NCBI RefSeq assembly: GCF_050320075.1 | Contig: NZ_CP190018.1 | Length of the DNA: 64,000 nucleotides | From: Escherichia coli | Lineage (GTDB): Bacteria; Pseudomonadota; Gammaproteobacteria; Enterobacterales; Enterobacteriaceae | Strand: one strand, 5' to 3' | Part shown: positions 1-64,000 of the stretch, in pieces | How the letters are laid out: every line of letters starts with the position of its first letter | Position numbering within the stretch: position 1 is the stretch's first letter | Notes under the pieces: model-generated | Databases searched by the model: none | What the model saw: the letters and a program-made list of their open reading frames with translations, nothing else | Told to the model about the DNA's origin: nothing | Program-made: the position numbers and the translations under genes

Positions 1-575
1 GAATTGATTTTAGAACTCGCAGGATTCGCGCTATTACTGGCCTTGTGTGATGTTGTATTGTTCCCTTCGCCCGCTCCAGAATCTCCCCAGGTGGAGAAGA
101 CTAAAAAAGTCTTCTCTGTCAGCAACTTAAACAGTTACCTATTTAATTTGCTTAGGAGTTCTACCATTGTGATCCGCCCTTAGTAACTGTCACGTTAAGT
201 TACACGGTGAGATGACAGTATAACCTAACGTTGGCGGCAGTTGCACCTCTCACACCGCGATAGCACAACGTGAAGATAAAGCCCATCCTGGCATTGTAAT
301 GTCATCGACAGACTGAACACACGCATTTAAGCCCGATGTGCGGCCTTGTGGCTGCGTAAACAGGTTTATGGTGATATTGGTCCTTGCAAACCATATGCAA
401 GCTCTATCAGCGTTTCAGCCACGCTCCCAACGGGTACACGGTTATCCTGATAAGGTGTGATCTTTCTGACAATCTGATGAAGTCGCTACGCTCCCGCTTG
501 TTGCTGTATCACCAACGGGGCTTTATGGTTTCTATTGTCTATAATAATCTCACAATTCCCCTGCATGAGGTTGAT

Positions 576-782
576 ATGACTGTTAGCTACAAGATTACTT
601 ATGAGCATAGAGACGGTGATCAAATTAGAATGGAAGAGGTTTTATTCCATTCAGAGCATGAACCAACAAAAGATGAAATTCATGATGCAGTAAGAAAAGA
701 TACTGTGAGATTTAATTCTCCATCTAATGGAGTAACGGCTGTTTCAGGGTTTAAAGTGATTTCGGTTGTCCCTGTTCCATGA
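576..782 (+). CDS. hypothetical small protein (68 aa); short form of ORF 384..782
   Basis: GAGG Shine-Dalgarno 5 nt upstream of ATG at 576; the longer form starting at 384 has no ribosome-binding site. No recognisable family. Confidence 0.35.
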   Translation: MTVSYKITYEHRDGDQIRMEEVLFHSEHEPTKDEIHDAVRKDTVRFNSPSNGVTAVSGFKVISVVPVP

Positions 783-815
783 ATGGTTATAGAAGGGGCT
801 GGAAGCCCCTAATTA

Positions 816-1136
816 TTACTTCTTAATATCGCCAGTGCATTGATATTCGATAGTCACAAGTGTTTGCATACAACCAGATGAAGAAGGTTGTGAACATTGA
901 GAAGTGAATCCACCAAAAGGCTCGGCTCCTGAATATCCCCAAGCGGCACAACGCGCTTTGGCTGCATTCATGCCTTGTTGTGGATCTACAACAGGGCTTT
1001 CAAACATACCGTAAGAATAACTCATCCTAACTGTGCCGTCTGATTTGCTTCCACCAGTTGGAACGAGTTGTTTTTTTGTTGCACATCCAGAAATAATCAA
1101 TGTTGAAGCAAGTAACAGCATTAAACTTTTGCGCAT
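816..1136 (-). CDS. putative lipoprotein (106 aa)
   Basis: N-terminal signal peptide with lipobox-like LIISGC in MRKSLMLLLASTLIISGCATKK; convergent with 576..782. Confidence 0.6.
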   Translation of the reverse strand: MRKSLMLLLASTLIISGCATKKQLVPTGGSKSDGTVRMSYSYGMFESPVVDPQQGMNAAKARCAAWGYSGAEPFGGFTSQCSQPSSSGCMQTLVTIEYQCTGDIKK

Positions 1137-1788
1137 GTAAATAATCCCAAGAGATAATGGTTATGTATTGATTTAAAGCGTTTTTAGATTAATGCATTAA
1201 CTTAGCAAAATTAAGTCTTTTCTGATTGTTTGCAGAGTAAAAATGAGTTGCTTTCGAAATTATTTCGGATGTTTATTGTATTACGGTTTTTCAAACCGTC
1301 TAACTATTGTCGCTATTGAATGGGCAATAATAGCAAGAGGATTCATTTCGTCATTGGAGGCAACAAAAAGTCGGTAACTAATAGCCACAACGAATGCAGC
1401 AATAACGAGAAAGCGGATAGTGCTAAGATGTTTTGAAGATAAATGCATAACGCCCCCTAAATGAATGTGAGGGGGATTAAATCATGCAAATTTGTTATGT
1501 GCAATACTGGTAATTTATCCTAATAGTCTACTATTCACCTCAATCTACGTCAACCAATATTTGATGTAGATTTAATTTTCTTTTAAAAACAATATGTTGC
1601 AATTTGTTGGATTTTTGGGTTAGGTTGTTTTTTGAACGTTTCCATCAAGTGTAAAGATACGTTTAGCCTTCATAGTGAGTTCAGTTACTGTCTTTTTATC
1701 TGAAATCGGCGCAAACGTGATCATCGCTTAACGAGAAGATCAGCGCCGTCAGGTCCACGCGGCGACAACTCTGAAATATCAGGAGGCA

Positions 1789-2346
1789 TTACGCTTCCTG
1801 CTCTTTCTTGATACGTTGCACCGTCTGTGTGCTGACACTGAAATCTTTTGCTACGCTCCGAATTGATCCACCATTCGCGAGAGCGGCAGCAATTCCTGCT
1901 CGATCAATTGCTTTTCCATTACCACGTTTTGCTATACGTCCAGCGGCCTTAGCTGCGGCGATCCCTTCACGTTGACGCTCAAGCATCATTTCACGTTCCA
2001 TTTGTGCCACTGCTGCAAGCACTGTGAGCATCATATTCCCTGCGGGAGAGTTCTTCCCTGTCTTAAAGTCTTCTTTATGGAAATGCACAGACACGCCGCG
2101 CTCTGTTAATTGCTCAACCGTTGCCAGTAGGTCGGCTGTATTACGGCAAAGTCGATCAATGCTGTGAACATGCAAAACATCACCTTCCCGCACATAGTTC
2201 ATCATTGCCTCAAACTGTGGGCGCTGGGTATTTTTGCCTGACGCTTTATCTTCAAAGACTTTATCAAGAGTTACTCCAGCTAATTGACGGTCTGTGTTTT
2301 GTTGGACAGTCGATACCCTAATGTATCCAATATTAGCCATTTTCAT
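1789..2346 (-). CDS. serine recombinase (resolvase / DNA invertase family)
   Basis: N-terminal IGYIRVSTVQQ catalytic-serine motif, 185 aa, C-terminal helix-turn-helix-like tail; typical small serine recombinase architecture. Confidence 0.85.
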   Translation of the reverse strand: MKMANIGYIRVSTVQQNTDRQLAGVTLDKVFEDKASGKNTQRPQFEAMMNYVREGDVLHVHSIDRLCRNTADLLATVEQLTERGVSVHFHKEDFKTGKNSPAGNMMLTVLAAVAQMEREMMLERQREGIAAAKAAGRIAKRGNGKAIDRAGIAAALANGGSIRSVAKDFSVSTQTVQRIKKEQEA

Positions 2347-3265
2347 TTTCCTTCTGTGTTGATTTGTGTGTAGTGATTATTGATCGTGTTGATTAGGTGT
2401 GTAAAGGACTTTTTTCACTACGAAATTCGAAGGTTTTTAGTGTGGTGATTTAGCCTGCTTTATCACTACACGTCTTGCATGAGAATCATGTAGTTACATT
2501 TTGGTAAAATTAGCAAGCTATTAAATAGTGTGTTTATTTTGAAAAAATAATTTTTTGTTGCATTAAAGGAAACTTGTTCAATAAATGATAGAACGTTTAT
2601 TGAGCAACAATTTTGCAGTGATGCGCTATATGCCGCATTACATAAGGCTTTGCTGATGATAATGTAAAAGTGAAGAAAGCTAACATTGCTCTTTTAAGCT
2701 ACTTTTCATTGAATTTTTAGTATGGAATTACATAGGGATAAACTATGAATATTCTATGATTTACACGAGATATTCTTGCTGTTTAATTCCGGCTTTGGAG
2801 ATCAGGCATTCGCAAGAATACGCTAACGCGTTGCCTGAAAAGCCATTGCACATAATAGAGGTGAGCGTATAGCGAACTATCAATGTGATCATTGCACGAA
2901 TGATAATGAGTGGATATAGATTCTATATATCGTTAGATTGTAGTTTGATAGTTAATGTGTAATGTAGATTGTATGAGCGTATAGCGAATGTTAGTTAGAT
3001 CAACAACAAACTAACCTTTAAATCTCTTTTATCTTCTCATAGATATGGCTATGCGTAGCAACCGAAGGTTAGCCAATCATCTCTATGCAGCCGTAAGGCT
3101 GTTTTGCATGTAATAGTTGTTTGTTGTTGTTAGACAGTTACCAATTTATAGATCAGAGATAGATGTGAGCGTTGAGCGATACACTAATCATAACAACATC
3201 TTCTTACTTTTTAGTTAGTTGTTAGTAGGTTATTGTTATGCGCGCTATTAGCGCATGTATAAAGG

Positions 3266-3371
3266 TATCATTTTTATCTAAAGGGCTTTAGACATTTTTG
3301 ATACCTTTTTCATCTCTAAAAAAGTGTAATTTTTATCTAAAGGGGCTTTAGACATTTTTTACACCTTTTTC
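3266..3371. repeat. two direct copies of a ~45 bp repeat, each with palindromic core TCTAAAGG(G)CTTTAGA
   Basis: Copy 1 ~3266..3311 and copy 2 ~3327..3371 are near-identical; cores at 3277..3292 and 3337..3353; extra TCTAAAG half-sites near 3412 and 3487. Operator- or iteron-like. Confidence 0.6.
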
Positions 3372-3515
3372 TGTGCAAGACACTTACCAGTGTGCACAAT
3401 ACTTATGCTTTTCTAAAGCCGGGAATTTTTAAGTTTGATTGATCAATTGTTAACTTTAAAAGTTACTTTTAACAATCACTTAGACGATCTAAAGCCGCAA
3501 TTAACATAATATAAG

Positions 3516-3545
3516 TTGACATGCAAGCACTTTTTACCGTATAGT
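3516..3545 (+). promoter_or_regulatory. sigma70-like promoter candidate (TTGACA, 18 nt spacer, TATAGT)
   Basis: Perfect -35 hexamer at 3516..3521, -10 TATAGT at 3540..3545; transcription would start at the 23 bp tandem repeat. Confidence 0.4.
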
Positions 3546-3553
3546 GCGGGTTT

Positions 3554-3604
3554 CCTACCTACCCAGGAAATGAGTTCCTACCTACCCAGGAAATGAGTTC
3601 CTAC
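3554..3604. repeat. 23 bp tandem repeat CCTACCTACCCAGGAAATGAGTT, about 2.2 copies
   Basis: Exact copies at 3554..3576 and 3577..3599, partial third copy (CCTAC) following. Confidence 0.75.
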
Positions 3605-4556
3605 AATACTATAATTAAACTACAATTAAACTATCTTTTATAAATTCTTTTATCTTTTAAAGAATAATTATAGGGATACCCGTTAGGGAGTCTTCGACTA
3701 TCCCTTAATCTATTGGCATTCGCCAGAACCTTGCACAAGTTAGACTGATGCTTGTCATAACAGATAGTTTTTGTTTTTTGTTAGTAGTTAGCTGATCTAT
3801 GTTCGCTTTCCGCTCACAACGAATATGTAATCTACTATGTGCAAATAGCCTACGGCTTGCGTATGGCTAATAGTCTTGCGCTGTGCGCAGAACGATAATT
3901 AACTAACTACCATCTAACGATTGAAATTTACTTGTGCAATAACCTGAGCATAAGCGAATGGTTGTTAGTGTCTATGCGCTGTGCGCTTCAATAGTTCCAT
4001 TGATGAGGCTTACGCCAATCTAACGATCATCAATCTATTTAAGAGAAAATCTATTGTGCAATACTCTGACGAGTGCAATAACCTTGTGTGCTACGCGTTA
4101 GCGATGTTAGCACATAGACACAGACAACAACCAACAACAAACAAAAAAGAAAGAATGGTTTTAGTAGTTGAAGGTTAAATAAGTTTCTACCGCTTAAATC
4201 AAGCCGTAGGCGAGCTAAACGTATATAAGGTAGGGAAACACTTAGCGGTAATAGATTAGCTCGTTATAGAGCTTCTGAGGAGCTTTACAGGTATTTTATA
4301 AGATGTCTGAAATCAGAGTTTATCTATCCACCATCTTTCCATCATCTGATAAATCAAAAATAAGCCCCTTAAATAAGCCTCTGACGAGATAAACAACCTC
4401 TACATAAGGGAATGTATTGTTTTTATCAAAACCCCCGTCAGAGTGCGATTGAGAGCGTTTTAGACAACAGGGAAGAATTGTACCAGAGTAGGCAGCACAA
4501 AAAGCTAAGAAAAATTATAAGAAATTGAAAATGATCAAGTTTTTTATAAAAGAGGG

Positions 4557-4585
4557 TTGACAAAGCCGCCGTTATGTAGTATTGT
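4557..4585 (+). promoter_or_regulatory. sigma70-like promoter candidate (TTGACA, 17 nt spacer, TATTGT) for the plus-strand operon
   Basis: -35 at 4557..4562, -10 at 4580..4585; first ORF of a co-directional gene string starts ~115 nt downstream. Confidence 0.5.
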
Positions 4586-4701
4586 AAGTAGGGAGGGGAG
4601 AAACATCTCTCTCCATCTAAATAATCAAATCACAGAACACTGCACTTTGAGCCGTCAGGCTGCAAGGTGTGTTTTTCTTTTATCTAAATAAGGAGTTTTT
4701 T

Positions 4702-4884
4702 ATGAAATGGTATACACCGGAACACGTCGTAGAGGCATTTAAAAAAGGTGAGCTAACACGACATCAAGTAAGGATGAACAGGAACACAGCGCGGCGCTGT
4801 GGTTATCCAGAGCGTGAAAAATGCTTTGACGATGCACTAAAAATTATTGATGAACTGCGTAAGGCAGAAGCAGAGAAAGAATAA
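4702..4884 (+). CDS. hypothetical small protein (60 aa)
   Basis: AGGAG 6 nt upstream of ATG 4702 (MKWYTPEHV...); first gene after promoter 4557. Confidence 0.5.
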   Translation: MKWYTPEHVVEAFKKGELTRHQVRMNRNTARRCGYPEREKCFDDALKIIDELRKAEAEKE

Positions 4885-4907
4885 TAACAGGAGAAGGAGA
4901 AAACCAA

Positions 4908-5084
4908 ATGAATATTAATTTTGATTCTGCAACTTATAACGCGTTGTTAAATCGTGCAAAGGCAGAAGGGAAATCAATTCCAAAACTTGTTAATGAATTA
5001 CTAATTACAGTCCTTACAAAGGAGGAACTAAATGAACCAAAACACCAAAACAATTGCCGAAGCAAAAGCGCAATGCCTCAATAA
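4908..5084 (+). CDS. ribbon-helix-helix-like small DNA-binding protein (58 aa), not in ORF track
   Basis: GGAGAAGGAGA before ATG 4908; MNINFDSATYNALLNRAKAEGKSIPKLVNELL resembles CopG/Arc-type RHH N-terminus; 3-prime end overlaps the next gene by 53 nt in another frame. Confidence 0.45.
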   Translation: MNINFDSATYNALLNRAKAEGKSIPKLVNELLITVLTKEELNEPKHQNNCRSKSAMPQ

Positions 5085-5697
5085 GAAAGATAGTAAACAA
5101 ACATATGTAGTAGTTGAACAATGGCTGAAGATGTTTAAAAAGTGGTTCTCACCGTCAGGTAAGGAATACACCGCGACACTTCCAGCCGTTGAAATCTACA
5201 GTTACGTAGCTGGGTTCAATGAACAAGGGCAAGAATGTTACGCCAATCAAAAAACATTAGCTAATATTGGAATGGTTAGTGATCGTCAGGTGCGTAATAT
5301 TATAAATATGTTTATTGATATGGGTGTTCTTTCTGTAGAGGCACGGGACGGGCAAACATCACTCTATAAAGCATTACCCTTTACAGATGCACACATCACA
5401 CCACCGGAAGACGTAAAAACCTCTGTAAACGTAGAACAGCCTGCACCTGAAACACAGGAACCGTTAGAAGCGACACACTCTATTGAGCAGGAAACACAGG
5501 CAGAAATCACGGAACAATCTGATCTTTTTACATGGCTTATTTCCATAGACAGCCAAAAGCCTATGCAAGAAGAAACAGAAAATTTTATAAAACGTGCACT
5601 GACCTCGAAGAGGATAATTCTTGAAGATGATGCTTTTAATGCACTGATGATAGCCCTGAGAAAAGAAAGTGAAATCTATGACTCAATACCATTTTAA
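5032..5697 (+). CDS. hypothetical protein with winged-helix-like N-terminus and acidic C-terminus; possible replication initiator or organiser
   Basis: Strong AAGGAGGA before ATG 5032; segment ANQKTLANIGMVSDRQVRNIINMFIDMGVLS resembles winged-helix DNA-binding domains of phage/plasmid Rep-type proteins. Assignment is by resemblance only. Confidence 0.45.
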   Translation: MNQNTKTIAEAKAQCLNKKDSKQTYVVVEQWLKMFKKWFSPSGKEYTATLPAVEIYSYVAGFNEQGQECYANQKTLANIGMVSDRQVRNIINMFIDMGVLSVEARDGQTSLYKALPFTDAHITPPEDVKTSVNVEQPAPETQEPLEATHSIEQETQAEITEQSDLFTWLISIDSQKPMQEETENFIKRALTSKRIILEDDAFNALMIALRKESEIYDSIPF

Positions 5698-5709
5698 GGA
5701 GAATAAAAA

Positions 5710-5967
5710 ATGAAATACAACCTGACATTAAACAAACGAACATTCGAAATTACAGAAAGCGGCTACACACTGGCAAAACAGCTTGCTGATAGCAATTATG
5801 AGCTACCCGCGATTATCAGCTTTCAGGAGTTACCTCATAGTAAAGAACACACACAGCACTGGTTAAATCACCTGAGCCATTTTGGGGTAATTAAGTATGA
5901 GGCTGTGAATAGTCAGACGTTCCGTTTGCTTGAGATAAGCCCTTTCGAATTGTGGGTGGCGCTGTGA
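5710..5967 (+). CDS. hypothetical protein (85 aa)
   Basis: ORF track; GGAG upstream; co-directional operon member. Confidence 0.5.
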   Translation: MKYNLTLNKRTFEITESGYTLAKQLADSNYELPAIISFQELPHSKEHTQHWLNHLSHFGVIKYEAVNSQTFRLLEISPFELWVAL

Positions 5968-6170
5968 CCATATTCGATAGCGAATTTTCACAAGAAACCT
6001 TTCTGCAATATTTACGGGAAAGAACGGGAATGATTCTGTTTGATTCTGAGTTTTCCGGTGTGGTAGGTGAGCAATTTTTATATGCTCTTCTCGATAGCCT
6101 AAGTAAACAAGGATTATTGCAGTATACCAAAACTCATATGAAAGCATTCAGAATCGACTCTGTAGCTTAA
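5952..6170 (+). CDS. hypothetical protein (72 aa, GTG start) with internal FDSEFS...FL.Y.L duplication
   Basis: ORF track; start codon is GTG overlapping the upstream stop; internal ~45 nt direct repeat at DNA level. Confidence 0.3.
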   Translation: MGGAVTIFDSEFSQETFLQYLRERTGMILFDSEFSGVVGEQFLYALLDSLSKQGLLQYTKTHMKAFRIDSVA

Positions 6171-6206
6171 AACAAACAACTATCAAACATCTTGAAGGGT
6201 GAAACA

Positions 6207-6347
6207 ATGGAAAGCTTAATATTTTTCTTAGTATTTATGATCGCTTCCTTTTTTAACACTGCAACAAGAAAAACAAAACGAAGGGGAAGCAATGAGCAAG
6301 AAAAAAGGCAAGAAAAACGTAATAACAACTATTGGCGAAGCATGTGA
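6207..6347 (+). CDS. candidate small single-pass membrane peptide (46 aa), not in ORF track
   Basis: ATG 6207 after AAGGG; MESLIFFLVFMIASFF hydrophobic helix then a basic tail (RKTKRRGS...); overlaps the start of ORF 6292 in another frame, so only one of the two may be real. Confidence 0.25.
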   Translation: MESLIFFLVFMIASFFNTATRKTKRRGSNEQEKRQEKRNNNYWRSM

Positions 6348-6672
6348 TCAGTATGCGTTAAACAATCCTCGCAAATATAATTATGAGCATGATGCACAAC
6401 CAGGCGAGGAATTGATCTTTATACTTGAAGAACCAAGCCCAGAATTAACAGACGAAGAATTATCACTCATTCAAAGTATGGACGGTGTTTACTTTAATCC
6501 GCGCCCACGCAAAACAACGGTTATAGATTCCAGTCTTCTGAAAAGATGGCAGTGTTTGGGTTTTCAGGATATGCACCACTTTAGGGGGTATATGGCTCTT
6601 AACAGTCTGCAATATGCAGGGGTGAGAGAAACCGAATTACTTCTGCTTGATAAAATAAAAATCGACGATTAA
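6292..6672 (+). CDS. hypothetical protein (126 aa)
   Basis: ORF track; AAGGGGA 5 nt upstream of ATG. Confidence 0.5.
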   Translation: MSKKKGKKNVITTIGEACDQYALNNPRKYNYEHDAQPGEELIFILEEPSPELTDEELSLIQSMDGVYFNPRPRKTTVIDSSLLKRWQCLGFQDMHHFRGYMALNSLQYAGVRETELLLLDKIKIDD

Positions 6673-6713
6673 CAGCGTTTGCTGAATATAACCCTTAACA
6701 AAAGGAAAATAAA

Positions 6714-6935
6714 ATGATTAACAAAGCAATTTTAGAGACAACCACTTTTCACGATCTTAAACTTCTTTCTGAATGCTTCATAAGCCTGATTGAACGTGCA
6801 CAGGAAGAAAACGATCTCGGTTTACTCGATGATATTATAGACAACATTGCAACTTATAAAATCCCGCTCACTATTGCTATGAAGAAAGCTCGTGAAGCAC
6901 AACAACAATTAGAACAATCAGAGGAAGTGGCATAA
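6714..6935 (+). CDS. hypothetical protein (73 aa)
   Basis: ORF track; AAGGAAA before ATG; co-directional. Confidence 0.45.
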   Translation: MINKAILETTTFHDLKLLSECFISLIERAQEENDLGLLDDIIDNIATYKIPLTIAMKKAREAQQQLEQSEEVA

Positions 6936-7243
6936 TGAGCGAAGTACACAACGTAACTATTGAAATGATGGATCTGGTTATTGATTTACAGAAAGCAGTA
7001 AACGCGGCTCTGACTTTTCCAAGCGAGCTAACCATCACACAGGCGGTTATTAATCTGGAATCGACGCGGGAAGCACTGCAACTACTTATTGCAGCGTGCG
7101 AAGAGAGCGAAGGTGCACAGATTGAAGCTGATGACCTTTCTAATCTGATCATCGTCATTCATGACACCACTGAAATCATGAAAGAAGCGGTAGCAGATCT
7201 GCAACCCCTCATTAATGAATTAATCGATAAGGCTAACAACTAA
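6935..7243 (+). CDS. hypothetical acidic protein (102 aa)
   Basis: ORF track; start overlaps upstream stop (ATAATG), suggesting translational coupling. Confidence 0.5.
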   Translation: MSEVHNVTIEMMDLVIDLQKAVNAALTFPSELTITQAVINLESTREALQLLIAACEESEGAQIEADDLSNLIIVIHDTTEIMKEAVADLQPLINELIDKANN

Positions 7244-7452
7244 TGTCAAAAACTAAACGTGTGCGCCTTCTGGCGCTCACAGAAGAAGGGAAAGCGGGTA
7301 ATTGTTTCACAGTAGGTAAAGTGTATACCGGCTTACTCGACACTTACACCCGCCTGATGCACGTAACCGATGATAACGGTAACGATCAAACAATCGTTTT
7401 AGATGGTAATTGCGTATTTGGTGAGTGGGAACTGACAACCGAAAAAAGTTGA
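7243..7452 (+). CDS. hypothetical protein (69 aa)
   Basis: ORF track; start overlaps upstream stop (TAATG). Confidence 0.5.
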   Translation: MSKTKRVRLLALTEEGKAGNCFTVGKVYTGLLDTYTRLMHVTDDNGNDQTIVLDGNCVFGEWELTTEKS

Positions 7453-7471
7453 AAATAATTGCATTTACCTA

Positions 7472-7500
7472 TTGACTTTTACTAACAGAAATGTTAGAAT
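7472..7500 (+). promoter_or_regulatory. near-consensus sigma70 promoter (TTGACT, 17 nt spacer, TAGAAT)
   Basis: -35 at 7472..7477, -10 at 7495..7500; followed by ~820 nt without any ORF of 60 codons or more on the plus strand. Confidence 0.55.
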
Positions 7501-7506
7501 AATAAA

Positions 7507-8291
7507 TGTTGGGTTTGGAATCGAAAATAGGTGTTAGCTGGCGTTAATCCTTCTCCCGATTCTAATCCTACACGAAAGCGGGGTAGACCTCAAGGGGTCG
7601 CGCCCTATCTAACCTATCCCGCTTTCCCTTTACAGTGATTTTTTAGAAATTGTTTCCCTCGTTAATAGTTTCATTTTATTTTCCTTATTGCTTTATCAAA
7701 ATTGTGTCTTAAGAATGCAGGGGCTACGGATTTGGCCCCTCATCTTTTTAACCAACTGCGAAGCATGAAACACTTTCTAAAAACACTGTTTACAGTGTCT
7801 ATAAACCCCGTATAAACAAATAACGGTGTATATCTGTTTCTTGACAACAGTTTTCTACTAAGCTTAAAGCTGAATATGTTTTTGTTTGTTGGTGTTTATT
7901 AAGGTGCCAATCTTAGAACGCGAAAGCGTGGATGATCCCCGAAATCATCTCGGCACCGCCTCCTATTAAAATGAGAATCCAAAAGGTTTGAAAGTTAATA
8001 GGTGATTCCTGAAAGTCTGATCGATGCATCCACATTGTGAAAGACAGCGATTAGCCGTCGCACGAATAACAGGTTTATAGATTCCTCTCCAAAGGGGGCG
8101 ACCTCCTAAGCGCCTACTCCCTGTAAGCCTGTTATTCACCCCTCAAGGGTATATAACAATAAGCAATCTTATTCTTATATGTCCTCCTCTTTAAGTTCAT
8201 ATAAACTGCGATTTAGTAACACTCTATAACATCCTTCAAATGTTGTATTCATAAAGCCGGAAGCTTTCCCCTTCCGGTTTTATTTTTATCA
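7507..8291 (+). ncRNA. candidate structured leader or noncoding RNA region
   Basis: ORF-poor; stem-loops at 7575..7626 (GAAAGCGGG / CCCGCTTTC), 7719..7749 (AGGGGC, 10 nt loop, GCCCCT then T-run) and 8065..8136 (AATAACAGG / CCTGTTATT); ends at terminator 8257..8291. Boundaries and function are inferred. Confidence 0.3.
8257..8291 (+). terminator. rho-independent terminator-like hairpin (CCGGAAG, loop, CTTCCGG, then T-run)
   Basis: Inverted repeat with following TTTTATTTTTAT, just upstream of the 8331 ORF. Confidence 0.5.
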
Positions 8292-8330
8292 GCACTAAAC
8301 AAGACTGTTAGGAATAAAGGTAAAGCAATA

Positions 8331-8546
8331 ATGCAAAATCTCATTCTAAAGAATGGTAACGAAGAATTGGTTATCACTGATGAAACATTCAATGCTACGG
8401 CTTATATGCTGGGGATCACTCCCACAGAATTGAAAAAACATTGTGATAAGCTTTTTAAGTCTGCTGATGAACAGAAACCTACTATGCAGGATCTGATTAA
8501 AGCAAAAGCAGAACAAATCAAACAATCCAAAAAAGGAAACTATTAA
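8331..8546 (+). CDS. hypothetical protein (71 aa)
   Basis: ORF track; immediately precedes the capsid-like gene pair. Confidence 0.5.
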   Translation: MQNLILKNGNEELVITDETFNATAYMLGITPTELKKHCDKLFKSADEQKPTMQDLIKAKAEQIKQSKKGNY

Positions 8547-8548
8547 TT

Positions 8549-8920
8549 ATGGCTATTATTAATATGAGCGATCTGTTTCCAGTTCGCAAATCATTTACCG
8601 ATATCGTTTCATATGCAACTGATGAGTTCGGTTGTGTGCAATCTTTTACCGTTGATCTGGCGGTTGATGTTGAATGCGGCGATCTGATTACCAGTGACGG
8701 CGCTGAATATGTAAGCGGCGGCGATGTTCTTGTAGTTGTGTCTGATGCGGTATCCGCTGGCGACGCTAAAACCGTTAACGTGCTGCGTAGCAATGCCGGA
8801 CTGGTTTGCATCAAGTCCGATGCTCTGAATGTTGAAGGCGCTGTGAAAGAAGCTGCTATTGCTGCCCTGGCTGCAAAAGGTTTCCAGATGGCTGGTTTTA
8901 ACACTGTATTCACATCTTAA
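8549..8920 (+). CDS. putative virion structural protein (123 aa), possibly head-decoration-like
   Basis: Small Gly/Ala/Val-rich protein directly upstream of and coupled to the 342 aa gene; codon usage is strongly biased toward highly-expressed E. coli codons. Resemblance to a lambda D-type decoration protein is by size and arrangement only. Confidence 0.4.
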   Translation: MAIINMSDLFPVRKSFTDIVSYATDEFGCVQSFTVDLAVDVECGDLITSDGAEYVSGGDVLVVVSDAVSAGDAKTVNVLRSNAGLVCIKSDALNVEGAVKEAAIAALAAKGFQMAGFNTVFTS

Positions 8921-8938
8921 TATAAAGGAATAAAAATA

Positions 8939-9967
8939 ATGATTATTGGTAATGAATCCGTCGATCTGGCTCCGCTGTTTAGTCTGCACGACTCTCGCAA
9001 CTTCCTGTTAACTTCTCTCGACTTTACTGATCCGGTAGGTGTGAGTTCTCATAAAGTGGCTGTTAGCCAACTGGTGGAAACTAACGAATCTCTGTTCAAC
9101 AAAGAAACCTCTCGTTTCTCTTCTGAACATAACGTGACTAAACGTGAACAGGGTAAAGAATTTTTAGTAGAGATCCCCTACTTCCTGCGTGAAGATATGA
9201 TTAAGCCGCAAGACGTGCAAGGCAAACGTAAACCAGGCGCTACCGTTGAAGAAACTCTGACAGATATCTACGCGGAATATGTTGCTAAGCACCACATTGC
9301 TTTCCAGCGTACTAAAGAAAGCGTGCTGGCTGCTTCCCTGTTCTCTGGTCGCACTTACACCCCTAAAACTGATGATGTGCTGATCCAGTGGGGCGATCTG
9401 TTTAGTGTTGTTCCGATGACTGCAACCATCGACGCATCAAGCACCACGCCTTCTATGGTGTTCCAGCAATTCGATCAGATGCATACAGACGTTATTACTA
9501 AAGCACAAAGCCAGGCGGCTGCTGTAGAACGTATCGTTGTATTCTGTAAACCTGCTGCTTTCAACGCTATCCGTTACAGTGCTGGCATGGTTAACGCGTT
9601 CCAGTATGCAAGCCCTACCGATGACGCAAACATCGTTTATAGCGTGCGCTCCCTGCTGCCAGGTGTGACTACCTTCACTATTCCTGGGACTAACATCGAT
9701 ATCGTTAAAGTTACTGATCCGCTGCTGCTGGCTCATATGACTTCTGATGCGGTTGCTGTTCCGAAGTTCGCTAAAGGCTCTAACGTCTATCAGAACATTT
9801 TCAGCGCTCCTTCTTCAACGTTCGACCTGCTGAATTCTGGCGCGGCTGAATATTACAGCTATGCGTTTAGCCCAGCACGTAACGACGCTGTAAACGTAGT
9901 TACTGAGAATAGCCAGATGGTTGTAAACCACGGCGTAGGCTTCACTGTACAGATCACAGTAGCGTAA
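8939..9967 (+). CDS. putative major capsid-like protein (342 aa)
   Basis: Size and position (after a ~120 aa protein) resemble a lambda D/E-type head gene pair; AAGGAA RBS; codons strongly optimised (CGT, CTG, TCT, AAC, GAA) unlike neighbouring genes. Not confirmed by homology. Confidence 0.45.
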   Translation: MIIGNESVDLAPLFSLHDSRNFLLTSLDFTDPVGVSSHKVAVSQLVETNESLFNKETSRFSSEHNVTKREQGKEFLVEIPYFLREDMIKPQDVQGKRKPGATVEETLTDIYAEYVAKHHIAFQRTKESVLAASLFSGRTYTPKTDDVLIQWGDLFSVVPMTATIDASSTTPSMVFQQFDQMHTDVITKAQSQAAAVERIVVFCKPAAFNAIRYSAGMVNAFQYASPTDDANIVYSVRSLLPGVTTFTIPGTNIDIVKVTDPLLLAHMTSDAVAVPKFAKGSNVYQNIFSAPSSTFDLLNSGAAEYYSYAFSPARNDAVNVVTENSQMVVNHGVGFTVQITVA

Positions 9968-10120
9968 TAAAGCGTTAATAGTCGTTTCCTGTGCGACTGG
10001 AAATAAAACAGGCAATAAGGGCAAAAGGGATTATTAAACCTGTAGCGCAAATACAGTAAACAATCTCTTTTGCCCTTTTTTCGTTTATACCGTCTATTAA
10101 AATATTGTGAGAGAAAAATC

Positions 10121-10312
10121 ATGAGCGAACAAAACAACAATCCAGTTGAGATCCTGAAAGCTGTTTCCACCTTACCGGAAGATATTCTGAATATCTCTCA
10201 AGTGTGTAAGTTTTTAGGGATCTCTAATACTGCTGTACGTCAAAGAATCTTCACTACTGGCTGCTCAGCTATGGAAGCAGTGCAATACTACGTAACAAAA
10301 CAAAACAAATAA
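10121..10312 (+). CDS. hypothetical small protein (63 aa), possible HTH
   Basis: Internal ATG of ORF 10070..10312 (MSEQNNNPVEIL...); segment ISQVCKFLGISNTAVRQRI is helix-turn-helix-like. Confidence 0.35.
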   Translation: MSEQNNNPVEILKAVSTLPEDILNISQVCKFLGISNTAVRQRIFTTGCSAMEAVQYYVTKQNK

Positions 10313-10330
10313 AAGGTAAAGGAAAATATT

Positions 10331-12172
10331 ATGGATTTAAACATCTCAACCTTAACAAACAAGGTTGTATTTAAAGTTGATTTTGCATCATTACAGAAAG
10401 CAAGGGACGCAGGGAAGAAATTTCAGAAAGAAATGGAAAACCTAACCAATCCAACATTGAAAGGGAAGAAGGCTAAACGAGCTATAGACGAGGCTCATGA
10501 TCTGGTAAAGGCTCGTAAAGCTGCACAGGCTAAAACTGATGCCAAAGCGTCAGACAAGCAAGCTCAAACCGATAAGAAGAACGCTGATAAGGTGGCAAAG
10601 GCAGAAGCTAAAGCGAAGGCTAAAGCCGCTATAGCTGCCGATAAACAGATCCGCGCTAAAGCGACAATAGCAGAGAAAGCAGAGATTAAGCGCCAGCAAG
10701 CTTTCAGACAGCTTGAAGGGATTAAGAAAGGGCGTATGGGCGACGGTATGGACTCCGCCCAATACTACAAAACGTTGCAATACATCAAAGCACAAACGGC
10801 AGCGTATGAGAAAGGCGCTATTAGTCAGGCTAAGATGAATCACCTGATCCGTGATCGTATCACGTTAGAACGCCGTGCGGCTGCTGTAAAAGCTCGCCAG
10901 GTGGCGGCTGATGGCGGTAAATATCCACATATGGCTAAACAGCTTAAAGGCGGTCATATAGGCGGTGGTGTAGGTGCAATGGTGGGCGGTGCCGCTCTCA
11001 CTGCTGCCACTCTCGGCGGTGCTGCGATATTCAATACCGTAACCGATCAGGCAAGCAAGATCACAGACACTAACCGCAAGGCAAAGGCTGTCAACGTAAA
11101 CACTAACGCCCTGTTAGCACTTAATCAGTACGGCTTAGAACACGGTGTCGATAGTTCCGTAGACCAACGTCAAGACAACCTTAAAGACGTTCAAGAGCGT
11201 TTAGGTGAATCCGTAGGGAATACCAAATGGGACGCTAAGAAAGGTCGCTGGGCTGGCGGTAATGGTGCCGTCGATAACATCCTTAATAAATATGGTTGGA
11301 GTCCTGAACAGATTAAAGGTTTCCAGACTGATCCATTAGGTTTCCTGGGCGCTGTAGTGAAAGAAGGAGAACGCCGTGGACTCTCTGATCAGGAGCAGGG
11401 TCACATCCTTGAAGACCTTGGAAATGATTTACAATATTTCCGTGGTGCTTTCAGTCGTAACGGTGAAGAGCTAAATAAAACCATCGTTAAGATGCAAAAA
11501 GCCAATGCCACCTATGCGCAAGCGGATCTTGACGCTGCTGAACGTCTGCAAGCTGTACAGGCTAATATGAATATGGCCTGGGAAGGTAGTAAGAAAGCTA
11601 TCATGACGGGATTCGGTGAAGAGTTCGACGCTCAGGCTGGTGAAGAGTGGGCGCAAATGTTGAAAGATCTCAATCCTCTGTTTAAAGAACTTGGAAGCTC
11701 AACGGCTGAAATGATGAGCGCCTTTGCTGGTGCTGTATCGTGGCTTACTGCTGCATACCAGAATATAAATCCAGAGAACAAACATGAAAACCTTGATTCG
11801 TCCGGTATGTATTATAAGGATTCGTTTGTAGGCGGCATGGTTGATTGGGGTCGTAGTGCTTTAGGCTTATCGCCTATCCCTGGCACGGAAGACAAGCCAA
11901 CGACTGGCGGAACTGCAATTCAGAACTATTCAAGCCCGTCCGATAACGTGCAATCCCTGAAAGAGAACGTTAGCCGTGATCTGAACACTACCCCATCTAT
12001 GACGTATGCGCCAAGCATTGTCGTAAACGTGCCAGAAAGTAAGGTTGATGTGAATATCGCTCCTGATGGTAGTCAGCTTGGATCATACCTCGATTACAAA
12101 GTGGGAAGTATCCAACAAGATTTTGAACGTAGTTTCACGTTGGCGGCTCTGTCTGGGCAAGCACCAAGTTAA
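10331..12172 (+). CDS. large coiled-coil / glycine-zipper protein (613 aa); tape-measure-, scaffold- or DNA-pilot-like
   Basis: Lys/Ala-rich coiled-coil stretch (KAKAKAAIAADKQIRAKATIAEKAEIKRQQ), then glycine-zipper hydrophobic segment GGHIGGGVGAMVGGAALTAATLGGAAIF. Function inferred from composition only. Confidence 0.5.
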   Translation: MDLNISTLTNKVVFKVDFASLQKARDAGKKFQKEMENLTNPTLKGKKAKRAIDEAHDLVKARKAAQAKTDAKASDKQAQTDKKNADKVAKAEAKAKAKAAIAADKQIRAKATIAEKAEIKRQQAFRQLEGIKKGRMGDGMDSAQYYKTLQYIKAQTAAYEKGAISQAKMNHLIRDRITLERRAAAVKARQVAADGGKYPHMAKQLKGGHIGGGVGAMVGGAALTAATLGGAAIFNTVTDQASKITDTNRKAKAVNVNTNALLALNQYGLEHGVDSSVDQRQDNLKDVQERLGESVGNTKWDAKKGRWAGGNGAVDNILNKYGWSPEQIKGFQTDPLGFLGAVVKEGERRGLSDQEQGHILEDLGNDLQYFRGAFSRNGEELNKTIVKMQKANATYAQADLDAAERLQAVQANMNMAWEGSKKAIMTGFGEEFDAQAGEEWAQMLKDLNPLFKELGSSTAEMMSAFAGAVSWLTAAYQNINPENKHENLDSSGMYYKDSFVGGMVDWGRSALGLSPIPGTEDKPTTGGTAIQNYSSPSDNVQSLKENVSRDLNTTPSMTYAPSIVVNVPESKVDVNIAPDGSQLGSYLDYKVGSIQQDFERSFTLAALSGQAPS

Positions 12173-12228
12173 TGATAAAGAGAATGTTTAATCACCATTT
12201 AAAACACTCTTATAAGGAATTAAGCATA

Positions 12229-12259
12229 TAAGAGGCTCCCATTACAAGGAAGCCTCTTT
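12229..12259. terminator. bidirectional terminator-like hairpin between convergent 613 aa gene and integrase
   Basis: Inverted repeat AGAGGCT(CC) ... (GGA)AGCCTCT flanked by A/T-rich runs. Confidence 0.4.
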
Positions 12260-12279
12260 ATTGCGCCTATGGCGTTGTT

Positions 12280-13441
12280 TTAAGCCTTAAAATCAATATT
12301 TAATTCATATCTTACTAATTCTACATATTCAGCTAATTCTGGAATGCTTGCCCCTTGTGAGTAGGTGCGAAAGGCTTCTGTTTTAGCTCTCTGCTCTGTA
12401 TGTCCGGTAATGGCACCGATCCGCTGTTCAGGCACTCCGGCACGATCAAGACAAGTGATAAACATCCCGCGCAAGCTGTGAAAGCATTGTCTATTTGTAG
12501 CGATTGGCAAGACGCTACGACGTAAACGTGAGAACGCTTGAGAATAGAACGGGCCTTTCTTACCGTCGATTCTTTTTACTTTGTTCGAGTGAGGGAACAA
12601 ATATTCACCATAATTATGATTTAAATATTCATCGACAATAATCGATAGTCTCGAATGTATCGGAACGTGCCTGATCCCTGCTTTAGTCTTACTTTTGCTG
12701 ATATAAAAACAGCGTATTCCTTCCACAGTTACAACCTCTGACTTTTTCAGACTTGCCAGTTCGTCTAATCTGCATCCTGAAAACAAGCCCATTAAAATAA
12801 TATTTCTGATCTCCGGCTCCGCTGCATCAAGTAGCTTTTGCATTTGTTCAGGTGTAAACGGTTGATAACTCTCGATTGTGCGACGTGCTTCGAGATTATG
12901 ACCGTGAAAAGGGTTACTGTCTGGTATTCCGTCATAACGGCGTTTAGCAAATTCATAGAGCGATCCTAAGCATGTAAGCCAGTTTTGACGAGATTGATCG
13001 GCTGCTCCTCGTTGCTTCTGGTCATCTAAGAATACTGTTACAAGCCGTCTGCCTATTTTCTCAATATGAATATCATCTTTCTGAATGCTTTGTAAAAATA
13101 GCTCAACGGCCCTTGCTGATTTCTGTAGTGTTGAGTATGAACGACGCTCTCTGTAGCATTCGGCGTATTCGTCACGTATTAAGCATAGGGAAGGCGATGC
13201 ATAACCGCGTTTTACGGCTCTTTGCGTGTTTTTATTGGCCCTTGCCTCTGAATGTAAGGATTCAATAGCTTGTTGTAACCTCCTTTCGGGGTTATCAGGA
13301 TTATGTTTCCGCTTTAGTTCCTCCCATTCTAATAATAGATGGTTTCTGAATCTTCTCGCCTCATTCAGATCTCGTGTAGATGTGCTTTTTCTCCACAACT
13401 TGTAAGGGTAAAGATGACGTAAGTATTTAGGAACAAAAATC
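12280..13441 (-). pseudogene. tyrosine recombinase / integrase with 5-prime end disrupted by IS1
   Basis: C-terminal catalytic motifs of tyrosine recombinases (R in GCRLDEL, HSLRGMF, GHTEQ...FRTYSQG). The ORF's first 5 codons (to 13455) lie inside the IS1 inverted repeat, so the native start and promoter are missing. Confidence 0.8.
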
Positions 13442-13496
13442 GGTGATGCTGCCAACTTACTGATTTAGTGTATGATGGTGTTTTTGAGGTGCTCCA

Positions 13497-13772
13497 GTGG
13501 CTTCTGTTTCTATCAGCTGTCCCTCCTGTTCAGCTACTGACGGGGTGGTGCGTAACGGCAAAAGCACCGCCGGACATCAGCGCTATCTCTGCTCTCACTG
13601 CCGTAAAACATGGCAACTGCAGTTCACTTACACCGCTTCTCAACCCGGTACGCACCAGAAAATCATTGATATGGCCATGAATGGCGTTGGATGCCGGGCA
13701 ACCGCCCGCATTATGGGCGTTGGCCTCAACACGATTTTCCGCCATTTAAAAAACTCAGGCCGCAGTCGGTAA
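13497..13772 (+). CDS. insA: IS1 InsA
   Basis: 91 aa product matches remembered IS1 InsA ([32 protein letters not shown]...). Confidence 0.95.
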
Positions 13773-14194
13773 CCTCGCGCATACAGCCGGGCAGTGACGT
13801 CATCGTCTGCGCGGAAATGGACGAACAGTGGGGATACGTCGGGGCTAAATCGCGCCAGCGCTGGCTGTTTTACGCGTATGACAGGCTCCGGAAGACGGTT
13901 GTTGCGCACGTATTCGGTGAACGCACTATGGCGACGCTGGGGCGTCTTATGAGCCTGCTGTCACCCTTTGACGTGGTGATATGGATGACGGATGGCTGGC
14001 CGCTGTATGAATCCCGCCTGAAGGGAAAGCTGCACGTAATCAGCAAGCGATATACGCAGCGAATTGAGCGGCATAACCTGAATCTGAGGCAGCACCTGGC
14101 ACGGCTGGGACGGAAGTCGCTGTCGTTCTCAAAATCGGTGGAGCTGCATGACAAAGTCATCGGGCATTATCTGAACATAAAACACTATCAATAA
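13691..14194 (+). CDS. insB: IS1 InsB reading frame (expressed as InsAB by frameshift)
   Basis: 167 aa ORF overlapping insA in the -1 frame, typical IS1 organisation. Confidence 0.9.
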
Positions 14195-14478
14195 GTTGGA
14201 GTCATTACCCTTTGGCTATGAATAATTCTGATTTGACGAATCCAGAGGACTTATAGATCACTGTCTCCGGTTTAATAACTTGAATATAATCTAATTCTAA
14301 TATTTTAAACGCCTAATGATTTTTCAACACGGGTGTTATTCTGCTTACGCAAAAATTTTATTTTTAATTATATTTCATTATTATTTCATCAATGTATTCT
14401 TTGGATTTTGCTTATAATAATAATGGAAGGGATGATTATAAATGAATGCGTTATTGCATTTACACTCAGGATGAATAT

Positions 14479-15111
14479 ATGGGAAAGATTAAAATTGTAG
14501 TTTCAGATCAGCAGCCGTTTATGATTGATGGGATAATTGGATTTCTCGGACATTATCCCGATTTATATGAGGTTGTTGGGGGCTATAAAGATCTGAAGAA
14601 AGCTATCGCGGAGTGTAACAAATCTGCAGCCCAAATATTTATTTTAGGAGAATTTGCAGGTGGAATGATGGGGTCCGAACTCATAAAATGGGTTAAATCG
14701 CATAAAATAGATGCTCATATTATTACATTTGTAGCAAAAATGCCGTATATTGATTCAATAAAATTGCTTGAAGCCGGTGCGAAAGGATGCGTATGGAAAA
14801 CCAGTCATCCGGCGAAACTAAATCGCGCTATTGATTCGATTAGTAATGGTTACACTTATTTTGATAGTGTACATATGGATTGTGAAAAAATATCTTCAAG
14901 ATATTCCTCTGATAATCAACTTACAAATCGTGAGTCTGAAATACTACAACTCATAGCTGATGGGAAAACAAACAAAGAAATCGCTAATTTCTTGCAGTTA
15001 AGCAGGAAAACAGTCGAAACTCATAGACTCAATATCATGAAGAAATTAGATGTTCACAGTGGTATCGAGTTGATCAAAACAGCTTTACGTATGGGTGTTT
15101 GCACTATATAA
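14479..15111 (+). CDS. ygeK: LuxR-family response regulator (ETT2 remnant)
   Basis: 210 aa from [12 protein letters not shown]; C-terminal LuxR-type HTH ([39 protein letters not shown]). Confidence 0.8.
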
Positions 15112-15129
15112 AAAAAAGAGGCTTTAGGT

Positions 15130-15633
15130 TTATTTTGCTAAAGCCTTACGCTTGTCTATTTCATTAAGTCTGGTATATACAACATATATTTTTTTTGCAT
15201 ATTGCAGCCTCTTTTTTTTGTTTTCCATTGCAAAACCCGCGTTATATGTCCCCAGACATTGCCACGTTACCCCACAACGTGAAAAATGATTATATAAAAT
15301 CTCGGTCCCTATTTTAATGTTCAGACAGGGGTTATCTAACAAATCTCGTCCATCTTTTATTATTCCACGTTTTTTTAACATGGGAATGTGCATCTGGTTT
15401 ATCTGCATTAAACCATAATCAACACTCTTTATATTGTTTTTCTTATCCCTGTTTTTGCCGATGCTATCATTTTTTAAATTACTTTCAACAAGAGCGATAG
15501 CTTTGATCAAATTTGGTTCGATTCTGAAAATTGATCCTGCTTCATTAAAGCAAGCGCTACTGGCGAAAGACATTTTTGTAATTAATATAGAAAACATGAA
15601 GATGGATAAGATTTTAACTTTGGGTAAGCGCAT
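15130..15633 (-). CDS. pbl: IagB-like lytic transglycosylase (T3SS-associated)
   Basis: Signal peptide plus soluble lytic transglycosylase motifs (ALVESN..., GLMQIN, TYNAG). Confidence 0.8.
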   Translation of the reverse strand: MRLPKVKILSIFMFSILITKMSFASSACFNEAGSIFRIEPNLIKAIALVESNLKNDSIGKNRDKKNNIKSVDYGLMQINQMHIPMLKKRGIIKDGRDLLDNPCLNIKIGTEILYNHFSRCGVTWQCLGTYNAGFAMENKKKRLQYAKKIYVVYTRLNEIDKRKALAK

Positions 15634-15716
15634 ATATTTTTATGTGTAGGATTGAAGGAAAGGAACGAGATACTAATATATTCAGTATCTCGTTAATCAT
15701 TTAAGTGGTCAATTAT

Positions 15717-15935
15717 CTACCATTCCAGTTCATAGTAAGGAGAGATAGGATTATCTTTCGAATACATATCATTTTGAAAAGATGCCATCCATGTTGAAAC
15801 TATAAATGCTTGTATTTGATCTGTATCAGTAGTACTGGTGGTGATGTGTTTATCTAATGAAACGACTTCATCACCCGTTGCGGTTGCTATATTTAAACTT
15901 TGAGAAAAATTATTCATATTGATTGGATTAGTCAT
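15717..15935 (-). CDS. ygeI: hypothetical ETT2 protein (72 aa)
   Basis: Size and position match remembered ygeI between pbl and ygeH. Confidence 0.55.
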   Translation of the reverse strand: MTNPINMNNFSQSLNIATATGDEVVSLDKHITTSTTDTDQIQAFIVSTWMASFQNDMYSKDNPISPYYELEW

Positions 15936-16102
15936 AAAATTCCCTTTTTTATTTGTCCAGGCCAATAGCCTATACACAATACTTTTTAATCTAGAGTATT
16001 TGATATATATTGCAATAAGGTAATTATCTTAGATGTTTTCATCTCTGTTGTTGACATAACCAGTTGCATACATCTAAACAATAAAATTGCGACAATAAAG
16101 AT

Positions 16103-17479
16103 TTATCGCATACAAATTCTCGTCAGTTGCTTTAGTTTCAAAATGTTGTCAATTATAACTCGATGGCTTTCACTCGAAGTTTCTTTATAGTAGAGTTTCA
16201 TGTTGCTTTTGAGCGGGTTAGGCACATACATATCTACACACTCTTTTATCACAACTGCTTTTCGTCTTCTGGGTTCGAGTTGTAGTGATTTGTCTATACA
16301 AATCCTTGCCTCTTCAATTCTTTCATTATGAAAATTGACAAGTGCTCTATAGTAGTAGAGAGAGGCTATATCAGTTGTGTGTATCTTAGCCTGTTCAAAT
16401 AAGATATGAGATACTTTTGCTTGTCCAGACAGACCAGTTATCAGTCCCATAATAGCTAAAATTTTTCCATCGACATTGGTTATGTCTGATACATAATGTA
16501 AAAGCTCTAATGCTTTTTGAGCAGCAAGTTCAAGTTCATACTTTCCATGAAGTGCCAAAGACATATGGCATTCCGCTAGCAGACAATAACATTCTATTTT
16601 TAGCGTCTGTATATCACTTTTATTTTGTAATCCATCAAATATAGCCATAGCCCTGTAAATGCTTTCAGGAGTAAACTCGTAAAGTTCTTTCTTACCAGCC
16701 AACAGTTCATCTGATAAATAATGATTCTTATAACCTTGGTCCGGTTTAGCTAATCTTACAGAACGCTCTGGATTATGTACCGTTTGAAGGATATTATCTA
16801 TAATAAATTGTGATGTGTTATGTAGTTCATCAACAGGAAGATGATTACTGGCGATGAGGAAAAGATTTTTAGCGTCGATCAGTTCAATGTATAAAGTTTT
16901 CACCGCGTTATTCTGGTTTATTCTTCCTGTAACGAAATAATCTGGCTTGAATCTTCTCAAAAATGAATTTTGCGATATGTGATCATTACAAAAATTTGTC
17001 GCAGCCATCGGATAGGTATAAAGGCCATCGATTTTTTTATTCGAAATGTTTTGCACTAATTCCTGATTAAGTATTAATGGATCCAGAGTATTCAATGAAG
17101 TGGTGAAAGGAAATATAGCTATGGAATAGTCTGAAGTGTTATCTTCATTTATTTTAGTTTTGAAAACCTGTCCACTGAAACGATAACCTTTCCGGTAGAT
17201 TGTTTCTATGCAACGATCATAGCCAATTTTTTCAAAAATGCAGCGCAAAGAATAGATACATCTTGTCAGGGACTCGTCACTTACAATAATATTTTTCCAT
17301 ACTGATTCGATGATCATATCTTTCAGGACAACATGACCAGCGGATTCAAGTAATACGATCAATACTCCTAACTCTTTCGGTGGAATATAAATCTGCTCAT
17401 TTCCTTGAGTAAGAATTCCATCTTCCGTGAGCGTTAATCCCTCGAGAAAATGATATGAGAATTTATTTTCTAAGTCCAT
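16103..17479 (-). CDS. ygeH: HilA-like transcriptional regulator (OmpR/ToxR-type winged helix plus TPR region)
   Basis: 458 aa; N-terminal winged-helix DNA-binding domain, large C-terminal helical region. Confidence 0.85.
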
Positions 17480-17813
17480 TAGTTATCCTCTATGAAAAAA
17501 TTGGTTTCTTGCATCCTGCATAAGCAATAGAAATTGTGGCTATTCATATTTATGTGTCATTAATGCTACAGGAGTTTACATTCGACATATCTATGATTGT
17601 GTTCACTAATTTATCTTAGGAATTCAGTGATGTAATCTGAAATAGCCTTATTCAATTTTGATAAAATAGATTGTTCTCTAACGCGTTGAAAAATAGTAAT
17701 TTATAGTGTGTTCTTAACTGTTTTAAGATGTTGATTTAAGAAAACATAAGAGAAGCTGGTCATAGTGGTTAACTGCACTATAACCAGCAATTTTTACCAA
17801 ATGCTTGTAATGC

Positions 17814-18305
17814 TTAGCCATTATCTTCTGAATTATCGGTTAAGAGTTCAATATATGCCTGCGCTTTGCTCTTAACACTTTCATCCTCACAATTGTTAAT
17901 AATATGATAGAAACATTGCATTGCGTTATCGATATTTTTAGCCCCAATTTGACATTGACCCATACGATAAATAACTGAATAGTCATCATACGGGGAGTAA
18001 TTGTAACTTAGTTTGTAAAGGTCATATGCTTGTTGATATTTCTTTTTTGACTGGCATACTGATGCAAAACCTTTTAGATATTCATGATTTTCGAACGCAT
18101 AAATGCACAGAAATTTATAATAAATTTCTGCGTCCGTTATATTACCTTTTTCATGGTAGTCGAATGCATATGCATATATTCTATCAAGGATATCAGGAGT
18201 CAATCCATGTAGTAATGCCAGATTTTCTCCTTGTGATAATGCGTGTTTTAGTTGACTTGCCCATTCATCACTGTTATTGAATATTTCAAGTGTATCTGTG
18301 CTCAT
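17814..18305 (-). CDS. ygeG: SycD/LcrH-like tetratricopeptide T3SS chaperone
   Basis: 163 aa from MSTDTLEIF; TPR-like repeats; the ORF track's longer form has an N-terminal extension. Confidence 0.8.
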   Translation of the reverse strand: MSTDTLEIFNNSDEWASQLKHALSQGENLALLHGLTPDILDRIYAYAFDYHEKGNITDAEIYYKFLCIYAFENHEYLKGFASVCQSKKKYQQAYDLYKLSYNYSPYDDYSVIYRMGQCQIGAKNIDNAMQCFYHIINNCEDESVKSKAQAYIELLTDNSEDNG

Positions 18306-18528
18306 AATATTCCTCTGTGATGTGTTTCGTGATGCTAAATTATTATTAATTGACTCATTATTTTTTGCATTTATCTTTTTTGAATTATGAGTTTTAAGCT
18401 TGCATTGCTTAAGGGTATATTGGTTCATTATTAGTAAAAATACTGACCACTATAAACCAATAATGTCATTAGTTTTTTTCTAATATTCACCTTATTAGTT
18501 ATCTTATTTACGACATTTCATAAATGCC

Positions 18529-19020
18529 TTAATATGCATGACCTTGATTCATATTATCAATTTCCCTTTTTTCGATGAAAATTAAAAAGGGGATTTTTGC
18601 GAAGGGTAGTAAGTCGTCTAGTTTTTTTTCTTTATTATGTCTGGTGACGAGGGGGGATAGAACGTCGGTGCATATAGTAGAGAATTTATTCAGGTCTAAA
18701 TTATTCTCTATTTTGGCCAGTTTTATGAGTTCATTTGTAGCCATACTCATTAAATCATCTGTTATCGGAAATTTATATATGCTCATAGCCGATAATATTG
18801 CTTGCTGAATTATTTCTTCAGAAATATCCGCTATCTTTATTGACAAATCATGTGTTAGATATTTTCCTCCAAGAGATTCTTGTTCAATATAATTTAAACC
18901 AGACCTCATCGTAATTTTAACTGGATTCACGTATTTCTCTTCATTTTTCTTATTTTTGTTCTCCTGATCAGGAACTAATGGTTGCAGTGGTAGGCTATTA
19001 TTAATATTTCGTGGCTTCAT
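18529..19020 (-). CDS. ygeF: hypothetical ETT2 protein (163 aa)
   Basis: ORF track; position upstream of ygeG. Confidence 0.55.
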   Translation of the reverse strand: MKPRNINNSLPLQPLVPDQENKNKKNEEKYVNPVKITMRSGLNYIEQESLGGKYLTHDLSIKIADISEEIIQQAILSAMSIYKFPITDDLMSMATNELIKLAKIENNLDLNKFSTICTDVLSPLVTRHNKEKKLDDLLPFAKIPFLIFIEKREIDNMNQGHAY

Positions 19021-19449
19021 TTTACATTTCTCTCATTTGATTAGAGCAAAATCCGAATTCGCAGCTTCTGATAATGTCAAATATCACCTTTTCTCATGCT
19101 TTATTCTATCAAAAATCGCTCATTTTTACTTTTTTTACCATAATGTTACTTAGTGGCATCGGCAATTTACATAACTTACATGTTGTTTTTTATATCCTGA
19201 AAAAACAGATAGATAGTGTGCACACTCGAAATGATATTGGTAACATAAATAGCTTTATTCGTGACAAACATCTCAAAAGATTTCCTTTATTATTTTCGAA
19301 ATTCATTTGATCAAGGTTATCACCTTATGGAGACGTTACGTAGAATGACTATATTTGTTATCGGCACATTAGGGGTATTAAATTTAGTATTGATGGAAGG
19401 TGATTATTGAACAGTAACATCGAGTCACGGTCAAAATGTGAGGTATATA

Positions 19450-19875
19450 ATGGACATTGAGTTTTCGCAGATTCATGAAATGGTCTATATGCATGATATT
19501 GTAAATTCGGACTCGAAAAAGAAACCAAGGATTCCGTTAAAAAAATTCCTTAATGCTGAGAAAGTTCTCACGCAAACAACATCATGGGTACTAAATTCAA
19601 GATATGTGAATGTTAATTCTGTCAGTAAAGTCAACGTAAAGAGTAAAGTTAAAAACAGTTATATCTCACGATCTGTCAATGATGAGTTTAGTTTAACAGA
19701 TGATGAAATCAATTCTTTTAAAGAAACGTTAGTCCTTTCCTCTATTGATTCTCTAAGTAAACTGGTTCTTAATAATCCTCTTTCTGTATTGTTTACATCG
19801 ACTGTACGAAGGAATAATAATAGAGCTAAGATGAATGTTGAGTTCGACTCATGGATTTGCACCAGATGTTGTTGA
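19450..19875 (+). CDS. yqeK: hypothetical protein (141 aa)
   Basis: Start at MDIEFSQ; size matches remembered yqeK. Confidence 0.55.
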
Positions 19876-20023
19876 TACATGATATTTTGCATTGCAAGGT
19901 GATATCTAAAATGAAAGATGTTGATCAAAACTTTGATGCTTTATACTGGCATATACTACAAGCATATTTAATTTTATTGTTTTATGATTAACGAGGTTCC
20001 ATCTTTTTATTATCTATTTAAGT

Positions 20024-20518
20024 TTACCTTGCACAATGCATTATTGCTCTGTTACCAATACTCAAAATAAAAGCATGCTTACCTTGCTTTAGTATATTAT
20101 AGCTTACACTTTTTTCTGGAAAGACATAAAAATCAGGAATAAGTTCTGCAAGTCTATCATCATCGACTTGATCCATGATCTCAAATTTATTAACTTTCTT
20201 TGATGTTAAATGGGCTGTGTCATAGTTTTCAATCCATGTGTATTCAATATTTCGCCGTATTGACTTACTTTCTCTGTTACCTTGTTGCCAGGTTCCGCTC
20301 AACGCAACAGTTCCTGTTTTATTTTTTTGGTTATACATAAAGTCGATGGTAAGATTTGCTCGCCCCTTGTCATTAAAAATTACCCAATTTGCAGTGCATG
20401 TTTCATTATATATCATTTTTTCTGCAGTATAAGAGTAAACAATGAAGAGAATAAACCCACTGATAAAAACTAAAATAAATAATAAGTTTTTTTTATAATC
20501 AATCACGATTAACCTCAC
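20024..20518 (-). CDS. yqeJ: hypothetical membrane-anchored protein
   Basis: N-terminal transmembrane helix (LLFILVFISGFILFIVYSY); position matches. Confidence 0.6.
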   Translation of the reverse strand: MRLIVIDYKKNLLFILVFISGFILFIVYSYTAEKMIYNETCTANWVIFNDKGRANLTIDFMYNQKNKTGTVALSGTWQQGNRESKSIRRNIEYTWIENYDTAHLTSKKVNKFEIMDQVDDDRLAELIPDFYVFPEKSVSYNILKQGKHAFILSIGNRAIMHCAR

Positions 20519-21308
20519 GGTAAGACAGGGTTAAACAGCCTGCCACTTCATGTTGGTTATAGTTTTTATTGCATGCCATAACAATCATCCCTGGTGAGGA
20601 TTTTGCAAGAGGGAAGTATAACCACGGATATTTTTTACAGTTAATCCCCGAATCCAGTATCCGTGTCTTATATTTATCGAACTCTTTCAACCCATCAATT
20701 GTATCTTCTGTCACATTAAAATGGCAGCCATTAATTTCCGCAACAGTCTTGTAATCCTTGAAGAATGGCTTCGGTTGATTATTATTCCATAGCCAATGTG
20801 CAGAATATACGCCTATAGCAAATATGCTCAACATAATTAGATAACTTTTTATATGTTTGAGGATTTTGTTATTGAAATTGTTTGCGCCACCAATGCTCTC
20901 TTTGTACCCCGCATTACCTTTTATGGCAGGTGGGGCATTGTGTGTATGTGCGTCTGTTGAAGAGTTTATTACATGATTTTGTATGTTAATGTCATTATGA
21001 ATCTTGAATCCTCTTCTCGGCACGGTTGCAATAAGCGAGTGGGTGGTATCACCAACAGCGCGAAATCCGCGTCTGATAATGGATATGTTCTGATATAACG
21101 TGTTAGTTGGCACACGCATACCTTCTTCTTCCCAGACTCTGGTGAAAAAATCTTGTTGTGCAACCACATCAGGAAAAGCTTCAAGTAGAAGTGATAAACA
21201 ACGACTGGCTGGCGTTGTCAGAACGACGTTAAGATCGGCGTTATGTACCGATATTAATTTTCGGTGCTCAGGCCAGAACTCGATATTATCGTTAATAATC
21301 CAGTACAT
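20499..21308 (-). CDS. yqeI: ToxR/CadC-like membrane transcriptional regulator (269 aa)
   Basis: N-terminal OmpR-type winged helix followed by a transmembrane segment (IMLSIFAIGVYSAHWLW). Confidence 0.8.
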   Translation of the reverse strand: MYWIINDNIEFWPEHRKLISVHNADLNVVLTTPASRCLSLLLEAFPDVVAQQDFFTRVWEEEGMRVPTNTLYQNISIIRRGFRAVGDTTHSLIATVPRRGFKIHNDINIQNHVINSSTDAHTHNAPPAIKGNAGYKESIGGANNFNNKILKHIKSYLIMLSIFAIGVYSAHWLWNNNQPKPFFKDYKTVAEINGCHFNVTEDTIDGLKEFDKYKTRILDSGINCKKYPWLYFPLAKSSPGMIVMACNKNYNQHEVAGCLTLSYREVNRD

Positions 21309-21641
21309 ACGTCAATAGACACTAAATCAATCAAAATGGAAATCACATAGTTTGCTAAGTATATTGGTATTTACGGCATAAATATATATTAATTTTATAT
21401 TTATCATAATGATTGAAATGAGGCTTTAATGTCGCAACGTAAAACTTTACGTAAATTAACATGATTAACATTTATGCCACTATTGTTTGTAAATTCATAT
21501 TTCGTAATGCTTCTGAATTTTTCGTGTGATGGTTTTAAATACCATGTTGTTTACTCTTGGGGTTACTGCTTATTTGTAAAATACGGGCATTTCAATAGAT
21601 GCCCGTATAAGCAGAGTATGATTCTGGCAGATTATTTAGTA

Positions 21642-22274
21642 TCAATGTTGGACCGAATGTGAACGAATAAATAACTCGTTTATTTTACCACCCATTCTCT
21701 TTTCGATTCGTTGCTTGTACGCGTAGATGCTACGGATATCCATATCCAGAACTTCAGCAATCTGATATGGATTATAACCAGAAACCATATATCCCATTAT
21801 GGTGAATTCCATCTGAGTTAATGTATTCCCTCTGGTAAATGATAAATAACGACCAATAAATAGTTGTCTGATCTTTTCATTGGCAACATCAAGACCATCA
21901 TCATTATATATGACAGCAGATATTGCAGAGTTGTGTTTTCGCCAGTAGTTAGCTAACGATTGCATATTGCGGTCGCTGACTAAAACAATCCCCATGTCAG
22001 TACTTGCAAGATAGTCAATCCAGTCTTTTTCAAGGAATAGACGTAAAAAACTTACTGAAAAATCGACAAAAATATATCCGCTTAATCTCGCATTGTGGTT
22101 TTTTGTTAAAATACCTTCCACCACACCACGATTAAAATATGAACTTTCTTCGGGCCACATACAAAAACACGAGTTTGCGCAATACTGCAAACGCGGTGAC
22201 TCTTCTGGCATTATTTGGCAATGCATTGAGCAACTATTGCATGTAAGACTTTTATAACGACTACAAAGCCCCAT
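21642..22274 (-). CDS. yqeH: LuxR-type transcriptional regulator (210 aa)
   Basis: C-terminal LuxR HTH (GYNPYQIAEVLDMDIRSIYAYKQRIEKRMG); start taken at MGLCSRYK. Confidence 0.75.
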   Translation of the reverse strand: MGLCSRYKSLTCNSCSMHCQIMPEESPRLQYCANSCFCMWPEESSYFNRGVVEGILTKNHNARLSGYIFVDFSVSFLRLFLEKDWIDYLASTDMGIVLVSDRNMQSLANYWRKHNSAISAVIYNDDGLDVANEKIRQLFIGRYLSFTRGNTLTQMEFTIMGYMVSGYNPYQIAEVLDMDIRSIYAYKQRIEKRMGGKINELFIRSHSVQH

Positions 22275-22733
22275 GTTAAGAACCTCCCTATCCGTATATA
22301 ATTGCATAATTTCATTGGTTATTGATGATGTCAATACACCATGATTTTGTAAATTTGCTGGGAAAAATTGCGATTAATCTGAATTTGCTATAATTCTGAG
22401 TAAAGCATTTAAAAATGCATTTCTCGTTATTAAATATGATTATGTTTCACTGATTTAATCTTACCTGGTTGATGGTGGTTCAGATAACTATCTCATGGTA
22501 TGAGAATATCTATATCGCAAATTGTTTTTGAATGACCAGAAGATATCTTGCGAATCTAAGTTATGCATCTTAAATAGTCTTATTTAAGATGTTCAGATCT
22601 CTTTGTGTGTTTAACTAACTGATAATACTAGGATATGACGAGAGAAGTGATAGAGCGGAGTTATAACAAATGAACATTATGAAAACTGGAATGGTTCAAA
22701 ATTGTAGCAATTTTGAACCATTCACAATGGATA

Positions 22734-23963
22734 TTAGCTAAAGAACATTACCGATACGCACAGGATACCCACGATCAGCGTAATCAGATTTCCGATGGAA
22801 CGCCAGGGTTTAAGCGCCGGGATGAGATACGTTGACAGCGTAGGCATGATGAAAAGTATCATGGCAATGAGCGGGCCGCTGATCGCGTAAATCATCGAAA
22901 TCGCGTTCGGGTTAATGCAACAAACAATGAAGGTAATCAGCGATACCAACATAATTGATAGTGCGCGGTTAAATGCACGACTTTTCTTTACACCAACCTG
23001 CTGTAGTGTTGTTTTGACGACCTCTGTGGCACCTTCAATAACGCCAAAGTACGTACCCAGGAATGATTTCGACATCGCAACTACTGCGACAATAATCCCG
23101 GAAATTGACAACCATGCTGGGGCGTTCGGCAGCATAGAAAGCGCCGATAAAATGGTAACCCCTTCTTCTTTAGCCGCTTCAATATACGAAGGTGGAATAG
23201 AAAGCAGGCAGCTAAAGACAAAGAACAGTACACTTATGCAGATGATGAGATAAGCGACTTTCATAATTTTTTTGCATTTATCCATAGCATGTTCGCCATA
23301 TTTTTCACGTCTGTCTATGGCAAACGTAGAAATAATGGGCGTATGGCTAAAGGCGAAAACCATCACGGGAATCGATATCCATATCTGGTGAAGGGTATTC
23401 TGATTGAACTCTACCTGGGTAGTTAATAGATCAGGTTGCCAACTACCGACCAGGTAAATAGAAAGAAATAAGAAATAGGCAATCAATGGGAATACCAAAA
23501 ATCCCATTACCCGAATAGTGGCATGGCGTCCCATCAGAAAAATGAGATTCAGGATTAATACAACACCCAGACTCACCAACATACGGATGCGAAGATCAAT
23601 AACCATATGCTTTGCCAGCTGTTCCGTAAGTGAGTTGGTAATTGCCACGGCATATATCAACACGACGACAAAAAAGGCGATGAAGTACAGCGTGGTAATC
23701 AGATTACCAATCTTCTTGCCATAGTAGTGTGTTACCGCGCCCGTTATCCCTTCACCTGCTGATGTTTTTGATGAGAGGATGAACTGGCATAAGGCTTTAT
23801 GTGGCCAATATGTTAAAGGCCAGGCGACCAGAGCAGTAATAAACAGGACCACAGCCCCTGCCGAACCTAACTGAATAGGAAGGAAGAGCGTGCCTGCACC
23901 AACGGCTGTGCCGTAGAGCGCGAAACTCCACAGAGTTTCTTCTTTTGACCAAATATTAGACAT
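22734..23963 (-). CDS. yqeG: HAAAP-family serine/amino-acid transporter-like inner membrane protein
   Basis: 409 aa polytopic membrane protein; conserved neighbour of yqeF. Confidence 0.9.
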   Translation of the reverse strand: MSNIWSKEETLWSFALYGTAVGAGTLFLPIQLGSAGAVVLFITALVAWPLTYWPHKALCQFILSSKTSAGEGITGAVTHYYGKKIGNLITTLYFIAFFVVVLIYAVAITNSLTEQLAKHMVIDLRIRMLVSLGVVLILNLIFLMGRHATIRVMGFLVFPLIAYFLFLSIYLVGSWQPDLLTTQVEFNQNTLHQIWISIPVMVFAFSHTPIISTFAIDRREKYGEHAMDKCKKIMKVAYLIICISVLFFVFSCLLSIPPSYIEAAKEEGVTILSALSMLPNAPAWLSISGIIVAVVAMSKSFLGTYFGVIEGATEVVKTTLQQVGVKKSRAFNRALSIMLVSLITFIVCCINPNAISMIYAISGPLIAMILFIMPTLSTYLIPALKPWRSIGNLITLIVGILCVSVMFFS

Positions 23964-24217
23964 TATCTGAACGTATCATCTACAAATTAAACAAAATGGA
24001 GGGCAATTTACCATAAACCAGGTTAAGTATGGGAGATTAACGCCCTTTCTACCTCTCTATTGGTGGGTTAGTGGTTGCAAACCTTACGTGCCAGTTATGT
24101 CTCTGACTGCTGGTCAGGCGTATTTCCTTTGTGATAAAAATCACTTTTTTTAAACAATTAAGATAACTGTAATTAACAATCATTTACTATTGCACTGTTA
24201 ATTGGTGCGAGGTTGTG

Positions 24218-25399
24218 ATGAAAGACGTTGTGATTGTCGGGGCGTTACGGACACCTATCGGCTGCTTTCGTGGTGCGTTAGCGGGTCATTCCGCCGTGGA
24301 ACTTGGCAGCCTGGTCGTGAAAGCATTAATAGAACGTACCGGTGTTTCTGCATATGCGGTGGATGAAGTGATTCTTGGTCAGGTGTTGACTGCAGGGGCA
24401 GGGCAGAATCCGGCAAGGCAATCGGCTATTAAAGGTGGTCTTCCTAATAGCGTTTCTGCAATCACGATTAATGACGTTTGCGGTTCCGGGCTTAAAGCAC
24501 TGCATCTGGCTACTCAGGCGATACAGTGTGGCGAGGCTGATATTGTCATCGCCGGTGGTCAGGAAAACATGAGTCGCGCACCACATGTTCTGACTGATAG
24601 CCGCACCGGTGCACAGCTTGGCAATAGCCAGTTGGTTGACAGTCTTGTGCACGATGGGTTGTGGGATGCCTTCAATGATTATCATATTGGTGTCACCGCC
24701 GAAAATCTGGCTCGCGAATATGGCATCAGCCGTCAGTTGCAGGATGCTTACGCACTTAGCTCGCAACAAAAAGCGCGAGCGGCGATTGACGCCGGACGAT
24801 TTAAAGATGAGATCGTCCCGGTAATGACCCAAAGTAACGGTCAGACGTTGGTTGTTGATACCGATGAACAGCCACGCACTGACGCCAGTGCAGAAGGCTT
24901 AGCCCGTTTAAATCCTTCATTTGATAGTCTCGGCTCTGTGACAGCGGGTAATGCATCATCCATAAACGATGGCGCAGCTGCAGTAATGATGATGAGCGAA
25001 GCCAAAGCACGAGCGTTGAATTTACCCGTGCTGGCCCGCATCCGCGCATTTGCCAGTGTTGGTGTAGATCCGGCATTGATGGGAATTGCGCCGGTGTATG
25101 CGACCCGCCGTTGCCTGGAGCGTGTTGGCTGGCAGTTGGCTGATGTCGATCTTATCGAGGCTAATGAAGCGTTTGCTGCACAGGCGCTTTCGGTTGGCAA
25201 GATGCTTGAATGGGATGAGCGTCGGGTCAATGTCAATGGTGGCGCGATCGCACTCGGTCACCCAATAGGCGCTTCCGGTTGCCGAATCCTCGTTTCTCTG
25301 GTTCATGAAATGGTGAAACGTAATGCCCGCAAAGGACTGGCTACGCTTTGTATCGGCGGGGGCCAGGGCGTGGCATTGACCATTGAACGTGACGAATAG
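24218..25399 (+). CDS. yqeF: acetyl-CoA acetyltransferase (thiolase)
   Basis: Thiolase motifs (NDVCGSGLKAL active-site Cys region; C-terminal GHPIGASGCR and CIGGGQG). Confidence 0.9.
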   Translation: MKDVVIVGALRTPIGCFRGALAGHSAVELGSLVVKALIERTGVSAYAVDEVILGQVLTAGAGQNPARQSAIKGGLPNSVSAITINDVCGSGLKALHLATQAIQCGEADIVIAGGQENMSRAPHVLTDSRTGAQLGNSQLVDSLVHDGLWDAFNDYHIGVTAENLAREYGISRQLQDAYALSSQQKARAAIDAGRFKDEIVPVMTQSNGQTLVVDTDEQPRTDASAEGLARLNPSFDSLGSVTAGNASSINDGAAAVMMMSEAKARALNLPVLARIRAFASVGVDPALMGIAPVYATRRCLERVGWQLADVDLIEANEAFAAQALSVGKMLEWDERRVNVNGGAIALGHPIGASGCRILVSLVHEMVKRNARKGLATLCIGGGQGVALTIERDE

Positions 25400-25555
25400 C
25401 TCTGCATTTCCTCCTTACCGATAAATATCAGCCGTCATTAATCTGTTGAATAATGGTGGCTGGCGAGTCGACATACATTTTCAGGGCTCCCTGATTTTTC
25501 CATTCTCATGACATATTCGTGATCGACACTGCACTTTTTTCAGTCCTTAACTTAA

Positions 25556-25576
25556 AAATGAAACATTGTTTTATTT
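25556..25576. promoter_or_regulatory. KdgR operator-like palindrome upstream of kduI
   Basis: AAATGAAACATTGTTTTATTT matches the remembered KdgR box form (AAATGAAACA N TGTTTCATTT). Confidence 0.45.
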
Positions 25577-25685
25577 TTAATTGAAAACCCTATCCCGTGG
25601 GCATATCATCCCCTTATAGAGAAAACGAAACAGCGTTTCACTATCGTTTTCTATTTTCACGCTTCACTGATTATCGGAGGTTGAT

Positions 25686-26522
25686 GTGGACGTAAGACAG
25701 AGCATCCACAGTGCGCATGCAAAAACGCTGGATACCCAGGGGCTGCGCAATGAATTTTTGGTTGAAAAGGTATTTGTCGCCGATGAGTACACCATGGTTT
25801 ACAGCCACATTGACCGTATAATTGTTGGCGGCATTATGCCGGTAACTAAAACGGTTTCCGTTGGCGGGGAAGTTGGTAAACAACTCGGCGTAAGCTATTT
25901 CCTGGAACGTCGCGAGTTAGGTGTTATCAATATTGGCGGTGCCGGTACGATTACTGTCGATGGTCAATGCTATGAAATCGGTCACCGCGACGCCCTGTAT
26001 GTTGGTAAAGGTGCAAAAGAAGTTGTCTTTGCCAGTATTGATACCGCCACTCCGGCGAAGTTTTATTACAATTGCGCACCCGCGCATACGACGTATCCCA
26101 CCAAAAAAGTCACACCGGACGAAGTATCTCCAGTCACGTTAGGCGATAACCTCACCAGTAACCGTCGCACGATTAACAAATATTTTGTCCCGGATGTACT
26201 GGAAACCTGCCAATTGAGTATGGGGCTGACGGAGCTGGCTCCGGGTAACTTGTGGAACACCATGCCGTGTCACACCCACGAGCGCCGGATGGAAGTTTAT
26301 TTCTATTTCAATATGGATGATGACGCCTGCGTTTTCCACATGATGGGGCAGCCGCAAGAAACGCGTCATATTGTGATGCATAACGAGCAGGCGGTGATCT
26401 CCCCGAGCTGGTCGATCCATTCCGGTGTCGGAACCAAAGCTTATACCTTTATCTGGGGCATGGTCGGTGAAAACCAGGTCTTTGATGATATGGACCATGT
26501 GGCCGTTAAAGATTTGCGCTAG
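25686..26522 (+). CDS. kduI: 5-dehydro-4-deoxy-D-glucuronate isomerase
   Basis: 278 aa; position and sequence consistent with KduI. Confidence 0.95.
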
Positions 26523-26551
26523 TTGTGGGCATAAACGAATAAGGTATTGTT

Positions 26552-27313
26552 ATGATTTTAAGTGCATTTTCTCTCGAAGGTAAAGTTGCGGTCGTCACTG
26601 GTTGTGATACTGGACTGGGTCAGGGGATGGCGTTGGGGCTGGCGCAAGCGGGCTGTGACATTGTTGGCATTAACATCGTTGAACCGACTGAAACCATCAA
26701 GCAGGTCACGGCGCTGGGGCGTCGTTTTTTAAGCCTGACCGCCGATCTGCGAAAGATTGATGGCATTCCAGCACTGCTGGATCGCGCGGTAGCTGAGTTT
26801 GGTCATATTGATATCCTGGTGAATAACGCCGGATTGATTCGGCGCGAAGATGCTCTCGAGTTCAGCGAAAAAGACTGGGACGATGTCATGAACCTGAATA
26901 TCAAGAGCGTATTCTTCATGTCTCAGGCAGCGGCGAAACACTTTATCGCGCAAGGCAATGGCGGCAAGATTATCAATATCGCGTCAATGCTCTCCTTCCA
27001 GGGCGGGATCCGTGTGCCTTCTTATACCGCATCAAAAAGCGGCGTGATGGGCGTGACGCGATTGATGGCGAATGAATGGGCTAAACACAACATTAATGTT
27101 AATGCGATAGCTCCGGGTTACATGGCAACCAACAATACTCAACAACTACGGGCAGATGAACAACGTAGCGCGGAAATTCTCGACCGCATTCCAGCTGGCC
27201 GTTGGGGACTGCCGAGTGACCTGATGGGGCCGGTAGTGTTCCTTGCCTCCAGCGCTTCAGATTATGTGAATGGTTATACCATTGCCGTGGATGGCGGTTG
27301 GCTGGCTCGTTAA
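26552..27313 (+). CDS. kduD: 2-dehydro-3-deoxy-D-gluconate 5-dehydrogenase (short-chain dehydrogenase)
   Basis: 253 aa; Rossmann TGCDTGLG motif and YTASK catalytic motif. Confidence 0.95.
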   Translation: MILSAFSLEGKVAVVTGCDTGLGQGMALGLAQAGCDIVGINIVEPTETIKQVTALGRRFLSLTADLRKIDGIPALLDRAVAEFGHIDILVNNAGLIRREDALEFSEKDWDDVMNLNIKSVFFMSQAAAKHFIAQGNGGKIINIASMLSFQGGIRVPSYTASKSGVMGVTRLMANEWAKHNINVNAIAPGYMATNNTQQLRADEQRSAEILDRIPAGRWGLPSDLMGPVVFLASSASDYVNGYTIAVDGGWLAR

Positions 27314-27528
27314 TTCATTTCTCTTACTTTTATGACCCTGCCGCATGGCAGGGTTTTTTATACCTGTAGATCATCATAATCCATATCATGGTTATGAAAT
27401 AATCCATATCAATTATCAATTAATGAACTTTATGAATTTTATCTGCTTTAAAATTAGGTGGTTAATAATAATCTCAATTATTCAACTTAATTTGAAAATT
27501 GGAATATCCATCACATAACGACATGTCG

Positions 27529-27570
27529 TAGCAATTTAATCCATATTTATGCTATTTCCGACCTGACACC
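27529..27570. promoter_or_regulatory. AraC-binding direct repeats of the araE promoter
   Basis: TAGCAATTTAATCCATATTTATGCTATTTCCGACCTGACACC parallels the araBAD araI half-sites. Confidence 0.55.
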
Positions 27571-27627
27571 TGTGTGAATTGTTCACGTATTTTTTCACTA
27601 TGTCTTACTCTCTGCTGGCAGGAAAAA

Positions 27628-29046
27628 ATGGTTACTATCAATACGGAATCTGCTTTAACGCCACGTCCTCTGCGGGATACGCGGCGTATGAATATGTTTG
27701 TTTCGGTAGCTGCTGCGGTCGCAGGATTGTTATTTGGTCTTGATATCGGCGTAATCGCCGGAGCGTTGCCGTTCATTACCGATCACTTTGTGCTGACCAG
27801 CCGTTTGCAGGAATGGGTGGTCAGTAGCATGATGCTCGGCGCGGCAATTGGTGCGCTGTTTAATGGTTGGCTGTCGTTCCGCCTGGGGCGTAAATACAGC
27901 CTGATGGCGGGGGCCATCCTGTTTGTGCTCGGCTCGATAGGGTCCGCTTTTGCGACCAGCGTAGAGATGTTAATCGCCGCTCGTGTGGTGCTGGGCATTG
28001 CTGTCGGGATCGCGTCTTACACCGCTCCTCTGTATCTTTCTGAAATGGCCAGTGAAAACGTTCGCGGTAAGATGATCAGTATGTACCAGTTGATGGTCAC
28101 ACTCGGCATCGTGCTGGCGTTTTTATCCGATACAGCGTTCAGTTATAGCGGTAACTGGCGCGCAATGTTGGGGGTTCTTGCTTTACCAGCAGTCCTGCTG
28201 ATTATTCTGGTTGTCTTCCTGCCAAATAGCCCGCGCTGGCTGGCGGAAAAAGGGCGTCATATTGAGGCGGAAGAAGTATTGCGTATGCTGCGCGATACGT
28301 CGGAAAAAGCGCGAGAAGAACTCAACGAAATTCGTGAAAGCCTGAAGTTAAAACAGGGCGGTTGGGCACTGTTTAAGATCAACCGTAACGTCCGTCGTGC
28401 TGTATTTCTCGGTATGTTGTTGCAGGCGATGCAGCAGTTTACCGGTATGAACATCATCATGTACTACGCGCCGCGTATCTTCAAAATGGCGGGCTTTACG
28501 ACCACAGAACAACAGATGATTGCGACTCTGGTCGTGGGGCTGACCTTTATGTTCGCCACCTTCATTGCGGTCTTTACGGTAGATAAAGCAGGGCGTAAGC
28601 CGGCTCTGAAAATTGGTTTCAGCGTGATGGCGTTAGGCACTCTGGTGCTGGGTTACTGCCTGATGCAGTTTGATAACGGTACGGCTTCCAGTGGCTTGTC
28701 CTGGCTCTCTGTTGGCATGACGATGATGTGTATTGCCGGTTATGCGATGAGCGCCGCGCCAGTGGTGTGGATCTTGTGCTCTGAAATTCAGCCGCTGAAA
28801 TGCCGCGATTTTGGCATCACCTGCTCAACGACGACAAACTGGGTGTCGAATATGATTATCGGCGCGACCTTCCTGACACTGCTTGATAGCATTGGCGCTG
28901 CCGGTACATTCTGGCTCTACACTGCGCTGAACATTGCGTTTGTGGGCATCACTTTCTGGCTCATTCCGGAAACCAAAAATGTCACCCTGGAACATATCGA
29001 ACGCAAACTGATGGCAGGCGAGAAGTTGAGAAATATCGGCGTCTGA
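27628..29046 (+). CDS. araE: arabinose:proton symporter (MFS)
   Basis: 472 aa from [13 protein letters not shown]; the ORF track's longer form has an 18-codon upstream extension. Confidence 0.95.
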
Positions 29047-29052
29047 TTTCAC

Positions 29053-29086
29053 GGGCCGGATGTGCTGTACATCCGGCCCTTTTTTG
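29053..29086 (+). terminator. rho-independent terminator after araE
   Basis: GGGCCGGATG...CATCCGGCCC hairpin followed by TTTTTTG. Confidence 0.65.
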
Positions 29087-29087
29087 T

Positions 29088-29798
29088 GCACAGAAAACCC
29101 CCAGCTAGGCTGGGGGTTCCGGAAAGCTTTCAGCTTTGAGCCAGTTATTCAAACCCCTTTTGATTTGTTAAAACACCTTGCGGTCTGGCAACTGCAAGTG
29201 TCAAACAAGAAATCAAAAGGGGGTCCCAATGGGGGACGAAAAGAGCTTAGCGCACACCCGCTGGAACTGTAAATATCACATAGTTTTTGCGCCGAAATAC
29301 CGAAGACTGGCGTTTTACGGAGAGAAGCGTAGGGCGATAGGCAGTATTTTGAGAAAGCTGTGTGAGTGGAAAAGCGTACGGATTCTGGAAGCAGAGTGCC
29401 GCGCAGATCATATCCATATGCTTGTGGAAATCCCACCCAAAATGAGCGTATCCGGCTTTATGGGATATCTGAAAGGGAAAAGCAGTCTGATGCTTTACGA
29501 GCAGTTTGGGGATTTGAAATTCAAATACAGAAACAGGGAGTTCTGGTGCCGAGGGTACTATGTCGATACGGTGGGTAAGAACACGGCGAAGATACAGGAC
29601 TACATAAAGCACCAGCTTGAAGAGGATAAAATGGGGGAGCAGTTATCGATTCCATATCCGGGCAGCCCGTTTACGGGCCGTAAGTAACGAAGTTGAATGC
29701 AAATGTCAGATCGTATGCGCCTGTTAGGGCGCGGCTGGTAACAGAGCCTTACAGGCGCATTTGAAAAACCTCCGGCTATGCCGGAGGATATTTATTCG
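29088..29798 (+). mobile_element. IS200-like insertion element (IS200/IS605 family), boundaries approximate
   Basis: Subterminal hairpins at both ends (AAAACCCCCAGCTAGGCTGGGGG at 29098..29116; AAAACCTCCGGCTATGCCGGAGG at 29769..29787) flank a Y1 transposase gene; ~710 bp. Confidence 0.7.
29229..29687 (+). CDS. tnpA: IS200 transposase TnpA (HuH/Y1 family)
   Basis: 152 aa from MGDEKSLAHTRWNCKYHIVFAPKYRR; HIHMLVEIPPK HuH motif. Confidence 0.9.
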   Translation: MGDEKSLAHTRWNCKYHIVFAPKYRRLAFYGEKRRAIGSILRKLCEWKSVRILEAECRADHIHMLVEIPPKMSVSGFMGYLKGKSSLMLYEQFGDLKFKYRNREFWCRGYYVDTVGKNTAKIQDYIKHQLEEDKMGEQLSIPYPGSPFTGRK

Positions 29799-29885
29799 TT
29801 AATAGAGATTGGGCACCTGGCCGTTGAGGCGTTTGTCTCGTTCCTTATTCAGCCTTGTTGCGGTAACACACATCAGGAGAGAGGA

Positions 29886-30578
29886 ATGAAAACAATTGGT
29901 TTGCTGGGAGGAATGAGTTGGGAATCCACTATTCCTTATTATCGTCTGATTAATGAAGGTATTAAACAGCGGCTTGGTGGGCTTCACTCTGCGCAAGTGC
30001 TGCTACATAGCGTCGATTTTCATGAAATAGAAGAGTGCCAGCGTCGCGGCGAGTGGGACAAAACCGGGGACATTTTGGCTGAGGCGGCGCTTGGCTTACA
30101 GCGGGCGGGCGCAGAAGGCATTGTGTTATGTACCAATACGATGCACAAAGTGGCGGATGCCATTGAGTCTCGTTGCTCTCTGCCTTTCTTACACATTGCG
30201 GATGCCACCGGACGTGCAATTACCGGGGCCGGGATGACTCGTGTGGCGCTGCTGGGTACGCGTTACACCATGGAACAGGATTTTTATCGCGGGCGGCTGA
30301 CGGAACAATTTTCCATCAACTGTCTCATTCCTGAAGCGGATGAACGGGCGAAAATTAATCAGATTATTTTTGAAGAACTGTGTCTGGGGCAATTTACCGA
30401 AGCGTCACGCACTTATTATGCGCAAGTGATTGCTCGCCTTGCAGAACAGGGCGCACAGGGCGTCATTTTTGGCTGTACGGAAATTGGTTTACTGGTGCCA
30501 GAAGAGCGCAGTGTTCTGCCTGTGTTTGATACCGCGGCGATCCATGCCGAGGATGCTGTCGCTTTTATGCTGTCGTAG
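29886..30578 (+). CDS. ygeA: Asp/Glu racemase-family amino-acid racemase
   Basis: 230 aa from [15 protein letters not shown]; the longer ORF-track form starts upstream without support. Confidence 0.9.
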
Positions 30579-31500
30579 CTGACGACAAAATAGCGTCAAG
30601 AGAAGTGACCAGTTTCGGTAATCCCGCTTGTAAATGCTCACTAAACGCCTGAACCAGCGCTGATGACGGGCGGTGCAGGGGGCGGATCAGGCTGACGGTG
30701 AACGGAACCGCAATACTGAACCGCCGCACCACTAAACCGCTTGCCGCATAATCCAGTGCGGTGAGCGGGTTAACCACCGAAACACCTACCCCCGCCCGTA
30801 CCATTGCGCAGACTGACGCGGCGCTGTGGGTTTCTACGATCATGCGTCGTTTAACCTGATGTTCAGTAAACAATTGATCCAGCAACTGGCGATAGCTGTC
30901 AGTACGGGAAAGGCTGATGTAGTTCTCACTGTGAAAATCTTCTGGCGTTAATATCTCTTTTGCCGCCAGCGGATGACCCGGAGGTAACACACACACTTCA
31001 TCTAAAGAGAGTAATTCGGTACGTTCTGTTCCCGCAGGCGTATGGAGCGTCTCAGTGAGCCCTAAATCATGACGCTGGGCCGAGAGCCACTCTTCAAGTA
31101 GAGGTGATTCCTGGGGCACGATATTTAAGCTGACATCGGGATAACGTGCCAGAAAGGGTTGCAGGAGCTGCGGTAAAAAAGATTGCGAAAAGACCGGCAG
31201 GCAGGCTATAGACAGTTCTCCCTGGCGAAACTCGCGCAGACTTTCTGCGGCGCTGACAATGCGATCCAGTCCGTACCAGGATCGTTGCACTTCTTCAAAC
31301 AGACGCAGTCCTTGCACGGTAGGATGTAATCGTCCACGTACGCGCTCAAACAATTTCAGCCCGATCACCTTCTCAAAGCGCGCCAGTTCGCGGCTGACTG
31401 TTGGCTGTGAGGTGTGTAGCAGGTGTGCCGCCTCAGTCAGGCTTCCGGCGGTCATTACCGCATGAAAAATTTCAATATGACGTAAGTTAACGGCGGCCAT
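30565..31500 (-). CDS. lysR: LysR-type transcriptional activator of lysA
   Basis: 311 aa; N-terminal HTH; divergent from lysA. Confidence 0.95.
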
Positions 31501-31621
31501 TAGCGCTCTCTCGCAATCCGGTAATCCATATCATTTTTGCATAGACTCAACATAAATCGATATTTTTTATTCTTTTTATGATGTGGCGTAATCATAAAAA
31601 AGCACTTATCTGGAGTTTGTT

Positions 31622-32884
31622 ATGCCACATTCACTGTTCAGCACCGATACCGACCTCACCGCCGAAAATCTGCTGCGTTTGCCCGCAGAATTTGGCTGCC
31701 CGGTGTGGGCCTACGATGCGCAAATTATTCGTCGGCAGATTGCAGCGCTGAAACAGTTTGATGTGGTGCGCTTCGCACAGAAAGCCTGTTCCAATATTCA
31801 TATTTTGCGCTTAATGCGTGAGCAGGGCGTGAAAGTGGATTCCGTCTCGTTAGGCGAAATAGAGCGTGCGTTGGCGGCGGGTTACAATCCGCAAACGCAC
31901 CCCGATGATATTGTTTTTACGGCAGATGTTATCGATCAGGCGACGCTTGAACGCGTCAGTGAATTGCAAATTCCGGTGAATGCGGGTTCTGTTGATATGC
32001 TCGACCAACTGGGTCAGGTTTCGCCAGGGCATCGGGTATGGCTGCGTGTTAATCCGGGGTTTGGTCACGGGCATAGCCAAAAAACCAATACTGGTGGCGA
32101 AAACAGCAAGCACGGTATCTGGTACACCGATCTGCCCGCCGCACTGGACGTGATACAACGTCATCATCTACAGCTGGTCGGCATTCACATGCACATTGGT
32201 TCTGGCGTTGATTATGCCCATCTGGAACAGGTATGTGGTGCTATGGTGCGTCTGGTCCTCGAATTCGGTCAGGATTTACAGGCTATTTCTGCGGGTGGTG
32301 GGCTTTCTATTCCTTATCAACAGGGTGAAGAGGCGGTTGATACCGAACATTATTATGGTCTGTGGAATGCCGCGCGTGAGCAAATCGCCCGCCATTTGGG
32401 CCACCCTGTGAAACTGGAAATTGAACCGGGTCGCTTCCTGGTAGCGCAGTCTGGCGTGTTAATTACTCAGGTGCGGAGCGTCAAACAAATGGGTAGCCGC
32501 CACTTTGTGCTGGTTGATGCCGGGTTTAACGATCTGATGCGCCCGGCAATGTACGGTAGTTACCACCATATCAGTGCCCTGGCAGCTGATGGTCGTTCTC
32601 TGGAACACGCACCAACGGTGGAAACCGTCGTCGCCGGGCCGTTATGTGAATCGGGCGATGTCTTTACCCAGCAGGAAGGGGGAAATGTTGAAACCCGCGC
32701 CTTGCCGGAAGTGAAGGCGGGTGATTATCTGGTATTGCATGATACGGGGGCATATGGCGCATCAATGTCATCCAACTACAATAGCCGTCCGCTGTTACCA
32801 GAAGTTCTGTTTGATAATGGTCAGGCGCGGTTAATTCGCCGTCGCCAGACCATCGAAGAATTACTGGCACTGGAATTGCTTTAA
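31622..32884 (+). CDS. lysA: diaminopimelate decarboxylase
   Basis: 420 aa; PLP-dependent decarboxylase fold; conserved synteny. Confidence 0.95.
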   Translation: MPHSLFSTDTDLTAENLLRLPAEFGCPVWAYDAQIIRRQIAALKQFDVVRFAQKACSNIHILRLMREQGVKVDSVSLGEIERALAAGYNPQTHPDDIVFTADVIDQATLERVSELQIPVNAGSVDMLDQLGQVSPGHRVWLRVNPGFGHGHSQKTNTGGENSKHGIWYTDLPAALDVIQRHHLQLVGIHMHIGSGVDYAHLEQVCGAMVRLVLEFGQDLQAISAGGGLSIPYQQGEEAVDTEHYYGLWNAAREQIARHLGHPVKLEIEPGRFLVAQSGVLITQVRSVKQMGSRHFVLVDAGFNDLMRPAMYGSYHHISALAADGRSLEHAPTVETVVAGPLCESGDVFTQQEGGNVETRALPEVKAGDYLVLHDTGAYGASMSSNYNSRPLLPEVLFDNGQARLIRRRQTIEELLALELL

Positions 32885-32890
32885 CTGCGG

Positions 32891-33922
32891 TTAGTCGCTG
32901 GTTGCATGATGACTTGCCTCCAGCGACGGAGTTGACACTGAATGGCGACGTACCAGCGTCGGACTAAAGACATTAGTGATTTCCGGGAGAGGGCGATTAT
33001 CCGCCAGTGCCAAAGCCAGTTCGGCAGCCTGCGTCGCCATCGTCACGATTGGGTAACGCACGGTGGTCAGGCGCGGACGCACATAGCGTGACACCAGCAC
33101 ATCATCAAAGCCAATTAACGAAATCTCACCCGGTACATCAATACCATTATCATTGAGAACGCCCATCGCACCCGCCGCCATTGAATCGTTATAACAGGCT
33201 ACCGCAGTGAAATTTCTGCCTCGTCCCAAAAGCTCGGTCATTGCCTGTTCGCCGCCGCTTTCGTCTGGTTCGCCAAATGTCACCAGCCGGTCATTGGCCG
33301 CAATACCACTTTCAGCAAGGGCATCGTAATACCCTTGCAGACGATCTTCGGCGTCAGAAATAGAGTGGTTAGAACACAGATAACCAATGCGGGTATGACC
33401 TTGCTGAATTAAATGACGCGTTGCCAGCCAGGCACCGTAACGATCGTCCAGAGCAATACAACGGTTTTCAAAGCCAGGCAGGATACGGTTGATCAGCACC
33501 ATACCGGGCATTTGTTTCATTAATGAGGCTAAATCGGCATCCGGTATCATTTTGGCATGGACGACCAACGCAGCACAGCGATGGCGGATCAGTTGCTCAA
33601 TAGCCTGACGCTCTTTTTGTTCGTTGTGGTAACCGTTGCCAATCAATAAAAAATTACCAGTGTGATAAGCCACCTGTTCGACCGCTTTCACCATTGCACC
33701 GAAAAACGGATCGGAAACATCACCAACGACCAGACCGACCGTTTCAGTGGTCTGCTGCGCCAGCGCACGGGCGTTGGCGTTCGGGTGATAGCTAAGAGAC
33801 TCCATTGCACTATGCACAGCAAGCCGGGAAGCTTCGCTGGCTTTGGGTGAATTATTAATGACGCGGGAAACGGTGGCGACTGAAACGCCTGCCAGTCGGG
33901 CTACATCCTTTATGGTCGCCAT
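32891..33922 (-). CDS. galR: galactose operon repressor (LacI family)
   Basis: 343 aa; N-terminal LacI-type HTH (MATIKDVARLAGVSVATVSRVIN). Confidence 0.95.
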   Translation of the reverse strand: MATIKDVARLAGVSVATVSRVINNSPKASEASRLAVHSAMESLSYHPNANARALAQQTTETVGLVVGDVSDPFFGAMVKAVEQVAYHTGNFLLIGNGYHNEQKERQAIEQLIRHRCAALVVHAKMIPDADLASLMKQMPGMVLINRILPGFENRCIALDDRYGAWLATRHLIQQGHTRIGYLCSNHSISDAEDRLQGYYDALAESGIAANDRLVTFGEPDESGGEQAMTELLGRGRNFTAVACYNDSMAAGAMGVLNDNGIDVPGEISLIGFDDVLVSRYVRPRLTTVRYPIVTMATQAAELALALADNRPLPEITNVFSPTLVRRHSVSTPSLEASHHATSD

Positions 33923-34135
33923 GAAAATACCTTAGTGGGTAAACGCTTACATTCTTTCAGTGTTACGGAAAACGCCCGTTGGTTCAAGGGGTGGCGTGTT
34001 TTCATCGTGGGAATGTGAGCCAAACGCAAATAAGTAAGACAAAAAAAGAGATTGCAAACCTTTGGTTACACTTTGCGAAACGCTGTTGCGATTGACCGCT
34101 GGTGGCGTTTGGCTTCAGGTTGCTAAAGTGGTGAT

Positions 34136-34217
34136 CCCAGAGGTATTGATAGGTGAAGTCAACTTCGGGTTGAGCACATGAATTACACCAGCCTGCGCAG
34201 ATGCGCAGGTTTTTTTT
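34136..34217 (+). ncRNA. omrB: OmrB small regulatory RNA
   Basis: CCCAGAGGTATTGATAGGTGAAGTCAACTTCGGGTTGAGCAC... ending in GCGCAGATGCGCAGG hairpin plus T-run. Confidence 0.9.
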
Positions 34218-34332
34218 TGCCGGTCATCAATCTGTAACAGTAACCGACAATTTACACACCTCGTTGCATTTCCCTTCATTCCTTTGCGTTTTCTCACTGG
34301 CGAAGAGTCGTCGTGCAGACCACAATCAAGAT

Positions 34333-34420
34333 CCCAGAGGTATTGATTGGTGAGATTATTCGGTACGCTCTTCGTACCCTGTCTCTTGCACCAACCTGCG
34401 CGGATGCGCAGGTTTTTTTT
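34333..34420 (+). ncRNA. omrA: OmrA small regulatory RNA
   Basis: CCCAGAGGTATTGATTGGTGAGATTATTCGGTACGCTCTTCGTACC... ending in GCGCGGATGCGCAGG hairpin plus T-run; paralogue of OmrB. Confidence 0.9.
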
Positions 34421-34486
34421 CGCACCTAATTTACTGTCGCTCGCGTTCTTTATCTCGTGTAATCTCCCTCCATTCGCTTTTACTGA

Positions 34487-37853
<3,367 letters not shown>

Positions 37854-37884
37854 TATTTAACGCCGGTTTTAACCGGCGTTAATC

Positions 37885-38925
37885 TTATGGTGCCGGATAA
37901 GTATAAACCTGATGTACCGCTTCAATTTCAGCTAATACGTCTTCGCTTAACTCCAGATGCAAACTTTCGACGTTAGTTTTCAGCTGCTCCATCGTGGTTG
38001 CGCCCAGCAGAGTGCTGGCAACAAACGGTTGACGGCGTACAAAAGCGAGCGCCATCTGAGCAGGATCCAGGCCATGACGTCTGGCGATATCAACATACGC
38101 CGCGACGGCTTTTTGCGTTTGCTCACCGCTATAGCGGGTGAAGCGACTAAAGAGCGTATTACGTGCGCCAGCGGGTTTTGCACCATTGAGATATTTCCCG
38201 GTCAGTGTGCCGAAACCCAGGCACGAATAGGCCAGCAGTTCGACCCCTTCATACTGGCTGACTTCTGCCAGACCTACTTCAAAACTGCGGTTTAACAGGC
38301 TGTAGGGGTTCTGAATGGTGACAATACGCGGCAGATCGTGTTTGTCCGCCAGATGCAGGTAGCGCATTACGCCAAATGCAGTTTCGTTCGACACGCCGAT
38401 ATAACGAATTTTTCCCGCGCGTTGGTACTCTGCCAGTGCGTCCAGCGTATCCAGCAGCGAAACCGCAGGCGCAGAATCTGTCCAGCTATAACCGAGTTTG
38501 CCGAAGCAGTTGGTTGGGCGCTGCGGCCAGTGCACCTGATAGAGATCGAGGTAATCAGTCTGCAGACGCTTGAGGCTGTCATGCAGCGCTTCGCGGATAT
38601 TCTTCCGATCCAGCGCCTGATCCGGGCGGATGCCCTTGTCATTATTGCGCGACGGTCCGCTCACTTTGGAGGCGATAATTAACTTTTCGCGGCTGCCATG
38701 TTTCGCCAGCCAGTTGCCGACGTAGGTTTCAGTCAACCCTTGCGTTTCGGGGCGCGGAGGTACTGGGTACATTTCGGCAACGTCGATAAGGTTAATGCCC
38801 TGAGCGACGGCATAGTCGAGTTGTGCGTGGGCGTCGGCTTCGCTGTTCTGTTCACCAAACGTCATCGTGCCAAGCCCCAGCGTGCTGACTTCCAGCGAAC
38901 TGTGGGGTATACGGTGATATTGCAT
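37885..38925 (-). CDS. tas: aldo-keto reductase
   Basis: 346 aa; aldo-keto reductase family. Confidence 0.95.
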   Translation of the reverse strand: MQYHRIPHSSLEVSTLGLGTMTFGEQNSEADAHAQLDYAVAQGINLIDVAEMYPVPPRPETQGLTETYVGNWLAKHGSREKLIIASKVSGPSRNNDKGIRPDQALDRKNIREALHDSLKRLQTDYLDLYQVHWPQRPTNCFGKLGYSWTDSAPAVSLLDTLDALAEYQRAGKIRYIGVSNETAFGVMRYLHLADKHDLPRIVTIQNPYSLLNRSFEVGLAEVSQYEGVELLAYSCLGFGTLTGKYLNGAKPAGARNTLFSRFTRYSGEQTQKAVAAYVDIARRHGLDPAQMALAFVRRQPFVASTLLGATTMEQLKTNVESLHLELSEDVLAEIEAVHQVYTYPAP

Positions 38926-39032
38926 AGCCGTTTCCTTTTTATAATCACGACATAAGGAATATAAAAATGGCAGAGGGAAGGGAAAAGGGAAAGAGAAAAA
39001 TCTTAAGGCCAGCCGGATGCTGACCTTATTAG

Positions 39033-39251
39033 TTAACGTTCAATAATTTGCGAAACATCATCACGGTTAATTTGCATCGCGTTACCTTGCTGATCGTGAT
39101 AACTCACCAGCCCGGTATCATCATCAATTTCAGGTTTTCCATCGGTCAAAATCATACGGCCATCTTTGGTCGCCATGACGTAATCACTGGAACACCCGGA
39201 AACAGCAAACGCCAGTCCGACTGCAGAAATTATTACTGCCCATTTTTTCAT
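39033..39251 (-). CDS. ygdR: small lipoprotein
   Basis: 72 aa; lipobox in [20 protein letters not shown]. Confidence 0.9.
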
Positions 39252-39388
39252 CCGGTTATCCTCATTTGGCCCACCTATGATAATAGTCTGTTTATAAACC
39301 GACGTTATATATCTTGAAAGCAGGAAAATCTTAAACTGTGAGGGGAACAGGAGTGAGTACGCCCTCCCGCAGGAGAGCGTACGGAGTA

Positions 39389-40102
39389 TCAGAGCGGGTT
39401 CTTTTTGTTGCGAATAAGGTTGAGGCTTTCAACCGCAATAGAGAAGAACATCGCGAAGTAGATGTAACCTTTCGGTACGTGGATGTCGAAACTTTCCAGA
39501 ATCAGGGTAAAGCCCACCAGAATCAGGAAAGAGAGCGCCAGCATTTTTACCGAAGGATGGCGCTCGACAAAATCACCAATCGAACGCGCAGCGAACATCA
39601 TCACGCCTACGGCAATTACCACGGCTGCCATCATAATAAACAGGTGATCTGACAGACCCACAGCGGTAATCACTGAATCGAGGCTGAAGATAATATCCAG
39701 CAGCATAATCTGCACGATAGCGCCGAGGAATGATGAAACGCGTGTTTTCAGCCCTTCTTCTTCACCTTCGATGGATTCGTGGATTTCCTTGCTGGCTTTC
39801 CAGATAAGGAACAAGCCACCCAGAAGCAGAATCAAATCACGGGCGGAAATTTCCTGACTGAATATTGTAAAAAGCGGATTCGTCAGGCGCGTAACCCAGG
39901 CGATGGATGCCAGCAGCGCCAGACGCATAACCATGGCTCCCGCCAACCCCAGACGGCGCGCATGAGCACGTTGTGCTGTGGGAAGCTTTGCCACCACCAG
40001 AGAAAGGAAAATAATATTGTCGATCCCAAGAACGATCTCCAGCAGCGTCAGCGTACCGAGCGCAAGCCAGGCGTTAGGATCGGTTATCCATGCAAATAAC
40101 AT
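39389..40102 (-). CDS. ygdQ: TerC-family inner membrane protein
   Basis: 237 aa polytopic membrane protein. Confidence 0.9.
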
Positions 40103-40170
40103 CTAAAAAGCCCTGCCAAAAAAATGAAGCGGTAATTATATGCCCGGAAAGCGGCAGGTCAAAGCGATGG

Positions 40171-40860
40171 CTACTGGATCAGAAAATGACGGGCCAGTAG
40201 TGCACTGGTGAAATTCTTCTTCAAATAAAAGCCGCGTGGCAGCGTCAGAATCCGTTCGCCCCGGGCACCAATGGCTTCGGTAAGTGCTTTCGCATTCGCT
40301 GCTTTCGGTCGTATCTGTAAATATTCCCCGTGACGAGCGGTAATCCGCTCAACCTGACCGAGAACAATCATATCCATTAATTCTTCCCAGTCTTCGCGTA
40401 GCTGTCGGTCTTCCTCTTCATTCGGGCTCCACAGTAACGGTGATCCTACGCGACGCTGCGCCAGCGGGATGCTGCGCTCGCCTTCAACCGGTATCCACAG
40501 TACGCGTTTGAGCTTGTGGCGTACGTGGCTGGTTTCCCAGGTCACCCCGCTATTACCCGTTAACGGGGCAACACAAACGAATGTTGTTTCCAGCGGACGA
40601 CCAAGACTATCCACAGGGATAGTTTTAAGTTCCACGCCCAGGGCAGCAAAATCTTGCTCAGGTTTACTTCCTGCGCTGGCACCTAGCCAGATCTCCAGTA
40701 ACACGCCAATCCAGCCCTTATCGCGTTTTAAATTCTCTGGTGTAACCAGCCCGGCAAGTGCCGCCAGTTCTCCCAATGTATAACCAGAAAGTTGCTGTGC
40801 TTGCGCTAACAACTGTTCTTCAGTTTCGGGAGGAGAGAGCAGTGGGCGAGGTTGGGACAT
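40171..40860 (-). CDS. mutH: methyl-directed mismatch repair endonuclease
   Basis: 229 aa; conserved synteny. Confidence 0.95.
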
Positions 40861-41544
40861 GTCACGATACCTTGGTTAAAAAATAAACAGCAATTATGTG
40901 CCGAATATTCGTAGTGTAACTTTTTCCACATGCGTTGTTCAATTCTCTGATTTATATTGCTTTTTAGGCTTCCTGTAATCGAGTTGCGCAACACTGCAAC
41001 GGGTTTTCCAAATCTGGTCACTGAAAATAAACAGGATCTTACACCATGTTATCCACAGAAAGCTGGGATAACTGTGAAAAACCTCCACTACTGTTTCCAT
41101 TTACAGCCTTGACGTGCGACGAAACTCCAGTTTTTAGTGGTTCAGTGCTTAACTTAGTGGCACATTCTGTGGATAAATACCGCATTGGTTGATCTTTCGC
41201 CAACCCGTAAATGAGAGGTGTGACCTGGGTCACGAATTACTCTTTTTTATTACTAAAATTACATGTAATGCATTGACTGATAATGAATATTTTAAAATGT
41301 CTATATCGGGCTTATTCAGAATGCTCCGGGTTTTCCCGTAGTAATTCCGTAGTTCTTCACAACTCTATCCACAGAAAAGGTGAATAAAAACGGCTATCCA
41401 CCCCTTCCTCTGTTTATAACTCTGCACATAACTGTGAGTTATTCAATTGTTATTAGTGTGTAATGCCCTGCAGAGAGTGGTTTACCGTCTTCCTGGAGTA
41501 TGAAACAATCATTCGTATATAAAGCTTTATTTTGAGGTAGTCCG

Positions 41545-42075
41545 GTGATTGATGACGATGGCTACCGCCCAAACGTAGGTATCGTGATTTGTAATCGCCA
41601 GGGGCAGGTAATGTGGGCCCGGCGATTTGGTCAGCACTCCTGGCAATTTCCGCAAGGCGGAATCAACCCCGGAGAATCCGCAGAGCAGGCGATGTACCGT
41701 GAATTGTTTGAAGAAGTAGGATTAAGCCGTAAAGACGTTCGAATCCTTGCTTCAACGCGTAACTGGTTGCGCTACAAATTACCGAAACGTTTGGTGCGTT
41801 GGGACACGAAGCCGGTTTGTATCGGCCAAAAACAAAAATGGTTTCTCTTGCAGCTGGTGAGCGGCGATGCAGAAATCAATATGCAAACCAGCAGTACACC
41901 AGAGTTTGACGGCTGGCGATGGGTAAGTTACTGGTATCCGGTCAGACAGGTGGTGTCATTTAAACGTGATGTCTACCGTAGGGTAATGAAAGAGTTCGCG
42001 AGTGTGGTGATGTCACTGCAGGAAAATACGCCAAAACCACAAAACGCATCTGCTTATCGACGTAAAAGAGGTTAA
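41545..42075 (+). CDS. rppH: RNA pyrophosphohydrolase (Nudix)
   Basis: 176 aa; Nudix box [22 protein letters not shown]. Confidence 0.95.
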
Positions 42076-42087
42076 GTCACGCCAATT

Positions 42088-44334
42088 ATGCTCACTCGCC
42101 TGCGCGAAATAGTCGAAAAGGTAGCCAGCGCACCACGCCTGAATGAGGCGTTAAATATTCTGGTTACCGACATCTGTCTTGCGATGGATACCGAGGTCTG
42201 TTCGGTTTACCTTGCCGATCATGATCGACGTTGTTACTACCTGATGGCGACCCGGGGGCTGAAAAAACCACGCGGTCGCACTGTAACGCTCGCGTTTGAT
42301 GAAGGGATCGTCGGCCTGGTTGGCAGGCTGGCGGAACCGATAAACCTTGCAGATGCGCAAAAGCACCCCAGCTTCAAATACATCCCCTCCGTAAAAGAAG
42401 AACGTTTCCGCGCGTTTTTAGGCGTACCAATTATTCAACGTCGCCAGTTGCTTGGTGTACTGGTGGTACAGCAACGAGAGTTGCGCCAGTATGACGAAAG
42501 TGAAGAATCCTTCCTGGTGACGCTTGCCACTCAGATGGCAGCTATTCTTTCTCAGTCGCAGTTGACTGCCTTGTTTGGACAATATCGCCAGACGCGAATC
42601 CGTGCATTACCGGCAGCGCCTGGTGTGGCGATTGCCGAAGGCTGGCAGGATGCCACGTTACCTTTAATGGAACAGGTGTATCAGGCATCAACGCTGGATC
42701 CGGCTCTGGAACGCGAACGACTGACCGGGGCGCTGGAAGAAGCGGCAAACGAGTTTCGCCGCTACAGCAAACGCTTTGCCGCCGGTGCACAAAAAGAAAC
42801 GGCGGCTATTTTCGATCTTTACTCGCACCTGCTTTCGGACACCCGGCTGCGGCGCGAATTGTTTGCCGAGGTTGATAAAGGCTCGGTGGCAGAGTGGGCG
42901 GTAAAAACGGTCATTGAAAAATTTGCCGAACAGTTTGCCGCGCTAAGCGATAACTATCTCAAAGAGCGGGCTGGCGATTTACGTGCGCTGGGGCAGCGAT
43001 TGCTGTTTCATCTTGATGACGCTAATCAAGGGCCGAACGCCTGGCCGGAACGTTTCATTCTGGTGGCAGATGAACTGTCAGCGACAACGCTTGCTGAGCT
43101 GCCCCAGGATCGCTTAGTCGGTGTTGTCGTACGCGATGGCGCAGCCAACTCCCATGCTGCGATCATGGTACGTGCGCTGGGGATCCCTACCGTGATGGGC
43201 GCGGATATTCAGCCTTCGGTGCTGCATCGTCGGACGCTGATTGTCGATGGTTATCGCGGTGAATTGCTGGTCGATCCGGAGCCGGTACTGCTGCAAGAAT
43301 ATCAGCGGCTAATTAGTGAAGAGATTGAGCTTAGCCGTCTGGCGGAAGATGACGTCAATTTACCCGCGCAGTTAAAAAGTGGCGAGCGTATAAAAGTCAT
43401 GCTCAATGCCGGTTTAAGCCCGGAACATGAAGAAAAACTGGGCAGCCGTATTGATGGCATAGGACTTTATCGCACTGAAATCCCATTCATGCTGCAAAGT
43501 GGTTTTCCGTCGGAAGAAGAACAGGTGGCGCAGTATCAGGGGATGCTGCAAATGTTCAATGATAAACCCGTCACCTTGCGTACGCTGGATGTCGGAGCAG
43601 ATAAGCAGCTGCCTTACATGCCGATCAGCGAAGAGAATCCATGCCTGGGTTGGCGTGGGATTCGCATTACGCTCGATCAGCCGGAGATCTTCTTGATCCA
43701 GGTGCGGGCGATGCTGCGTGCTAATGCCGCTACGGGCAACCTGAATATTCTGTTGCCGATGGTCACCAGCCTCGATGAAGTTGACGAAGCACGCCGCCTG
43801 ATTGAACGTGCCGGACGTGAAGTCGAGGAGATGATCGGTTACGAAATTCCCAAACCACGTATCGGCATCATGCTGGAAGTGCCGTCAATGGTATTTATGC
43901 TGCCGCATCTGGCAAAGCGGGTCGATTTCATCTCTGTTGGCACCAACGATCTGACTCAATACATCCTGGCCGTTGATCGCAACAATACCCGGGTGGCGAA
44001 CATTTATGACAGTCTTCATCCTGCAATGTTACGAGCTCTGGCGATGATCGCCCGGGAAGCGGAAATACATGGTATCGATCTCCGTTTGTGCAGTGAAATG
44101 GCGGGCGATCCCATGTGCGTGGCAATCCTCATTGGGCTTGGGTATCGCCATCTGTCTATGAACGGACGTTCTGTAGCGCGCGTAAAATACCTACTGCGGC
44201 GCATTGATTATGCCGAAGCAGAAAATCTTGCGCAGCGTAGTCTGGAAGCGCAACTGGCGACCGAAGTTCGCCATCAGGTTGCAGCCTTTATGGAGCGTCG
44301 CGGCATGGGCGGGTTGATTCGCGGAGGGTTATAG
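42088..44334 (+). CDS. ptsP: nitrogen-PTS enzyme I (GAF + EI domains)
   Basis: 748 aa; follows rppH. Confidence 0.95.
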   Translation: MLTRLREIVEKVASAPRLNEALNILVTDICLAMDTEVCSVYLADHDRRCYYLMATRGLKKPRGRTVTLAFDEGIVGLVGRLAEPINLADAQKHPSFKYIPSVKEERFRAFLGVPIIQRRQLLGVLVVQQRELRQYDESEESFLVTLATQMAAILSQSQLTALFGQYRQTRIRALPAAPGVAIAEGWQDATLPLMEQVYQASTLDPALERERLTGALEEAANEFRRYSKRFAAGAQKETAAIFDLYSHLLSDTRLRRELFAEVDKGSVAEWAVKTVIEKFAEQFAALSDNYLKERAGDLRALGQRLLFHLDDANQGPNAWPERFILVADELSATTLAELPQDRLVGVVVRDGAANSHAAIMVRALGIPTVMGADIQPSVLHRRTLIVDGYRGELLVDPEPVLLQEYQRLISEEIELSRLAEDDVNLPAQLKSGERIKVMLNAGLSPEHEEKLGSRIDGIGLYRTEIPFMLQSGFPSEEEQVAQYQGMLQMFNDKPVTLRTLDVGADKQLPYMPISEENPCLGWRGIRITLDQPEIFLIQVRAMLRANAATGNLNILLPMVTSLDEVDEARRLIERAGREVEEMIGYEIPKPRIGIMLEVPSMVFMLPHLAKRVDFISVGTNDLTQYILAVDRNNTRVANIYDSLHPAMLRALAMIAREAEIHGIDLRLCSEMAGDPMCVAILIGLGYRHLSMNGRSVARVKYLLRRIDYAEAENLAQRSLEAQLATEVRHQVAAFMERRGMGGLIRGGL

Positions 44335-44484
44335 CGCGGATCATATACATATCTTTTAACGGTATCCGGCAACCAGCCAGGTCCCCTTGTGCTATTATTC
44401 GCACCTTTGGAGCGCCTGAAACCTGCGGCGCGCATTTCAATCGCTGTTCTCTTTCAGCGAAATAACAAGAACTTGTGGTGACAG

Positions 44485-45360
44485 ATGACCAGTAGCTATC
44501 TGCATTTTCCGGAGTTTGATCCGGTCATTTTCTCAATAGGACCCGTAGCGCTTCACTGGTACGGCCTGATGTATCTGGTGGGTTTCATTTTTGCAATGTG
44601 GCTGGCAACACGTCGGGCGAATCGTCCGGGCAGCGGCTGGACCAAAAATGAAGTTGAAAACTTACTCTATGCGGGCTTCCTCGGCGTCTTCCTCGGTGGA
44701 CGTATTGGTTATGTTCTGTTCTACAATTTCCCGCAGTTTATGGCCGATCCGCTGTATCTGTTCCGTGTCTGGGACGGCGGCATGTCTTTCCACGGTGGCC
44801 TGATTGGCGTTATCGTGGTGATGATTATCTTCGCCCGCCGTACTAAACGTTCCTTCTTCCAGGTCTCTGATTTTATCGCACCACTCATTCCGTTTGGTCT
44901 TGGCGCCGGGCGTCTGGGCAATTTTATTAACGGTGAATTGTGGGGCCGCGTTGACCCGAACTTCCCGTTTGCCATGCTGTTCCCTGGCTCCCGTACAGAA
45001 GATATTTTGCTGCTGCAAACCAACCCGCAGTGGCAATCCATTTTCGACACTTACGGTGTGCTGCCGCGCCACCCATCACAGCTTTACGAGCTGCTGCTGG
45101 AAGGTGTGGTGCTGTTTATTATCCTCAACCTGTATATTCGTAAACCGCGCCCAATGGGAGCAGTCTCAGGCTTGTTCCTGATTGGCTACGGCGCGTTTCG
45201 CATCATTGTTGAGTTTTTCCGCCAGCCCGACGCGCAGTTTACCGGTGCCTGGGTGCAGTACATCAGCATGGGGCAAATTCTTTCCATCCCGATGATTGTC
45301 GCGGGTGTGATCATGATGGTCTGGGCATATCGTCGCAGCCCACAGCAACACGTTTCCTGA
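44485..45360 (+). CDS. lgt: prolipoprotein diacylglyceryl transferase
   Basis: 291 aa polytopic membrane protein; upstream of thyA. Confidence 0.95.
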
Positions 45361-45366
45361 GGAACC

Positions 45367-46161
45367 ATGAAACAGTATTTAGAACTGATGCAAAAAGTGC
45401 TCGACGAAGGCACACAGAAAAACGACCGTACCGGAACCGGAACGCTTTCCATTTTTGGTCATCAGATGCGTTTTAACCTGCAGGATGGATTCCCGCTGGT
45501 GACAACTAAACGTTGCCACCTGCGTTCCATCATCCATGAACTGCTGTGGTTTCTGCAGGGCGACACTAACATTGCTTATCTACACGAAAACAATGTCACC
45601 ATCTGGGACGAATGGGCCGATGAAAACGGCGACCTCGGGCCAGTGTATGGTAAACAGTGGCGCGCCTGGCCAACGCCAGATGGTCGTCATATTGACCAGA
45701 TCACTACGGTACTGAACCAGCTGAAAAACGACCCGGATTCGCGCCGCATTATTGTTTCAGCGTGGAACGTAGGCGAACTGGATAAAATGGCGCTGGCACC
45801 GTGCCATGCATTCTTCCAGTTCTATGTGGCAGACGGCAAACTCTCTTGCCAGCTTTATCAGCGCTCCTGTGACGTCTTCCTCGGCCTGCCGTTCAACATT
45901 GCCAGCTACGCGTTACTGGTGCATATGATGGCGCAGCAGTGCGATCTGGAAGTGGGTGATTTTGTCTGGACCGGTGGCGACACGCACCTGTACAGCAATC
46001 ATATGGATCAAACTCATCTGCAATTAAGCCGCGAACCGCGTCCGCTGCCGAAGTTGATTATCAAACGTAAACCCGAATCCATCTTCGACTACCGTTTCGA
46101 AGACTTTGAGATTGAAGGATACGATCCACATCCGGGCATTAAAGCGCCGGTGGCTATCTAA
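45367..46161 (+). CDS. thyA: thymidylate synthase
   Basis: 264 aa; active-site region with PCH motif ([12 protein letters not shown]). Confidence 0.97.
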
Positions 46162-46181
46162 TTACGAAACATCCTGCCAGA

Positions 46182-46210
46182 GCCGACGCCAGTGTGCGTC
46201 GGTTTTTTTT
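46182..46210 (+). terminator. rho-independent terminator after thyA
   Basis: GCCGACGCC...GCGTCGG hairpin followed by TTTTTTTT. Confidence 0.65.
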
Positions 46211-46345
46211 ACCCTCCGTTAAATTCTTCGAGACGCCTTCCCGAAATTTTGCAACCTCCTGCAACGGCGTAAATAGTCCGGAAGATGCGCCGAAGAAATA
46301 GAAACTGGCCCTCGTCTTTTTTTCTCCTCGCTCCATACTGCCGGC

Positions 46346-46816
46346 ATGAAAACACAACGTGGTTATACGCTGATTGAAACGCTGGTCGCGATGCTGATTC
46401 TGGTCATGCTAAGCGCAAGTGGACTCTATGGCTGGCAATACTGGCAGCAGTCGCAACGGCTATGGCAAACCGCCAGCCAGGCGCGGGACTATTTGCTCTA
46501 TTTACGTGAAGATGCCAACTGGCATAACCGCGACCACAGTATCAGTGTTATCAGGGAGGGGACGTTATGGTGCCTTGTGAGTTCCGCTGCTGGGGCCAAT
46601 ACCTGCCATGGCAGTTCACCATTGGTCTTTGTGCCACGCTGGCCCGAAGTCGAAATGAGCGACCTGACACCTTCGCTTGCTTTCTTTGGCCTACGCAATA
46701 CCGCATGGGCCGGGCATATTCGCTTCAAAAACTCAACGGGCGAGTGGTGGCTGGTGGTTTCGCCGTGGGGAAGACTCCGGCTTTGTCAGCAAGGAGAAAC
46801 AGAAGGATGCCTGTAA
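46346..46816 (+). CDS. ppdA: prepilin peptidase-dependent protein A
   Basis: 156 aa; N-terminal type IV prepilin-like leader ([11 protein letters not shown]). Confidence 0.9.
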
Positions 46817-47370
46817 AAGAGCTAGGTTTTTCTCTGCTGGAAGTGTTGATTGCTATGGCGATCAGTAGCGTATTGTTGCTGGGGGCAGCACGCTTTCTGC
46901 CTGCGTTACAGCGTGAAAGTTTAACGAGCACCCGTAAGCTGGCGCTGGAAGATGAAATCTGGCTGCGGGTATTTACCGTTGCGAAGCATCTCCAGAGGGC
47001 GGGTTATTGTCATGGCAGCTGTACCGGCGAAGGGCTGGAAATTGTCGGACAGGGTGACTGTGTCATTGTGCAGTGGGATGCGAACAGTAACGGTATCTGG
47101 GATCGCGAACCGGTAAAAGAGTCCGACCAGATTGGATTTCGTCTGAAGGAGCATGTGCTGGAAACGCTACGCGGTGCGACATCCTGTGAAGGTAAGGGCT
47201 GGGATAAAGTCACTAATCCGGATGCCATCATTATCGACACTTTTCAGGTCGTACGTCAGGATGTCAGCGGCTTCTCGCCGGTGTTGACGGTTAATATGCG
47301 TGCTGCCAGTAAGTCTGAACCGCAAACCGTGGTGGATGCCAGCTATAGCGTGACAGGATTCAACCTGTGA
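46807..47370 (+). CDS. ppdB: prepilin peptidase-dependent protein B
   Basis: 187 aa from [17 protein letters not shown]; the ORF-track form is a longer upstream extension. Confidence 0.9.
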
Positions 47371-47774
47371 ACCGCGAAAAGGGTGTTTCGTCACTGGCTC
47401 TGGTCCTGATGCTGCTGGTTTTGGGTAGCTTGCTATTACAAGGAATGAGTCAGCAGGATCGCAGTTTTGCCTCTCGCGTGAGCATGGAAAGTCAGTCATT
47501 GCGCCGCCAGGCCATTGTTCAGTCGGCGCTGGAGTGGGGAAAAATGCACTCCTGGCAGACGCAGCCCGCAGTTCAGTGCTTACTGTACGCTGCCACCGGT
47601 GCCCGGGTTTGTCTGCGTTTATTGGCAGATAATGAGGCCTTATTGATTGCCGGTTATGAAGGCGTTTCGTTGTGGCGAACAGGCGAAGTCATCGATGGAA
47701 ACATTGTTTTTTCGCCACGCGGCTGGAGCGATTTTTGTCCGCTGAAAGAGAGGGCGTTATGTCAGCTTCCTTGA
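47367..47774 (+). CDS. ygdB: prepilin-like protein
   Basis: 135 aa; translationally coupled to ppdB. Confidence 0.85.
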
Positions 47775-48082
47775 AGAATCAACAAGGCTTTAGCCTCCCG
47801 GAGGTGATGTTGGCAATGGTGCTGATGGTGATGATTGTCACTGCGTTATCGGGTTTCCAGCGAACATTAATGAACAGTCTTGCCAGTAGAAACCAGTACC
47901 AACAGCTCTGGCGGCATGGCTGGCAGCAAACGCAACTGCGTGCGATTTCGCCACCTGCCCACTGGCAGGTCAACCGAATGCAGACATCGCAAGCGGGATG
48001 TGTCAGCATCAGCGTTACGCTAGTTTCACCCGGGGGCAGAGAAGGCGAGATGACCCGCCTGCATTGCCCGAATCGTCAGTAG
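47759..48082 (+). CDS. ppdC: prepilin peptidase-dependent protein C
   Basis: 107 aa from [20 protein letters not shown]. Confidence 0.85.
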
Positions 48083-48094
48083 TCAGGAGCCGCT

Positions 48095-51000
48095 ATGTTA
48101 AGGGTCTACCATTCCAATCGTCTGGACGTGCTGGAAGCGTTGATGGAGTTTATTGTCGAACGCGAACGGCTGGACGATCCTTTCGAACCAGAGATGATTC
48201 TGGTGCAAAGTACCGGTATGGCGCAGTGGCTGCAAATGACCCTGTCGCAAAAGTTTGGTATTGCGGCAAATATTGATTTTCCGCTGCCAGCGAGCTTTAT
48301 ATGGGATATGTTCGTCCGGGTGTTACCGGAGATCCCCAAAGAGAGTGCCTTTAACAAACAGAGCATGAGCTGGAAACTGATGACTCTGCTGCCGCAACTG
48401 TTGGAGCGCGAAGACTTTACCCTGTTGCGGCATTATCTGACTGACGATAGCGACAAGCGAAAACTGTTCCAGCTTTCTTCAAAAGCGGCGGACCTGTTTG
48501 ACCAGTATCTGGTCTATCGTCCGGACTGGCTGGCACAGTGGGAAACAGGACATTTGGTTGAAGGGCTGGGAGAAGCACAGGCTTGGCAAGCGCCGTTGTG
48601 GAAGGCGTTGGTGGAATATACCCATCAACTCGGGCAACCGCGCTGGCACCGCGCCAATCTCTATCAGCGCTTTATCGAAACGCTGGAGTCCGCGACGACC
48701 TGCCCCCCGGGGCTACCTTCGCGCGTCTTTATATGCGGTATTTCCGCGTTACCGCCTGTTTATCTCCAGGCGCTACAGGCGCTGGGTAAACATATTGAAA
48801 TCCATCTCCTGTTTACCAACCCCTGCCGTTATTACTGGGGCGACATTAAAGATCCTGCTTATCTGGCGAAACTGCTGACTCGTCAGCGTCGACACAGTTT
48901 TGAAGATCGCGAATTACCGCTATTTCGCGACAGCGAAAATGCCGGGCAGCTCTTTAACAGCGATGGTGAACAGGATGTCGGCAACCCGCTGCTGGCCTCA
49001 TGGGGCAAGCTTGGGCGCGACTACATTTATCTCCTTTCTGATCTGGAGGGCAGCCAGGAGCTGGACGCCTTTGTCGATGTCACGCCAGATAACCTGCTGC
49101 ATAACATTCAGTCTGACATTCTGGAACTTGAAAACTGCGCTGTTGCGGGTGTGAATATCGAAGAGTTTTCCCGTAGCGATAACAAACGCCTGCTTGATCC
49201 ACTGGATAACAGTATCACCTTCCACGTTTGCCATAGCCCGCAGCGTGAAGTTGAAGTTTTACACGATCGCCTGCTGGCAATGCTGGAGGAAGACCCGACA
49301 TTGACTCCGCGCGACATCATCGTGATGGTGGCCGACATCGACAGCTACAGTCCGTTTATTCAGGCAGTGTTTGGTAGCGCACCTGCGGATCGTTACCTAC
49401 CTTACGCCATTTCCGACCGTCGGGCGCGGCAGTCGCATCCTGTACTTGAAGCGTTTATCAGCCTGTTATCGTTGCCAGACAGCCGCTTTGTGTCGGAGGA
49501 CGTTCTGGCATTACTGGATGTGCCGGTGCTGGCGGCGCGGTTTGACATCACCGAAGAAGGGCTGCGTTATTTACGCCAGTGGGTCAACGAATCCGGCATT
49601 CGTTGGGGGATAGATGACGACAACGTTCGCGAGCTGGAACTCCCCGCTACCGGTCAACACACCTGGCGGTTTGGCCTGACGCGCATGTTGCTGGGCTACG
49701 CGATGGAGAGTGCGCAGGGCGAGTGGCAATCGGTTCTACCTTATGATGAATCGAGCGGCTTAATTGCAGAACTGGTGGGGCATCTGGCTTCACTGCTAAT
49801 GCAGCTAAACATCTGGCGTCGCGGGCTGGCGCAGGAGCGTCCGCTGGAAGAGTGGTTGCCGGTTTGTCGCGATATGCTCAACGCCTTCTTCCTGCCGGAT
49901 GCGGAAACCGAAGCGGCGATGACGCTGATCGAACAACAATGGCAGGCGATTATCGCCGAAGGTTTAGGTGCGCAGTATGGCGACGCGGTGCCGCTGTCAC
50001 TATTGCGTGATGAACTGGCACAGCGCCTGGATCAGGAACGTATCAGCCAGCGTTTTCTCGCCGGGCCGGTTAACATTTGTACTCTGATGCCAATGCGTTC
50101 CATCCCATTCAAAGTGGTTTGCCTGCTGGGAATGAACGACGGCGTTTATCCACGCCAGCTTGCGCCATTGGGCTTTGACCTGATGAGCCAGAAACCGAAG
50201 CGTGGCGACCGTAGTCGTCGCGATGACGACCGCTATCTGTTCCTGGAAGCGTTAATTTCCGCGCAGCAAAAACTCTATATCAGCTATATCGGGCGTTCTA
50301 TTAAGGATAACAGTGAACGTTTCCCGTCGGTACTGGTGCAGGAACTGATCGACTACATCGGGCAAAGCCATTATCTACCGGGCGATGAAGCGCTCAACTG
50401 TGATGAAAGCGAGGCAAGGGTAAAAGCGCATCTTACTTGCCTCCATACCCGGATGCCGTTTGATCCGCAAAACTACCAGCCAGGCGAACGACAAAGCTAT
50501 GCTCGTGAATGGCTACCTGCGGCCAGCCAGGCTGGTAAAGCACATTCTGAATTTGTTCAGCCGCTGCCGTTTACCTTACCGGAAACCGTGCCGCTGGAAA
50601 CGCTACAACGATTCTGGGCACATCCGGTACGGGCGTTCTTCCAGATGCGTTTGCAGGTGAACTTCCGTACTGAAGACAGCGAAATCCCCGACACCGAGCC
50701 ATTTATTCTGGAAGGGCTTAGCCGTTATCAAATCAATCAGCAGTTATTGAATGCACTGGTTGAGCAGGATGATGCCGAACGCTTGTTCCGCCGCTTCCGG
50801 GCGGCAGGGGATTTACCGTATGGCGCTTTTGGTGAAATTTTCTGGGAAACACAGTGCCAGGAGATGCAGCAGCTTGCCGACAGAGTTATTGCCTGTCGCC
50901 AGCCGGGGCAGAGTATGGAAATTGATCTCGCCTGCAACGGTGTGCAGATAACTGGCTGGTTGCCGCAGGTGCAGCCGGATGGCCTGTTGCGCTGGCGTCC

Positions 51001-51463
51001 CTCTTTATTAAGTGTGGCGCAGGGAATGCAACTTTGGCTGGAACACCTTGTCTACTGTGCCAGCGGTGGTAATGGTGAAAGTCGCCTTTTTCTACGCAAA
51101 GACGGCGAGTGGCGTTTTCCGCCGCTTGCAGCCGAACAGGCTTTGCATTACCTCTCACAACTGATTGAGGGGTATCGTGAAGGAATGTCCGCGCCATTGC
51201 TGGTGTTACCTGAAAGTGGCGGCGCGTGGCTAAAAACCTGTTATGACGCGCAAAACGATGCCATGCTGGATGACGATTCCACGTTACAAAAAGCCCGTAC
51301 GAAATTCCTTCAGGCTTACGAAGGCAACATGATGGTGCGTGGCGAAGGTGATGATATCTGGTATCAACGGCTCTGGCGGCAATTAACACCAGAGACAATG
51401 GAGGCCATCGTTGAACAGTCGCAACGTTTCCTGTTACCGCTGTTTCGCTTTAATCAGTCATGA
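48095..51463 (+). CDS. recC: exodeoxyribonuclease V gamma subunit
   Basis: 1122 aa; conserved recC-ptrA-recB-recD order. Confidence 0.97.
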   Translation: MLRVYHSNRLDVLEALMEFIVERERLDDPFEPEMILVQSTGMAQWLQMTLSQKFGIAANIDFPLPASFIWDMFVRVLPEIPKESAFNKQSMSWKLMTLLPQLLEREDFTLLRHYLTDDSDKRKLFQLSSKAADLFDQYLVYRPDWLAQWETGHLVEGLGEAQAWQAPLWKALVEYTHQLGQPRWHRANLYQRFIETLESATTCPPGLPSRVFICGISALPPVYLQALQALGKHIEIHLLFTNPCRYYWGDIKDPAYLAKLLTRQRRHSFEDRELPLFRDSENAGQLFNSDGEQDVGNPLLASWGKLGRDYIYLLSDLEGSQELDAFVDVTPDNLLHNIQSDILELENCAVAGVNIEEFSRSDNKRLLDPLDNSITFHVCHSPQREVEVLHDRLLAMLEEDPTLTPRDIIVMVADIDSYSPFIQAVFGSAPADRYLPYAISDRRARQSHPVLEAFISLLSLPDSRFVSEDVLALLDVPVLAARFDITEEGLRYLRQWVNESGIRWGIDDDNVRELELPATGQHTWRFGLTRMLLGYAMESAQGEWQSVLPYDESSGLIAELVGHLASLLMQLNIWRRGLAQERPLEEWLPVCRDMLNAFFLPDAETEAAMTLIEQQWQAIIAEGLGAQYGDAVPLSLLRDELAQRLDQERISQRFLAGPVNICTLMPMRSIPFKVVCLLGMNDGVYPRQLAPLGFDLMSQKPKRGDRSRRDDDRYLFLEALISAQQKLYISYIGRSIKDNSERFPSVLVQELIDYIGQSHYLPGDEALNCDESEARVKAHLTCLHTRMPFDPQNYQPGERQSYAREWLPAASQAGKAHSEFVQPLPFTLPETVPLETLQRFWAHPVRAFFQMRLQVNFRTEDSEIPDTEPFILEGLSRYQINQQLLNALVEQDDAERLFRRFRAAGDLPYGAFGEIFWETQCQEMQQLADRVIACRQPGQSMEIDLACNGVQITGWLPQVQPDGLLRWRPSLLSVAQGMQLWLEHLVYCASGGNGESRLFLRKDGEWRFPPLAAEQALHYLSQLIEGYREGMSAPLLVLPESGGAWLKTCYDAQNDAMLDDDSTLQKARTKFLQAYEGNMMVRGEGDDIWYQRLWRQLTPETMEAIVEQSQRFLLPLFRFNQS

Positions 51464-51638
51464 GTGCTGTATAAAAATTGCGCAATATATCTGCTTGCTT
51501 TATGATGCGCACCAGTCACGGACTGATGGATATATAGACATAGGCTGACTCGTGCAGCACAAGATTAAATTCTGGCAGATGATTTGCGTTAACCTGTTGA
51601 ATCTGGCCAGAAAATAAAGTTGATTATGAGGTCCGTGA

Positions 51639-54527
51639 ATGCCCCGCAGCACCTGGTTCAAAGCATTATTGTTGTTTGTTGCCCTTTGGGCACCCTTAAG
51701 TCAGGCAGAAACGGGATGGCAGCCGATTCAGGAAACCATCCGTAAAAGTGATAAAGATAACCGCCAGTATCAGGCTATACGTCTGGATAACGGTATGGTG
51801 GTCTTGCTGGTTTCTGATCCGCAGGCGGTTAAATCGCTCTCGGCGCTGGTAGTGCCCGTTGGGTCGCTGGAAGATCCCGAGGCGTACCAGGGGCTGGCAC
51901 ATTACCTTGAACATATGAGTCTGATGGGGTCGAAAAAGTACCCGCAGGCTGACAGTCTGGCCGAATATCTCAAAATGCACGGCGGCAGTCACAATGCCAG
52001 CACGGCACCGTATCGCACGGCTTTCTATCTGGAAGTTGAGAACGACGCCTTGCCCGGTGCGGTAGACCGCCTGGCGGACGCTATTGCAGAACCCTTGCTC
52101 GACAAGAAATACGCCGAACGTGAACGTAATGCAGTGAATGCCGAATTAACCATGGCGCGTACGCGTGACGGGATGCGCATGGCACAGGTCAGCGCAGAAA
52201 CCATTAACCCGGCACACCCCGGTTCAAAGTTTTCTGGTGGTAACCTCGAAACTTTAAGCGACAAACCCGGAAATCCGGTACAGCAGGCGCTGAAAGATTT
52301 CCACGAGAAGTACTATTCCGCCAATCTGATGAAGGCGGTTATTTACAGCAATAAACCGCTGCCGGAGTTGGCAAAAATGGCGGCGGACACCTTTGGTCGC
52401 GTGCCGAACAAAGAGAGCAAAAAACCGGAAATCACCGTGCCGGTAGTCACCGACGCGCAAAAGGGCATTATCATTCATTACGTCCCGGCGCTGCCGCGTA
52501 AAGTTCTGCGCGTTGAGTTTCGCATCGATAACAATTCAGCGAAGTTCCGTAGTAAAACGGATGAATTGATTACCTATCTGATCGGTAATCGCAGCCCAGG
52601 TACACTTTCTGACTGGCTGCAAAAGCAGGGATTAGTTGAGGGCATTAGCGCCAATTCCGATCCTATCGTCAACGGCAACAGCGGCGTATTAGCGATCTCT
52701 GCGTCTTTAACCGATAAAGGTCTGGCGAATCGCGATCAGGTTGTGGCGGCCATTTTTAGCTACCTCAATCTGTTACGCGAAAAAGGGATTGATAAACAAT
52801 ACTTCGATGAACTGGCGAATGTGCTGGATATCGACTTCCGTTATCCGTCAATCACCCGTGATATGGATTACGTCGAATGGCTGGCAGATACCATGATTCG
52901 CGTTCCTGTTGAGCATACGCTGGATGCAGTCAATATTGCCGATCGGTACGACGCTAAAGCAGTAAAAGAACGCCTGGCGATGATGACGCCGCAGAATGCG
53001 CGTATCTGGTATATCAGCCCGAAAGAGCCGCACAACAAAACGGCTTACTTTGTCGATGCGCCGTATCAGGTCGATAAAATTAGCGCACAAACTTTCGCTG
53101 ACTGGCAGAAAAAAGCCGCCGACATTGCGCTCTCTTTGCCAGAGCTTAACCCCTATATTCCTGACGATTTCTCGCTGATTAAGTCAGAGAAGAAATATGA
53201 CCATCCAGAGCTGATTGTTGATGAGTCGAATCTGCGTGTGGTGTATGCGCCAAGCCGTTATTTTTCCAGCGAACCCAAAGCTGATGTCAGCCTGATTTTG
53301 CGTAACCCGAAAGCCATGGACAGCGCCCGCAATCAGGTGATGTTTGCGCTCAATGATTATCTCGCAGGGCTGGCGCTTGATCAGTTAAGCAACCAGGCGT
53401 CGGTTGGTGGCATAAGTTTTTCCACCAATGCTAACAACGGCCTTATGGTTAATGCCAATGGTTACACCCAGCGCCTGCCGCAGCTGTTCCAGGCATTGCT
53501 CGAGGGGTACTTTAGCTATACCGCTACGGAAGATCAGCTTGAGCAGGCGAAGTCCTGGTATAACCAGATGATGGATTCTGCAGAAAAGGGCAAAGCGTTC
53601 GAGCAGGCGATTATGCCCGCCCAGATGCTCTCGCAAGTGCCGTACTTCTCGCGAGATGAACGGCGCAAAATTTTGCCCTCCATTACTTTGAAAGAGGTGC
53701 TGGCCTATCGCGACGCCTTAAAATCAGGGGCTCGACCAGAGTTTATGGTTATTGGCAACATGACCGAAGCCCAGGCAACAACGCTGGCACGCGATGTGCA
53801 AAAACAGTTGGGCGCTGATGGTTCGGAGTGGTGTCGTAACAAAGATGTCGTGGTCGATAAAAAACAATCCGTCATCTTTGAAAAAGCCGGTAACAGCACC
53901 GACTCCGCACTGGCAGCGGTATTTGTACCGACTGGCTACGATGAATACACCAGCTCAGCCTATAGCTCTCTGTTGGGGCAGATCGTACAGCCGTGGTTCT
54001 ACAATCAGTTGCGTACCGAAGAACAGTTGGGCTATGCCGTGTTTGCGTTTCCAATGAGCGTGGGGCGTCAGTGGGGCATGGGCTTCCTGTTGCAAAGCAA
54101 TGATAAACAGCCTTCATTCTTGTGGGAGCGTTACAAGGCGTTTTTCCCAACCGCAGAGGCAAAATTGCGGACGATGAAGCCAGAAGAGTTTGCGCAAATC
54201 CAGCAGGCGGTAATAACCCAGATGCTGCAGGCACCGCAAACGCTCGGCGAAGAAGCATCGAAGTTAAGTAAAGATTTCGATCGCGGCAATATGCGCTTCG
54301 ATTCGCGTGATAAAATCGTGGCCCAGATAAAACTGCTGACGCCGCAAAAACTTGCTGATTTCTTCCATCAGGCGGTGGTCGAGCCGCAAGGCATGGCTAT
54401 TCTGTCGCAGATTTCTGGCAGCCAGAACGGGAAAGCCGAATATGTGCATCCTGAAGGCTGGAAAGTGTGGGAGAACGTCAGCGCGTTGCAGCAAACAATG
54501 CCCCTGATGAGTGAAAAGAATGAGTGA
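51639..54527 (+). CDS. ptrA: protease III (pitrilysin), M16 zinc metalloprotease
   Basis: 962 aa; signal peptide; inverted zinc motif HYLEH. Confidence 0.97.
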   Translation: MPRSTWFKALLLFVALWAPLSQAETGWQPIQETIRKSDKDNRQYQAIRLDNGMVVLLVSDPQAVKSLSALVVPVGSLEDPEAYQGLAHYLEHMSLMGSKKYPQADSLAEYLKMHGGSHNASTAPYRTAFYLEVENDALPGAVDRLADAIAEPLLDKKYAERERNAVNAELTMARTRDGMRMAQVSAETINPAHPGSKFSGGNLETLSDKPGNPVQQALKDFHEKYYSANLMKAVIYSNKPLPELAKMAADTFGRVPNKESKKPEITVPVVTDAQKGIIIHYVPALPRKVLRVEFRIDNNSAKFRSKTDELITYLIGNRSPGTLSDWLQKQGLVEGISANSDPIVNGNSGVLAISASLTDKGLANRDQVVAAIFSYLNLLREKGIDKQYFDELANVLDIDFRYPSITRDMDYVEWLADTMIRVPVEHTLDAVNIADRYDAKAVKERLAMMTPQNARIWYISPKEPHNKTAYFVDAPYQVDKISAQTFADWQKKAADIALSLPELNPYIPDDFSLIKSEKKYDHPELIVDESNLRVVYAPSRYFSSEPKADVSLILRNPKAMDSARNQVMFALNDYLAGLALDQLSNQASVGGISFSTNANNGLMVNANGYTQRLPQLFQALLEGYFSYTATEDQLEQAKSWYNQMMDSAEKGKAFEQAIMPAQMLSQVPYFSRDERRKILPSITLKEVLAYRDALKSGARPEFMVIGNMTEAQATTLARDVQKQLGADGSEWCRNKDVVVDKKQSVIFEKAGNSTDSALAAVFVPTGYDEYTSSAYSSLLGQIVQPWFYNQLRTEEQLGYAVFAFPMSVGRQWGMGFLLQSNDKQPSFLWERYKAFFPTAEAKLRTMKPEEFAQIQQAVITQMLQAPQTLGEEASKLSKDFDRGNMRFDSRDKIVAQIKLLTPQKLADFFHQAVVEPQGMAILSQISGSQNGKAEYVHPEGWKVWENVSALQQTMPLMSEKNE

Positions 54528-57500
54528 TGTCGCCGAGACACTAGATCCTTTGCGCTTGCCCTTACAGGGCGAGCGCCTGATTGAAGCCTCTGCCGGCACA
54601 GGCAAAACCTTTACGATTGCGGCGCTCTATTTGCGCCTGTTACTTGGACTAGGCGGTTCTGCCGCCTTTCCCCGCCCGCTGACCGTTGAAGAACTGCTGG
54701 TGGTCACCTTTACCGAGGCTGCCACGGCAGAATTGCGCGGTCGTATCCGTAGCAATATCCATGAGTTGCGCATCGCCTGTCTGCGTGAAACCACCGACAA
54801 TCCACTGTACGAACGCCTGCTGGAAGAGATCGACGATAAAGCGCAAGCCGCGCAGTGGTTGTTGTTAGCCGAACGGCAGATGGATGAAGCGGCAGTCTTT
54901 ACTATTCACGGTTTTTGCCAGCGCATGCTCAACCTGAATGCCTTTGAATCCGGCATGCTGTTTGAGCAGCAGCTGATTGAAGATGAGTCTCTGCTACGCT
55001 ACCAGGCCTGCGCCGATTTCTGGCGTCGCCACTGCTACCCGCTGCCGCGTGAAATTGCCCAGGTGGTCTTTGAAACCTGGAAAGGGCCGCAGGCGTTGCT
55101 GCGCGATATTAATCGTTATCTGCAAGGCGAAGCACCGGTTATCAAAGCACCGCCGCCCGATGATGAAACGCTGGCTTCCCGCCACGCGCAAATTGTGGCG
55201 CGTATCGACGCCGTAAAACAGCAGTGGCGCGACGCGGTGGGTGAACTGGATGCGCTGATCGAATCTTCTGGTATTGATCGACGCAAGTTTAACCGTAGCA
55301 ATCAGGCTAAATGGATCGACAAGATCAGCGCCTGGGCAGAAGAAGAGACCAACAGTTATCAGTTACCGGAGTCGCTGGAAAAATTCTCTCAGCGTTTCTT
55401 AGAAGATCGCACGAAAGCCGGGGGGGAAACCCCGCGACATCCACTGTTTGAGGCGATCGATCAACTGCTTGCAGAACCATTGTCGATCCGCGATCTGCTG
55501 ATAACCCGCGCATTGGCTGAGATCCGCGAAACAGTAGCGCGTGAAAAACGCCGCCGTGGCGAATTGGGTTTTGATGACATGTTAAGTCGGCTCGATTCCG
55601 CGCTGCGTAGCGAAAGCGGCGAGGTGTTGGCAGCGGCGATCCGTACGCGATTCCCGGTGGCAATGATCGATGAATTTCAGGATACCGACCCCCAGCAGTA
55701 CCGAATTTTTCGCCGTATCTGGCACCATCAGCCGGAAACCGCATTGTTGCTGATTGGCGACCCGAAACAGGCCATATATGCATTCCGGGGTGCGGATATC
55801 TTCACTTATATGAAGGCGCGTAGCGAAGTTCACGCCCACTACACTTTAGATACCAACTGGCGCTCCGCACCAGGAATGGTGAACAGCGTGAATAAGCTTT
55901 TCAGTCAGACTGATGACGCGTTCATGTTTCGCGAAATTCCTTTTATTCCAGTGAAATCAGCCGGGAAAAATCAGGCGTTACGTTTTGTGTTTAAAGGTGA
56001 AACGCAGCCTGCGATGAAAATGTGGCTGATGGAAGGCGAAAGCTGCGGCGTTGGCGACTATCAAAGTACCATGGCGCAGGTATGTGCTGCGCAAATCCGC
56101 GACTGGCTACAAGCCGGACAGCGGGGCGAAGCGTTGCTGATGAACGGCGACGACGCGCGTCCGGTGCGTGCTTCGGACATCAGTGTGCTGGTGCGCAGCC
56201 GCCAGGAGGCCGCCCAGGTGCGCGACGCCTTAACGTTGCTGGAAATCCCTTCCGTTTACCTTTCGAACCGCGACAGTGTTTTTGAAACTCTGGAAGCGCA
56301 GGAAATGCTTTGGTTGTTGCAGGCGGTGATGACGCCCGAACGTGAGAACACCCTGCGTAGTGCGCTGGCAACGTCAATGATGGGGCTGAACGCGCTGGAT
56401 ATCGAAACGCTGAACAATGACGAACATGCGTGGGATGCGGTAGTCGAAGAGTTCGATGGTTATCGGCAAATCTGGCGCAAACGTGGCGTTATGCCGATGC
56501 TGCGGGCGCTGATGTCGGCGCGTAACATTGCTGAAAACTTGCTGGCAACGGCAGGCGGTGAGCGGCGTCTTACCGATATCTTGCATATCAGCGAACTGCT
56601 ACAAGAAGCCGGAACGCAGCTGGAAAGTGAACATGCGCTGGTACGCTGGTTATCGCAACATATCCTCGAGCCAGACAGTAATGCCTCCAGCCAACAAATG
56701 CGCCTCGAAAGTGATAAACATCTGGTGCAGATTGTCACGATCCATAAATCAAAAGGGCTGGAATATCCGCTGGTCTGGTTGCCATTTATTACCAATTTCC
56801 GCGTCCAGGATCAGGCGTTCTATCACGATCGCCACTCGTTTGAGGCTGTTCTGGATCTTAATGCTGCGCCAGAAAGCGTCGACCTCGCGGAGGCCGAACG
56901 TCTGGCGGAAGATCTGCGTTTGCTTTACGTGGCGCTGACGCGTTCGGTTTGGCATTGCAGTCTCGGCGTTGCACCGCTGGTGCGCCGTCGTGGCGATAAA
57001 AAAGGTGACACCGACGTCCACCAAAGTGCGCTCGGGCGTTTGCTGCAAAAAGGGGAACCGCAAGATGCGGCAGGGCTTCGCACCTGTATTGAAGCGTTAT
57101 GCGATGATGATATTGCCTGGCAAACGGCACAAACGGGTGATAACCAGCCCTGGCAGGTTAATGATGCTATAACTGCAGAACTGAATGCGAGGACACTACA
57201 ACGATTGCCCGGCGATAACTGGCGTGTCACCAGCTACTCCGGTTTGCAGCAGCGTGGTCACGGTATCGCTCAGGATCTGATGCCACGGCTGGATGTTGAT
57301 GCCGCAGGCGTGGTCAGCGTCGTTGAAGAACCGACGTTAACACCGCATCAGTTCCCGCGCGGTGCGTCACCGGGGACATTCTTGCACAGTTTGTTTGAAG
57401 ACCTCGATTTTACCCAGCCGGTTGACCCGAACTGGGTACAGGAAAAACTGGAACTCGGCGGCTTTGAATCGCAGTGGGAACCGGTGTTGACCGAGTGGAT

Positions 57501-58062
57501 CACGGCTGTCCTCCAGGCACCTCTCAATGAAACGGGTGTTAGCCTGAGTCAGCTTTCCGACCGCGATAAACAGGTGGAGATGGAGTTTTACCTGCCGATT
57601 AGTGAACCGCTCATCGCCAGCCAGCTTGATGCACTAATTCGCCAGTTTGATCCGCTATCCGCTGGCTGCCCGCCGCTGGAGTTCATGCAGGTACGCGGCA
57701 TGTTAAAAGGCTTTATCGACCTGGTATTCCGCCACGAAGGGCGTTATTACCTGCTCGACTATAAATCCAACTGGCTGGGTGAAGACAGTTCGGCTTACAC
57801 CCAACAGGCTATGGCAGCGGCGATGCAGGCACACCGCTATGATCTGCAATATCAGCTTTATACCCTGGCGCTGCACCGTTATCTGCGCCATCGCATTGCT
57901 GATTACGACTATGATCGTCACTTTGGCGGCGTTATCTATCTGTTCCTGCGTGGCGTTGATAAAGAACATCCGCAACAAGGGATTTACACAACCCGACCCA
58001 ACGCCGGGTTGATTGACCTGATGGATGAGATGTTTGCCGGTATGACCCTGGAGGAGGCGTAA
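54520..58062 (+). CDS. recB: exodeoxyribonuclease V beta subunit (helicase-nuclease)
   Basis: 1180 aa from [11 protein letters not shown]; Walker A (ASAGTGKT); overlaps ptrA end by 8 nt. Confidence 0.97.
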
Positions 58063-59888
58063 TGAAATTGCAAAAGCAATTACTGGAAGCTGTGGAGCAC
58101 AAACAGCTACGCCCGCTGGATGTGCAATTTGCCCTGACCGTGGCGGGAGATGAACATCCTGCCGTCACCCTCGCGGCAGCCCTGTTAAGCCACGACGCCG
58201 GAGAAGGGCATGTCTGTTTACCGCTCTCACGACTGGAAAATAACGAGGCGTCGCATCCGCTGTTGGCGACCTGTGTCAGTGAAATCGGTGAGTTACAAAA
58301 TTGGGAAGAATGCTTGCTGGCTTCACAAGCGGTCAGCCGGGGAGATGAACCAACGCCGATGATCCTCTGTGGCGATCGTCTTTATTTGAATCGCATGTGG
58401 TGTAACGAGCGCACAGTGGCACGCTTTTTCAACGAAGTGAATCATGCCATTGAGGTTGATGAAGCTCTACTGGCGCAAACCCTGGACAAACTTTTTCCAG
58501 TAAGCGATGAAATTAACTGGCAAAAAGTTGCGGCGGCAGTGGCGCTGACGCGGCGGATCTCGGTGATTTCCGGCGGCCCTGGCACCGGTAAAACGACCAC
58601 CGTAGCGAAGTTGCTGGCAGCGTTAATTCAAATGGCCGACGGCGAACGCTGCCGTATCCGTTTGGCTGCACCAACGGGTAAAGCTGCCGCGCGCTTAACC
58701 GAATCTCTCGGCAAGGCTTTGCGACAGTTACCGCTGACCGATGAACAAAAGAAACGCATTCCGGAAGATGCCAGTACTTTGCATCGATTGCTGGGTGCAC
58801 AGCCGGGTAGCCAGCGTTTACGTCATCATGCCGGTAACCCGCTGCATCTTGATGTGCTGGTGGTAGATGAAGCGTCAATGATCGATCTGCCTATGATGTC
58901 GAGACTGATCGACGCCTTGCCCGATCATGCGCGAGTGATCTTTCTCGGCGATCGTGATCAACTGGCCTCGGTTGAGGCTGGGGCTGTGCTGGGCGATATT
59001 TGTGCTTATGCCAATGCCGGCTTTACCGCCGAGCGTGCCGGGCAGCTAAGCCGCCTGACGGGAACTCACGTTCCGGCAGGAACTGGCACAGAAGCGGCAT
59101 CTTTGCGCGACAGTCTCTGCCTGCTGCAAAAAAGCTATCGTTTCGGCAGCGATTCTGGCATTGGTCAGTTAGCTGCGGCGATCAACCGTGGTGATAAAAC
59201 GGCAGTGAAAACCGTTTTTCAGCAGGATTTTTCTGATATCGAAAAACGGCTTTTACAGAGCGGCGAAGATTATATTGCGATGCTTGAGGAAGCTCTTGCG
59301 GGTTATGGACGTTATCTGGATCTGCTGCAAGCGCGTGCCGAGCCGGATTTAATCATTCAGGCGTTCAATGAGTACCAACTTTTGTGCGCCCTGCGGGAAG
59401 GGCCATTTGGCGTGGCTGGACTGAATGAGCGAATTGAGCAGTTTATGCAACAGAAGCGCAAAATTCATCGTAATCCGCACTCTCGTTGGTACGAAGGCCG
59501 ACCGGTGATGATTGCCCGTAATGACAGCGCGCTTGGGTTGTTTAATGGCGATATCGGTATCGCTCTGGATCGTGGGCAGGGGACGCGCGTCTGGTTTGCG
59601 ATGCCGGACGGCAATATTAAGTCTGTGCAACCGAGTCGCTTGCCAGAGCACGAAACTACGTGGGCGATGACGGTACATAAATCGCAGGGATCGGAGTTCG
59701 ACCATGCGGCGTTGATTTTACCGAGCCAACGCACGCCGGTAGTAACACGAGAGCTGGTTTACACTGCGGTAACCCGCGCGCGTCGACGTTTGTCGCTGTA
59801 TGCCGATGAGCGTATTTTGAGTGCGGCAATCGCCACGCGCACTGAGCGGCGCAGTGGTCTGGCGGCATTGTTTAGTTCGCGGGAATAA
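58062..59888 (+). CDS. recD: exodeoxyribonuclease V alpha subunit
   Basis: 608 aa; Walker A (GGPGTGKTT); start overlaps recB stop by 1 nt. Confidence 0.97.
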
Positions 59889-59949
59889 ACGTAATTGCCG
59901 GATGCGACGCACGGGTGTTACGCATGTCGCATCCGGCGATTTTCATCGC

Positions 59950-61281
59950 TTACCCCAAATCCGCCATCAACACTTTGGATTTACGCTGGTAGTTGTACAA
60001 CTGCTTTTTGCTCTCGGGCAGTAAATCAATATCCACTGGGGTAAATCCACGTTCCTGGAACCAGTGAATACTGCGCGTGGTCAGCACAAATAATTTGCTT
60101 AAGCCGCTCTGCTTCGCCTGAGCGGCAATGCGTTCCAGCAGAACCTCGCCCCGTGATGAACTGCGGTAATCCGGGTGAACTGCCACACAGGCCATTTCCC
60201 CAATCTTCTCTTCCGGGAACGGATAGAGCGCGGCGCAGGCAATAGTCGTGTTATCGCGCTGAATAATGGTGAATTTGTCGATTTCCATCTCCAGCTGCTC
60301 GCGAGAACGGCGCACCAGAATACCTTGCTGCTCCAGCGGGCGAATCAACTCCAGAATACCGCCAATATCGTTGATTGTTGCGCGACGAATCTGCTCGGCG
60401 CTTTCCATCACAATCTGCGTACCGATACCGTCGCGTGAGAACAACTCTTGCAACAGCGCGCCATCTTCCTGATAACTGATTAAATGACAGCGACGCACGC
60501 CGCTGCGGCAGGCTTTCACTGCGCCACGCAAAAAGCGCACCGTACCGGAGTTGTAATCACCTTTCTCTTCCTGGGCTTCTACCCGTGCTTGCGCTTCGTT
60601 AGGGAAAAGTTCGGAGACAATATCACCGTCGTCATTAGTGACGCCCTGGGAAGAGCAAAAACCAATCATCTTTTCAGCTTTCAGTTTGATGGCCAGTTGA
60701 GTGGCAATCTCTTCCGAGGTCAGATTAAAGCTCTCGCCAGTGACTGAAACAGCGACCGGCCCCATTAGCACTATTGCACCGCTGTCCAGTTGACGATGGA
60801 TCGCGTCTTCATCAATCCGCCGGATACGCCCGCTATGGCAGTAATCCACGCCGTCATCGACGCCCAGCGGCTGGGCAATAATAAAATTGCCACTAACGAC
60901 GTTGATATGCGCGCCCTGCAGCGGCGTGTTATTGAGACTCATCGACAGGCGAGCAGTAATATCCAGTTGCAATGTTCCCGCAGCCTGCTTCACCAGTTCC
61001 AATGTTTTGGCGTCGGTCACACGTATATTCTTGTGATACAGCGGTTCGTGGTGATGCGCAGCCAGATTTGCGTCGATCTGCGGACGTGCGCCATAGACTA
61101 CCACCAGACGGATGCCGAGGCTGTGCAACAACCCGATATCATTAACGATACTGGAGAAATTCTCATGCTCAATGGCTTCACCGCCGAGCATGATGACAAA
61201 CGTTTTTCCCCGGTGGGTATTGATATAGGGAACCGAATGGCGGAATCCCTCGACCAGCTCGGTTTTACGTTCCTTTACCAC
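59950..61281 (-). CDS. argA: N-acetylglutamate synthase
   Basis: 443 aa from a GTG start ([12 protein letters not shown]...); the ORF track's 465 aa form is an upstream extension. Confidence 0.93.
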
Positions 61282-61512
61282 GGCACACCTCTTTGCATGA
61301 TTATTCGAAATTAGTGTATTTTTATTCTGTTTTTTCGCAGGGTGCAAGTGTAAATTTTATGCGAGAGCGACTTTTTTATCAGTAATGCCGTGAATATAAA
61401 AAGAATGTTTACCGTTTATTAGATGACAGATTATGCGTCTTTCGCTAAAGTTTCCGGTCAAATTAGTCGTTTACTTGTTACACAGCTTAGATTTCTTTTG
61501 CTCGGGAGAGGC

Positions 61513-62766
61513 ATGTCAGGATCCAACACTGCAATCAGCCGTCGTCGTTTACTGCAAGGCGCGGGTGCCATGTGGCTATTGAGCGTAAGTCAGGTCAGTC
61601 TGGCTGCGGTCAGCCAGGTCGTGGCGGTGCGCGTCTGGCCTGCGTCCAGCTACACCCGCGTGACGGTAGAATCAAATCGTCAGCTGAAATATAAGCAGTT
61701 CGCGTTGAGTAACCCGGAACGCGTGGTGGTGGATATCGAAGATGTAAACCTGAACTCGGTACTCAAGGGGATGGCGGCACAAATTCGTGCAGACGACCCG
61801 TTCATCAAGTCGGCGCGCGTCGGGCAATTTGACCCGCAAACCGTACGCATGGTTTTTGAATTAAAGCAAAACGTAAAACCGCAGCTGTTTGCCCTTGCGC
61901 CGGTCGCCGGGTTTAAAGAGCGTCTGGTGATGGACCTCTATCCGGCCAATGCACAGGATATGCAGGACCCGCTGCTGGCGCTGCTGGAGGATTACAACAA
62001 AGGCGACCTCGAAAAGCAGGTGCCGCCAGCGCAAAGTGGTCCACAACCAGGTAAAGCAGGGCGCGATCGTCCGATTGTCATTATGCTTGACCCTGGCCAC
62101 GGTGGCGAAGACTCCGGTGCGGTGGGGAAATACAAAACGCGCGAAAAAGACGTGGTATTGCAAATAGCTCGCCGTTTGCGCTCTCTGATCGAGAAAGAGG
62201 GCAATATGAAGGTGTACATGACGCGCAATGAAGACATCTTCATTCCGTTGCAAGTGCGCGTAGCAAAAGCCCAGAAACAGCGTGCTGACCTGTTTGTCTC
62301 TATCCATGCCGACGCCTTTACCAGTCGTCAGCCGAGCGGTTCCTCTGTGTTTGCGCTCTCAACCAAAGGTGCAACCAGTACTGCGGCAAAATATCTGGCA
62401 CAAACCCAGAACGCCTCGGACTTGATTGGTGGCGTGAGCAAAAGCGGTGACCGCTATGTCGACCACACCATGTTCGATATGGTGCAGTCGCTGACCATTG
62501 CCGACAGCCTGAAGTTTGGTAAAGCGGTGCTGAATAAGCTCGGGAAAATCAACAAGCTGCATAAAAATCAAGTTGAACAGGCCGGGTTTGCCGTACTAAA
62601 GGCACCAGATATTCCCTCCATTCTGGTCGAAACGGCGTTTATCAGTAACGTTGAGGAAGAACGTAAACTGAAAACGGCGACTTTCCAGCAGGAAGTTGCG
62701 GAGTCTATTCTTGCGGGGATTAAAGCGTATTTTGCCGATGGGGCGACGCTGGCGAGAAGGGGATGA
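61513..62766 (+). CDS. amiC: N-acetylmuramoyl-L-alanine amidase (Tat-exported)
   Basis: 417 aa from [19 protein letters not shown] (twin-arginine signal). Confidence 0.93.
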
Positions 62767-62796
62767 TAAAAAGGCGCTGAATGGCGCTTTTTTTAT
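62766..62796. terminator. terminator-like hairpin after amiC
   Basis: AAAAAGGCGC, loop, GCGCTTTTTTT; A- and T-runs on both sides. Confidence 0.5.
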
Positions 62797-62804
62797 AGGA
62801 GAAC

Positions 62805-62835
62805 AGAAACAAAAAAACACCCGTTAGGGTGTTCA
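62805..62835 (-). terminator. rho-independent terminator of the tRNA-fMet operon (minus strand)
   Basis: Minus strand reads AACACCCTAACGGGTGTT followed by a T-run, directly after the last tRNA. Confidence 0.6.
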
Positions 62836-62840
62836 ATAAT

Positions 62841-62917
<77 letters not shown>

Positions 62918-62949
62918 TCACCGTACTGCTTTATTTCATCAAATTTGAT

Positions 62950-63026
<77 letters not shown>

Positions 63027-63059
63027 TCACCGTACTGCTTTACTTCATCAAATTTTAAT

Positions 63060-63136
<77 letters not shown>

Positions 63137-63149
63137 TCCGTGGATGCGC

Positions 63150-63190
63150 ACTATACTCCGCTCGCGTTTTCATGCAACCTTTTTTTTACC
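63150..63190 (-). promoter_or_regulatory. stable-RNA-type promoter of the tRNA-fMet operon
   Basis: Minus strand: A-rich UP-like tract, TTGCAT (-35), 16 nt spacer, TATAGT (-10), GC-rich discriminator GCGC, ~7 nt before the first tRNA. Confidence 0.5.
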
Positions 63191-63344
63191 CCGATCACGG
63201 ATTCGGCATGATTTTGAACAAAAACAAATCACTAAAGCCTATTTTTTGTGCAAAATTTGCGTCAGGGAGAGGCTGCTCATTTCATTAAACGCGGCGGTTT
63301 GTTATCTTCGTTGCGCCTTATTTTTTAACCTGAAGAAGAGAACA

Positions 63345-64000
63345 ATGAAAGGACGTTGGGTAAAGTACCTTCTTATGGGCACGGTTGTGGCAATGCTTGC
63401 CGCCTGCTCTTCCAAACCAACCGATCGCGGACAGCAATATAAAGACGGGAAATTTACCCAGCCTTTCTCTCTGGTGAACCAGCCAGATGCCGTTGGCGCG
63501 CCGATTAACGCCGGTGATTTTGCCGAGCAAATTAACCATATCCGTAATTCGTCACCGCGTCTGTATGGCAACCAGAGTAATGTTTATAACGCGGTGCAAG
63601 AGTGGCTGCGCGCAGGCGGTGATACCCGCAATATGCGCCAGTTCGGCATTGATGCCTGGCAGATGGAAGGTGCCGACAACTATGGTAACGTGCAGTTTAC
63701 AGGCTATTACACGCCGGTAATTCAGGCGCGCCATACCCGCCAGGGCGAGTTCCAGTATCCTATTTACCGTATGCCGCCAAAACGTGGTCGTCTGCCGTCT
63801 CGTGCGGAGATCTACGCGGGGGCATTGAGCGATAAATACATCCTCGCTTACAGCAACTCCCTGATGGATAACTTCATTATGGATGTGCAGGGTAGCGGGT
63901 ATATTGACTTTGGTGATGGCAGTCCGCTTAACTTTTTCAGCTATGCAGGGAAAAACGGTCATGCATATCGCAGCATTGGTAAGGTGCTGATCGACCGTGG
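63345..64000 (+). CDS. mltA: membrane-bound lytic murein transglycosylase A, 5-prime part (runs past window end)
   Basis: ATG 63345; lipoprotein signal MKGRWVKYLLMGTVVAMLAAC; open to the window end. Confidence 0.9.
   Translation, partial: MKGRWVKYLLMGTVVAMLAACSSKPTDRGQQYKDGKFTQPFSLVNQPDAVGAPINAGDFAEQINHIRNSSPRLYGNQSNVYNAVQEWLRAGGDTRNMRQFGIDAWQMEGADNYGNVQFTGYYTPVIQARHTRQGEFQYPIYRMPPKRGRLPSRAEIYAGALSDKYILAYSNSLMDNFIMDVQGSGYIDFGDGSPLNFFSYAGKNGHAYRSIGKVLIDR

Follow-up and report, generated by a model that had tools for sequence, protein, structure and literature searches.

The leftmost 13 kb of the window, the 64,000-nt stretch of Escherichia coli DNA analysed here, raise the question of whether a short run of phage-like genes represents a functional mobile element or the debris of one and, if the former, which phage it depends on. 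A first-pass annotation had wavered between a phage satellite that encodes a capsid and a decayed prophage of an unfamiliar family. In the analysis below the former gains ground and the latter loses it. The unfamiliarity stands, as profile scans of the ORFs against PHROG, NCBIfam and Pfam returned no close full-length match to a characterised prophage, PICI or P4 family. With moderate confidence, we interpret region 61-13441 as one copy of a 12-14 kb integrative phage satellite that has been immobilised by IS1 (Table 1).

Table 1. Features of the element and its borders, in window coordinates
Feature	Position	Strand	Remarks
Left boundary	61..78	+	18 of the 22 bp of the att core (TTCCCTTCGCCCGCTCCA), the tRNA-Gly glyU 3' end
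att-proximal arm	79..535		91% conserved with Klebsiella elements, only in relatives with the same integrase type
85 aa hypothetical protein	525..782	+	Variable cargo (cargo block 525..1448)
YecR-family lipoprotein	816..1136	-	Variable cargo; recurs in distant members L034-L039
55 aa ORF	1281..1448	-	Variable cargo
Small serine recombinase, resolvase/invertase type	1789..2340	-	phrog_125, 2e-62
ORF-poor control region	2347..4701		2.35 kb; ORFs of at most 66 aa, no gene called by RefSeq; several repeat families
Conserved block	2544-2766		Inside the ORF-poor region
59-nt semi-palindromic tandem repeat	3258-3371		Copy number polymorphic
Promoter-like site	3516-3545		Inside the ORF-poor region
23-nt x2.3 tandem repeat	3552-3604		Candidate iterons or operators
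Early promoter	4557-4585		Strong sigma-70-type (predicted)
Leader terminator	~4640-4690		Predicted, ahead of the early operon
g60	4702..4884	+	First early-operon gene; family core gene
RHH-like 58 aa protein	4908..5084	+	Absent from RefSeq annotation; 89% identical to an ORF in Justusliebigvirus VEcB
Rep-like initiator, 221 aa	5032..5697	+	Winged-helix HTH_36 DNA-binding domain; phrog_270 replication initiator
Small early gene	5710-5967	+	
Small early gene	5964-6170	+	
g126	6292-6672	+	Core gene
Small early gene	6714-6935	+	
Small early gene	6935-7243	+	
g69, 69-aa protein	7243-7452	+	phrog_27862; 43% identical to a protein in most Phapecoctavirus genomes
Regulatory gap before the late operon	7453..8330	+	Promoter-like site 7472-7500; terminator hairpins 7719-7740, 8251-8283
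g71	8331..8546	+	First late-operon gene
Head-decoration protein homologue, 123 aa	8549..8920	+	Distant profile relatives and fold match
Major capsid protein, lambda gpE type, HK97 lineage, 342 aa	8939..9967	+	PF03864; phrog_29
g63	10121..10312	+	Conserved between capsid and tape-measure genes; weak sub-threshold helix-turn-helix signals
Tail tape-measure protein homologue, 613 aa	10331..12172	+	Residues 134-611 align to phi92 gp134
Tyrosine integrase	12280..13455	-	DUF6538 and Phage_integrase type; phrog_1, 4e-37; element part 12280..13441
IS1	13442..~14209	+	Left inverted repeat starts at 13442; right end approximate; not element DNA

Boundaries and integration sites

The left boundary, previously thought to lie outside the window, is contained in it: base 61 is where similarity to 33 other complete genomes sets in, and bases 61-78 are the final 18 nt of a 22-bp att repeat derived from the 3' end of the tRNA-Gly gene glyU. 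In an intact copy (L013) the complete repeat occurs at 2997-3018 and 16556-16577 and encloses a 13.56 kb unit, and in a relative (L009) a repeat of at least 52 bp bounds 12.3 kb. Att-bounded elements span 12.3-13.6 kb, and the integration sites in the family comprise the glyU 3' end, a LysR gene and, for one member, a site that follows a tRNA-Leu gene at a distance of about 0.3 kb. The intact copies are discrete mobile units with an integrase and defined ends, the window copy being devoid of attR. Since the att-proximal arm is conserved only in relatives with the same integrase type, its sequence points to it being probably an integrase arm or attP region. A second 19 kb island, unrelated to the element, occupies this tRNA in tandem on the upstream side of base 61, and bases 61-78 form the junction with it; the large proteins of that island gave no match to defence models.

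On the right, the present edge of the window copy is formed by IS1. The first ~59 nt of the integrase gene, the promoter region and attR have been removed by it, and the adjacent ETT2 genes are missing alongside attR. On account of the loss of the integrase 5' end and attR, the window copy is probably immobile. The idea that the element replaces the ETT2 secretion-apparatus block proved mistaken: in other strains it sits at glyU beside ETT2 remnants. A circular or episomal form, as derived from a 12,344-nt Logan contig, was rejected, because the contig begins and ends inside the att repeat and thus reflects an assembly break.

Distribution and conservation of the family

The family is present in 388 of 5,426 complete E. 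coli genomes (~7%), with at most three copies in each, all of them chromosomal, and near full-length decoration and capsid genes were recovered from 374 E. coli genomes. Carriers in this species include O26, O111-type and other pathogenic lineages; strains H3 (NZ_CP010167) and 2015C-3101 (NZ_CP027221), for instance, have intact copies, and O26:H11 11368 has the other subtype. Further members occur in Klebsiella, Citrobacter, Enterobacter, Cronobacter and Serratia. The gene order is kept across the E. coli, Klebsiella and Citrobacter loci, and a set of core genes is common to the 37 loci compared. Further, the genes of the element show dN/dS values of 0.12-0.25 with dS above 1, indicative of purifying selection. 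Full-text literature searches found no description of the element family, nor of any satellite of phAPEC8/phi92-like phages; the family is hence widespread in enterobacteria and apparently undescribed. None of the loci retrieved from IMG/VR is an element-sized contig and several derive from isolate genomes, and they therefore do not amount to evidence for virions.

Recombinases and the ORF-poor region

Both the tyrosine integrase and the serine recombinase recognised in the first-pass annotation are confirmed by strong profile matches. In the Klebsiella and Citrobacter relatives the small serine recombinase gives way to a tyrosine recombinase of about 200 aa. Since the ORF-poor region adjoins a recombinase gene, either of the serine invertase type or for a tyrosine recombinase the size of FimB, an invertible switch was considered. 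No inversion was seen among four close copies, which align colinearly and vary solely in how many units of the 59-nt repeat they contain. Multimer resolution is an equally possible role for the recombinase.

The ORF-poor region itself, put at 2.2 kb in the earlier reading, is of comparable extent and indeed holds only short, unannotated ORFs and repeats. By k-mer sharing, the 23-nt repeat is the sole block common to three loci with the same Rep domain, and might tentatively be regarded as the iterons of the cognate Rep. This assignment is tentative as the repeat is also found in one locus with a different Rep. An Rfam scan of 1-14500 at E<=1 detected no known RNA family, and the non-coding segments 2340-4710 and 7452-8331 had no DNA match to phages.

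The early operon

Behind the early promoter and the leader terminator follow g60, the RHH protein, the winged-helix Rep-like initiator and several small proteins, in agreement with the string of small proteins of no recognisable family, among them an RHH-like and a Rep-like one, that had been listed beforehand. Beyond its DNA-binding domain, the Rep-like protein displays an acidic linker and a C-terminal ...YDSIPF tail which resembles the C-terminus of SSB. No significant Pfam match was obtained for g60, and g126 had neither a Pfam match nor, with its AF2 model (pLDDT 72), a fold match in the PDB. The promoter, leader and terminator unit proposed earlier is recovered in the gap before the late operon, which bears a promoter-like site and two hairpins. 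Most family members have a terminator at the same place, 50-80 nt ahead of the first late gene, and the leader and pre-late terminators are both positionally conserved.

The late operon encodes virion proteins

The late operon, insulated by a terminator, runs from g71 through the head-decoration, major capsid and g63 genes to the tape-measure gene, and in some relatives it additionally contains a tube initiator. Its 123 aa and 342 aa products had been described as a capsid-like pair, which is borne out by their assignment as decoration and capsid homologues. The case for the capsid is straightforward: PF03864 is matched by the capsid proteins of all family members, the 342 aa protein aligns over its full length to the major head protein of anhysbys, a phAPEC8-type phage (E=2e-12), and the A1 capsid profile matches the solved chains 9zbi_A (1e-15) and phi92 gp124 (3e-15). 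For the 123 aa protein, direct BLASTP detected no similarity to the phage decoration protein, and a sequence profile search of the PDB also found nothing. The link thus had to be made through profile and fold evidence, namely distant profile relatives in phrog_2680, the family of the phage decoration protein, and best fold matches to head-decoration proteins (E=1.5e-5). No significant Pfam match was found for g63.

The 613 aa protein, previously read as a coiled-coil/glycine-zipper protein, is a tape-measure homologue, matching phrog_16051 at 2e-64, anhysbys gp254 with 29% identity over 476 aa, and chain V of PDB 21vq, i.e., Phi92_gp134, at 1e-46. The gene of the phage homologue is flanked by those for the tail chaperone and the tube initiator, and the protein itself is seen in the solved tail of phi92. 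In the window copy's protein, the N-terminal ~130-230 residues have no phage match. The tube initiator of the relatives shares 56% identity with the phage gene that immediately follows the tape measure and matches phi92 gp135 in the PDB at 2e-78. Hence, of the first-pass statement that terminase, portal, protease and tail genes are all lacking, the first three items hold and the last, on account of the tape measure, does not.

Across all listed ORFs, PHROG, NCBIfam and Pfam searches recovered decoration, capsid and tape measure as the only virion genes, with no match to a portal, terminase, prohead protease, tube, baseplate or lysis protein. A portal, large terminase or sheath would require an ORF longer than any in the element, and neither a small terminase nor a pac or cos site was identified. 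The same ORF listing and searches uphold the view that the element is not self-sufficient, with no complete set of virion and lysis genes in it.

A link to phAPEC8/phi92-like phages

The phage homologues of the tape measure, tube initiator, Rep DNA-binding domain, RHH protein and 69-aa protein are confined to phAPEC8/phi92-like myoviruses of ~150 kb (Stephanstirmvirinae). Three divergent tape-measure alleles each match 134 of 50,697 phage records, whose tallies by organism and host hardly differ from allele to allele; among these, the records listed all have genomes of ~142-161 kb, with taxonomy checked for anhysbys, muut and VEcB. Likewise, all 70 records matching the small early proteins belong to this phage group, as judged from organism name and genome length. 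Identity to the phage homologues reaches 75% for the Rep DNA-binding domain, 89% for the RHH protein and 43% for g69, and the Klebsiella-type tape measure is 42% identical to the protein of these phages. The capsid is at most 26% identical to that of any phage record (24-26% to the capsid of the putative helper), and its search also retrieves 137 phages of Pseudomonas at a comparable level. It is accordingly the tape measure, tube initiator and small proteins, along with a phage nuclease, that chiefly support the helper assignment. In line with the link, the GC content of the element (40.8%) is well below that of its host (50-51%) and nearer to that of phAPEC8/phi92-like phages (37-39%).

In this nuclease, which a few of these phages encode, the element's Rep DNA-binding domain is present twice and is joined to a GIY-YIG-type domain. 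Phages muut, BI-EHEC and Mt1B1_P17 have it, and anhysbys lacks it. In phage muut, gp094 has the architecture HTH_36 + HTH_36 + MUG113/T5orf172-like nuclease. Of its DNA-binding domains, the second shares 75-91% identity with the Rep allele found in the present element type and the first 65% with another Rep allele of the family; the linker closely matches one of other family Rep proteins. Odn, the anti-PLE nuclease of ICP1, follows a similar plan (PMC8263062). Taken together, these affinities make it fairly probable in our estimate that the family is a new group of phage satellites exploiting phAPEC8/phi92-like virulent phages.

Alternative explanations

The same genes could instead constitute an anti-phage defence island, whose capsid, decoration, tape-measure and tube-initiator homologues poison or decoy the assembly of phAPEC8/phi92-like phages and which spreads by other means than satellite transmission. 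The restriction of the homologues to one phage lineage, the lipoprotein cargo gene recurring in distant members and a phage nuclease apparently aimed at the element, implying that the element harms the phage, would all suit such a role, and interference of mobile elements with phage tail assembly has precedent (PMC11364771). However, no PADLOC model was convincingly matched (one marginal ZorA, E=0.002); the Rep, the integrase, the att sites and at least three integration sites indicate an actively mobile, replicating element; and a full-length capsid and decoration pair under the observed constraint (dN/dS ~0.12-0.25) exceeds the needs of a decoy. This explanation, which can overlap with that of a satellite, appears unlikely to us. 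We assign a lower probability still to an integrative element that depends on another, unsampled helper group, such that the likeness to Stephanstirmvirinae would record old gene exchange only. The weak capsid identity, the Pseudomonas phages matched at similar levels and the tape-measure N-terminus without phage match fit this idea. Nevertheless, the Rep domain (75-91%), RHH protein (89%), tube initiator (56%) and Klebsiella-type tape measure (42%) argue for recent exchange with Stephanstirmvirinae, and it is phages of this group in which the chimeric nuclease resides.

Finally, a tRNA-site integrase accompanied by a few structural genes without the rest, in a copy visibly damaged by IS1, might be taken for what chance alone has preserved of a decayed temperate prophage akin to phAPEC8-like phages. 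We consider this very improbable. A satellite is favoured over it because the same minimal gene set and order lie between precise att repeats in several genera, the genes are under purifying selection (dN/dS 0.12-0.25) and some phages carry a nuclease of an anti-element type. Decay also sits poorly with the 374 E. coli genomes holding near full-length decoration and capsid genes and with a closest phage capsid relative at 26%.

Comparison with known satellites

The satellite reading invites comparison with PLE of Vibrio cholerae, which likewise is a chromosomal island exploiting a large virulent myovirus (ICP1), as is proposed for the element, and has a replication initiator with swappable DNA-binding alleles. 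PLE integrates by means of a large serine recombinase and has a RepA_N initiator, as against the tyrosine integrase, HTH_36 initiator, own capsid, decoration and tape-measure proteins and enterobacterial hosts of the present family. Common to both is a chimeric nuclease in the helper lineage, which joins a satellite Rep domain to a T5orf172/GIY-YIG-type domain as in Odn (PMC8263062); unlike in that case, the nuclease described here has two DNA-binding domains matching two alleles. PLE is reported to remodel hijacked ICP1 coat proteins into small capsids via its protein TcaP (PMC10002752). In employing its own HK97-lineage capsid protein in place of such helper remodelling, the element resembles the cf-PICIs, which are also enterobacterial. 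These are described as encoding all of the machinery for heads and packaging (portal, protease, adaptor/connector and terminase) with only tails supplied by the helper (10.1101/2022.09.08.507074; 10.1101/2025.02.19.639094). The present element, in contrast, has only capsid and decoration genes for the head, with tail-core genes in addition (the tape measure with or without the tube initiator). No member of the cf-PICI head and packaging set (portal, prohead protease, adaptor/connector, terminase) was detected, nor is there room for it between the att sites.

Classical PICIs carry an integrase, AlpA/Stl-type regulators and a primase/helicase replication module, and have no structural genes of their own. 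The element differs in having structural genes and a 221 aa HTH_36 protein as its Rep, with no AlpA or primase found in it by PHROG, NCBIfam and Pfam. With P4-like satellites it shares a size of 11-14 kb, tRNA integration by a tyrosine integrase and expression that is apparently terminator-gated in leader regions, as is the case in P4 immunity. P4, however, uses the capsid protein of its helper P2, and that helper is temperate, whereas the element has its own capsid protein and a putative helper that is virulent; no element protein has a PHROG or Pfam match to Sid, Psu, Delta, Eps or the alpha primase-helicase. To our knowledge the well-studied E. coli satellites (P4, PICIs and cf-PICIs) all need temperate helpers. 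Virulent-helper cases are known in PLE-ICP1 and the PICMIs of marine vibrios, both from Vibrionaceae. Own encapsidation genes are further reported for the Streptomyces satellites of the Mulch/Flayer systems (PMC10690885). These are unrelated in host phylum, gene content and life style, and no sequence relationship was found.

A possible life cycle and its implications

In the proposed cycle, infection by a phAPEC8/phi92-like virulent myovirus would lead to the terminators being overcome and the element excising. Rep could then bind the repeats of the ORF-poor region and recruit the replisome, possibly via its SSB-C-terminus-like tail. The element's capsid and decoration proteins might build small heads for ~13 kb of DNA, with portal, scaffold/protease and terminase coming from the helper, and the tape measure, with the tube initiator if present, would join tails made by the helper, yielding either satellite-specific tails or spoiled helper tails. 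As we know of no satellite that encodes a tape measure, its role in this one is conjecture. Particles would be freed by helper lysis, resulting in transfer of the element. The element would harm the phage, and some phages might respond with a nuclease that bears the element's own Rep DNA-binding domains and is aimed at its origin. In its fullest form, the proposal is of an unrecognised class of satellites, hosted by E. coli and related bacteria, that lives at the expense of large virulent myoviruses, contributes its own capsid shell and tail core to chimeric virions, and has had its Rep domains captured by phages into a dual-specificity, origin-directed nuclease; to this whole we would give even chances.

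If it is true, origin-directed anti-satellite immunity would have a second, independent case in the dual-domain phage nuclease, and the questions would arise of how a foreign capsid protein uses the portal and scaffold of the helper and why a satellite carries a tape measure. It would also bear on therapy with phAPEC8/phi92-like phages, in terms of both resistance and unintended gene transfer. A tractable satellite/virulent-phage system would then exist in the main model organism, in ~7% of the complete genomes of E. coli.

Virion proteins of the glyU-associated element

By profile (PF03864, found on all homologues, and phrog_29), the 342 aa protein of the element is a major capsid protein of the lambda gpE type. 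Phapecoctavirus anhysbys, one of the ~150 kb virulent phAPEC8/phi92-like myoviruses, has a major head protein that aligns with it from end to end (24% identity, E=2e-12), and the family capsid profile matches solved capsid chains, phi92 gp124 among them. The best solved-structure match of this profile is chain A of PDB 9zbi, a 344 aa 'Capsid protein' (E=1e-15), which scores slightly better than phi92 gp124. By BLASTP, the 123 aa protein and the phage decoration protein show no similarity. Its distant profile relatives lie in phrog_2680 'head decoration', which also includes the product of the gene immediately 5' of the phage capsid gene, and the best fold matches of its AF2 model (pLDDT 71) are head-decoration proteins (E=1.5e-5); on these profile relatives and fold matches, it is predicted to be a head-decoration protein.

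The 613 aa protein matches phrog_16051 (2e-64), chain V (Phi92_gp134) of a solved phi92 structure (1e-46) and, with 29% identity over 476 residues, anhysbys gp254, whose gene has the tail chaperone on one side and the next tail gene on the other; these relationships identify it as a predicted tape-measure protein. In many relatives the tape-measure gene is followed by an extra gene, absent from the window copy, for a Dit-like tube initiator, which shows 56% identity to the phage gene directly 3' of the phage tape measure and matches Phi92_gp135 (2e-78).

A syntenic family in several enterobacterial genera

The capsid homologues within E. coli form clusters at 97, 80 and 78% identity, one of them with 2,818 member sequences, and others occur in Klebsiella, Citrobacter, Enterobacter, Cronobacter, Dryocola and Serratia. 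Gene order is retained in the K. pneumoniae and C. freundii loci and in the second E. coli subtype: a small recombinase, an ORF-poor region, early genes including the Rep-like gene, a gap and a small gene are followed by decoration, capsid, a further small gene, tape measure, the optional tube initiator and the integrase. E. coli loci have a serine enzyme as the small recombinase; in Klebsiella and Citrobacter its place is taken by a tyrosine recombinase of ~200 aa. Across 37 loci the core comprises the small genes g60 and g126 together with decoration, capsid, tape measure and integrase, and between-subtype dN/dS is 0.12-0.25 with dS >1. Of 5,426 complete E. coli genomes, 388 carry the decoration and capsid genes, in up to 3 copies and always on the chromosome. 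The second E. coli subtype, 12.3 kb long and flanked by a repeat of at least 52 bp, lies inside a LysR-family gene; the Klebsiella copy lies at tRNA-Gly and the Citrobacter element ~0.3 kb downstream of tRNA-Leu. The element thus belongs to a family and is not debris.

The first-pass annotation had left open whether this DNA was a phage satellite or a decayed prophage of an unfamiliar family. Of the two readings, the sequence data support the satellite over the decayed prophage, in view of the syntenic family, the low dN/dS and the att-bounded units.

Boundaries and damage of the window copy

Window positions 1-14000 are identical in E. coli YZLc1-3 (NZ_CP123240.1). The same DNA is present in 33 other complete E. 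coli genomes at 99.5-99.9% identity, and the match spans exactly 61-13441 in all of them. The integrative element initially placed at 1-13441 is real, with its boundaries now corrected. In those 33 strains xdhA and actS lie upstream, the element is directly 3' of the glyU tRNA-Gly, and ETT2 remnants or other islands follow. Strain H3 carries two copies of a 22-bp direct repeat, TCGATTCCCTTCGCCCGCTCCA, one being the tRNA 3' end and the other ~90 nt past the integrase start codon, which bound a unit of 13.56 kb. In the window copy the left repeat is reduced to 18 nt, and on the right, where the IS1 inverted repeat begins, ~59 nt of the integrase gene start, the region upstream of the integrase and attR are missing. 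With only the att remnant left and attR and the integrase 5' end lost, the window copy is very probably immobile.

The proposal that the element replaces the ETT2 apparatus block does not hold, since other strains keep ETT2 remnants beside it (pseudogenes in strain 700462). The apparatus genes are absent from the window, and this loss is an IS1-associated deletion, the absence of the genes beside IS1 being consistent with an IS1-mediated event. At window 13442-16000 IS1 adjoins a LuxR-type regulator, a lytic transglycosylase, ygeH and ygeG.

Window 1-60 forms the end of a second island (~19 kb), which is unrelated to the element and inserted in tandem with it at one and the same tRNA-Gly. It encodes an integrase, AntA/B, BRO-N, an Icd-like protein, a DUF927 primase, SSB, ProQ/FinO and PerC, as well as four large cargo proteins (844, 686, 918 and 104 aa). 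PADLOC returned no match for the 686, 918 and 104 aa cargo proteins or for a nearby 151 aa ORF. This island looks like a P4/PICI-type element with cargo of no recognised function. Another tandem satellite-like array is seen in Citrobacter freundii, where a P4-like island immediately follows the family member.

Features of the element and of related loci (window positions unless a locus is named)
Feature	Position	Strand	Content
att repeat remnant	61-78		18 nt
Variable cargo segment			85 aa protein, YecR-family lipoprotein, 55 aa ORF
YecR-family lipoprotein	816-1136	-	
Small serine recombinase	1789-2340	-	
ORF-poor region			2.35 kb
59-nt semi-palindromic tandem repeat	3258-3371		
Early-operon promoter	4557-4585		TTGACA-17-TATTGT, near-consensus
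Early operon			g60, RHH-like protein, 221 aa Rep-like protein, six small proteins
RHH-like ORF	4908-5084	+	58 aa
Rep C-terminus	5674-5697		
Gap before late operon			880 nt; promoter-like site and two terminators
Late operon			g71, 123 aa protein, 342 aa capsid protein, g63, 613 aa protein
Integrase gene			last in element order
IS1 inverted repeat	from 13442		
RHH homologue of phage VEcB	L041 2501-2686		intact 61 aa ORF
muut gp094	L040 2635-3633 = NC_052657.1 81258-82256		332 aa; two HTH_36 domains, then MUG113/T5orf172-like domain
Second island	L042 20462-39730 = NZ_CP123240.1 1065461-1084729		between tRNA-Gly and element
P4-like island, C. freundii	L007 15544-21032		Arm-DNA-bind_3 integrase, AlpA, DUF5375, Zn-ribbon/Toprim/DUF927 primase

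Relationship to Stephanstirmvirinae phages

The tape-measure alleles of the window element, the second E. coli subtype and the Klebsiella subtype share just 25-32% identity with one another. Of 50,697 phage records, each allele matches 134; the organism and host tallies of the three are near-identical, and the genomes among the matches listed are all ~142-161 kb long. Identity to phages rises to 42% for the Klebsiella allele. Three of the 134 (anhysbys, muut and VEcB) had their taxonomy retrieved, and all are Stephanstirmvirinae. Five matching records labelled 'Campylobacter phage' (MG065639, MG065645, MG065650, MG065656 and MG065689; ~146-151 kb) have the same tape-measure identities and scores as E. 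coli phAPEC8-like phages, so that their host labels look doubtful.

The concatenated small early proteins match 70 phage records, all of the same group as judged from organism name and genome length. The Rep DNA-binding domain recurs at 75% identity in muut, inny, BI-EHEC and Mt1B1_P17, and g69, the last early gene, at 43% in most Phapecoctavirus genomes. Further, the RHH protein has an 89% identical counterpart in Justusliebigvirus VEcB, which may reflect capture of the element's regulator by the phage. The GC content is 40.8% in the element, 50-51% in the flanking chromosome and 37-39% in the phage segments.

Rep-like proteins, an anti-satellite nuclease candidate and proposed operon control

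The sole domain match of the Rep-like protein is HTH_36, with weak matches to replication-initiator PHROGs. The RHH-like ORF overlapping its gene start lacks RefSeq annotation and is kept in relatives. Family Rep proteins are mosaics that combine common linker and C-terminal modules with one of at least five or six DNA-binding domain types. The last residues of most are ...DFDIPF, ...YDSIPF or ...STIPF (in the window and in L009, L014, L026 and L031), which we take to resemble the acidic C-terminus of E. coli SSB; this suggests that the Rep tail recruits SSB-binding replisome proteins.

Related domains occur in gp094 of phage muut. Of its two DNA-binding domains, the second shares 75% identity with that of the window Rep and 89-91% with those of L014 and L026, and the first 65% with the L031 Rep and 40% with the L009-type Rep; the inter-domain linker is close to one in L009- and L019-type Reps. 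The nuclease-like domain also matches phrog_681 'endonuclease' (2e-18) and is similar to putative homing endonucleases from a wide range of unrelated phages; only about five or six phage records hold the full chimera. The same architecture, a Rep-type DNA-binding domain joined to a T5orf172-type domain, is found in Odn of phage ICP1, whose N-terminal domain is 42% identical to the PLE RepA DNA-binding domain and which cuts the PLE origin (PMC8263062). With each DNA-binding domain matching a different Rep allele, gp094 is a candidate dual-specificity, origin-directed anti-satellite nuclease, and its Odn-like architecture may be taken as a sign that infection by these phages is accompanied by replication of the element, at a cost to the phage.

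The early promoter is followed by a ~100 nt leader ending in a hairpin and T-run just before g60, a layout found in most relatives, also where the sequence differs. In an alignable group the leader shows compensatory changes at two stem pairs, both from the same two sequences. Ahead of the late operon, a terminator hairpin keeps its place, 50-80 nt before the first gene, but its sequence is not conserved. We infer from this anatomy that termination would hold both operons off in the integrated state, and that helper infection would open them.

The ORF-poor region carries candidate Rep or repressor sites. A 23-nt tandem repeat (x2.3), directly 3' of a strong promoter-like site, is the sole repeated block common to the three loci with the window Rep domain, and is also present in one locus with another Rep. 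The 59-nt repeat, a further candidate site, has one copy fewer in 2013C-3513 and FORC_028 than in the window. Among the cargo, the YecR-family lipoprotein recurs at 76-87% identity in the distant members L034-L039, whose other genes show just 30-60%; it could have a surface-exclusion function.

Comparison with known satellites

Structurally, the element fits the general definition of a satellite. By gene content it falls outside the P4-like elements, classical PICIs, cf-PICIs and PLE, sharing with the cf-PICIs the capsid alone. In apparent mode it is nearest to PLE-ICP1, with a virulent myovirus as putative helper and a candidate origin-directed phage nuclease, and to the cf-PICIs, with a capsid protein of its own. 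Unlike either, its head genes encode shell proteins only, and it adds tail-core genes, which no other satellite is known to carry. In the full-text literature searched, which leaves out most subscription journals, no satellite with tail-core genes was found, and neither this family nor a satellite of these phages is described. Induction, capsid size, the tape-measure role and transfer of the element are matters of inference. Most likely, the element represents a new satellite family of phAPEC8/phi92-like virulent phages, of which the window holds an IS1-disabled copy.

What the first reader, a model, noticed from the sequence alone, without database searches (positions are those of the whole stretch)
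384..2346. Small protein, lipoprotein and serine recombinase at the left edge
A convergent pair (68 aa protein, 106 aa lipoprotein) sits next to a serine recombinase with no obvious invertible segment or hix-type site. Imperfect palindromes at 1283..1299 (ACGGTTTTTCAAACCGT) and ~1446..1481 (CCCCCT...GAGGGGG) could be recombination sites. The recombinase may be the element's resolvase or the switch of a neighbouring invertible segment.
Basis: partly seen in the sequence, partly recalled or inferred. Interest (0 to 1): 0.4.

Follow-up and report, generated by a model that had tools for sequence, protein, structure and literature searches.

The report
Resolvase cassette in a satellite-like island
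The recombinase is most likely an ordinary self-regulated resolvase whose real target site lies just upstream of its own gene; it is a swappable accessory cassette in the cargo arm of a 13-kb tRNA-integrated, phage-satellite-like island of E. coli, and is not an inversion switch.

Summary
The three genes are real: a small ORF (525/576-782), a YecR-family lipoprotein (816-1136) and a 183-aa small serine recombinase (1789-2340). All three lie in the variable cargo arm of a ~13-kb island integrated at tRNA-Gly (attL core 61-78), with its tyrosine integrase at the far end (12280-13455).

Neither palindrome is a recombination site. 1446-1481 is a hairpin that sequesters the ribosome-binding site and start codon of a 55-aa hydrophobic ORF. 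It shows compensatory changes in relatives. 1283-1299 is not conserved.

The recombinase's likely target is a tripartite array of GTGTAGTGAT half-sites directly upstream of its gene (2354-2472), overlapping its own promoter. A 68%-identical homologue in another genus has the same motif and layout. Relatives with different recognition helices have different half-sites. The array occurs once per locus and is nearly invariant.

I found no inversion isoform: none among ~720-795 matching complete E. coli genomes, and 27 fetched loci carrying a recombinase of this family are all collinear.

Related islands carry a different serine recombinase, a small tyrosine recombinase next to a PD-T7-4 defence gene, or no recombinase. 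The closest outside relatives sit on 2-6 kb plasmids.

Best reading: a res/resolvase monomerisation cassette. It is ordinary; the surrounding island is more interesting.

The parts
61..78 (+). attL core of the island: an 18-bp copy of the 3' end of tRNA-Gly (TTCCCTTCGCCCGCTCCA). Bases 1-60 belong to a different, P4-like island inserted in tandem.
   Evidence: In intact relatives the same 18-mer flanks the island on both sides (L005 10812-10829 and 23918-23935; L003 likewise). In this strain the right copy is missing and IS1 sits at 13442-14209.
525..782 (+). Small ORF of unknown function (85 aa from 525; 68 aa from ATG 576). Dispensable cargo.
   Evidence: ORF list and PGAP annotation. No Pfam, PHROG, NCBIfam or PADLOC match. 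Absent from L003, L004, L006, L093 and L094.
794..810 (.). GC-rich hairpin between the convergent genes; probably a bidirectional terminator.
   Evidence: Terminator-like scan: AGGGGCTGGAAGCCCCT, 7 pairs.
816..1136 (-). YecR-family lipoprotein (106 aa). Dispensable cargo.
   Evidence: Pfam YecR 1.8e-23 over the full profile; signal peptide with lipobox LIISGC. Absent from several related islands.
1281..1448 (-). 55-aa ORF with one predicted membrane helix, possibly a type-I-toxin-like peptide.
   Evidence: ORF. Annotated in relatives as a 52-aa hypothetical protein. The exact sequence is on 572 contigs. It evolves fast (omega ~0.6 against the L004 allele). No family match.
1444..1488 (-). Leader hairpin that pairs the Shine-Dalgarno sequence (AGGGGG, 1453-1458) and the AUG (1446-1448) of the 55-aa ORF.
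   Evidence: The window and L004/L006 alleles give the same fold. The inner stem reads CCCCCT/AGGGGG in one and CTTCCT/AGGAAG in the other, i.e. two pairs changed on both sides (z -1.6 and -2.9). A sigma-70-like promoter lies at 1553-1525 on the - strand.
1789..2340 (-). Small serine recombinase, 183 aa (the ORF extends to 2346): N-terminal catalytic domain and C-terminal helix-turn-helix.
   Evidence: Pfam Resolvase 1e-38. Aligned over residues 3-184 with Tn3 and gamma-delta resolvases (E ~2e-27) and Gin (E ~5e-25), with RVST and DRLxR motifs. 19 synonymous against 1 non-synonymous difference from the IncF-plasmid copy, omega 0.014.
2354..2472 (.). res-like array of recombinase half-sites (consensus GTGTAGTGAT). 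Site I: 2440-2471 (GTGTGGTGAT-N12-ATCACTACAC). Site II: 2385-2423 (CGTGTTGAT-N20-TTCACTACGA). Site III: 2356-2377 (two direct half-sites).
   Evidence: Three sites with at most 1 mismatch fall within 105 bp; 0 of 2000 shuffles match that. L013 has the same motif and spacing. Half-sites differ where the recognition helix differs. The cluster is present only in loci with this recombinase type, once each.
2376..2405 (-). Predicted promoter of the recombinase gene (-35 TTTACA 2405-2400, -10 AATAAT 2381-2376), lying inside sites II and III. This implies autorepression.
   Evidence: Promoter scan, 10 of 12 positions. In L013 a TTGACA-17-CATAAT promoter read by eye from the sequence occupies the same position within the array.
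1730..2575 (.). The swappable recombinase cassette (gene, res-like array and ~100 bp more of invariant non-coding DNA), sitting between conserved blocks 1310-1729 and 2571-2750.
   Evidence: L094 keeps 1310-1729 and 2571-2750 but has an unrelated 183-aa secreted protein in between. In L093 the arm 541-2575 is replaced. The 2340-2579 bins show 0-2 mismatches in five of seven alleles, against 18-20 per 60 bp just beyond in six of seven alleles.

Best explanation
The gene at 1789-2340 encodes a small serine recombinase that works as a resolvase on a Tn3-style, three-subsite res site immediately upstream of its own gene (2354-2472).

Proposed mechanism:
- Dimers bind the distal palindromic site I (2440-2471), the presumed crossover site.
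- Dimers also bind accessory sites II and III, which overlap the -35 and -10 of the gene's promoter, so the protein represses its own synthesis.
- When two copies of the site lie in direct repeat on one molecule, the accessory sites trap a defined synapse and the enzyme deletes the DNA between them.

Two direct copies would arise after the 13-kb island has excised and replicated, when circles dimerise, or in a tandem or cointegrate array. The cassette therefore keeps the island monomeric. It is not a switch.

Shown here: protein family and intact catalytic motifs; strong purifying selection; the site array, its conservation, and its co-variation with the recognition helix; its single-copy state; the absence of inversion isoforms; the cassette's modular distribution.

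Inferred: that the protein binds these half-sites, that site I is the crossover site, the autorepression, and the biological role (monomerisation during the island's replicative phase).

The small ORF, the YecR lipoprotein and the 55-aa ORF are independent cargo, not partners of the recombinase.
For: Family and integrity: (omega 0.014).

Site:
- The half-site cluster lies upstream of the start codon and nowhere else in the 64-kb window or in the 20 kb to its left.
- The 68%-identical homologue in Enterobacteriaceae RIT691 sits in a different island, next to tRNA-Pro. It has the same recognition helix (STQTVQRIKK), the same GTGTAGTGAT half-sites, and the same layout: F-12-R, a gap, F-21-R, then direct half-sites, with a promoter inside.
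- Homologues with other helices have other half-sites in the same place: STRTV with GTAGTAAT (L008); SLNTV with TGTATCGAT (L009); APSTV with GTATTCATTTGG, including a 28-bp palindrome with a central AT (L006).
- The non-coding stretch 2340-2579 differs at only 2 positions from the L004 allele, while the gene's synonymous divergence from that allele is 0.168 and the next 60 bp differ at 19 positions.
- The promoter lies inside the array.

Single copy and no inversion.

Context typical of resolvases: the nearest relatives outside the island family are on 2-6 kb plasmids, one of which (pDETEC86, 1985 bp) has no other annotated gene. The island has a replication-initiator-like gene and repeat arrays that would fit an origin. 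The C-terminal arm motif G-K-A-I-D-R resembles GRKRKIDR of gamma-delta resolvase in the alignment.
Against: - No experiment or read-level data: binding, crossover position and directionality are all inferred.
- The protein scores almost as well against Gin invertase as against Tn3/gamma-delta resolvases, and its best PHROG is labelled 'DNA invertase'. Sequence alone therefore does not separate the two classes.
- The island was never found as a free replicon in 5,426 complete E. coli genomes; the only non-chromosomal copy is inserted in an IncF plasmid. A need for multimer resolution is thus hypothetical and limited to a presumed induced phase.
- The cassette is dispensable: about half of related islands lack it.
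- In one near-identical island the same position holds a 192-aa tyrosine recombinase whose weak family matches include tyrosine-type DNA invertases as well as Xer proteins.
- One Enterobacter relative has the recombinase in the opposite orientation, although next to an IS3 at a contig end.
Confidence: 0.6

Rival explanations
1. DNA invertase (Hin/Gin/Cin/Pin type) flipping a neighbouring segment, for example a promoter in the 2.3-kb ORF-free region, to switch the island's + strand operon on and off.
For: Size and domain order fit invertases as well as resolvases, and the best PHROG is labelled DNA invertase. A long non-coding region with strong + strand promoters (3516-3545, 4557-4585) lies next to the gene. 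That region contains weak long-range inverted repeats: 2821-2851/4073-4103 at 74% and 2929-2954/3896-3921 at 85%. A FimB/E-sized tyrosine recombinase occupies the same position in L093.
Against: The recombinase half-site motif occurs in a single cluster; none of the inverted repeats carries it. Two synthetic inverted-isoform queries were run, one with 1297-2480 flipped and one with 2851-4072 flipped. They reached at least 80% coverage in 0 of 795 and 0 of 721 matching E. coli genomes, and the best hits stayed at the 63% expected for the unflipped state. All 27 fetched loci carrying a recombinase of this family are collinear. A multi-subsite array over the promoter is a resolvase feature. Scores against the invertase family model (Mpi) are far below cut-off.
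Confidence: 0.08
2. A selfish, plasmid-derived res/recombinase cassette that is a passenger in the cargo hotspot. It is a working resolvase but has no role in the island's life cycle, or it serves mainly to form and resolve cointegrates with small plasmids carrying the same site and so spreads itself.
For: Cassette boundaries are sharp (1730 and 2575), and the cassette is replaced or missing in otherwise similar islands. It also occurs in an unrelated 5-kb tRNA-Pro island. Related recombinases lie on tiny plasmids that share nothing else with the island. Low divergence across the whole cassette is compatible with recent spread.
Against: Three different recombinase cassettes (two serine alleles with different site specificity, one tyrosine) occupy the same slot in the same orientation. 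This suggests selection for the function at that position. No flanking repeats or junctions point to site-specific insertion of the cassette.
Confidence: 0.2
3. Leftover resolvase of a Tn3-family transposon (a cointegrate resolvase), unrelated to the island.
For: The closest solved structures are Tn3 and gamma-delta resolvases. The gene-plus-res layout is that of tnpR.
Against: No transposase gene and no Tn3-type terminal repeats lie in or around the cassette. The cassette is embedded at the same place in islands at glyU, at thrW and on an IncF plasmid. The gene is under strong purifying selection rather than decaying.
Confidence: 0.05
4. The recombinase excises or integrates the left cargo arm, or the whole island, acting as an integrase.
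For: The island's tyrosine integrase sits at the end far from the tRNA, which leaves the tRNA-proximal end with only this recombinase.
Against: The island is bounded by an 18-bp tRNA-derived direct repeat, typical of tyrosine integrases, and islands without the serine recombinase are integrated identically. Small recombinases with a C-terminal HTH are not known to act as integrases (established knowledge of the family). There is no half-site motif at either island end.
Confidence: 0.03

Closest known systems
Tn3 / gamma-delta TnpR-res (cointegrate resolution)
   Same: A ~183-aa serine recombinase with the same domain order and catalytic motifs. The site lies directly upstream of the gene. It has three subsites of unequal spacing spanning ~119 bp (Tn3 res is 114 bp, from general knowledge), with the palindromic site farthest from the gene and the promoter inside the proximal subsites.
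   Different: No transposase and no transposon ends. The half-site sequence is unrelated (GTGTAGTGAT). Subsite lengths differ (about 32, 39 and 22 bp against 28, 34 and 25). Site III appears to consist of direct rather than inverted half-sites. The host is an integrative island, not a transposon.
Plasmid multimer-resolution serine resolvases (RK2/RP4 ParA-res; Sin of staphylococcal plasmids; beta recombinase of pSM19035)
   Same: A stand-alone gene-plus-site cassette without a transposase, and the presumed role of keeping a circular replicon monomeric. The nearest relatives are on very small plasmids. Direct-repeat half-sites in an accessory site recall Sin and beta site II (general knowledge).
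   Different: Here the cassette sits in a chromosomally integrated island that was never seen as a free plasmid. No requirement for an architectural protein (HU/IHF) could be assessed. No close sequence relationship to these proteins was shown (Sin scores E ~3e-18).
Hin/Gin/Cin/Pin DNA invertases
   Same: Protein size and fold. A phage- or satellite-related host element.
   Different: No pair of inverted crossover sites, no invertible segment, and no orientation polymorphism. A multi-subsite array takes the place of a simple 26-bp site plus enhancer.
P1 Cre-lox and ColE1 cer-XerCD (functional analogues)
   Same: Site-specific monomerisation of a phage-related or plasmid replicon. The tyrosine-recombinase cassette in the same slot of L093 would be the analogous solution.
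   Different: A different enzyme family and a different site architecture.
Type I toxin-antitoxin loci such as hok/sok (for the 55-aa ORF and the 1446-1481 palindrome)
   Same: A short hydrophobic peptide with its own promoter and a leader that hides the SD and AUG in a hairpin kept by compensatory changes.
   Different: No sequence similarity to any known toxin family. No antisense-RNA promoter was detected. Toxicity is untested.

Membership tests
Small serine recombinases (resolvase/invertase family) | N-terminal catalytic domain with the nucleophilic serine and conserved arginines | tested here: met
   Pfam PF00239 at 1e-38 over profile positions 2-144. The alignment to Tn3/gamma-delta shows RVST (the serine aligns with gamma-delta Ser10) and DRLCRN (aligns with DRLGRD).
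Small serine recombinases (resolvase/invertase family) | C-terminal helix-turn-helix DNA-binding domain; total length ~180-200 aa | tested here: met
   183 aa. The alignment with gamma-delta resolvase runs to residue 182. HTH_23 and HTH_Tnp_ISL3 match at residues 146-182, just below their cut-offs.
res/resolvase systems | A composite res site next to the gene: a crossover site plus accessory binding sites with different half-site spacing | tested here: met
   Six half-sites in three subsites at 2354-2472. The same architecture is found in L013, and analogous arrays with other half-sites occur in L006, L008, L009 and L010. This is sequence evidence only; binding was not shown.
res/resolvase systems | Autoregulation: the gene's promoter lies within the site | tested here: met
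   The predicted -35 (2405-2400) and -10 (2381-2376) fall inside sites II and III. A promoter read by eye from the L013 sequence lies at the equivalent position in that array. This is a prediction, not expression data.
res/resolvase systems | Resolution restricted to directly repeated sites on one molecule (topological filter) | not testable with these tools
   Needs an in vivo or in vitro recombination assay.
Tn3-family transposon (cointegrate resolvase) | Adjacent DDE transposase and ~38-bp terminal inverted repeats | tested here: not met
   No such ORF or repeats in the island or its relatives.
DNA invertases (Hin/Gin/Cin/Pin) | Two crossover sites in inverted orientation flanking an invertible segment | tested here: not met
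   Only one cluster of half-sites per locus; none in the rest of the window or in the 20 kb to its left. The inverted repeats found lack the motif.
DNA invertases (Hin/Gin/Cin/Pin) | Both orientations of the segment present among isolates | tested here: not met
   Synthetic inverted-isoform queries reached at least 80% coverage in 0 of 795 and 0 of 721 genomes. The 27 fetched loci carrying a recombinase of this family are collinear. Rare subpopulations within a culture cannot be excluded, because assemblies are consensus sequences.
DNA invertases (Hin/Gin/Cin/Pin) | Fis-dependent recombinational enhancer | not testable with these tools
   No reliable sequence signature; not assessed.
Type I toxin-antitoxin (55-aa ORF) | Small hydrophobic peptide whose translation start is occluded by mRNA structure | tested here: met
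   One predicted membrane helix. The SD/AUG hairpin is conserved with two compensatory pairs.
Type I toxin-antitoxin (55-aa ORF) | Cis- or divergently-encoded antisense RNA | tested here: inconclusive
   A + strand terminator-like hairpin lies at 1542-1572, but no + strand promoter was found upstream of it. No Rfam match.

The most novel reading that the evidence does not exclude
The cassette is one of several interchangeable site-specific recombinase cassettes (two serine specificities, one tyrosine) in the cargo arm of a previously undescribed family of capsid-encoding satellites of virulent phi92/phAPEC8-like (Stephanstirmvirinae) phages in E. coli. On this reading it turns replicated satellite DNA into unit-length circles for packaging. 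Switching of site specificity would prevent cross-recombination between satellites that share a chromosome at glyU and thrW.
Probability: 0.2. Interest if true: 0.6.

Novelty: new member of a known kind. Interest (0 to 1): 0.3.

Why it matters
For the finding itself, little changes. A widespread but unstudied E. coli 'recombinase family protein' (the exact sequence is on at least 1000 contigs) can now be read as a resolvase with a defined candidate res site. The 'possible inversion switch' can be dropped.

It also shows that the tRNA-proximal arm of this island family is a cargo hotspot. The hotspot exchanges recombinase cassettes, a known defence gene (PD-T7-4) and lipoprotein or small-peptide genes.

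The larger value lies in the context. The island looks like an undescribed satellite type linked to large virulent coliphages. If so, it would give E. coli an equivalent of the Vibrio PLE/ICP1 system that can be tested with BASEL-collection phages.

Tried and rejected
- Rfam scans of 1-14000 and of the small plasmids found nothing at E <= 1.
- Repeat mapping over 1-14000 gave only weak inverted repeats (<=33 nt, 70-86% complementary), none flanking the recombinase and none carrying its half-site.
- A half-site search allowing 2 mismatches was uninformative: 20 hits against 14 expected, and a cluster of 3 occurred in 51 of 200 shuffles. At <=1 mismatch the cluster is unique.
- The idea that the satellite's recombinase targets its helper phage was rejected: the res region has no match in 50,697 phage records.
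- The idea that the tiny plasmids are excised forms of the island was rejected: they share only the recombinase.
- Viral-contig loci found with the capsid protein were integrated copies flanked by the island's integrase and longer than the island, so they say nothing about packaging.
- The 219-bp piece 322-545, shared with many plasmids, has no significant single-strand fold (z -0.06) and no annotation; it remains unexplained.
- Literature searches for a described satellite of Stephanstirmvirinae, or for this island at glyU/thrW, found nothing. That does not prove it is undescribed.
- PADLOC gave no defence-family hit for the four left-arm proteins of the window.
Full report
**Where this is.** The window matches the chromosome of E. 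coli YZLc1-3 at 100% identity.

In that genome the order is actS, tRNA-Gly (glyU), a 19-kb P4-like island, and then the window. Bases 1-60 are the end of the P4-like island. At 61-78 sits an 18-bp copy of the tRNA 3' end (TTCCCTTCGCCCGCTCCA).

In strains without the P4-like island, the tRNA itself abuts window position 61. In intact relatives the same 18-mer recurs about 13.1 kb to the right, about 90-150 bp beyond a tyrosine integrase gene (L005 10812-10829 and 23918-23935; also L003).

The whole finding therefore lies in the tRNA-proximal arm of one ~13-kb integrative island, window 61 to ~13455. Its integrase (12280-13455, - strand) is at the distal end. Its right att copy is missing here, and IS1 sits at 13442-14209.

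Islands of the same family lie at thrW (L006, L007, L094), and one is inserted in an IncF plasmid (L004). Parts of 1250-5100 match in 730 of 5,426 complete E. coli genomes.

**The observation.** All three genes exist as described.
- The + strand small ORF ends at 782. Possible starts are 576 (68 aa, behind GAGG) and 525 (85 aa, PGAP). It has no family match.
- The - strand ORF 816-1136 is a YecR-family lipoprotein (Pfam 1.8e-23, lipobox LIISGC).
- A GC hairpin at 794-810 separates the convergent pair.
- The - strand ORF 1789-2346 is a small serine recombinase (Pfam Resolvase 1e-38). Relatives and PGAP start it at 2340 (MANIGY), which also gives better spacing to the AGGA.

The small ORF and the lipoprotein are absent from several otherwise similar islands (L003, L004, L006, L093, L094). 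They are cargo, not partners of the recombinase.

**The two palindromes.** It is annotated as a 52-aa hypothetical protein in relatives.

The 'CCCCCT...GAGGGGG' palindrome lies in this ORF's leader. Folded as RNA, the - strand 1444-1488 forms a hairpin. The inner stem pairs the Shine-Dalgarno sequence AGGGGG, and the outer stem pairs the AUG.

The divergent allele in L004/L006 folds the same way, with CTTCCT/AGGAAG in place of CCCCCT/AGGGGG. That is two base pairs changed on both sides. A sigma-70-like promoter lies at 1553-1525. This is a translational-control hairpin of a type-I-toxin-like peptide, not a recombination site.

The other palindrome (1283-1299) is a 7-bp stem in the last codons of the same ORF. 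It folds only modestly better than shuffles. It also lies just outside the block conserved in relatives, which begins at 1297-1310.

**The recombinase's real site.** The 120 bp directly upstream of the start codon carry repeated half-sites of consensus GTGTAGTGAT:
- 2440-2449 and 2462-2471 in inverted orientation with a 12-bp spacer (site I);
- 2385-2393 and 2414-2423 in inverted orientation with a 20-bp spacer (site II);
- 2356-2363 and 2368-2377 as direct repeats (site III).

Three sites with at most one mismatch fall within 105 bp. None of 2000 composition-preserving shuffles of the window gives such a cluster.

Because the motif was read from this sequence, the independent check matters more. 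A 68%-identical recombinase in Enterobacteriaceae bacterium RIT691 sits in a different, ~5-kb island next to tRNA-Pro. It has an identical recognition helix. Upstream of it are the same half-sites in the same order and spacing (F-12-R, gap, F-21-R, then direct half-sites), with a promoter inside.

Homologues with other recognition helices carry other half-sites at the same place:
- ST**R**TV with GTAGTA**A**T (L008);
- SLNTV with TGTATCGAT (L009);
- APSTV with GTATTCATTTGG, including a 28-bp palindrome with a central AT (L006).

The cluster is found in every locus with this recombinase type, once per locus. It is found in none without that type, and there is none in the 20 kb left of the window.

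The predicted promoter of the gene (-35 at 2405-2400, -10 at 2381-2376) lies within sites II and III.

Constraint is strong. Against the IncF-plasmid allele the gene shows 19 synonymous and 1 non-synonymous differences (dS 0.168, omega 0.014). The non-coding stretch 2340-2579 shows only 2 differences, and the next 60 bp show 19.

**Is anything inverted?** No.
- Repeat mapping shows no inverted pair flanking the gene. The weak long-range repeats in the neighbouring non-coding region lack the half-site.
- I built two artificial 'flipped' versions of the locus, one with 1297-2480 inverted and one with 2851-4072 inverted, and searched all complete E. coli genomes. A genome holding either isoform would match the query over at least 80% on one strand. 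None of 795 and none of 721 matching genomes did, and the best hits stayed at the 63% expected for the unflipped arrangement.
- Twenty-seven fetched loci carry a recombinase of this family, from chromosomes, one plasmid, IMG/VR prophage records and ten distinct contexts of the exact protein. All 27 are collinear, with the recombinase divergent from the island's operon.
- The only exception is an Enterobacter contig in which the gene is flipped. An IS3 element abuts it there, at the contig end.

Assemblies are consensus sequences, so a rare subpopulation cannot be excluded.

**A swappable cassette in a cargo arm.** Comparison with relatives shows how modular this arm is.
- L094 keeps 1310-1729 and 2571-2750 but has an unrelated 183-aa secreted protein between them.
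- In L093 the rest of the island (2576-13441) is ~94-97% identical where it aligns. Its arm 541-2575 is replaced by a PD-T7-4 defence gene, two small ORFs, and a 192-aa catalytic-domain-only tyrosine recombinase. That gene has the same orientation and its own array of GATTAAA repeats upstream.
- L006, L007 and five IMG/VR loci carry a second serine-recombinase allele with different half-sites between the same flanks.
- About half of the related islands have no recombinase.

Outside this island family, the nearest relatives (64-79% identity) are on 2-6 kb plasmids that share nothing else with the island. They include a 1,985-bp plasmid whose only annotated gene is the recombinase, with its upstream array.

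**Mechanism proposed.** The evidence fits a Tn3-style res/resolvase unit.

Shown:
- family membership and intact catalytic motifs;
- purifying selection;
- a conserved, helix-matched, multi-subsite array over the promoter;
- one copy per element;
- no inversion.

Inferred:
- dimers bind the three subsites;
- site I is the crossover site;
- occupancy of sites II and III represses the gene;
- two direct copies on one molecule are recombined to delete the intervening DNA.

Such a substrate arises only when the island exists as a dimer, a tandem array or a cointegrate. It would most plausibly arise after integrase-mediated excision and replication. The island has a replication-initiator-like protein (5032-5697) and repeat arrays in its 2.3-kb ORF-free region.

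I put this at about 0.6. The main weaknesses:
- there are no functional data;
- protein similarity does not separate resolvases from invertases;
- the island was never seen as a free replicon;
- the cassette is dispensable.

**Rivals.**
- An inversion switch (0.08) is contradicted by the single site and the uniform orientation.
- A selfish plasmid-derived passenger cassette (0.2) shares the same enzymology and differs only in who benefits. The recurrence of three different recombinase cassettes in the same slot argues mildly for a function at that position.
- A Tn3-transposon remnant (0.05) fails for lack of a transposase or ends, and because of the strong purifying selection.
- A role as integrase of the arm or the island (0.03) fails because islands without it are integrated identically at the same tRNA-derived repeats.

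**Comparison with known systems and novelty.** It works like TnpR-res of Tn3/gamma-delta and like plasmid multimer-resolution systems (ParA of RK2, Sin, beta).
- It meets the sequence-testable defining features of a small serine recombinase and of a res-type site.
- It fails the defining features of a Tn3 transposon and of the Hin/Gin invertase systems.
- Directionality cannot be tested here.

It is a new member of a known kind.

**The context deserves more attention than the finding.** The island encodes a lambda-E-type capsid protein (8939-9967) and a 613-aa protein (10331-12172). Their nearest phage homologues (24-32% identity) are all in ~150-kb virulent Phapecoctavirus, Justusliebigvirus and related myoviruses.

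It shares 107 bp at 97% identity (4894-5000, the start of a small ORF) with Justusliebigvirus phages such as BASEL Bas60. No ORF long enough for a large terminase or portal, other than the 613-aa protein, is present. It therefore looks like a satellite of those phages.

I found no description of such an element.

Noticed in passing
window 61-13455 (capsid-like gene 8939-9967; 613-aa ORF 10331-12172; 4894-5000): The island looks like an undescribed phage satellite. It is integrase-bounded and ~13 kb, with an E-type capsid protein and a 613-aa protein whose nearest phage homologues (24-32% aa) are all in ~150-kb virulent Phapecoctavirus, Justusliebigvirus and related phages. A 107-bp stretch is 97% identical to Justusliebigvirus phages (BASEL Bas60 gene bas60_0101). 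No ORF long enough for a large terminase or portal, other than the 613-aa protein, is present. No paper describing it was found.
   Followed up: partly
window 2571-4660: A 2.1-kb stretch with no credible ORF inside the island core. The ends are conserved (2571-2750, 3549-3921, 4018-4904) and the centre is hypervariable (2750-3549). It contains a motif, TGAGCGTATAGCGAA, at 2862, 2974, 3166 (+) and 3802 (-) (9 hits against 1.7 expected). It also has two ~60-bp repeats at 3258-3371 and a near-consensus promoter at 3516-3545 followed by two 23-bp repeats (3552-3597) that each form a TTCCT/AGGAA hairpin. It could be an origin, a packaging site or non-coding RNA genes. The 2590-2766 block also occurs in hundreds of genomes with no annotated feature.
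   Followed up: partly
window 322-545: A 219-bp unannotated piece is 90.6% identical to DNA on about 60 plasmids of Escherichia, Salmonella, Citrobacter, Enterobacter, Serratia, Morganella and Providencia; in the one plasmid inspected it lies beside relBE. Its right end coincides with the left boundary of the island's variable cargo arm (540-556). It has no significant single-strand fold.
   Followed up: partly
L093 (NZ_CP069893.1) 6639-9000, equivalent to window 541-2575: In an island with a near-identical core (~94-97% where aligned), the cargo arm carries the PD-T7-4 anti-phage gene (PADLOC 6e-90) and a 192-aa tyrosine recombinase consisting of the catalytic domain only. An array of GATTAAA-type repeats lies upstream of that gene. 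This is a non-homologous replacement of the serine recombinase cassette.
   Followed up: partly
L008 (NZ_CP116175.1, plasmid pDETEC86, 1985 bp): A complete circular 2-kb plasmid whose only annotated gene is a 68%-identical serine recombinase with its upstream half-site array. The remaining ~1.4 kb is G+C-rich, repetitive and unannotated, with no Rfam match, so how the plasmid replicates is unclear.
   Followed up: partly
L001 1095-18715 (the 20 kb left of the window): A P4-like island (integrase, DUF927 primase, Icd-like, antirepressor genes) is inserted in tandem at the same tRNA-Gly. It carries three consecutive large hypothetical genes (843, 686 and 918 aa) and a fourth small gene, which might be a defence system.
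   Followed up: no
window 1625-1678 (- strand) and 1542-1572 (+ strand): Between the recombinase and the 55-aa ORF there is a conserved 17-codon ORF (MKAKRIFTLDGNVQKTT; one substitution in relatives). There is also a 12-pair hairpin with a T-tail on the + strand that overlaps the promoter of the 55-aa ORF. Either could be part of the control of that peptide, for example an antisense RNA terminator.
   Followed up: no
window 13442-14209 and beyond: An IS1 copy sits where the island's right att copy would lie, directly upstream of the integrase. It is followed by remnants of the ETT2 type III secretion island (ygeH, ygeG, yqeK, yqeJ, yqeI, yqeH). This copy of the island probably cannot excise precisely.
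   Followed up: no

Follow-up and report, generated by a model that had tools for sequence, protein, structure and literature searches.

The question raised by this locus is what is served by 2.2 kb of AT-rich DNA (positions 2347–4556) that separates a recombinase gene from an operon promoter in Escherichia coli and holds several families of repeats. The window, i.e., the whole stretch of 64,000 nucleotides that was analyzed, is E. coli chromosome, and the region belongs to an integrated phage satellite of ~11 kb, a member of the family linked to Stephanstirmvirinae phages by Barth, Dunham and Seed (2023; PMC10448857). As far as can be judged from the DNA itself, the region most probably holds the replication origin of this satellite. 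We consider it likely that the whole is a satellite control region made up of an origin core (3552–3671), a carried-over left module and a hairpin-rich right block. Judged by alignment with relatives, it is a composite, and the repeat families distinguished in an earlier sequence-only reading, designated here (a) to (d), are not one system. The features are as follows:

1789–2346, serine recombinase gene, Hin/Gin-like, flanking the region
2376–2405, minus strand, promoter-like site for the serine recombinase (TTTACA-18-AATAAT, 10/12), reading away from the region
2565–2766, block A, the non-coding piece with the widest conservation
2767–3561, sister module, common to the related locus L030, where a DEAD/DEAH-type helicase replaces the wHTH protein
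2862–2876, 2974–2988 and 3166–3180, plus strand, three TGAGCG-N3-AGCGA copies, family (c), candidate binding sites
3258–3371, tandem duplication of a ~60-bp unit, family (a), operator-like, upstream of the 3516 promoter
3516–3545, plus strand, strong sigma-70-like promoter (TTGACA-18-TATAGT, 11/12)
3552–3604, type W iterons, a TTCCT half-site and two full dyads
3603–3671, AT-rich stretch, 69 bp, 87% A+T, putative DNA-unwinding element
3672–4320, block B (version 1), conserved hairpin array
4321–4556, block C, conserved, upstream of the operon promoter
4557–4681, plus strand, operon promoter (TTGACA-17-TATTGT at 4557–4585) and leader, before the first ORF
5032–5697, plus strand, gene of the 221-aa wHTH protein, the putative initiator
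8939–9967, major capsid gene (match to PHROG ‘major head protein’)
10331–12172, tape measure-like gene (match to PHROG ‘tape measure’)
12280–13455, tyrosine integrase gene

About 90 related loci share one layout: a recombinase or other gene, 1.3–2.9 kb free of ORFs, a 60-aa ORF, an RHH gene, the wHTH gene and the capsid gene. A scan of the genome collection with the capsid protein yielded one additional locus only, and the element was absent from thrW of O157 Sakai. The integration sites of the relatives adjoin tRNA-Thr or tRNA-Gly, and the promoter-like site of the recombinase is also present in loci L003 and L011. Satellites of this kind in E. coli, along with phage homologues of odn, have been described bioinformatically (PMC10448857), and the element in the window resembles them in being tRNA-proximal and in encoding major capsid, decoration-like and tape-measure-like proteins, a tyrosine integrase and a modular RepA_N-like protein; some of them also carry a serine recombinase, as found here near the region. 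The satellite capsid shares ~25% identity with the head proteins of Stephanstirmvirinae. The PHROG scan of the element recognized neither a helicase loader nor a primase. The same paper is silent on iterons, an origin and the non-coding region.

As had been claimed before, the region contains no credible ORF: the longest in any frame is 65 aa, within the range given by shuffles of the same sequence (72 ± 16 aa). Its A+T content is 65% vs. 53% across the 64-kb window. No RefSeq features lie over the region in its best 25 E. coli matches, and neither tRNA or tmRNA genes nor DnaA boxes were found in it. The region was matched in 711 of 5426 E. coli genomes, block A accounting for most of this number, and in a plasmid collection its two matches were a 166-kb E. 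coli plasmid and a chromosome-like E. coli record of 4.9 Mb. Alignment across homologous elements, proposed earlier as a check, showed the repeats to be present there as well.

The origin reading centers on the stretch 3552–3671. The type W iterons comprise the half-site TTCCT (3552–3556) and two AGGAAATGAGTTCCT dyads (3565–3579 and 3588–3602), spaced by 23 bp from center to center. The 23-bp tandem repeat noticed previously is indeed present (2.3 copies at 3552–3604, 100% matches), but its symmetric unit is better read as AGGAAATGAGTTCCT; the tandemly repeated 18-mer occurs twice vs. 0.01 occurrences expected. There are two full dyads in the window vs. 3–5 in other types, and in every type examined an AT-rich stretch of 70–100 bp follows the cognate array.

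The related loci bear at least 5–6 sequence types of the tandem array, and their wHTH proteins have a common C-terminal domain and unrelated, type-specific N-terminal domains. At least five N-domain types (W, E, Q, S and K) are paired with five iteron sequences. The array beside the AT-rich stretch matched the N-domain type in all 24 isolate-derived loci and in 32 of the 35 non-redundant loci overall, counts that do not represent independent events because the loci are mutually related. None of 100,000 label shuffles reached 32, the maximum being 20. The discordant loci are three metagenome contigs (L039, L042 and L044); two other apparent exceptions were resolved on closer inspection. Loci of one type can carry either version of block B, and so the pairing is maintained even where the ~1-kb interval between the array and the gene has been exchanged. 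The RHH protein was rejected as the determinant of iteron specificity, since L004 and L006 have identical RHH proteins and different iterons. The earlier suggestion that the origin has the 221-aa protein as its partner fits this co-variation, whereas the suggestion that the region as a whole is an origin with iterons and operators is well supported for 3552–3671 only and not for the other repeats.

The 221-aa protein matched the PHROG families ‘replication initiation protein’, ‘O-like’ and ‘DnaD-like loader’ with E values from 7e-6 to 4e-3, and the phage fusion protein matched PHROG initiator families more strongly (E 5e-17). Such fusions were found in four Stephanstirmvirinae phages, muut, inny, Mt1B1_P17 and BI-EHEC, and consist of a satellite-type domain, a W-type domain and a MUG113/T5orf172-like C-terminus. 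The 221-aa protein shows 75% identity over residues 30–143 to muut gp094, inny gp184, Mt1B1_P17 gp053 and the BI-EHEC ORF, and the W-type domain of the phages is 83–90% identical to W-type satellite proteins. W iterons were not found in any Escherichia phage. Barth et al. called the domain RepA_N, via HHsearch, and described the second DNA-binding domain of the phage proteins as having no detectable satellite cognate (PMC10448857); here, in contrast, this second domain was matched to the W-type satellite proteins.

Most probably, if this region works as an origin, the dyad iterons are bound by the 221-aa protein through its N-terminal winged-helix domain of matching type, the 87% A+T stretch beside them provides the site of duplex opening, and host or helper replication proteins are recruited by the conserved C-terminal domain. 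The segment 3672–4556 would then be a hairpin-rich cis element, always placed after the AT-rich stretch, and would most likely act together with the origin, in the form of single-stranded hairpins or of a transcript. Weighing against the origin are the low number of full dyads in the window, the absence of DnaA boxes from the region and of a recognized helicase loader or primase from the element, and the three discordant contigs; moreover, the origin accounts for none of the role of about 80% of the 2.2 kb.

A system of this kind is known for the PLE satellite of Vibrio cholerae, where the origin lies inside a ~3-kb non-coding region and RepA_N co-varies with the origin (PMC8263062, PMC7567579), while the phage ICP1 uses a copied RepA_N domain in its Odn protein to cut the PLE iterons (PMC8263062). 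Just as in PLE, a large ORF-free region lies here between a leftward cluster and rightward operons, with the putative iteron origin filling only part of it; the N-terminal DNA-binding domain of the putative initiator is swappable and co-varies with the origin, the C-terminal domain being conserved; and the helper phage carries a copied N-domain fused to a T5orf172-type nuclease. The host and helper are, however, E. coli and Stephanstirmvirinae instead of V. cholerae and ICP1, the domain found with Pfam hmmscan is HTH_36 and not RepA_N, at least 5–6 types exist vs. two in PLE, and the satellite is known from genome sequences alone. Another difference from PLE is that non-cognate iteron and AT-rich modules are often stacked upstream in the relatives.

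In the lambda ori, dyad-symmetric iterons with a spacing of about two turns adjoin an AT-rich stretch, and the O protein binds them type-specifically through its N-terminal winged helix, its C-terminal part recruiting the replisome. The satellite likewise has dyad iterons with an AT-rich stretch and a weak ‘O-like’ PHROG match (E 1e-4 to 4e-3), but the position differs, the lambda ori being internal to the O gene and the putative satellite origin situated ~1.4 kb upstream of the wHTH gene, and a P-like loader, which lambda has, was not found in the satellite. In the oriV of IncQ plasmids (RSF1010), iterons and an AT-rich segment are followed by ssiA/ssiB, two hairpins of ~40 nt recognized by the plasmid primase. 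The same order of iterons, AT-rich stretch and conserved hairpins on either strand is seen at 3552–4320, a likeness that we take as a lead only. Block B is ~650 bp long with many hairpins, and no primase was recognized in the satellite.

To the left of the origin core, positions 61–3561 of the window are 96% identical to L030, and the two sequences diverge beyond this point. By this comparison, the non-coding region of the window is a composite, and families (a) and (c), as well as the TTGACA promoter, are parts of the sister module, which was found in 75 of 5426 genomes. For the L030 helicase, the PHROG matches were limited to families of unknown function, along with a weak C-terminal HTH match. 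The segment 2767–3561 is probably a regulatory or origin module that arrived by recombination from a helicase-using sister element.

Family (a) forms direct repeats at 3258–3311 and 3317–3371, each unit being a 48-bp palindrome around TCTAAAGG(G)CTTTAGA (23-nt arms at 3261–3283/3286–3308). The window has eight matches to ATCTAAAGSC (at most one mismatch), of which six lie inside 3276–3496, and further half-sites are found at 3411–3420 and 3487–3496. The repeats, the palindrome and the half-sites are as first described, except that the repeat length is ~60 bp and not ~45 bp. L002 and L030 have a single copy of this unit, and the O26 matches span 2156 vs. 2210 bp, a shortfall that fits the loss of one ~60-bp copy. 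The three copies of family (c) were borne out as well, with TGAGCGTATAGCGAA at 2862 and 2974 and TGAGCGTTGAGCGAT at 3166, and an inverted fourth copy was found at 3803–3816, inside block B. This motif has six matches in the window vs. 1.3 expected, and none of 100 shuffles reached six. All three copies are kept in L030, the first as TGAGCATATAGCGAA; no protein cognate to these sites was identified in the window.

The 3516 promoter is kept in L030, ahead of the operon of that locus, and its −35 box is lost in L002, L019 and L040, all of which have the same iterons as the window. The sequence-only reading had a perfect TTGACA box feeding the 23-bp repeat; both elements are there, but the −35 box is not kept beside the same iterons elsewhere, and hence the two are not a designed unit in which the promoter feeds the iterons. 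The alignments indicate that the promoter is no conserved component of the origin.

Block A, aligned in 23 and in 53 variants, contains ATTACAY boxes at 2637–2643, 2727–2733 and 2759–2766. Three of the 53 variants have one box in reversed orientation at the same place (CCTTGTGTAATG instead of GCATTACACAAGG), a sign of a DNA site and not of an RNA. A small RNA in block A was rejected accordingly: a hairpin showed apparent G-U-mediated covariation, but RNAalifold gave no stable consensus, and the box is inverted.

Block B comprises a long inverted repeat (3770–3802/4120–4152), three units of ~100 nt (about 3830–3921, 3922–4027 and 4028–4130), a hairpin at 4086–4118 and a terminator-like one at 4267–4287. 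The recurring motifs of family (d), reported for 3876–4085, were found in this block: TGCGCTGTGCGC at 3877 and 3975, and TGTGCAATA(A/C) at 3933, 4055 and 4072. A scan of IMG/VR and metagenomes for further types of block B returned the same two versions only. Block C contains, in relatives, a motif common to T5-like phages, which is weaker in the window (about 4419–4463). The leader of the operon ends in a terminator-like hairpin (4642–4670, z −2.97) with a U-tract at 4672–4681, and this hairpin is kept, its arms changed, in all loci aligned.

Block B, with its sequence-unrelated counterpart elsewhere, may tentatively be proposed to form a new, satellite-specific class of large structured nucleic-acid elements, though we regard this as rather doubtful. 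Such an element could be a non-coding RNA of ~400–700 nt or a set of single-strand initiation hairpins, and the latter could let a satellite devoid of its own primase and helicase capture the helper replication machinery.

An alternative reading, in which the main product of the region is one or more large structured non-coding RNAs, encoded by block B and perhaps by 2780–3260, is unlikely. Such RNAs would serve satellite regulation or interference with the helper, for example through antisense pairing of TGAGCG-N3-AGCGA loops with TTCGCT-N3-CGCTCA at 3801–3815. Both versions of block B fold far better than shuffles (z −4.4 for the plus strand and −5.2 for the minus strand in the window; −6.7 and −8.15 for version 2 in L011). 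Block B has long-range closing helices and loops of the GNRA or UUCG type; compensatory changes were seen in 5–7 predicted pairs (five among 20 variants), and version 2 is conserved in relatives as strongly as coding genes. The strong promoter of the window reads into block B, toward the terminator-like hairpin at 4267–4287, and abundant non-coding RNAs are made by PLE satellites (PMC7567579). Against this reading, Rfam 15 gave nothing credible for 2200–4750 of the window at E ≤ 10, the top two hits reaching about half of their gathering thresholds, and no match for 5995–7900 of L011 at E ≤ 1. The relatives have no conserved sigma-70 promoter feeding block B, the G-U and A-C counts are similar on both strands and leave the strand undecided, and whole ~100-nt units are gained and lost among relatives, which is unusual for one ornate RNA. 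Furthermore, the 2780–3260 part of the sister module folds no better than shuffles (z −1.3 and −1.6), and some variants have a box of block A in reversed orientation.

The tandem dyads could also be operators, the 221-aa protein being a type-specific repressor or activator, i.e., an immunity determinant, and the arrays governing transcription across the region; we regard this as quite improbable. Pfam finds HTH_36 alone in the wHTH proteins (best E 2e-7 among 7 members) and PGAP labels several relatives ‘transcriptional regulator’. Repressors and operators likewise co-vary in phage immunity regions, and the iterons of the window lie immediately downstream of TTGACA-18-TATAGT, at about +5 to +60 of this strong promoter, a position that suits operators. 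On the other hand, besides the loss of the −35 box in the three loci named above, no sigma-70 site was found near the arrays of L003 or L011, and an AT-rich stretch always adjoins the array. The PHROG matches are to replication initiators, and the tested RepA/Odn pair of PLE has its parallel here in a conserved C-terminal domain combined with nuclease fusions in phages.

Still less credible, in our opinion, is that the conserved blocks are a pac- or cos-like packaging signal for the helper terminase, with the ~100-bp units as multiple binding sites for its small subunit. Packaging sites typically contain conserved motifs and units that recur. No terminase, protease or portal family was matched by PHROG among the ten element proteins scanned, except for a weak match of the flanking recombinase to a terminase small subunit (E 0.0065), and a satellite lacking terminase genes must carry a helper-compatible packaging signal somewhere; the satellites of the family lack them too (PMC10448857). 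However, the region has no DNA similarity to phage records at E ≤ 0.1, the only phage match of block B version 2 is a 44–63-nt motif in T5-like phages and not in Stephanstirmvirinae, and the compensatory changes in hairpins suggest a single-stranded structure rather than protein sites on a duplex.

Finally, decayed coding sequence or neutral intergenic junk, to which the mosaic element and a region length varying from 1.3 to 2.9 kb might point, is extremely improbable, as blocks A, B and C are conserved at least as well as coding genes in loci at differing integration sites, the longest ORF does not exceed shuffle length, repeat counts are above chance expectation, and decay, named beforehand as the outcome contrary to the sequence-only reading, left no sign, the gap runs in type-2 block B of relatives being mostly 1–2 nt.

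Returning to the replication origin, the most fitting explanation for the diversity of iteron types would be an arms race in which phage nucleases copy the satellite DNA-binding domain, and the stacked non-cognate iteron modules could be decoys or spares against such origin-directed nucleases. If true, this gives a mapped origin for the Stephanstirmvirinae-associated satellites of E. coli, hitherto sequence-only, and a table pairing iteron types with initiator types, which predicts which phage should cut which satellite, so that the proposed arms race becomes testable in a tractable host. A W-type origin, as in the window, is predicted to be recognized by all four phage proteins. The analysis also brings to notice a conserved, strongly folding non-coding block of 0.65 kb and would explain the unannotated gap of 1.3–2.9 kb in about 1/8 of complete E. 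coli genomes. An invertible switch operated by the Hin/Gin-like recombinase was considered and rejected, as the long alignments of the window with 8 relatives were all co-linear. The only inversion seen was that of the ~14-bp box of block A in 3 of 53 variants.

OmrA/B, STnc490 and three tRNA-Met genes mark the window as E. coli chromosome, and its sequence matches strain YZLc1-3 at 100% identity. Just as the sequence-only reading had claimed, the stretch 2347-4556 contains no credible ORF: none is longer than 65 aa, the level given by shuffled sequence, and RefSeq annotates nothing within it. Of 5426 complete E. coli genomes, 711 contain parts of this region and only 38 its full length. Its layout is as follows.

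1789-2346, minus strand: invertase-like serine recombinase, the left border of the ORF-free region
2565-2766: block A, conserved
3672-4320: block B, conserved
4321-4556: block C, conserved, with the operon promoter next
4642-4681: terminator-like hairpin with U-tract; it lies in the leader of the operon, after the promoter (4557-4585) and before the first ORF
Right of the ORF-free region: rightward operon with genes for a 60-aa protein, for an RHH protein and for a winged-helix (wHTH) protein of 221 aa
Further on in the same operon: major head protein, tape-measure-like protein and tyrosine integrase

About 90 related loci were gathered from RefSeq genomes, IMG/VR and metagenomes. All follow a common plan, in which 1.3-2.9 kb of gene-free DNA precedes the 60-aa ORF and the genes for the RHH and wHTH proteins; a capsid gene lies further downstream in every locus long enough to show it, and tRNA-Thr or tRNA-Gly often adjoins. 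The region is modular, consisting of block A, a variable middle, an AT-rich stretch, block B, block C and the operon promoter, in that order. The alignment across homologous elements, proposed earlier as a check, revealed in every locus 2-5 copies of a dyad-symmetric unit with ~23-bp spacing just before the AT-rich stretch. The unit sequence varies from locus to locus, that of the window being AGGAAATGAGTTCCT. The aligned wHTH proteins have a common C-terminal domain and unrelated N-terminal domains, and each of the five N-domain types (W, E, Q, S and K; the window is W) goes with its own unit sequence. In all 24 isolate-derived loci, and in 32 of the 35 non-redundant loci overall, the array closest to the AT-rich stretch was of the protein's type; none of 100,000 label permutations came near 32 matches. 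Closer inspection removed two apparent exceptions, whose cognate array was located beyond a partial block B copy; the three that remain are all metagenome contigs. The same array-protein pair was seen with either version of block B, and the pairing has therefore survived recombination within the ~1 kb between array and gene.

The four repeat families described from the sequence were all recovered in place and above chance. They had been taken to fit an origin with iterons and operators, a packaging site or regulatory RNA genes; the repeats span at least three separate modules, and the origin reading stands for 3552-3671 only, where type-matched iterons are followed by 87% A+T. The 221-aa protein, previously suggested as the origin's partner, is supported in that role by the type match; on its own it gave a weak match to PHROG replication-initiator families and HTH_36 as the only Pfam match. 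We infer that the iterons and the unwinding element form the origin, served by this protein.

In many elements the cognate array is preceded by one to four additional arrays of non-cognate type (between blocks A and B in loci L008, L010, L013, L015, L026, L068 and L079), some with their own AT-rich stretch. These may be module-swap fossils, spare origins or decoys. A sixth iteron type, GGTCGGTCACGATGACCGGGG, occurs between blocks A and B of the metagenome contig L042 with a variant Q-like protein; L040, L049 and L060 also have it, as an upstream array that is not the cognate one.

A protein search found homologues of the 221-aa protein in ~150-kb phages. In each of four Stephanstirmvirinae, one protein combines two DNA-binding domains of satellite type (79-90% identity to satellite proteins) with a MUG113/T5orf172-like (nuclease-like) C-terminus that follows them.

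muut (L029), 6001-6999: domains K+W
Mt1B1_P17 (L096), 1414-2400: domains E+W
inny (L097), 1057-2160: domains S+W
BI-EHEC (L098), in an unannotated stretch: domains E+W

With W-type satellite proteins the second domain shares 83-90% identity, with the window's 221-aa protein 75%; W iterons are absent from the Escherichia phages searched. The architecture is shared with the origin-directed nuclease of ICP1, an enzyme that binds the iterons of PLE, a V. cholerae satellite, and cuts them (PMC8263062); in PLE, RepA_N co-varies with the origin in a ~3 kb non-coding region (PMC8263062, PMC7567579). The E. coli satellites themselves (224 elements) and three of the four phage proteins are known from Barth, Dunham and Seed (2023), whose Figure 8 legend describes the second domain as without a detectable satellite cognate (PMC10448857). 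Contrary to that legend, the comparison at the level of sequence shows that this domain does match W-type satellites, including the window's. Iterons, the origin and the non-coding region receive no mention in that paper (PMC10448857). The arrangement appears to be of a known kind, a satellite's iteron origin whose modular initiator stands under pressure from phage nucleases.

Window 61-3561 is 96% identical to the sister element L030 (3072-6277, E. coli G3X16-2), a satellite variant which has the left 3.5 kb in common with the window, lacks block B and continues into an operon where a 494-aa DEAD/DEAH-type helicase replaces the wHTH protein. With it the satellite family has a second type of replication module. 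Three features therefore belong to the L030-type module: the TTGACA-18-TATAGT promoter, whose -35 box is not kept in other W-iteron loci, the TGAGCG repeats, and the 48-bp palindromes with their TCTAAAG half-sites. The window's non-coding region is a recombinant composite. The palindromes, which precede the promoter by ~25 to 240 bp, look like candidate operators, and the TGAGCG units may be binding sites of the sister module. Folding of the left module was no better than chance. An operator-like 60-bp unit that bears the palindrome is polymorphic in copy number: the window has two copies (3258-3371), L030 and the related locus L002 have one, and so probably do O26:H11 strains, where the match falls short by ~54 bp.

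Block B exists in two versions without alignable similarity except for the short motifs TTCCGCTCACAMCGAA and TGCGCTGTGCGC. On either strand, each folds far better than shuffles (version 1, that of the window: z -4.4 and -5.2; version 2: -6.7 and -8.15), and each has long-range closing helices; among type-2 relatives, version 2 is conserved to the same degree as coding genes. Compensatory change occurs at five predicted pairs in the set of 20 version-1 variants, and several further pairs change through G-U; hairpin 4086-4118 has two alleles which differ at three paired positions and both still pair. Whole ~100-nt units have been gained or lost by recombination between short repeats. The folding, conservation and compensatory change make selection for single-strand pairing likely. 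The pairing may belong to an RNA, to origin-linked single-strand hairpins or to something else. The changes among variants favour neither strand, no conserved sigma-70 promoter feeding block B was found in the relatives examined, and Rfam gave no match. IncQ oriV has origin-linked single-strand hairpins, which those of block B would resemble if origin-linked.

Block A contains ATTACAY boxes. In 3 of 53 variants, the box GCATTACACAAGG (equivalent to window 2633-2647) is replaced by its reverse complement through a ~14-bp in-place inversion between short inverted flanks (GCC...GGC), which argues for a candidate DNA-level protein site. The leader hairpin is kept in all relatives with changed arms; together with its U-tract, this suggests control of the operon by attenuation or antitermination.

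A block C motif of 44-63 nt (...GTTAGAACGCGTTTTAGAGCGTTTTAG; window ~4419-4463, locus L011 7551-7626, Klebsiella phage KPN4 (L099) 1201-1244) recurs at 78-91% identity in ~80 phage records, most of them of T5-like phages; there it occupies an intergenic stretch that carries no annotation, near a genome end in several of the records listed. A second ORF-poor gap of ~880 bp (window 7452-8331) separates the early genes from the capsid module of the same satellite. Directly upstream of this satellite lies a P4-like one (L001 1-17000, strain YZLc1-3) with an Icd-like protein, DUF927 primase, ProQ/FinO and three large hypothetical genes that look like defence cargo, so that two satellites stand in tandem inside the ETT2 region.

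Follow-up and report, generated by a model that had tools for sequence, protein, structure and literature searches.

A swappable ribbon-helix-helix and winged-helix gene module in a candidate phage satellite of Escherichia coli

The window analysed here, a 64,000-nucleotide stretch of Escherichia coli DNA (contig NZ_CP190018.1), contains a 58-codon open reading frame that runs into the start of a longer gene. The locus raises two questions: whether the small frame is a gene at all, and what the two genes do together. The first-pass annotation of this DNA had proposed an unannotated gene with its own Shine-Dalgarno sequence and a ribbon-helix-helix (RHH)-like N terminus, overlapping in another frame the first 53 nt of a winged-helix, Rep-like gene. 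The elements concerned are as follows.

4890..4899, plus strand: Shine-Dalgarno sequence of the RHH gene, GGAGAAGGAG, read from the sequence, 8 nt before the ATG
4908..5084, plus strand: RHH gene, type A, 58 codons; functional core codons 1-42 (4908-5033), tail codons 43-58, without constraint
5020..5025, plus strand: Shine-Dalgarno sequence of the winged-helix gene, AGGAGG, read from the sequence, inside RHH codons 38-40
5032..5084, plus strand: overlap of the two genes, 53 nt, with the winged-helix gene in the +1 frame
5032..5697, plus strand: winged-helix initiator-like gene, 221 amino acids, start ATG at 5032

The RHH frame opens with an ATG at 4908 and closes with a TAA at 5082-5084, exactly where the first-pass annotation had placed it, and a GGAG-type site before the ATG is kept in all homologues, the phage copy included. 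The frame is left unannotated by NCBI PGAP in an identical RefSeq chromosome and was overlooked by gene callers in the related loci L014 and L015. It is intact in 100% of the related loci fetched, which come from E. coli, Enterobacter, Erwinia and two lytic phages. Between the window and the Enterobacter locus L004, codons 1-42 show 32 differences, 21 of them synonymous and 11 non-synonymous (pS 0.75, pN 0.11, pN/pS 0.15; binomial P = 1.8e-7), and the remaining two frames of the same region give pN/pS values above 1. Judged from this comparison, codons 1-42 are under strong purifying selection. Because that selection is frame-specific and the open frame is intact in all homologues, ORF 4908-5084 is, on the evidence of sequence comparison, a genuine and usually unannotated gene, as had been proposed. 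Residues K38-E39-E40 and N42 show little or no variation among the type-A RHH homologues. In L012, L014 and L015 the overall identity of the protein is 93% and 88%, with codons 1-42 identical in L014.

The first-pass annotation had named conservation of both frames as one check, and synonymous-site variation confined to one selected frame as the result that would count against it. The outcome differs along the gene: the RHH frame is conserved and selected over codons 1-42, and within the overlap only the winged-helix frame is. Between the window and L014, the overlap gives pN/pS of ∼1.4 in the RHH frame (Sd 1/7.3, Nd 8/40.7) and 0.25 in the winged-helix frame (Sd 5/10.2, Nd 5/40.8). The RHH stop shifts position among loci, giving proteins of 58, 61 or 62 amino acids, and type B and C modules have a gap of 54-101 nt in place of the overlap. 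Since only the downstream frame is constrained within 5032-5084, the 16-codon RHH tail is, on these counts, incidental read-through. No sign of a function for the overlap was found in these comparisons; it is a by-product of the joining point of the module. With the Shine-Dalgarno sequence of the next gene placed in RHH codons 38-40, it may at most have a coupling or interfering effect on translation. Masking of a ribosome-binding site was considered and is unsupported, the mRNA structure around either site being no better than that of shuffled sequence.

An AF2 model of the RHH protein has a strand at residues 2-5 and helices at 7-20 and 24-40 (pLDDT 83-88), a strand-helix-helix topology within ∼45 residues. 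A G-x-S/T/N turn between the two helices is the defining mark of the RHH superfamily. Here it reads G21-K22-S23, and no type-A homologue departs from G21 or S23. When modelled as a dimer, with the help of an artificial linker and from an alignment only 8 sequences deep, the protein forms an intertwined pair with a two-stranded antiparallel ribbon that superposes on TraY, Arc and CopG-type RHH proteins. Phage P22 Arc and Mnt and F-plasmid TraY are the closest structural matches to this dimer, although their sequence similarity is not significant and their genetic context is different. No curated RHH family was matched significantly, the best Pfam hit being FitA-like_RHH (E 0.19, 12 bits against a cut-off of 27), and a PDB profile search with the RHH sequence returned nothing. 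A homologue at 44% identity reached Pfam RHH_4 with E 2e-3, below the cut-off. At other loci the same slot before the winged-helix gene is filled by an RHH gene of type B or C; the type-A and type-B proteins match in register in a profile comparison, and type B matches the PHROG Arc-like repressor family (E 2e-3). The models indicate that the conserved 42-residue core folds as an RHH dimer and is a small sequence-specific DNA-binding protein, in keeping with the RHH-like N terminus originally noticed.

The 221-residue product of the downstream gene consists of a winged-helix DNA-binding domain (residues 33-120; 5128-5391), a disordered acidic linker (residues 130-160) and a helical C-terminal domain (residues 162-218). 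Against Pfam HTH_36 the window protein scores 22.3 bits, below the cut-off of 25; a type-B allele (30.1) and a phage relative (55.9) score above it. PHROG families of initiators and replisome organisers match the protein with E values of 7e-6 to 4e-3, and its BFVD neighbours, where named, are replication proteins. The description of this gene as winged-helix and Rep-like is borne out by these relatives. The proteins of the element that were scanned gave no match to a helicase or primase family. The protein ends in a further element.

5677..5694, plus strand: C-terminal tip YDSIPF, resembling the C-terminal tip of SSB

The SSB C-terminal motif is DDDIPF (PMC5872125). An acidic-[IL]PF end is found in 50 of 181 members of the winged-helix family (for example EDDFDIPF and EWDDIPF), and among 311 control ORFs it was seen only in this family and in a neighbouring SSB. 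As in SSB, an acidic residue followed by I/L-P-F stands at the extreme C terminus and ends a flexible acidic segment; whereas SSB is an OB-fold single-strand binder, the bearer here is a winged-helix protein predicted to bind double-stranded DNA sequence-specifically, and the partners of the tip are likewise predicted. An SSB tip on a sequence-specific initiator suggests a simple way of bringing host replication proteins to an origin, of which the literature searched holds no example.

The two genes are exchanged together between loci.

4880..5390, plus strand: swappable module comprising the RHH gene and the winged-helix DNA-binding domain (types A, B and C)

This is the only segment that separates type-A from type-B loci, with identities of 0.9-1.0 within types and 0.2-0.5 between them. 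The k-mers present in all type-A loci and in no type-B or type-C locus fall at 4917-5378, apart from one 13-nt run at 10595-10607 in the tape-measure gene. By this comparison, the RHH gene and the winged-helix DNA-binding domain swap as a single module. Matches to 4400-6400 of the window occur in ∼9% of complete E. coli genomes (506/5426). A species-level genome scan gave only three additional loci, so the family is narrow.

Upstream of the module lies a candidate origin.

3552..3604, plus strand: candidate type-A iterons, 2.3 tandem copies of the 23-mer TTCCTACCTACCCAGGAAATGAG, the unit being an inverted repeat TTCCT...AGGAA
3605..3672, strand not assigned: AT-rich stretch, candidate DNA-unwinding element of the origin, directly 3' of the iterons, 84-88% A+T

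TRF reports the repeat at 3552-3604 with a period of 23 and 100% matches. Of all 60-mers in the 2400-4700 spacer, the one richest in A+T falls in 3605-3672 (the element overall is 59% A+T), and a homologous AT-rich stretch (ACAATA...) follows the array in every type. All 11 loci whose winged-helix domain is of type A or A-like have type-A iterons, among them Erwinia, where the arms are altered to TTGCC/GGCAA. The type-A iterons are absent from type C, from two of the four type-B loci and from those Enterobacter loci that combine a type-A RHH gene with a B-like winged helix and B-like iterons; the other two type-B loci retain the type-A array as well. The exact type-B array was found in only two type-B loci; relaxed matching finds it in all four, and its interpretation as a plain insertion was dropped. 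The array thus follows the winged-helix type and not the RHH type, a co-variation that covers perhaps 5-8 independent lineages drawn from E. coli, Erwinia and Enterobacter. Because the type of the DNA-binding domain tracks a 22-23-nt iteron array beside the most AT-rich stretch of the spacer, we infer that the 221-residue protein is the initiator of a tRNA-integrated, satellite-like island of ∼12 kb. This agrees with the initiator role suggested at first; binding of the array, whose sequence varies with the domain type, is predicted. The layout resembles that of lambda O-type and plasmid iteron initiators, in which, too, a winged helix at the N terminus is joined by a flexible linker to a C-terminal part for recruitment, and whose tandem iterons also adjoin AT-rich DNA; the protein has weak PHROG 'O-like' matches. 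Unlike the lambda O type, the iterons here lie 1.3 kb upstream and not within the gene (a search inside the module gave none convincing), no helicase loader partner is encoded, and recruitment is proposed to proceed through the SSB-like tip and not through a P-type loader.

The module is transcribed as part of an operon.

4557..4585, plus strand: sigma-70-like promoter of the operon, TTGACA, 17-nt spacer, TATTGT; 10/12 matches in a consensus scan
4591..4684, plus strand: leader before the first gene, with a 5' hairpin and an intrinsic-terminator-like hairpin with T-run
4702..4884, plus strand: first gene of the operon, 60 amino acids, annotated by PGAP

The promoter TTGACA is conserved in all E. 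coli loci. The leader RNA folds with -31.4 kcal/mol (z -2.9), and in L014 its terminator stem is preserved despite changes on both arms; an Rfam search of 1-14000 found nothing. The 60-residue first protein is 73-100% conserved in all E. coli loci and has no family match in Pfam or PHROG profile searches. The RHH gene lies directly upstream of the winged-helix gene in the same operon, the two overlapping with no terminator between them, and this order, which the first-pass annotation had read as a regulator-then-initiator pair, is kept in every close lineage examined.

A similar order is known from CopG-RepB of pMV158 and ORF56-ORF904 of Sulfolobus pRN1, in which an RHH copy-control protein is co-transcribed with the initiator and, as here, an RHH-fold core of ∼45 residues (modelled in our case) is encoded directly upstream of a DNA-binding initiator. 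The present initiator differs in being of the winged-helix iteron type and not a rolling-circle nuclease or primase-polymerase, and the element is an integrated satellite-like island and not a plasmid. The RHH protein might on this precedent be a CopG-style autorepressor that binds a palindrome at the operon promoter or upstream and sets the level of the initiator, a reading that we consider unlikely. In contrast to the plasmid pairs, no operator was found at the promoter by co-variation, an indirect test: promoter and leader are common to loci with unrelated RHH types, differ among loci with the same RHH and so assort independently of RHH type. Sliding-window co-variation in both directions along the operon likewise revealed no operator, and the only type-A-specific k-mers beyond the module are those of the 13-nt run in the tape-measure gene. 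The upstream palindromic repeats on which the RHH protein had been suggested to act (3258-3371) were rejected as partner sites; they lie in a lineage-specific segment of ∼800 nt that is missing from L012, L014 and L015, all with type-A RHH genes. That suggestion is thus unsupported, the RHH type tracking neither palindromes nor promoter nor iterons. An antitoxin-like or partition protein (ParG or omega type) is a very improbable identity for the RHH protein: one source calls a homologue a 'plasmid stability protein' and there are weak Pfam matches to FitA-like, ParG and HicB RHH families, but in no locus is a toxin or ParA-type ATPase gene adjacent, and the C-terminal tail, the would-be toxin-binding part, is the portion without constraint. 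We give hardly any credence to a chance open frame or to a programmed frameshift that yields one RHH-winged-helix protein. The database protein P0009 does run from the RHH into the winged-helix frame, but it comes from a single short assembly, a lone 925-nt contig, and changes frame twice, and a fusion based on it was rejected. The frame-specific selection on codons 1-42 also argues against this reading, as do the strong independent Shine-Dalgarno sequence of ATG 5032, the absence of a slippery site from the overlap and the separate, gapped genes of types B and C.

For the downstream protein, we doubt that it is a transcription factor, acting for example on late genes of a helper phage or of the satellite, with the tandem 23-mers serving as operators or as RNA. 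Its top PDB matches are winged-helix transcription regulators, a fold that is generic by itself, and a strong promoter-like site (3516-3545) closely precedes the 23-mers. Each iteron unit is a small hairpin, and in Erwinia both arms have changed in concert, a pattern also compatible with RNA. On the other side, the named relatives of the protein are replication proteins, repeats with a 22-23-nt period next to the most AT-rich DNA are arranged as in an origin, and the SSB-like tip would have no obvious role in a transcription factor.

The island of which the putative initiator forms part is ∼12 kb long, encodes an integrase and is found at glyU or thrW. Its virion-type genes recognised so far are those for capsid and tape measure, with a Dit-like gene in other copies. 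The capsid and tape-measure genes are nearest to Stephanstirmvirinae, the tape-measure gene at 30% identity (E 1e-42) and the capsid gene at 24-26% identity over its full length. Terminase, portal and tail-sheath families are absent from the Pfam domains recorded, several small proteins having no family match. An integrative island with a partial set of virion genes is what is expected of a phage satellite, and we infer that this one is an undescribed satellite with lytic Stephanstirmvirinae as its predicted helpers. The literature searched describes no satellite of these phages and no new satellite families with capsid and tape-measure genes. A distant 13.2-kb relative is a circular episome without a typed replicon, the one indirect hint at replication from an origin.

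Within the first 14 kb of the window, IS1 aside, only the RHH gene and the DNA-binding domain match phages at the nucleotide level, and all of these phages belong to Justusliebigvirus. They carry near-identical RHH copies of types A and C. PaulScherrer has the type-A RHH gene followed by the first 10 codons of the winged-helix gene, and over 242 nt the muut_153 region shares 96.7% identity with the type-C RHH gene, intergenic DNA and type-C winged-helix start of the island. That the genes probably moved from island to phage is read only from these vestigial gene starts retained in the phages. Justusliebigvirus also has the type-A DNA-binding domain joined to an endonuclease: the phage gene muut_154 encodes a protein with two HTH_36 domains and an endonuclease domain (phrog_681 endonuclease, E 2e-18; Pfam MUG113, 22.5 bits against a cut-off of 22.3; T5orf172, E 0.03). 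It is 75% identical in amino acids to residues 30-143 of the window protein, and its binding-domain segment is 91% identical in nucleotides to the window and 97.3% to L010.

A precedent for such a protein is ICP1 Odn (Gp88), in which a lytic phage has the origin-binding domain of a satellite fused to a nuclease (PMC8263062). In muut_154, too, the DNA-binding domain of an initiator is fused to a T5orf172/GIY-YIG-type nuclease domain, and cutting is predicted. As in the PLE satellites with their RepA and origin (PMC8263062), initiator and origin are exchanged together, as one module, among satellite variants, and the island lacks helicase and polymerase. The differences are that the fold is an HTH_36 winged helix and not RepA_N, that the phage protein has two winged helices, that phage and island domains are far more alike (91-97% in nucleotides versus 42% in amino acids), and that the RHH gene travels with the module and has itself been captured by phages. 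Unlike PLE, the island has capsid and tape-measure genes of its own.

The explanation that we favour, with moderate confidence, is that the locus encodes the RHH regulator and winged-helix initiator of a satellite-like island and that helper-type phages have copied both. The winged-helix protein would initiate replication of a tRNA-integrated satellite of lytic Stephanstirmvirinae, its N-terminal domain binding the iterons at 3552-3604 beside the AT-rich unwinding stretch. The SSB-like tip (...DSIPF), on its flexible acidic linker, would recruit host proteins that dock on SSB (PriA, DnaG or the chi subunit of polymerase III) to an island that itself encodes neither helicase nor primase. The RHH protein would be the regulator of the module, most likely a repressor limiting or timing initiator expression or satellite activation. 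Helper-type phages would have copied the RHH gene twice and fused the type-A DNA-binding domain to a GIY-YIG-type endonuclease, both captures serving as counter-measures in which the RHH copy silences the satellite and the nuclease fusion cuts its origin.

A missed RHH gene alone is a routine annotation gap, and pipelines often skip this frame. Here it marks a small swappable cassette on which a common E. coli island would depend for the specificity of its replication. More tentatively, and a little short of an even chance in our judgment, the module of iterons, RHH gene and SSB-mimic-tailed initiator may be the replication and specificity cassette of an undescribed satellite family of E. coli and other Enterobacterales that parasitises the ∼150-kb Stephanstirmvirinae, the phages retaliating by repeated RHH theft and by nuclease fusion. 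The presumed helpers, lytic phages of the phi92/phAPEC8 type, are relevant to therapy, and the near-identical phage copies lead to predictions as to which phages help the island, that muut_154 is an origin-directed nuclease and that the phage-borne RHH protein silences the island. If true, coliphages and their satellites would have arrived independently at an arms race like that of PLE and ICP1 Odn, with an initiator that recruits the host replisome through mimicry of the SSB tail.

The first-pass annotation had described an unannotated gene for a ribbon-helix-helix (RHH)-like protein overlapping the start of a Rep-like gene. The ORF lies exactly where it had been placed, with its own Shine-Dalgarno sequence, 58 codons, and a 53-nt overlap in another frame.

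Layout of the two overlapping genes in the window
4890-4899, Shine-Dalgarno sequence of the RHH ORF, GGAGAAGGAG
4908-5084, RHH ORF as read from the sequence, ATG at 4908, TAA at 5082-5084
5032-5697, winged-helix gene, ATG at 5032, 221 codons, preceded by AGGAGG at 5020-5025
Overlap, 53 nt, winged-helix gene in the +1 frame relative to the RHH ORF

Several RefSeq genomes are 100% identical to the window, which is E. coli chromosome, and 506 of 5426 complete genomes match its operon stretch (4400-6400) when matches of any kind are counted. The ORF is indeed unannotated: PGAP skips it in an identical RefSeq copy while annotating the flanking genes, and other gene callers missed it in two further island loci (L014 and L015). 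An intact RHH frame was present in all related loci fetched, comprising many E. coli islands, Enterobacter, Erwinia, and two lytic phages.

Residues 1-42 of the RHH protein are nearly invariant among homologues, and the tail beyond N42 varies in sequence and length (50-62 aa). Against the Enterobacter copy, 21 of 32 differences in codons 1-42 are synonymous (pS 0.75, pN 0.11, ratio 0.15; binomial probability of the synonymous excess 1.8e-7), and the other two frames of the same stretch have ratios >1. Inside the overlap the pattern is reversed. Between two E. coli haplotypes the winged-helix frame has a ratio of 0.25 (Sd 5/10.2, Nd 5/40.8) versus ∼1.4 for the RHH frame (Sd 1/7.3, Nd 8/40.7), in which the stop codon shifts. 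This frame-specific selection, reversed inside the overlap, shows that both are real genes and that the overlapped RHH tail is unconstrained read-through. Conservation of both frames, put forward as a check on the first-pass annotation, therefore holds for the two genes but not within their overlap, where only the winged-helix frame is constrained. The conserved RHH residues K38-E39-E40-L41-N42 coincide with the Shine-Dalgarno sequence and ATG of the winged-helix gene. The overlap itself is not conserved: where the RHH is of another type, a gap of 54-101 nt lies between the genes.

Sequence searches alone gave no convincing ribbon-helix-helix assignment. The RHH protein matched FitA-like_RHH in Pfam with E 0.19 and had no match in NCBIfam or in a PDB profile search; a 44%-identical Enterobacter homologue gave weak matches to RHH_4, FitA, NikA, ParG, and HicB (E 2e-3 to 0.1). 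RHH types A and B aligned in register in a profile comparison (probability 78%, E 2e-5). A predicted structure, modeled as a dimer with an artificial linker and from a shallow alignment, showed the small protein with an RHH fold.

The E. coli copies fall into three module types, of which the window holds type A. In type B the RHH is Arc-like and 56 aa long and the winged helix differs; type C was observed in a copy carried by an IncF plasmid. In sliding-window and k-mer comparisons, type-A and type-B loci were separated only by ∼4880-5390, that is, the RHH gene and the DNA-binding domain. Promoter and leader assort without regard to module type, as do the remainder of the operon (to ∼8630) and the C-terminal half of the winged-helix protein. 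At the level of sequence, these comparisons show the RHH and the DNA-binding domain swapping as a module.

Every locus carries a tandem array ∼1.2-1.4 kb upstream, with 2-5 units of 22-23 nt, each a small inverted repeat, followed by a conserved ACAATA... motif and then AT-rich DNA. The unit sequence varies with winged-helix type, a linkage that we regard as established.

Array units by type
Type A, TTCCTACCTACCCAGGAAATGAG, window 3552-3604, in 11 of 11 A or A-like loci (arms changed to TTGCC/GGCAA in the Erwinia type-A-like unit)
Type B, GATGACCGGGGGGGTCGGTCAC, in 4 of 4 B loci
Type C, GTAACGATNNGTTAC
Enterobacter, TCAGGCACTATACCTGA plus a G-run

The array tracks the winged helix and not the RHH, because in the Enterobacter loci L004 and L022 the RHH is A-type whereas winged helix and array are both B-like. 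Directly after the window array lies the most AT-rich 60-mer of the spacer (88% A+T). An origin is classically laid out with iterons adjoining an unwinding element, and this arrangement, together with the other evidence, makes initiator the best reading of the winged-helix protein. Two type-B loci also retain a type-A array and the independent lineages are few, so this reading stands as a strong lead and not as proof.

The AF2 model of the winged-helix protein has a confident winged helix (aa 33-120), which establishes the fold, followed by an acidic disordered linker (aa 130-160), a helical C-domain (aa 162-218), and a free tail. Its family is a small one: 417 representatives (E <1e-3) were counted among 1.84 billion proteins. 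Strikingly many of them have I/L-P-F after an acidic residue at the C terminus (DSIPF, DDFDIPF, EWDDIPF, SDDIPFF), the same motif as in the C-terminal tip of SSB, DDDIPF (PMC5872125). The SSB-like tip is likewise clear: 311 ORFs from across the loci served as controls, and it occurred only in the winged-helix family and in the SSB of a neighboring P4-like element.

The first-pass annotation had further suggested that the RHH protein might act on upstream palindromes. A near-perfect palindrome of ∼48 nt occurs at 3258-3371 in two copies 59-60 nt apart (AAAGGTATCATTTTTATCTAAAG / CTTTAGACATTTTTGATACCTTT). Among the related loci, the ∼800-nt segment that holds them (∼2750-3549) is common only to the lineage of the window and L013, another island locus. 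The segment is missing from other type-A loci, which rules out the palindromes as a necessary RHH partner. No candidate RHH operator was found. The earlier interpretation was partly right, and the observation behind it was confirmed.

The ∼2.3 kb at 2347-4700, between recombinase and operon, has no credible ORF, is mosaic among loci, and is rich in hairpins and short repeats (a TGTGCAA-type motif occurs ∼5 times in 3730-4120). A strong promoter-like site at 3516-3545 (TTGACA, 18-nt spacer, TATAGT) points at the iteron array. This spacer, which had no match in Rfam, may hold non-coding RNAs or packaging sites besides the proposed origin. The operon leader (4591-4684) has a 5' hairpin and then a terminator-like hairpin with a T-run ahead of the first gene (z -2.9), its stem preserved through paired changes in other loci, suggesting that expression needs read-through or antitermination, with a phage perhaps as the trigger. 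A second non-coding gap within the operon (7452-8331, ∼880 nt) divides the early small genes from the capsid block and contains promoter-like sites (7432-7459, 7472-7500) and terminator-like hairpins (7719-7740, 8251-8283).

From left to right, the ∼12-kb island comprises a small recombinase, ∼2.3 kb of non-coding DNA, the operon, capsid, tape measure, in some copies a Dit-like gene, and a DUF6538-type tyrosine integrase. It is inserted at glyU or thrW.

Phage-related genes of the island
8939-9967, capsid gene, Phage_cap_E type
10331-12172, tape-measure gene, 613 aa, phrog_16051, E 2e-64

The nearest phage relatives of these two proteins are in Phapecoctavirus and Justusliebigvirus, ∼150-kb lytic myoviruses; the tape measure is 30% identical (E 1e-42) and the capsid 24-26% along its full length. 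The Pfam domains on record for the island include no terminase, portal, sheath, or lysis gene, and several small proteins have no family match. A 123-aa protein is encoded just 5' of the capsid gene (block 8549-12172), and some island copies, although not the window, have a Dit-like gene (e.g. L014 15968-16624); all four proteins are distant relatives of Stephanstirmvirinae genes. Capsid alleles of 342 aa with a Pfam match and 343 aa without one assort independently of module type. The island is a putative satellite of Phapecoctavirus/Justusliebigvirus phages.

The left-end slot encodes a serine recombinase (Resolvase family, 183-185 aa) or a tyrosine recombinase (192-205 aa), as compared at window 1789-2346 (-), L013 5757-6335, and L004 4782-5399. 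Both are invertase-sized and adjoin the repeat-rich spacer; a DNA inversion switch there is possible. An IS1 copy (13435-14200) abuts the integrase end, and toward the other end of the window there are three tRNA-Met genes in tandem (62841-63136). In NZ_CP123240, the region immediately preceding the window (L003 1-15600) places the island in tandem with a P4-like element (Icd-like, DUF927 primase, an SSB of its own that ends ...DGIPF) and with three large genes for hypothetical proteins, so that one tRNA site holds a stack of satellite-like elements. A distant relative, the 13,238-bp circular E. coli "plasmid" L023 (CP148565.1), encodes a winged-helix homologue besides its capsid, baseplate, and tape-measure proteins but lacks a typed replicon, an annotated integrase, and an RHH. 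A separate 48-aa acidic ORF in it (8895-9041) ends ...ENDSDIPY, as though the SSB-like tip had moved to a small protein by itself.

In a set of 50,697 phage records, only Justusliebigvirus matched the module, in nucleotides or protein, and near-identical copies are clear there. PaulScherrer and VEcB carry a type-A RHH (95-96% nt identity) whose three substitutions relative to the window in codons 1-42 are all synonymous, and the copied piece extends into the winged-helix gene, its first 10 codons remaining as a vestige. Phages muut, inny, Mt1B1_P17, and BI-EHEC have two genes in the slot that holds the RHH in PaulScherrer, their flanks sharing 98% identity with that phage. This variable slot spans L001 3015-3200 in PaulScherrer (type-A RHH) and L002 2411-3628 in muut (type-C RHH and a chimeric double winged-helix endonuclease). 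The gene muut_153 lies within a 242-nt stretch, 96.7% identical to the island, that runs from the type-C RHH through intergenic DNA into the beginning of the type-C winged-helix gene. The protein muut_154 has two HTH_36 domains, the second 91% identical in nucleotides to the window and 97.3% to island L010, and has an endonuclease domain of MUG113/T5orf172 type at its C terminus (phrog_681, E 2e-18); a variant of this nuclease, P0039, has a different first winged helix. The vestigial gene starts suggest that genes passed from island to phage, and the capture of two different RHH types suggests that the RHH matters in phage-satellite conflict. The architecture of muut_154 mirrors that of ICP1 Odn, a T5orf172 nuclease whose DNA-binding domain is borrowed from the initiator of the PLE satellite and which cuts the PLE origin (PMC8263062).

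We propose that the winged-helix protein would bind the iterons and initiate replication of the excised island through recruitment of SSB-client proteins. The RHH would regulate the module or satellite activation in the manner of a repressor, its target being the weakest link in the scheme, and the phage copies would be counter-measures. The literature searched held no description of satellites of these phages or of new capsid and tape-measure satellite families. The RHH gene in isolation is a new member of a known fold; taken as a system, it adds a further variation on the theme of satellite initiator against phage nuclease, within a coliphage satellite that is probably undescribed.

Follow-up and report, generated by a model that had tools for sequence, protein, structure and literature searches.

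A probable unannotated membrane peptide gene overlapping a conserved small gene in a phage-like island of Escherichia coli

We analysed a 64,000-nt stretch of the E. coli chromosome (the window) and found that 6207..6347, on the + strand, probably constitutes a functional, unannotated gene for a single-pass membrane peptide, tied to the conserved 126-aa gene that follows it (hypothetical protein, 6292..6672, +) and that it overlaps by 56 nt. On the sequence comparisons presented below, we put the probability of this reading at about 0.75. A protein-coding gene is very probably what the region holds, and is by far the best reading of the comparative evidence. A first-pass annotation had proposed a 46 aa single-pass membrane peptide at this place; it is very probably a genuine small gene, as its frame is kept in both close and distant relatives. 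The same annotation had named loss of the frame in related elements as one observation that would speak against the peptide, and the frame turned out to be preserved in all five lineages that we distinguished, A to E.

The ORF was present exactly as first described, running from ATG 6207 to TGA 6345-6347, that is, 46 codons plus the stop, and encoding MESLIFFLVFMIASFFNTATRKTKRRGSNEQEKRQEKRNNNYWRSM. The program-made ORF list opens it at an upstream TTG (6192, 51 aa) but ATG 6207, unlike TTG 6192, is the start common to the relatives. Its first 28 codons (6207..6290, +), which include the start, the hydrophobic segment and a first basic cluster, RKTKRR, form a conserved core that does not overlap the downstream gene. 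A Shine-Dalgarno-like motif, GAAGGGTG (6194..6201, +), lies 5-7 nt 5' of ATG 6207. The first-pass annotation had credited both ORFs with a plausible ribosome-binding site. This holds for the 126-aa gene, whose SD (-7.9 kcal/mol) ranks in the 2nd percentile of all ATGs, whereas the small ORF has only a weak to moderate one, with a pairing energy to the anti-SD of -4.6 kcal/mol (17th percentile of all ATGs). The latter value is comparable to those of the weaker annotated genes of the island (-2.9 to -5.6 kcal/mol), and in lineage B the pairing drops to -2.5 kcal/mol, no better than at a random ATG. The small ORF thus has the start codon and ribosome-binding site of a small membrane protein gene, with weak SD pairing, and this SD would set a low output.

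Automated annotation passes over the ORF. PGAP called it in 0 of the 20 RefSeq genome regions inspected, and left at its place a gap of 96-136 nt (374-401 nt in two lineage-C genomes) while calling the neighbours. The exact peptide was not found in a collection of 15 billion proteins, nor were the peptide strings found in the searched literature or in the O157:H7 Sakai small-gene supplements.

The first-pass annotation had described a hydrophobic helix followed by a basic tail, and the peptide bears this out. Codons 4-16 (6216..6254, +) encode a hydrophobic, aromatic-rich segment, LIFFLVFMIASFF, predicted to form a membrane-spanning helix. Its best 13-residue Kyte-Doolittle mean, 2.90, was the highest among the 203 ATG-started ORFs of 30-60 aa found on both strands of the window. 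The tail carries a net charge of +7, and the combination of a hydrophobic N-terminus and a basic tail occurred in just one other ORF of the window. AlphaFold2 modelled a single helix over residues 2-45, with a pLDDT of 74 overall and 85 over the first 10 residues. The peptide thus combines a single predicted TM helix with charge asymmetry, on a hydrophobic core of 13-16 residues that is short for a membrane span. By the positive-inside rule, the product would be an inner-membrane peptide oriented N-out, C-in, with a very short N-terminus outside, the 13-16-residue helix across the membrane and the basic tail in the cytoplasm. The charge of the tail and its free length can largely be traced to the DNA from which it is read: translation here runs, in another frame, through the purine-rich SD (GAAGGGGA) and then the Lys/Arg-rich 5' end belonging to the 126-aa gene. 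Indeed, the purine-rich SD stretch encodes the residues K-R-R-G-S of the small peptide.

The small ORF belongs to an integrative phage-like island adjoining the ygeH/ygeG region. The 1.8 kb surrounding it was found in 70 of 5426 complete genomes, always on the chromosome, and a lineage-B query matched 317 complete genomes, including those of O26:H11, O111 and O104:H4 pathogens. The island encodes a replication-initiator-like HTH protein (5032..5697), a lambda gpE-type major capsid protein (8939..9967), a 613-aa tape-measure-like protein (phrog_16051, E = 2e-64) and a tyrosine integrase (12280..13455, -), and a DNA invertase lies further to the left. The island proteins scanned included no recognisable terminase or portal. 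We found no second copy of the island in the window, an apparent match at 55657 (-) being the reverse-strand coordinate of an ORF at 8249-8344, and a literature search returned no obvious published description of this island type. Searches of phage and plasmid DNA gave short matches just to the 5032..5697 gene, leaving the small ORF and the 126-aa gene unmatched. No match came either from a distant search of 5700-7500 against phages or from viral contigs scanned for the 126-aa protein. Directly beside the integrase lies an IS1B-family transposase (window 13497-14194; L001 19798-20495), followed by a LuxR-type regulator and ygeH/ygeG, and the island may be disrupted at its right end. Relatives of the island were also seen on four separate contigs of 13.6-14.3 kb (L011, L012, L013 and L018), which look circularly permuted and carry no integrase. 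Their gene order is tape-measure-like, Dit-like, Imm_superinfect (-), and, further on, DEAD-box helicase, small genes, capsid and again tape-measure-like; these contigs may represent the island in an episomal or excised form, or else assemblies bounded by repeats. Elsewhere in the window, and unrelated to the small ORF, are three tandem tRNA-Met (CAT) genes (62841-63136, -).

Within the island, the small ORF sits in a run of small co-directional genes. The 68-aa gene upstream (5964..6170, +), in the same operon, stops 36 nt before ATG 6207. A promoter-like site was found at 4557-4585, and the first + strand terminator-like site downstream of it at 7719; because the + strand is free of terminator-like sites over this interval, 4702..7452 looks like one operon with the small ORF inside. 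The consensus scan found no promoter-like site on the + strand between 4585 and 7432, and no promoter- or terminator-like site on either strand in 6170-6350. An Rfam search at E <= 1 over 2000-14000 gave 0 matches. The small ORF would thus be transcribed within a co-directional operon running from the 4557-4585 promoter-like site to about 7452. Directly after the stop of the 68-aa gene lies an AACAAAC heptad (6171..6179, +), present in 1 copy here and in 1-3 copies in E. coli variants; as seen at loci L002-L009, it behaves as a small slippage-prone repeat.

Beyond the operon, the island contains a stretch of about 880 nt devoid of annotated genes (7452-8331), in which Rfam found no match. Promoter-like sites (7432-7459 and 7472-7500, +) and terminator-like hairpins (7719-7740 and 8251-8283, +) map to this region, and all related loci have a similar gap without annotation ahead of their capsid module. 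The stretch could harbour a non-coding RNA or a packaging site. A second small ORF with a hydrophobic N-terminus and a basic tail, MRFCIIALPLFLTVLFSADKNKTGRGKLPAL (8249-8344, -; 31 aa), starts at an internal ATG of the 8249..8392 ORF and is antisense to a terminator-like hairpin and to the start of the gene 8331..8546.

Lineage A comprised 19 copies carrying the region, whose flanks share 84-100% identity with the window. With the exception of L020, all of these retain the ATG and the first 34 codons; L020 is an error-prone Logan contig with a 1-nt deletion in a T-run of the ORF core, and its homopolymer deletions are probably sequencing errors. The other 18 copies had 0 indels inside the small ORF. 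Indels that are not multiples of three clustered just outside it, with changes of 7 or 14 nt in the AACAAAC heptad and of 1-3 nt in the spacer between the SD and the ATG, which indicates that such indels are tolerated outside the small ORF. In the 28-codon core, the changes were I5V, V9I, F10F, S14S, F15F, T20R and T23P, and pN/pS was 0.17-0.25 in informative pairs. In one further relative (L010), the whole two-gene module was replaced. We also considered a fusion or frameshift product, as two 37-aa proteins (P0001 and P0002) share the start ATG of the small ORF and continue into the frame of the 126-aa gene. They come from a contig with two 1-nt homopolymer deletions within 60 nt, most likely Logan sequencing errors, and this idea was discarded. 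All high-quality genomes carry the T6 run, and the frame of the 126-aa gene is closed upstream at 6238.

The end of the ORF varies within lineage A. Codon 35 (6309..6311, +) is CAA in the window and TAA in most other lineage A variants, in which the peptide is therefore 34 aa long. The responsible change, C6309T, was seen in L006, L007 and L011-L019 and is synonymous in the 126-aa frame (GGC to GGT). That a change silent in one frame introduces a stop in the other points to the 126-aa frame as the constrained one in the overlap, and shows that the 46-aa form can dispense with its last 12 codons. From these alignments, the conserved unit of the small ORF is some 28-34 codons, the last 12 codons being lineage-specific.

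More distant relatives were reached through the partner gene. We searched with the 126-aa protein using HMMER and compared the DNA of six homologues and of several E. coli genomes. Among cluster representatives, 19 proteins were retrieved (E <= 0.001); aligned family members were 23-84% identical to the window protein, and the aligned stretches of the HMMER homologues 27-57%. Every homologue with an intact N-terminus was preceded by a short gap in which an ATG-started ORF opens, to end inside the homologous gene. Such an ORF, of 30-49 codons, occupies this place in five deep lineages, in which the downstream protein shares 31-50% identity with that of the window. The lineage B peptide is MANAFMAIFIVTMALSFYNPHKKRENGKKEKE(QLKTY) (30-37 aa; L022-25, L029, L030 and L032-36), that of lineage C is MLTAIWLTFFIYAGMFSSYKDKNNNGKKRTQRISTY (35-41 aa; L026, L037 and L038), that of lineage D is MIDIVTYLGYFVLISMMLTEISLETIHIERRVSELQKRKKYNFKSESDK (49 aa; L027) and that of lineage E is MIIAMYWLFAFYAVWTLTRTNGSFPLRGINGTKRKKYALPP (41 aa; L028). 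In all lineages, A to E, an aromatic-rich hydrophobic N-terminus of 13-16 residues is followed by polar and basic residues. A profile search of the genome contigs with a narrow alignment retrieved two lineage-B loci only. Gene callers have elsewhere called homologues of 37 aa (EFR18594.1; UniRef A0A828U5Z6_ECOLX), 36 aa (L026) and 49 aa (L027).

Several observations indicate that it is the small frame that is conserved. In every lineage the ATG frame was the sole open one, the other two containing 2-7 stops, and we found no antisense ORF conserved across lineages. Distances from the small ATG to the downstream start were 85, 76, 73, 97, 88, 70 and 85 nt, all equal to 1 modulo 3. Lineage C showed whole-codon indels (+5 codons in P0076, -1 codon in P0079), P0077 had a compensated pair of frameshifts, and P0078 was intermediate between lineages C and E. 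Indels of 1, 2, 7 and 14 nt were found just upstream of the small ATG. In the hydrophobic part, substitutions were synonymous or of the I/V/L/F type, and pN/pS, estimated within and between sublineages from 3-30 substitutions per pair, was 0.23-0.6 (0.17-0.6 overall). The coding frame is thus conserved over five lineages, which share ancestry and are not fully independent.

One could still argue that the region is a non-coding spacer, the ORF being a by-product of T-rich then purine-rich DNA, for instance an S1-binding enhancer or RBS region, kept for RNA reasons or through recent descent. PGAP never annotates the ORF, its SD is weak, and 5-14% of dinucleotide shuffles of such gaps gave an ATG-started ORF of at least 30 aa crossing the downstream start, so that the bare ORF alone is not beyond chance. 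With hydrophobicity added, the proportion fell to 0.1-0.5% per locus, local T-richness not being modelled in this estimate. What places the small ORF beyond chance is its recurrence in five diverged lineages. Some genomes do tolerate frame changes. In L031 (E. coli O25:H16 F5505-C1, 2480-2616), a T inserted in the T-run (T6) brings a stop after 18 aa; this island copy is otherwise decayed, its upstream gene being reduced to 9 codons. In L033 (O104:H4 RM8376, 911-1015), an extra A before the downstream ATG causes the tail to be read in another frame. Yet a spacer fails to explain why an ATG stands at the 5' end of the sole open frame in each of the five lineages, or why whole-codon indels, a compensated frameshift and synonymous-biased change are found inside the ORF next to free indels just upstream, and no conserved RNA structure was found. 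We therefore regard a non-coding spacer as highly improbable, and return to the reading of a peptide gene tied to its partner.

The first-pass annotation had the small ORF compete with the 126-aa gene. This is misleading, as the two overlapping frames have been conserved as a pair. The 126-aa gene is in the +1 frame relative to the small ORF, and its SD and ATG (6280..6294, +) lie within codons 25-29 of the latter. In every lineage the small ORF ends 17-56 nt inside the partner gene, with an overlap of 56 nt in the window, 20 nt in the 34-aa form and 17-53 nt in the other lineages. Hence the upstream ORF ends just past the downstream start and contains the downstream RBS. Ribosomes translating the small ORF would pass over the RBS and start codon of the partner, and this geometry makes translational coupling or re-initiation likely. 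In translationally coupled overlapping pairs of phages and operons, which work by termination-reinitiation, the usual overlap is 1-4 nt. The present pair resembles these in having an upstream ORF that ends shortly past the downstream start and a downstream RBS inside the upstream coding sequence. It differs from them in its longer overlap, and an occluding structure is not conserved. The suggestion of coupling comes from the geometry. As for the 126-aa protein itself, it matched no Pfam, PHROG, NCBIfam or PADLOC family, and its AF2 model (pLDDT 75) matched no PDB fold. In L021 (1192-1596), a deletion that removed the small ORF has produced a 134-aa fusion protein. Its N-terminus comes from the 85-aa family (window 5710..5967), and the rest corresponds to the C-terminal two thirds of a 126-aa family protein.

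This arrangement raises the possibility that the small ORF is a mere leader, in which just the act of translation tunes or enables initiation of the 126-aa gene and the peptide has no function. The constant position of its end inside the downstream gene fits such a role, as do the freely varying length and sequence of the tail. Moreover, in lineage A the T-rich 6243..6253 (+; GCUUCCUUUUU) can pair with 6280-6290, which is the SD of the 126-aa gene. This hairpin was present in the MFE fold, with a z-score of -0.97. In L016 and L017 it is weakened by two uncompensated changes, both silent in the small frame, and lineages B, C and E lack it; there the downstream TIR has a pairing probability of 0.17-0.45. 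A structure masking the downstream RBS is thus confined to lineage A. RNA structure was accordingly rejected as the reason for conservation, the hairpin being neither significant nor conserved and being broken by synonymous changes; in lineage A it could make coupling obligatory, but it may be non-functional. In addition, the 126-aa gene has its own strong SD. Above all, a pure leader would need no particular peptide, whereas the hydrophobic, aromatic-rich first ~16 codons are kept in five lineages with pN/pS < 1 and conservative replacements. These considerations make a leader without a functional product unlikely, and rather suggest that the selected part of the membrane peptide is its helix, which would function at the membrane, either as a small modulator or in partnership with the 126-aa protein.

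The first-pass annotation had likened the peptide to type I toxins and lysis modulators. Type I toxins are defined together with an antisense RNA antitoxin that is encoded in cis or in trans and has its own promoter (PMC8309996). At 46 or 34 aa, with a KD13 of 2.90 and a modelled helix, the peptide has the size and hydrophobicity of a type I toxin, and it shares with Hok/Gef, Ldr, TisB, Fst and TxpA a small hydrophobic helix, a charged tail and residence on a mobile element. One may thus envisage a toxic membrane peptide, type-I-toxin-like or kil/lysis-modulator-like, held low by a weak or sequestered RBS; size, single helix and tail recall in particular the Ldr, Fst, TxpA and PepA1-type toxins. 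Support for sequestration came from lineages C and E (L026 563-703; L028 198-353), where the SD of the small ORF pairs with a pyrimidine stretch inside the ORF, about 60 nt downstream. Such sequestration was reached by 0 of 150 synonymous recodings in L026 and by 2 of 150 in L028. It is absent from the window lineage, where the TIR pairing probability, 0.38, is below the null, and being significant in L026 and L028 only, it was dropped as a feature of the family.

Further evidence speaks against a toxin. The small ORF is not a stand-alone transcription unit with a regulated 5' UTR, as a type I toxin gene would be, since a co-directional gene stops only 36 nt before it and the following gene overlaps it. 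Neither a promoter-like site of its own nor, on the minus strand, an antisense promoter- or terminator-like site was found over 6170-6350, in a consensus scan that could miss a weak promoter, and the nearest minus-strand promoter-like site runs from 6142 to 6113, pointing away from the small ORF. With neither a conserved ORF nor a promoter signal found, an antisense gene or antisense RNA was set aside. No match to the toxin families Hok/Gef, Ldr, Ibs, ShoB, TisB, Zor, Fst and TxpA was found in Pfam and NCBIfam, nor any to a PHROG, Pfam lysis/holin or PADLOC defence family, nor to an RNA in Rfam; the only matches were compositional and below threshold, to YxzE (18 bits, cut-off 40) and PP0621 (13.7, cut-off 45). 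The island showed no endolysin or lysis cassette, the neighbours being small proteins and the replication-initiator-like HTH protein. A role as type I toxin or lysis modulator is thus unsupported, and we consider a toxic peptide very unlikely.

The window peptide most plausibly works like small single-pass membrane proteins of the AcrZ, MgrB and MgtS kind, by analogy of size, single hydrophobic helix and charged cytoplasmic tail. Bacterial single-pass membrane proteins of 50 aa or fewer of this kind are routinely missed by annotation (PMC12648545; 10.1101/511675), and bacterial small proteins have been found by initiation profiling (bioRxiv 10.1101/511675). It differs from them in showing no sequence relationship, in lying on a mobile phage-like island and overlapping a downstream gene, and in being known from sequence alone. 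Its nearest known relative is a 37-aa E. coli 'hypothetical protein' (EFR18594.1, EHU15181.1; UniRef A0A828U5Z6_ECOLX), which is the lineage-B counterpart. Like the window peptide, this protein is encoded directly before, and overlapping, a gene of the 126-aa family in related islands, and both have a hydrophobic N-terminus, an S-F-[FY]-N motif and a basic cluster. The two are about 30% identical, and the counterpart has no name, family or described function. It was called in some older annotations but not by PGAP, whereas the window allele was never called.

With these results, a widespread group of E. coli islands gains a conserved family of small membrane proteins that had no name before. 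They also provide a clean case of a small overlapping gene that was missed, betrayed by a suspicious 'intergenic' gap and recovered by comparison across lineages. In practice the consequence is modest, a single gene added to the annotation. Should the peptide work jointly with the 126-aa protein, the pair would offer a handle on the biology of the island's early operon. A bolder idea, which we hold as rather doubtful, is that the two are the indispensable halves of a two-component module, translated as one overlapping unit, in which a membrane-bound anchor or effector is joined by a basic, soluble protein. Islands of this capsid- and tape-measure-encoding family would use it to act on the envelope of their host, on a helper phage or on a competitor phage. 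If this were true, the module would be the founding member of an unrecognised family of small membrane effectors encoded by satellites or prophages.
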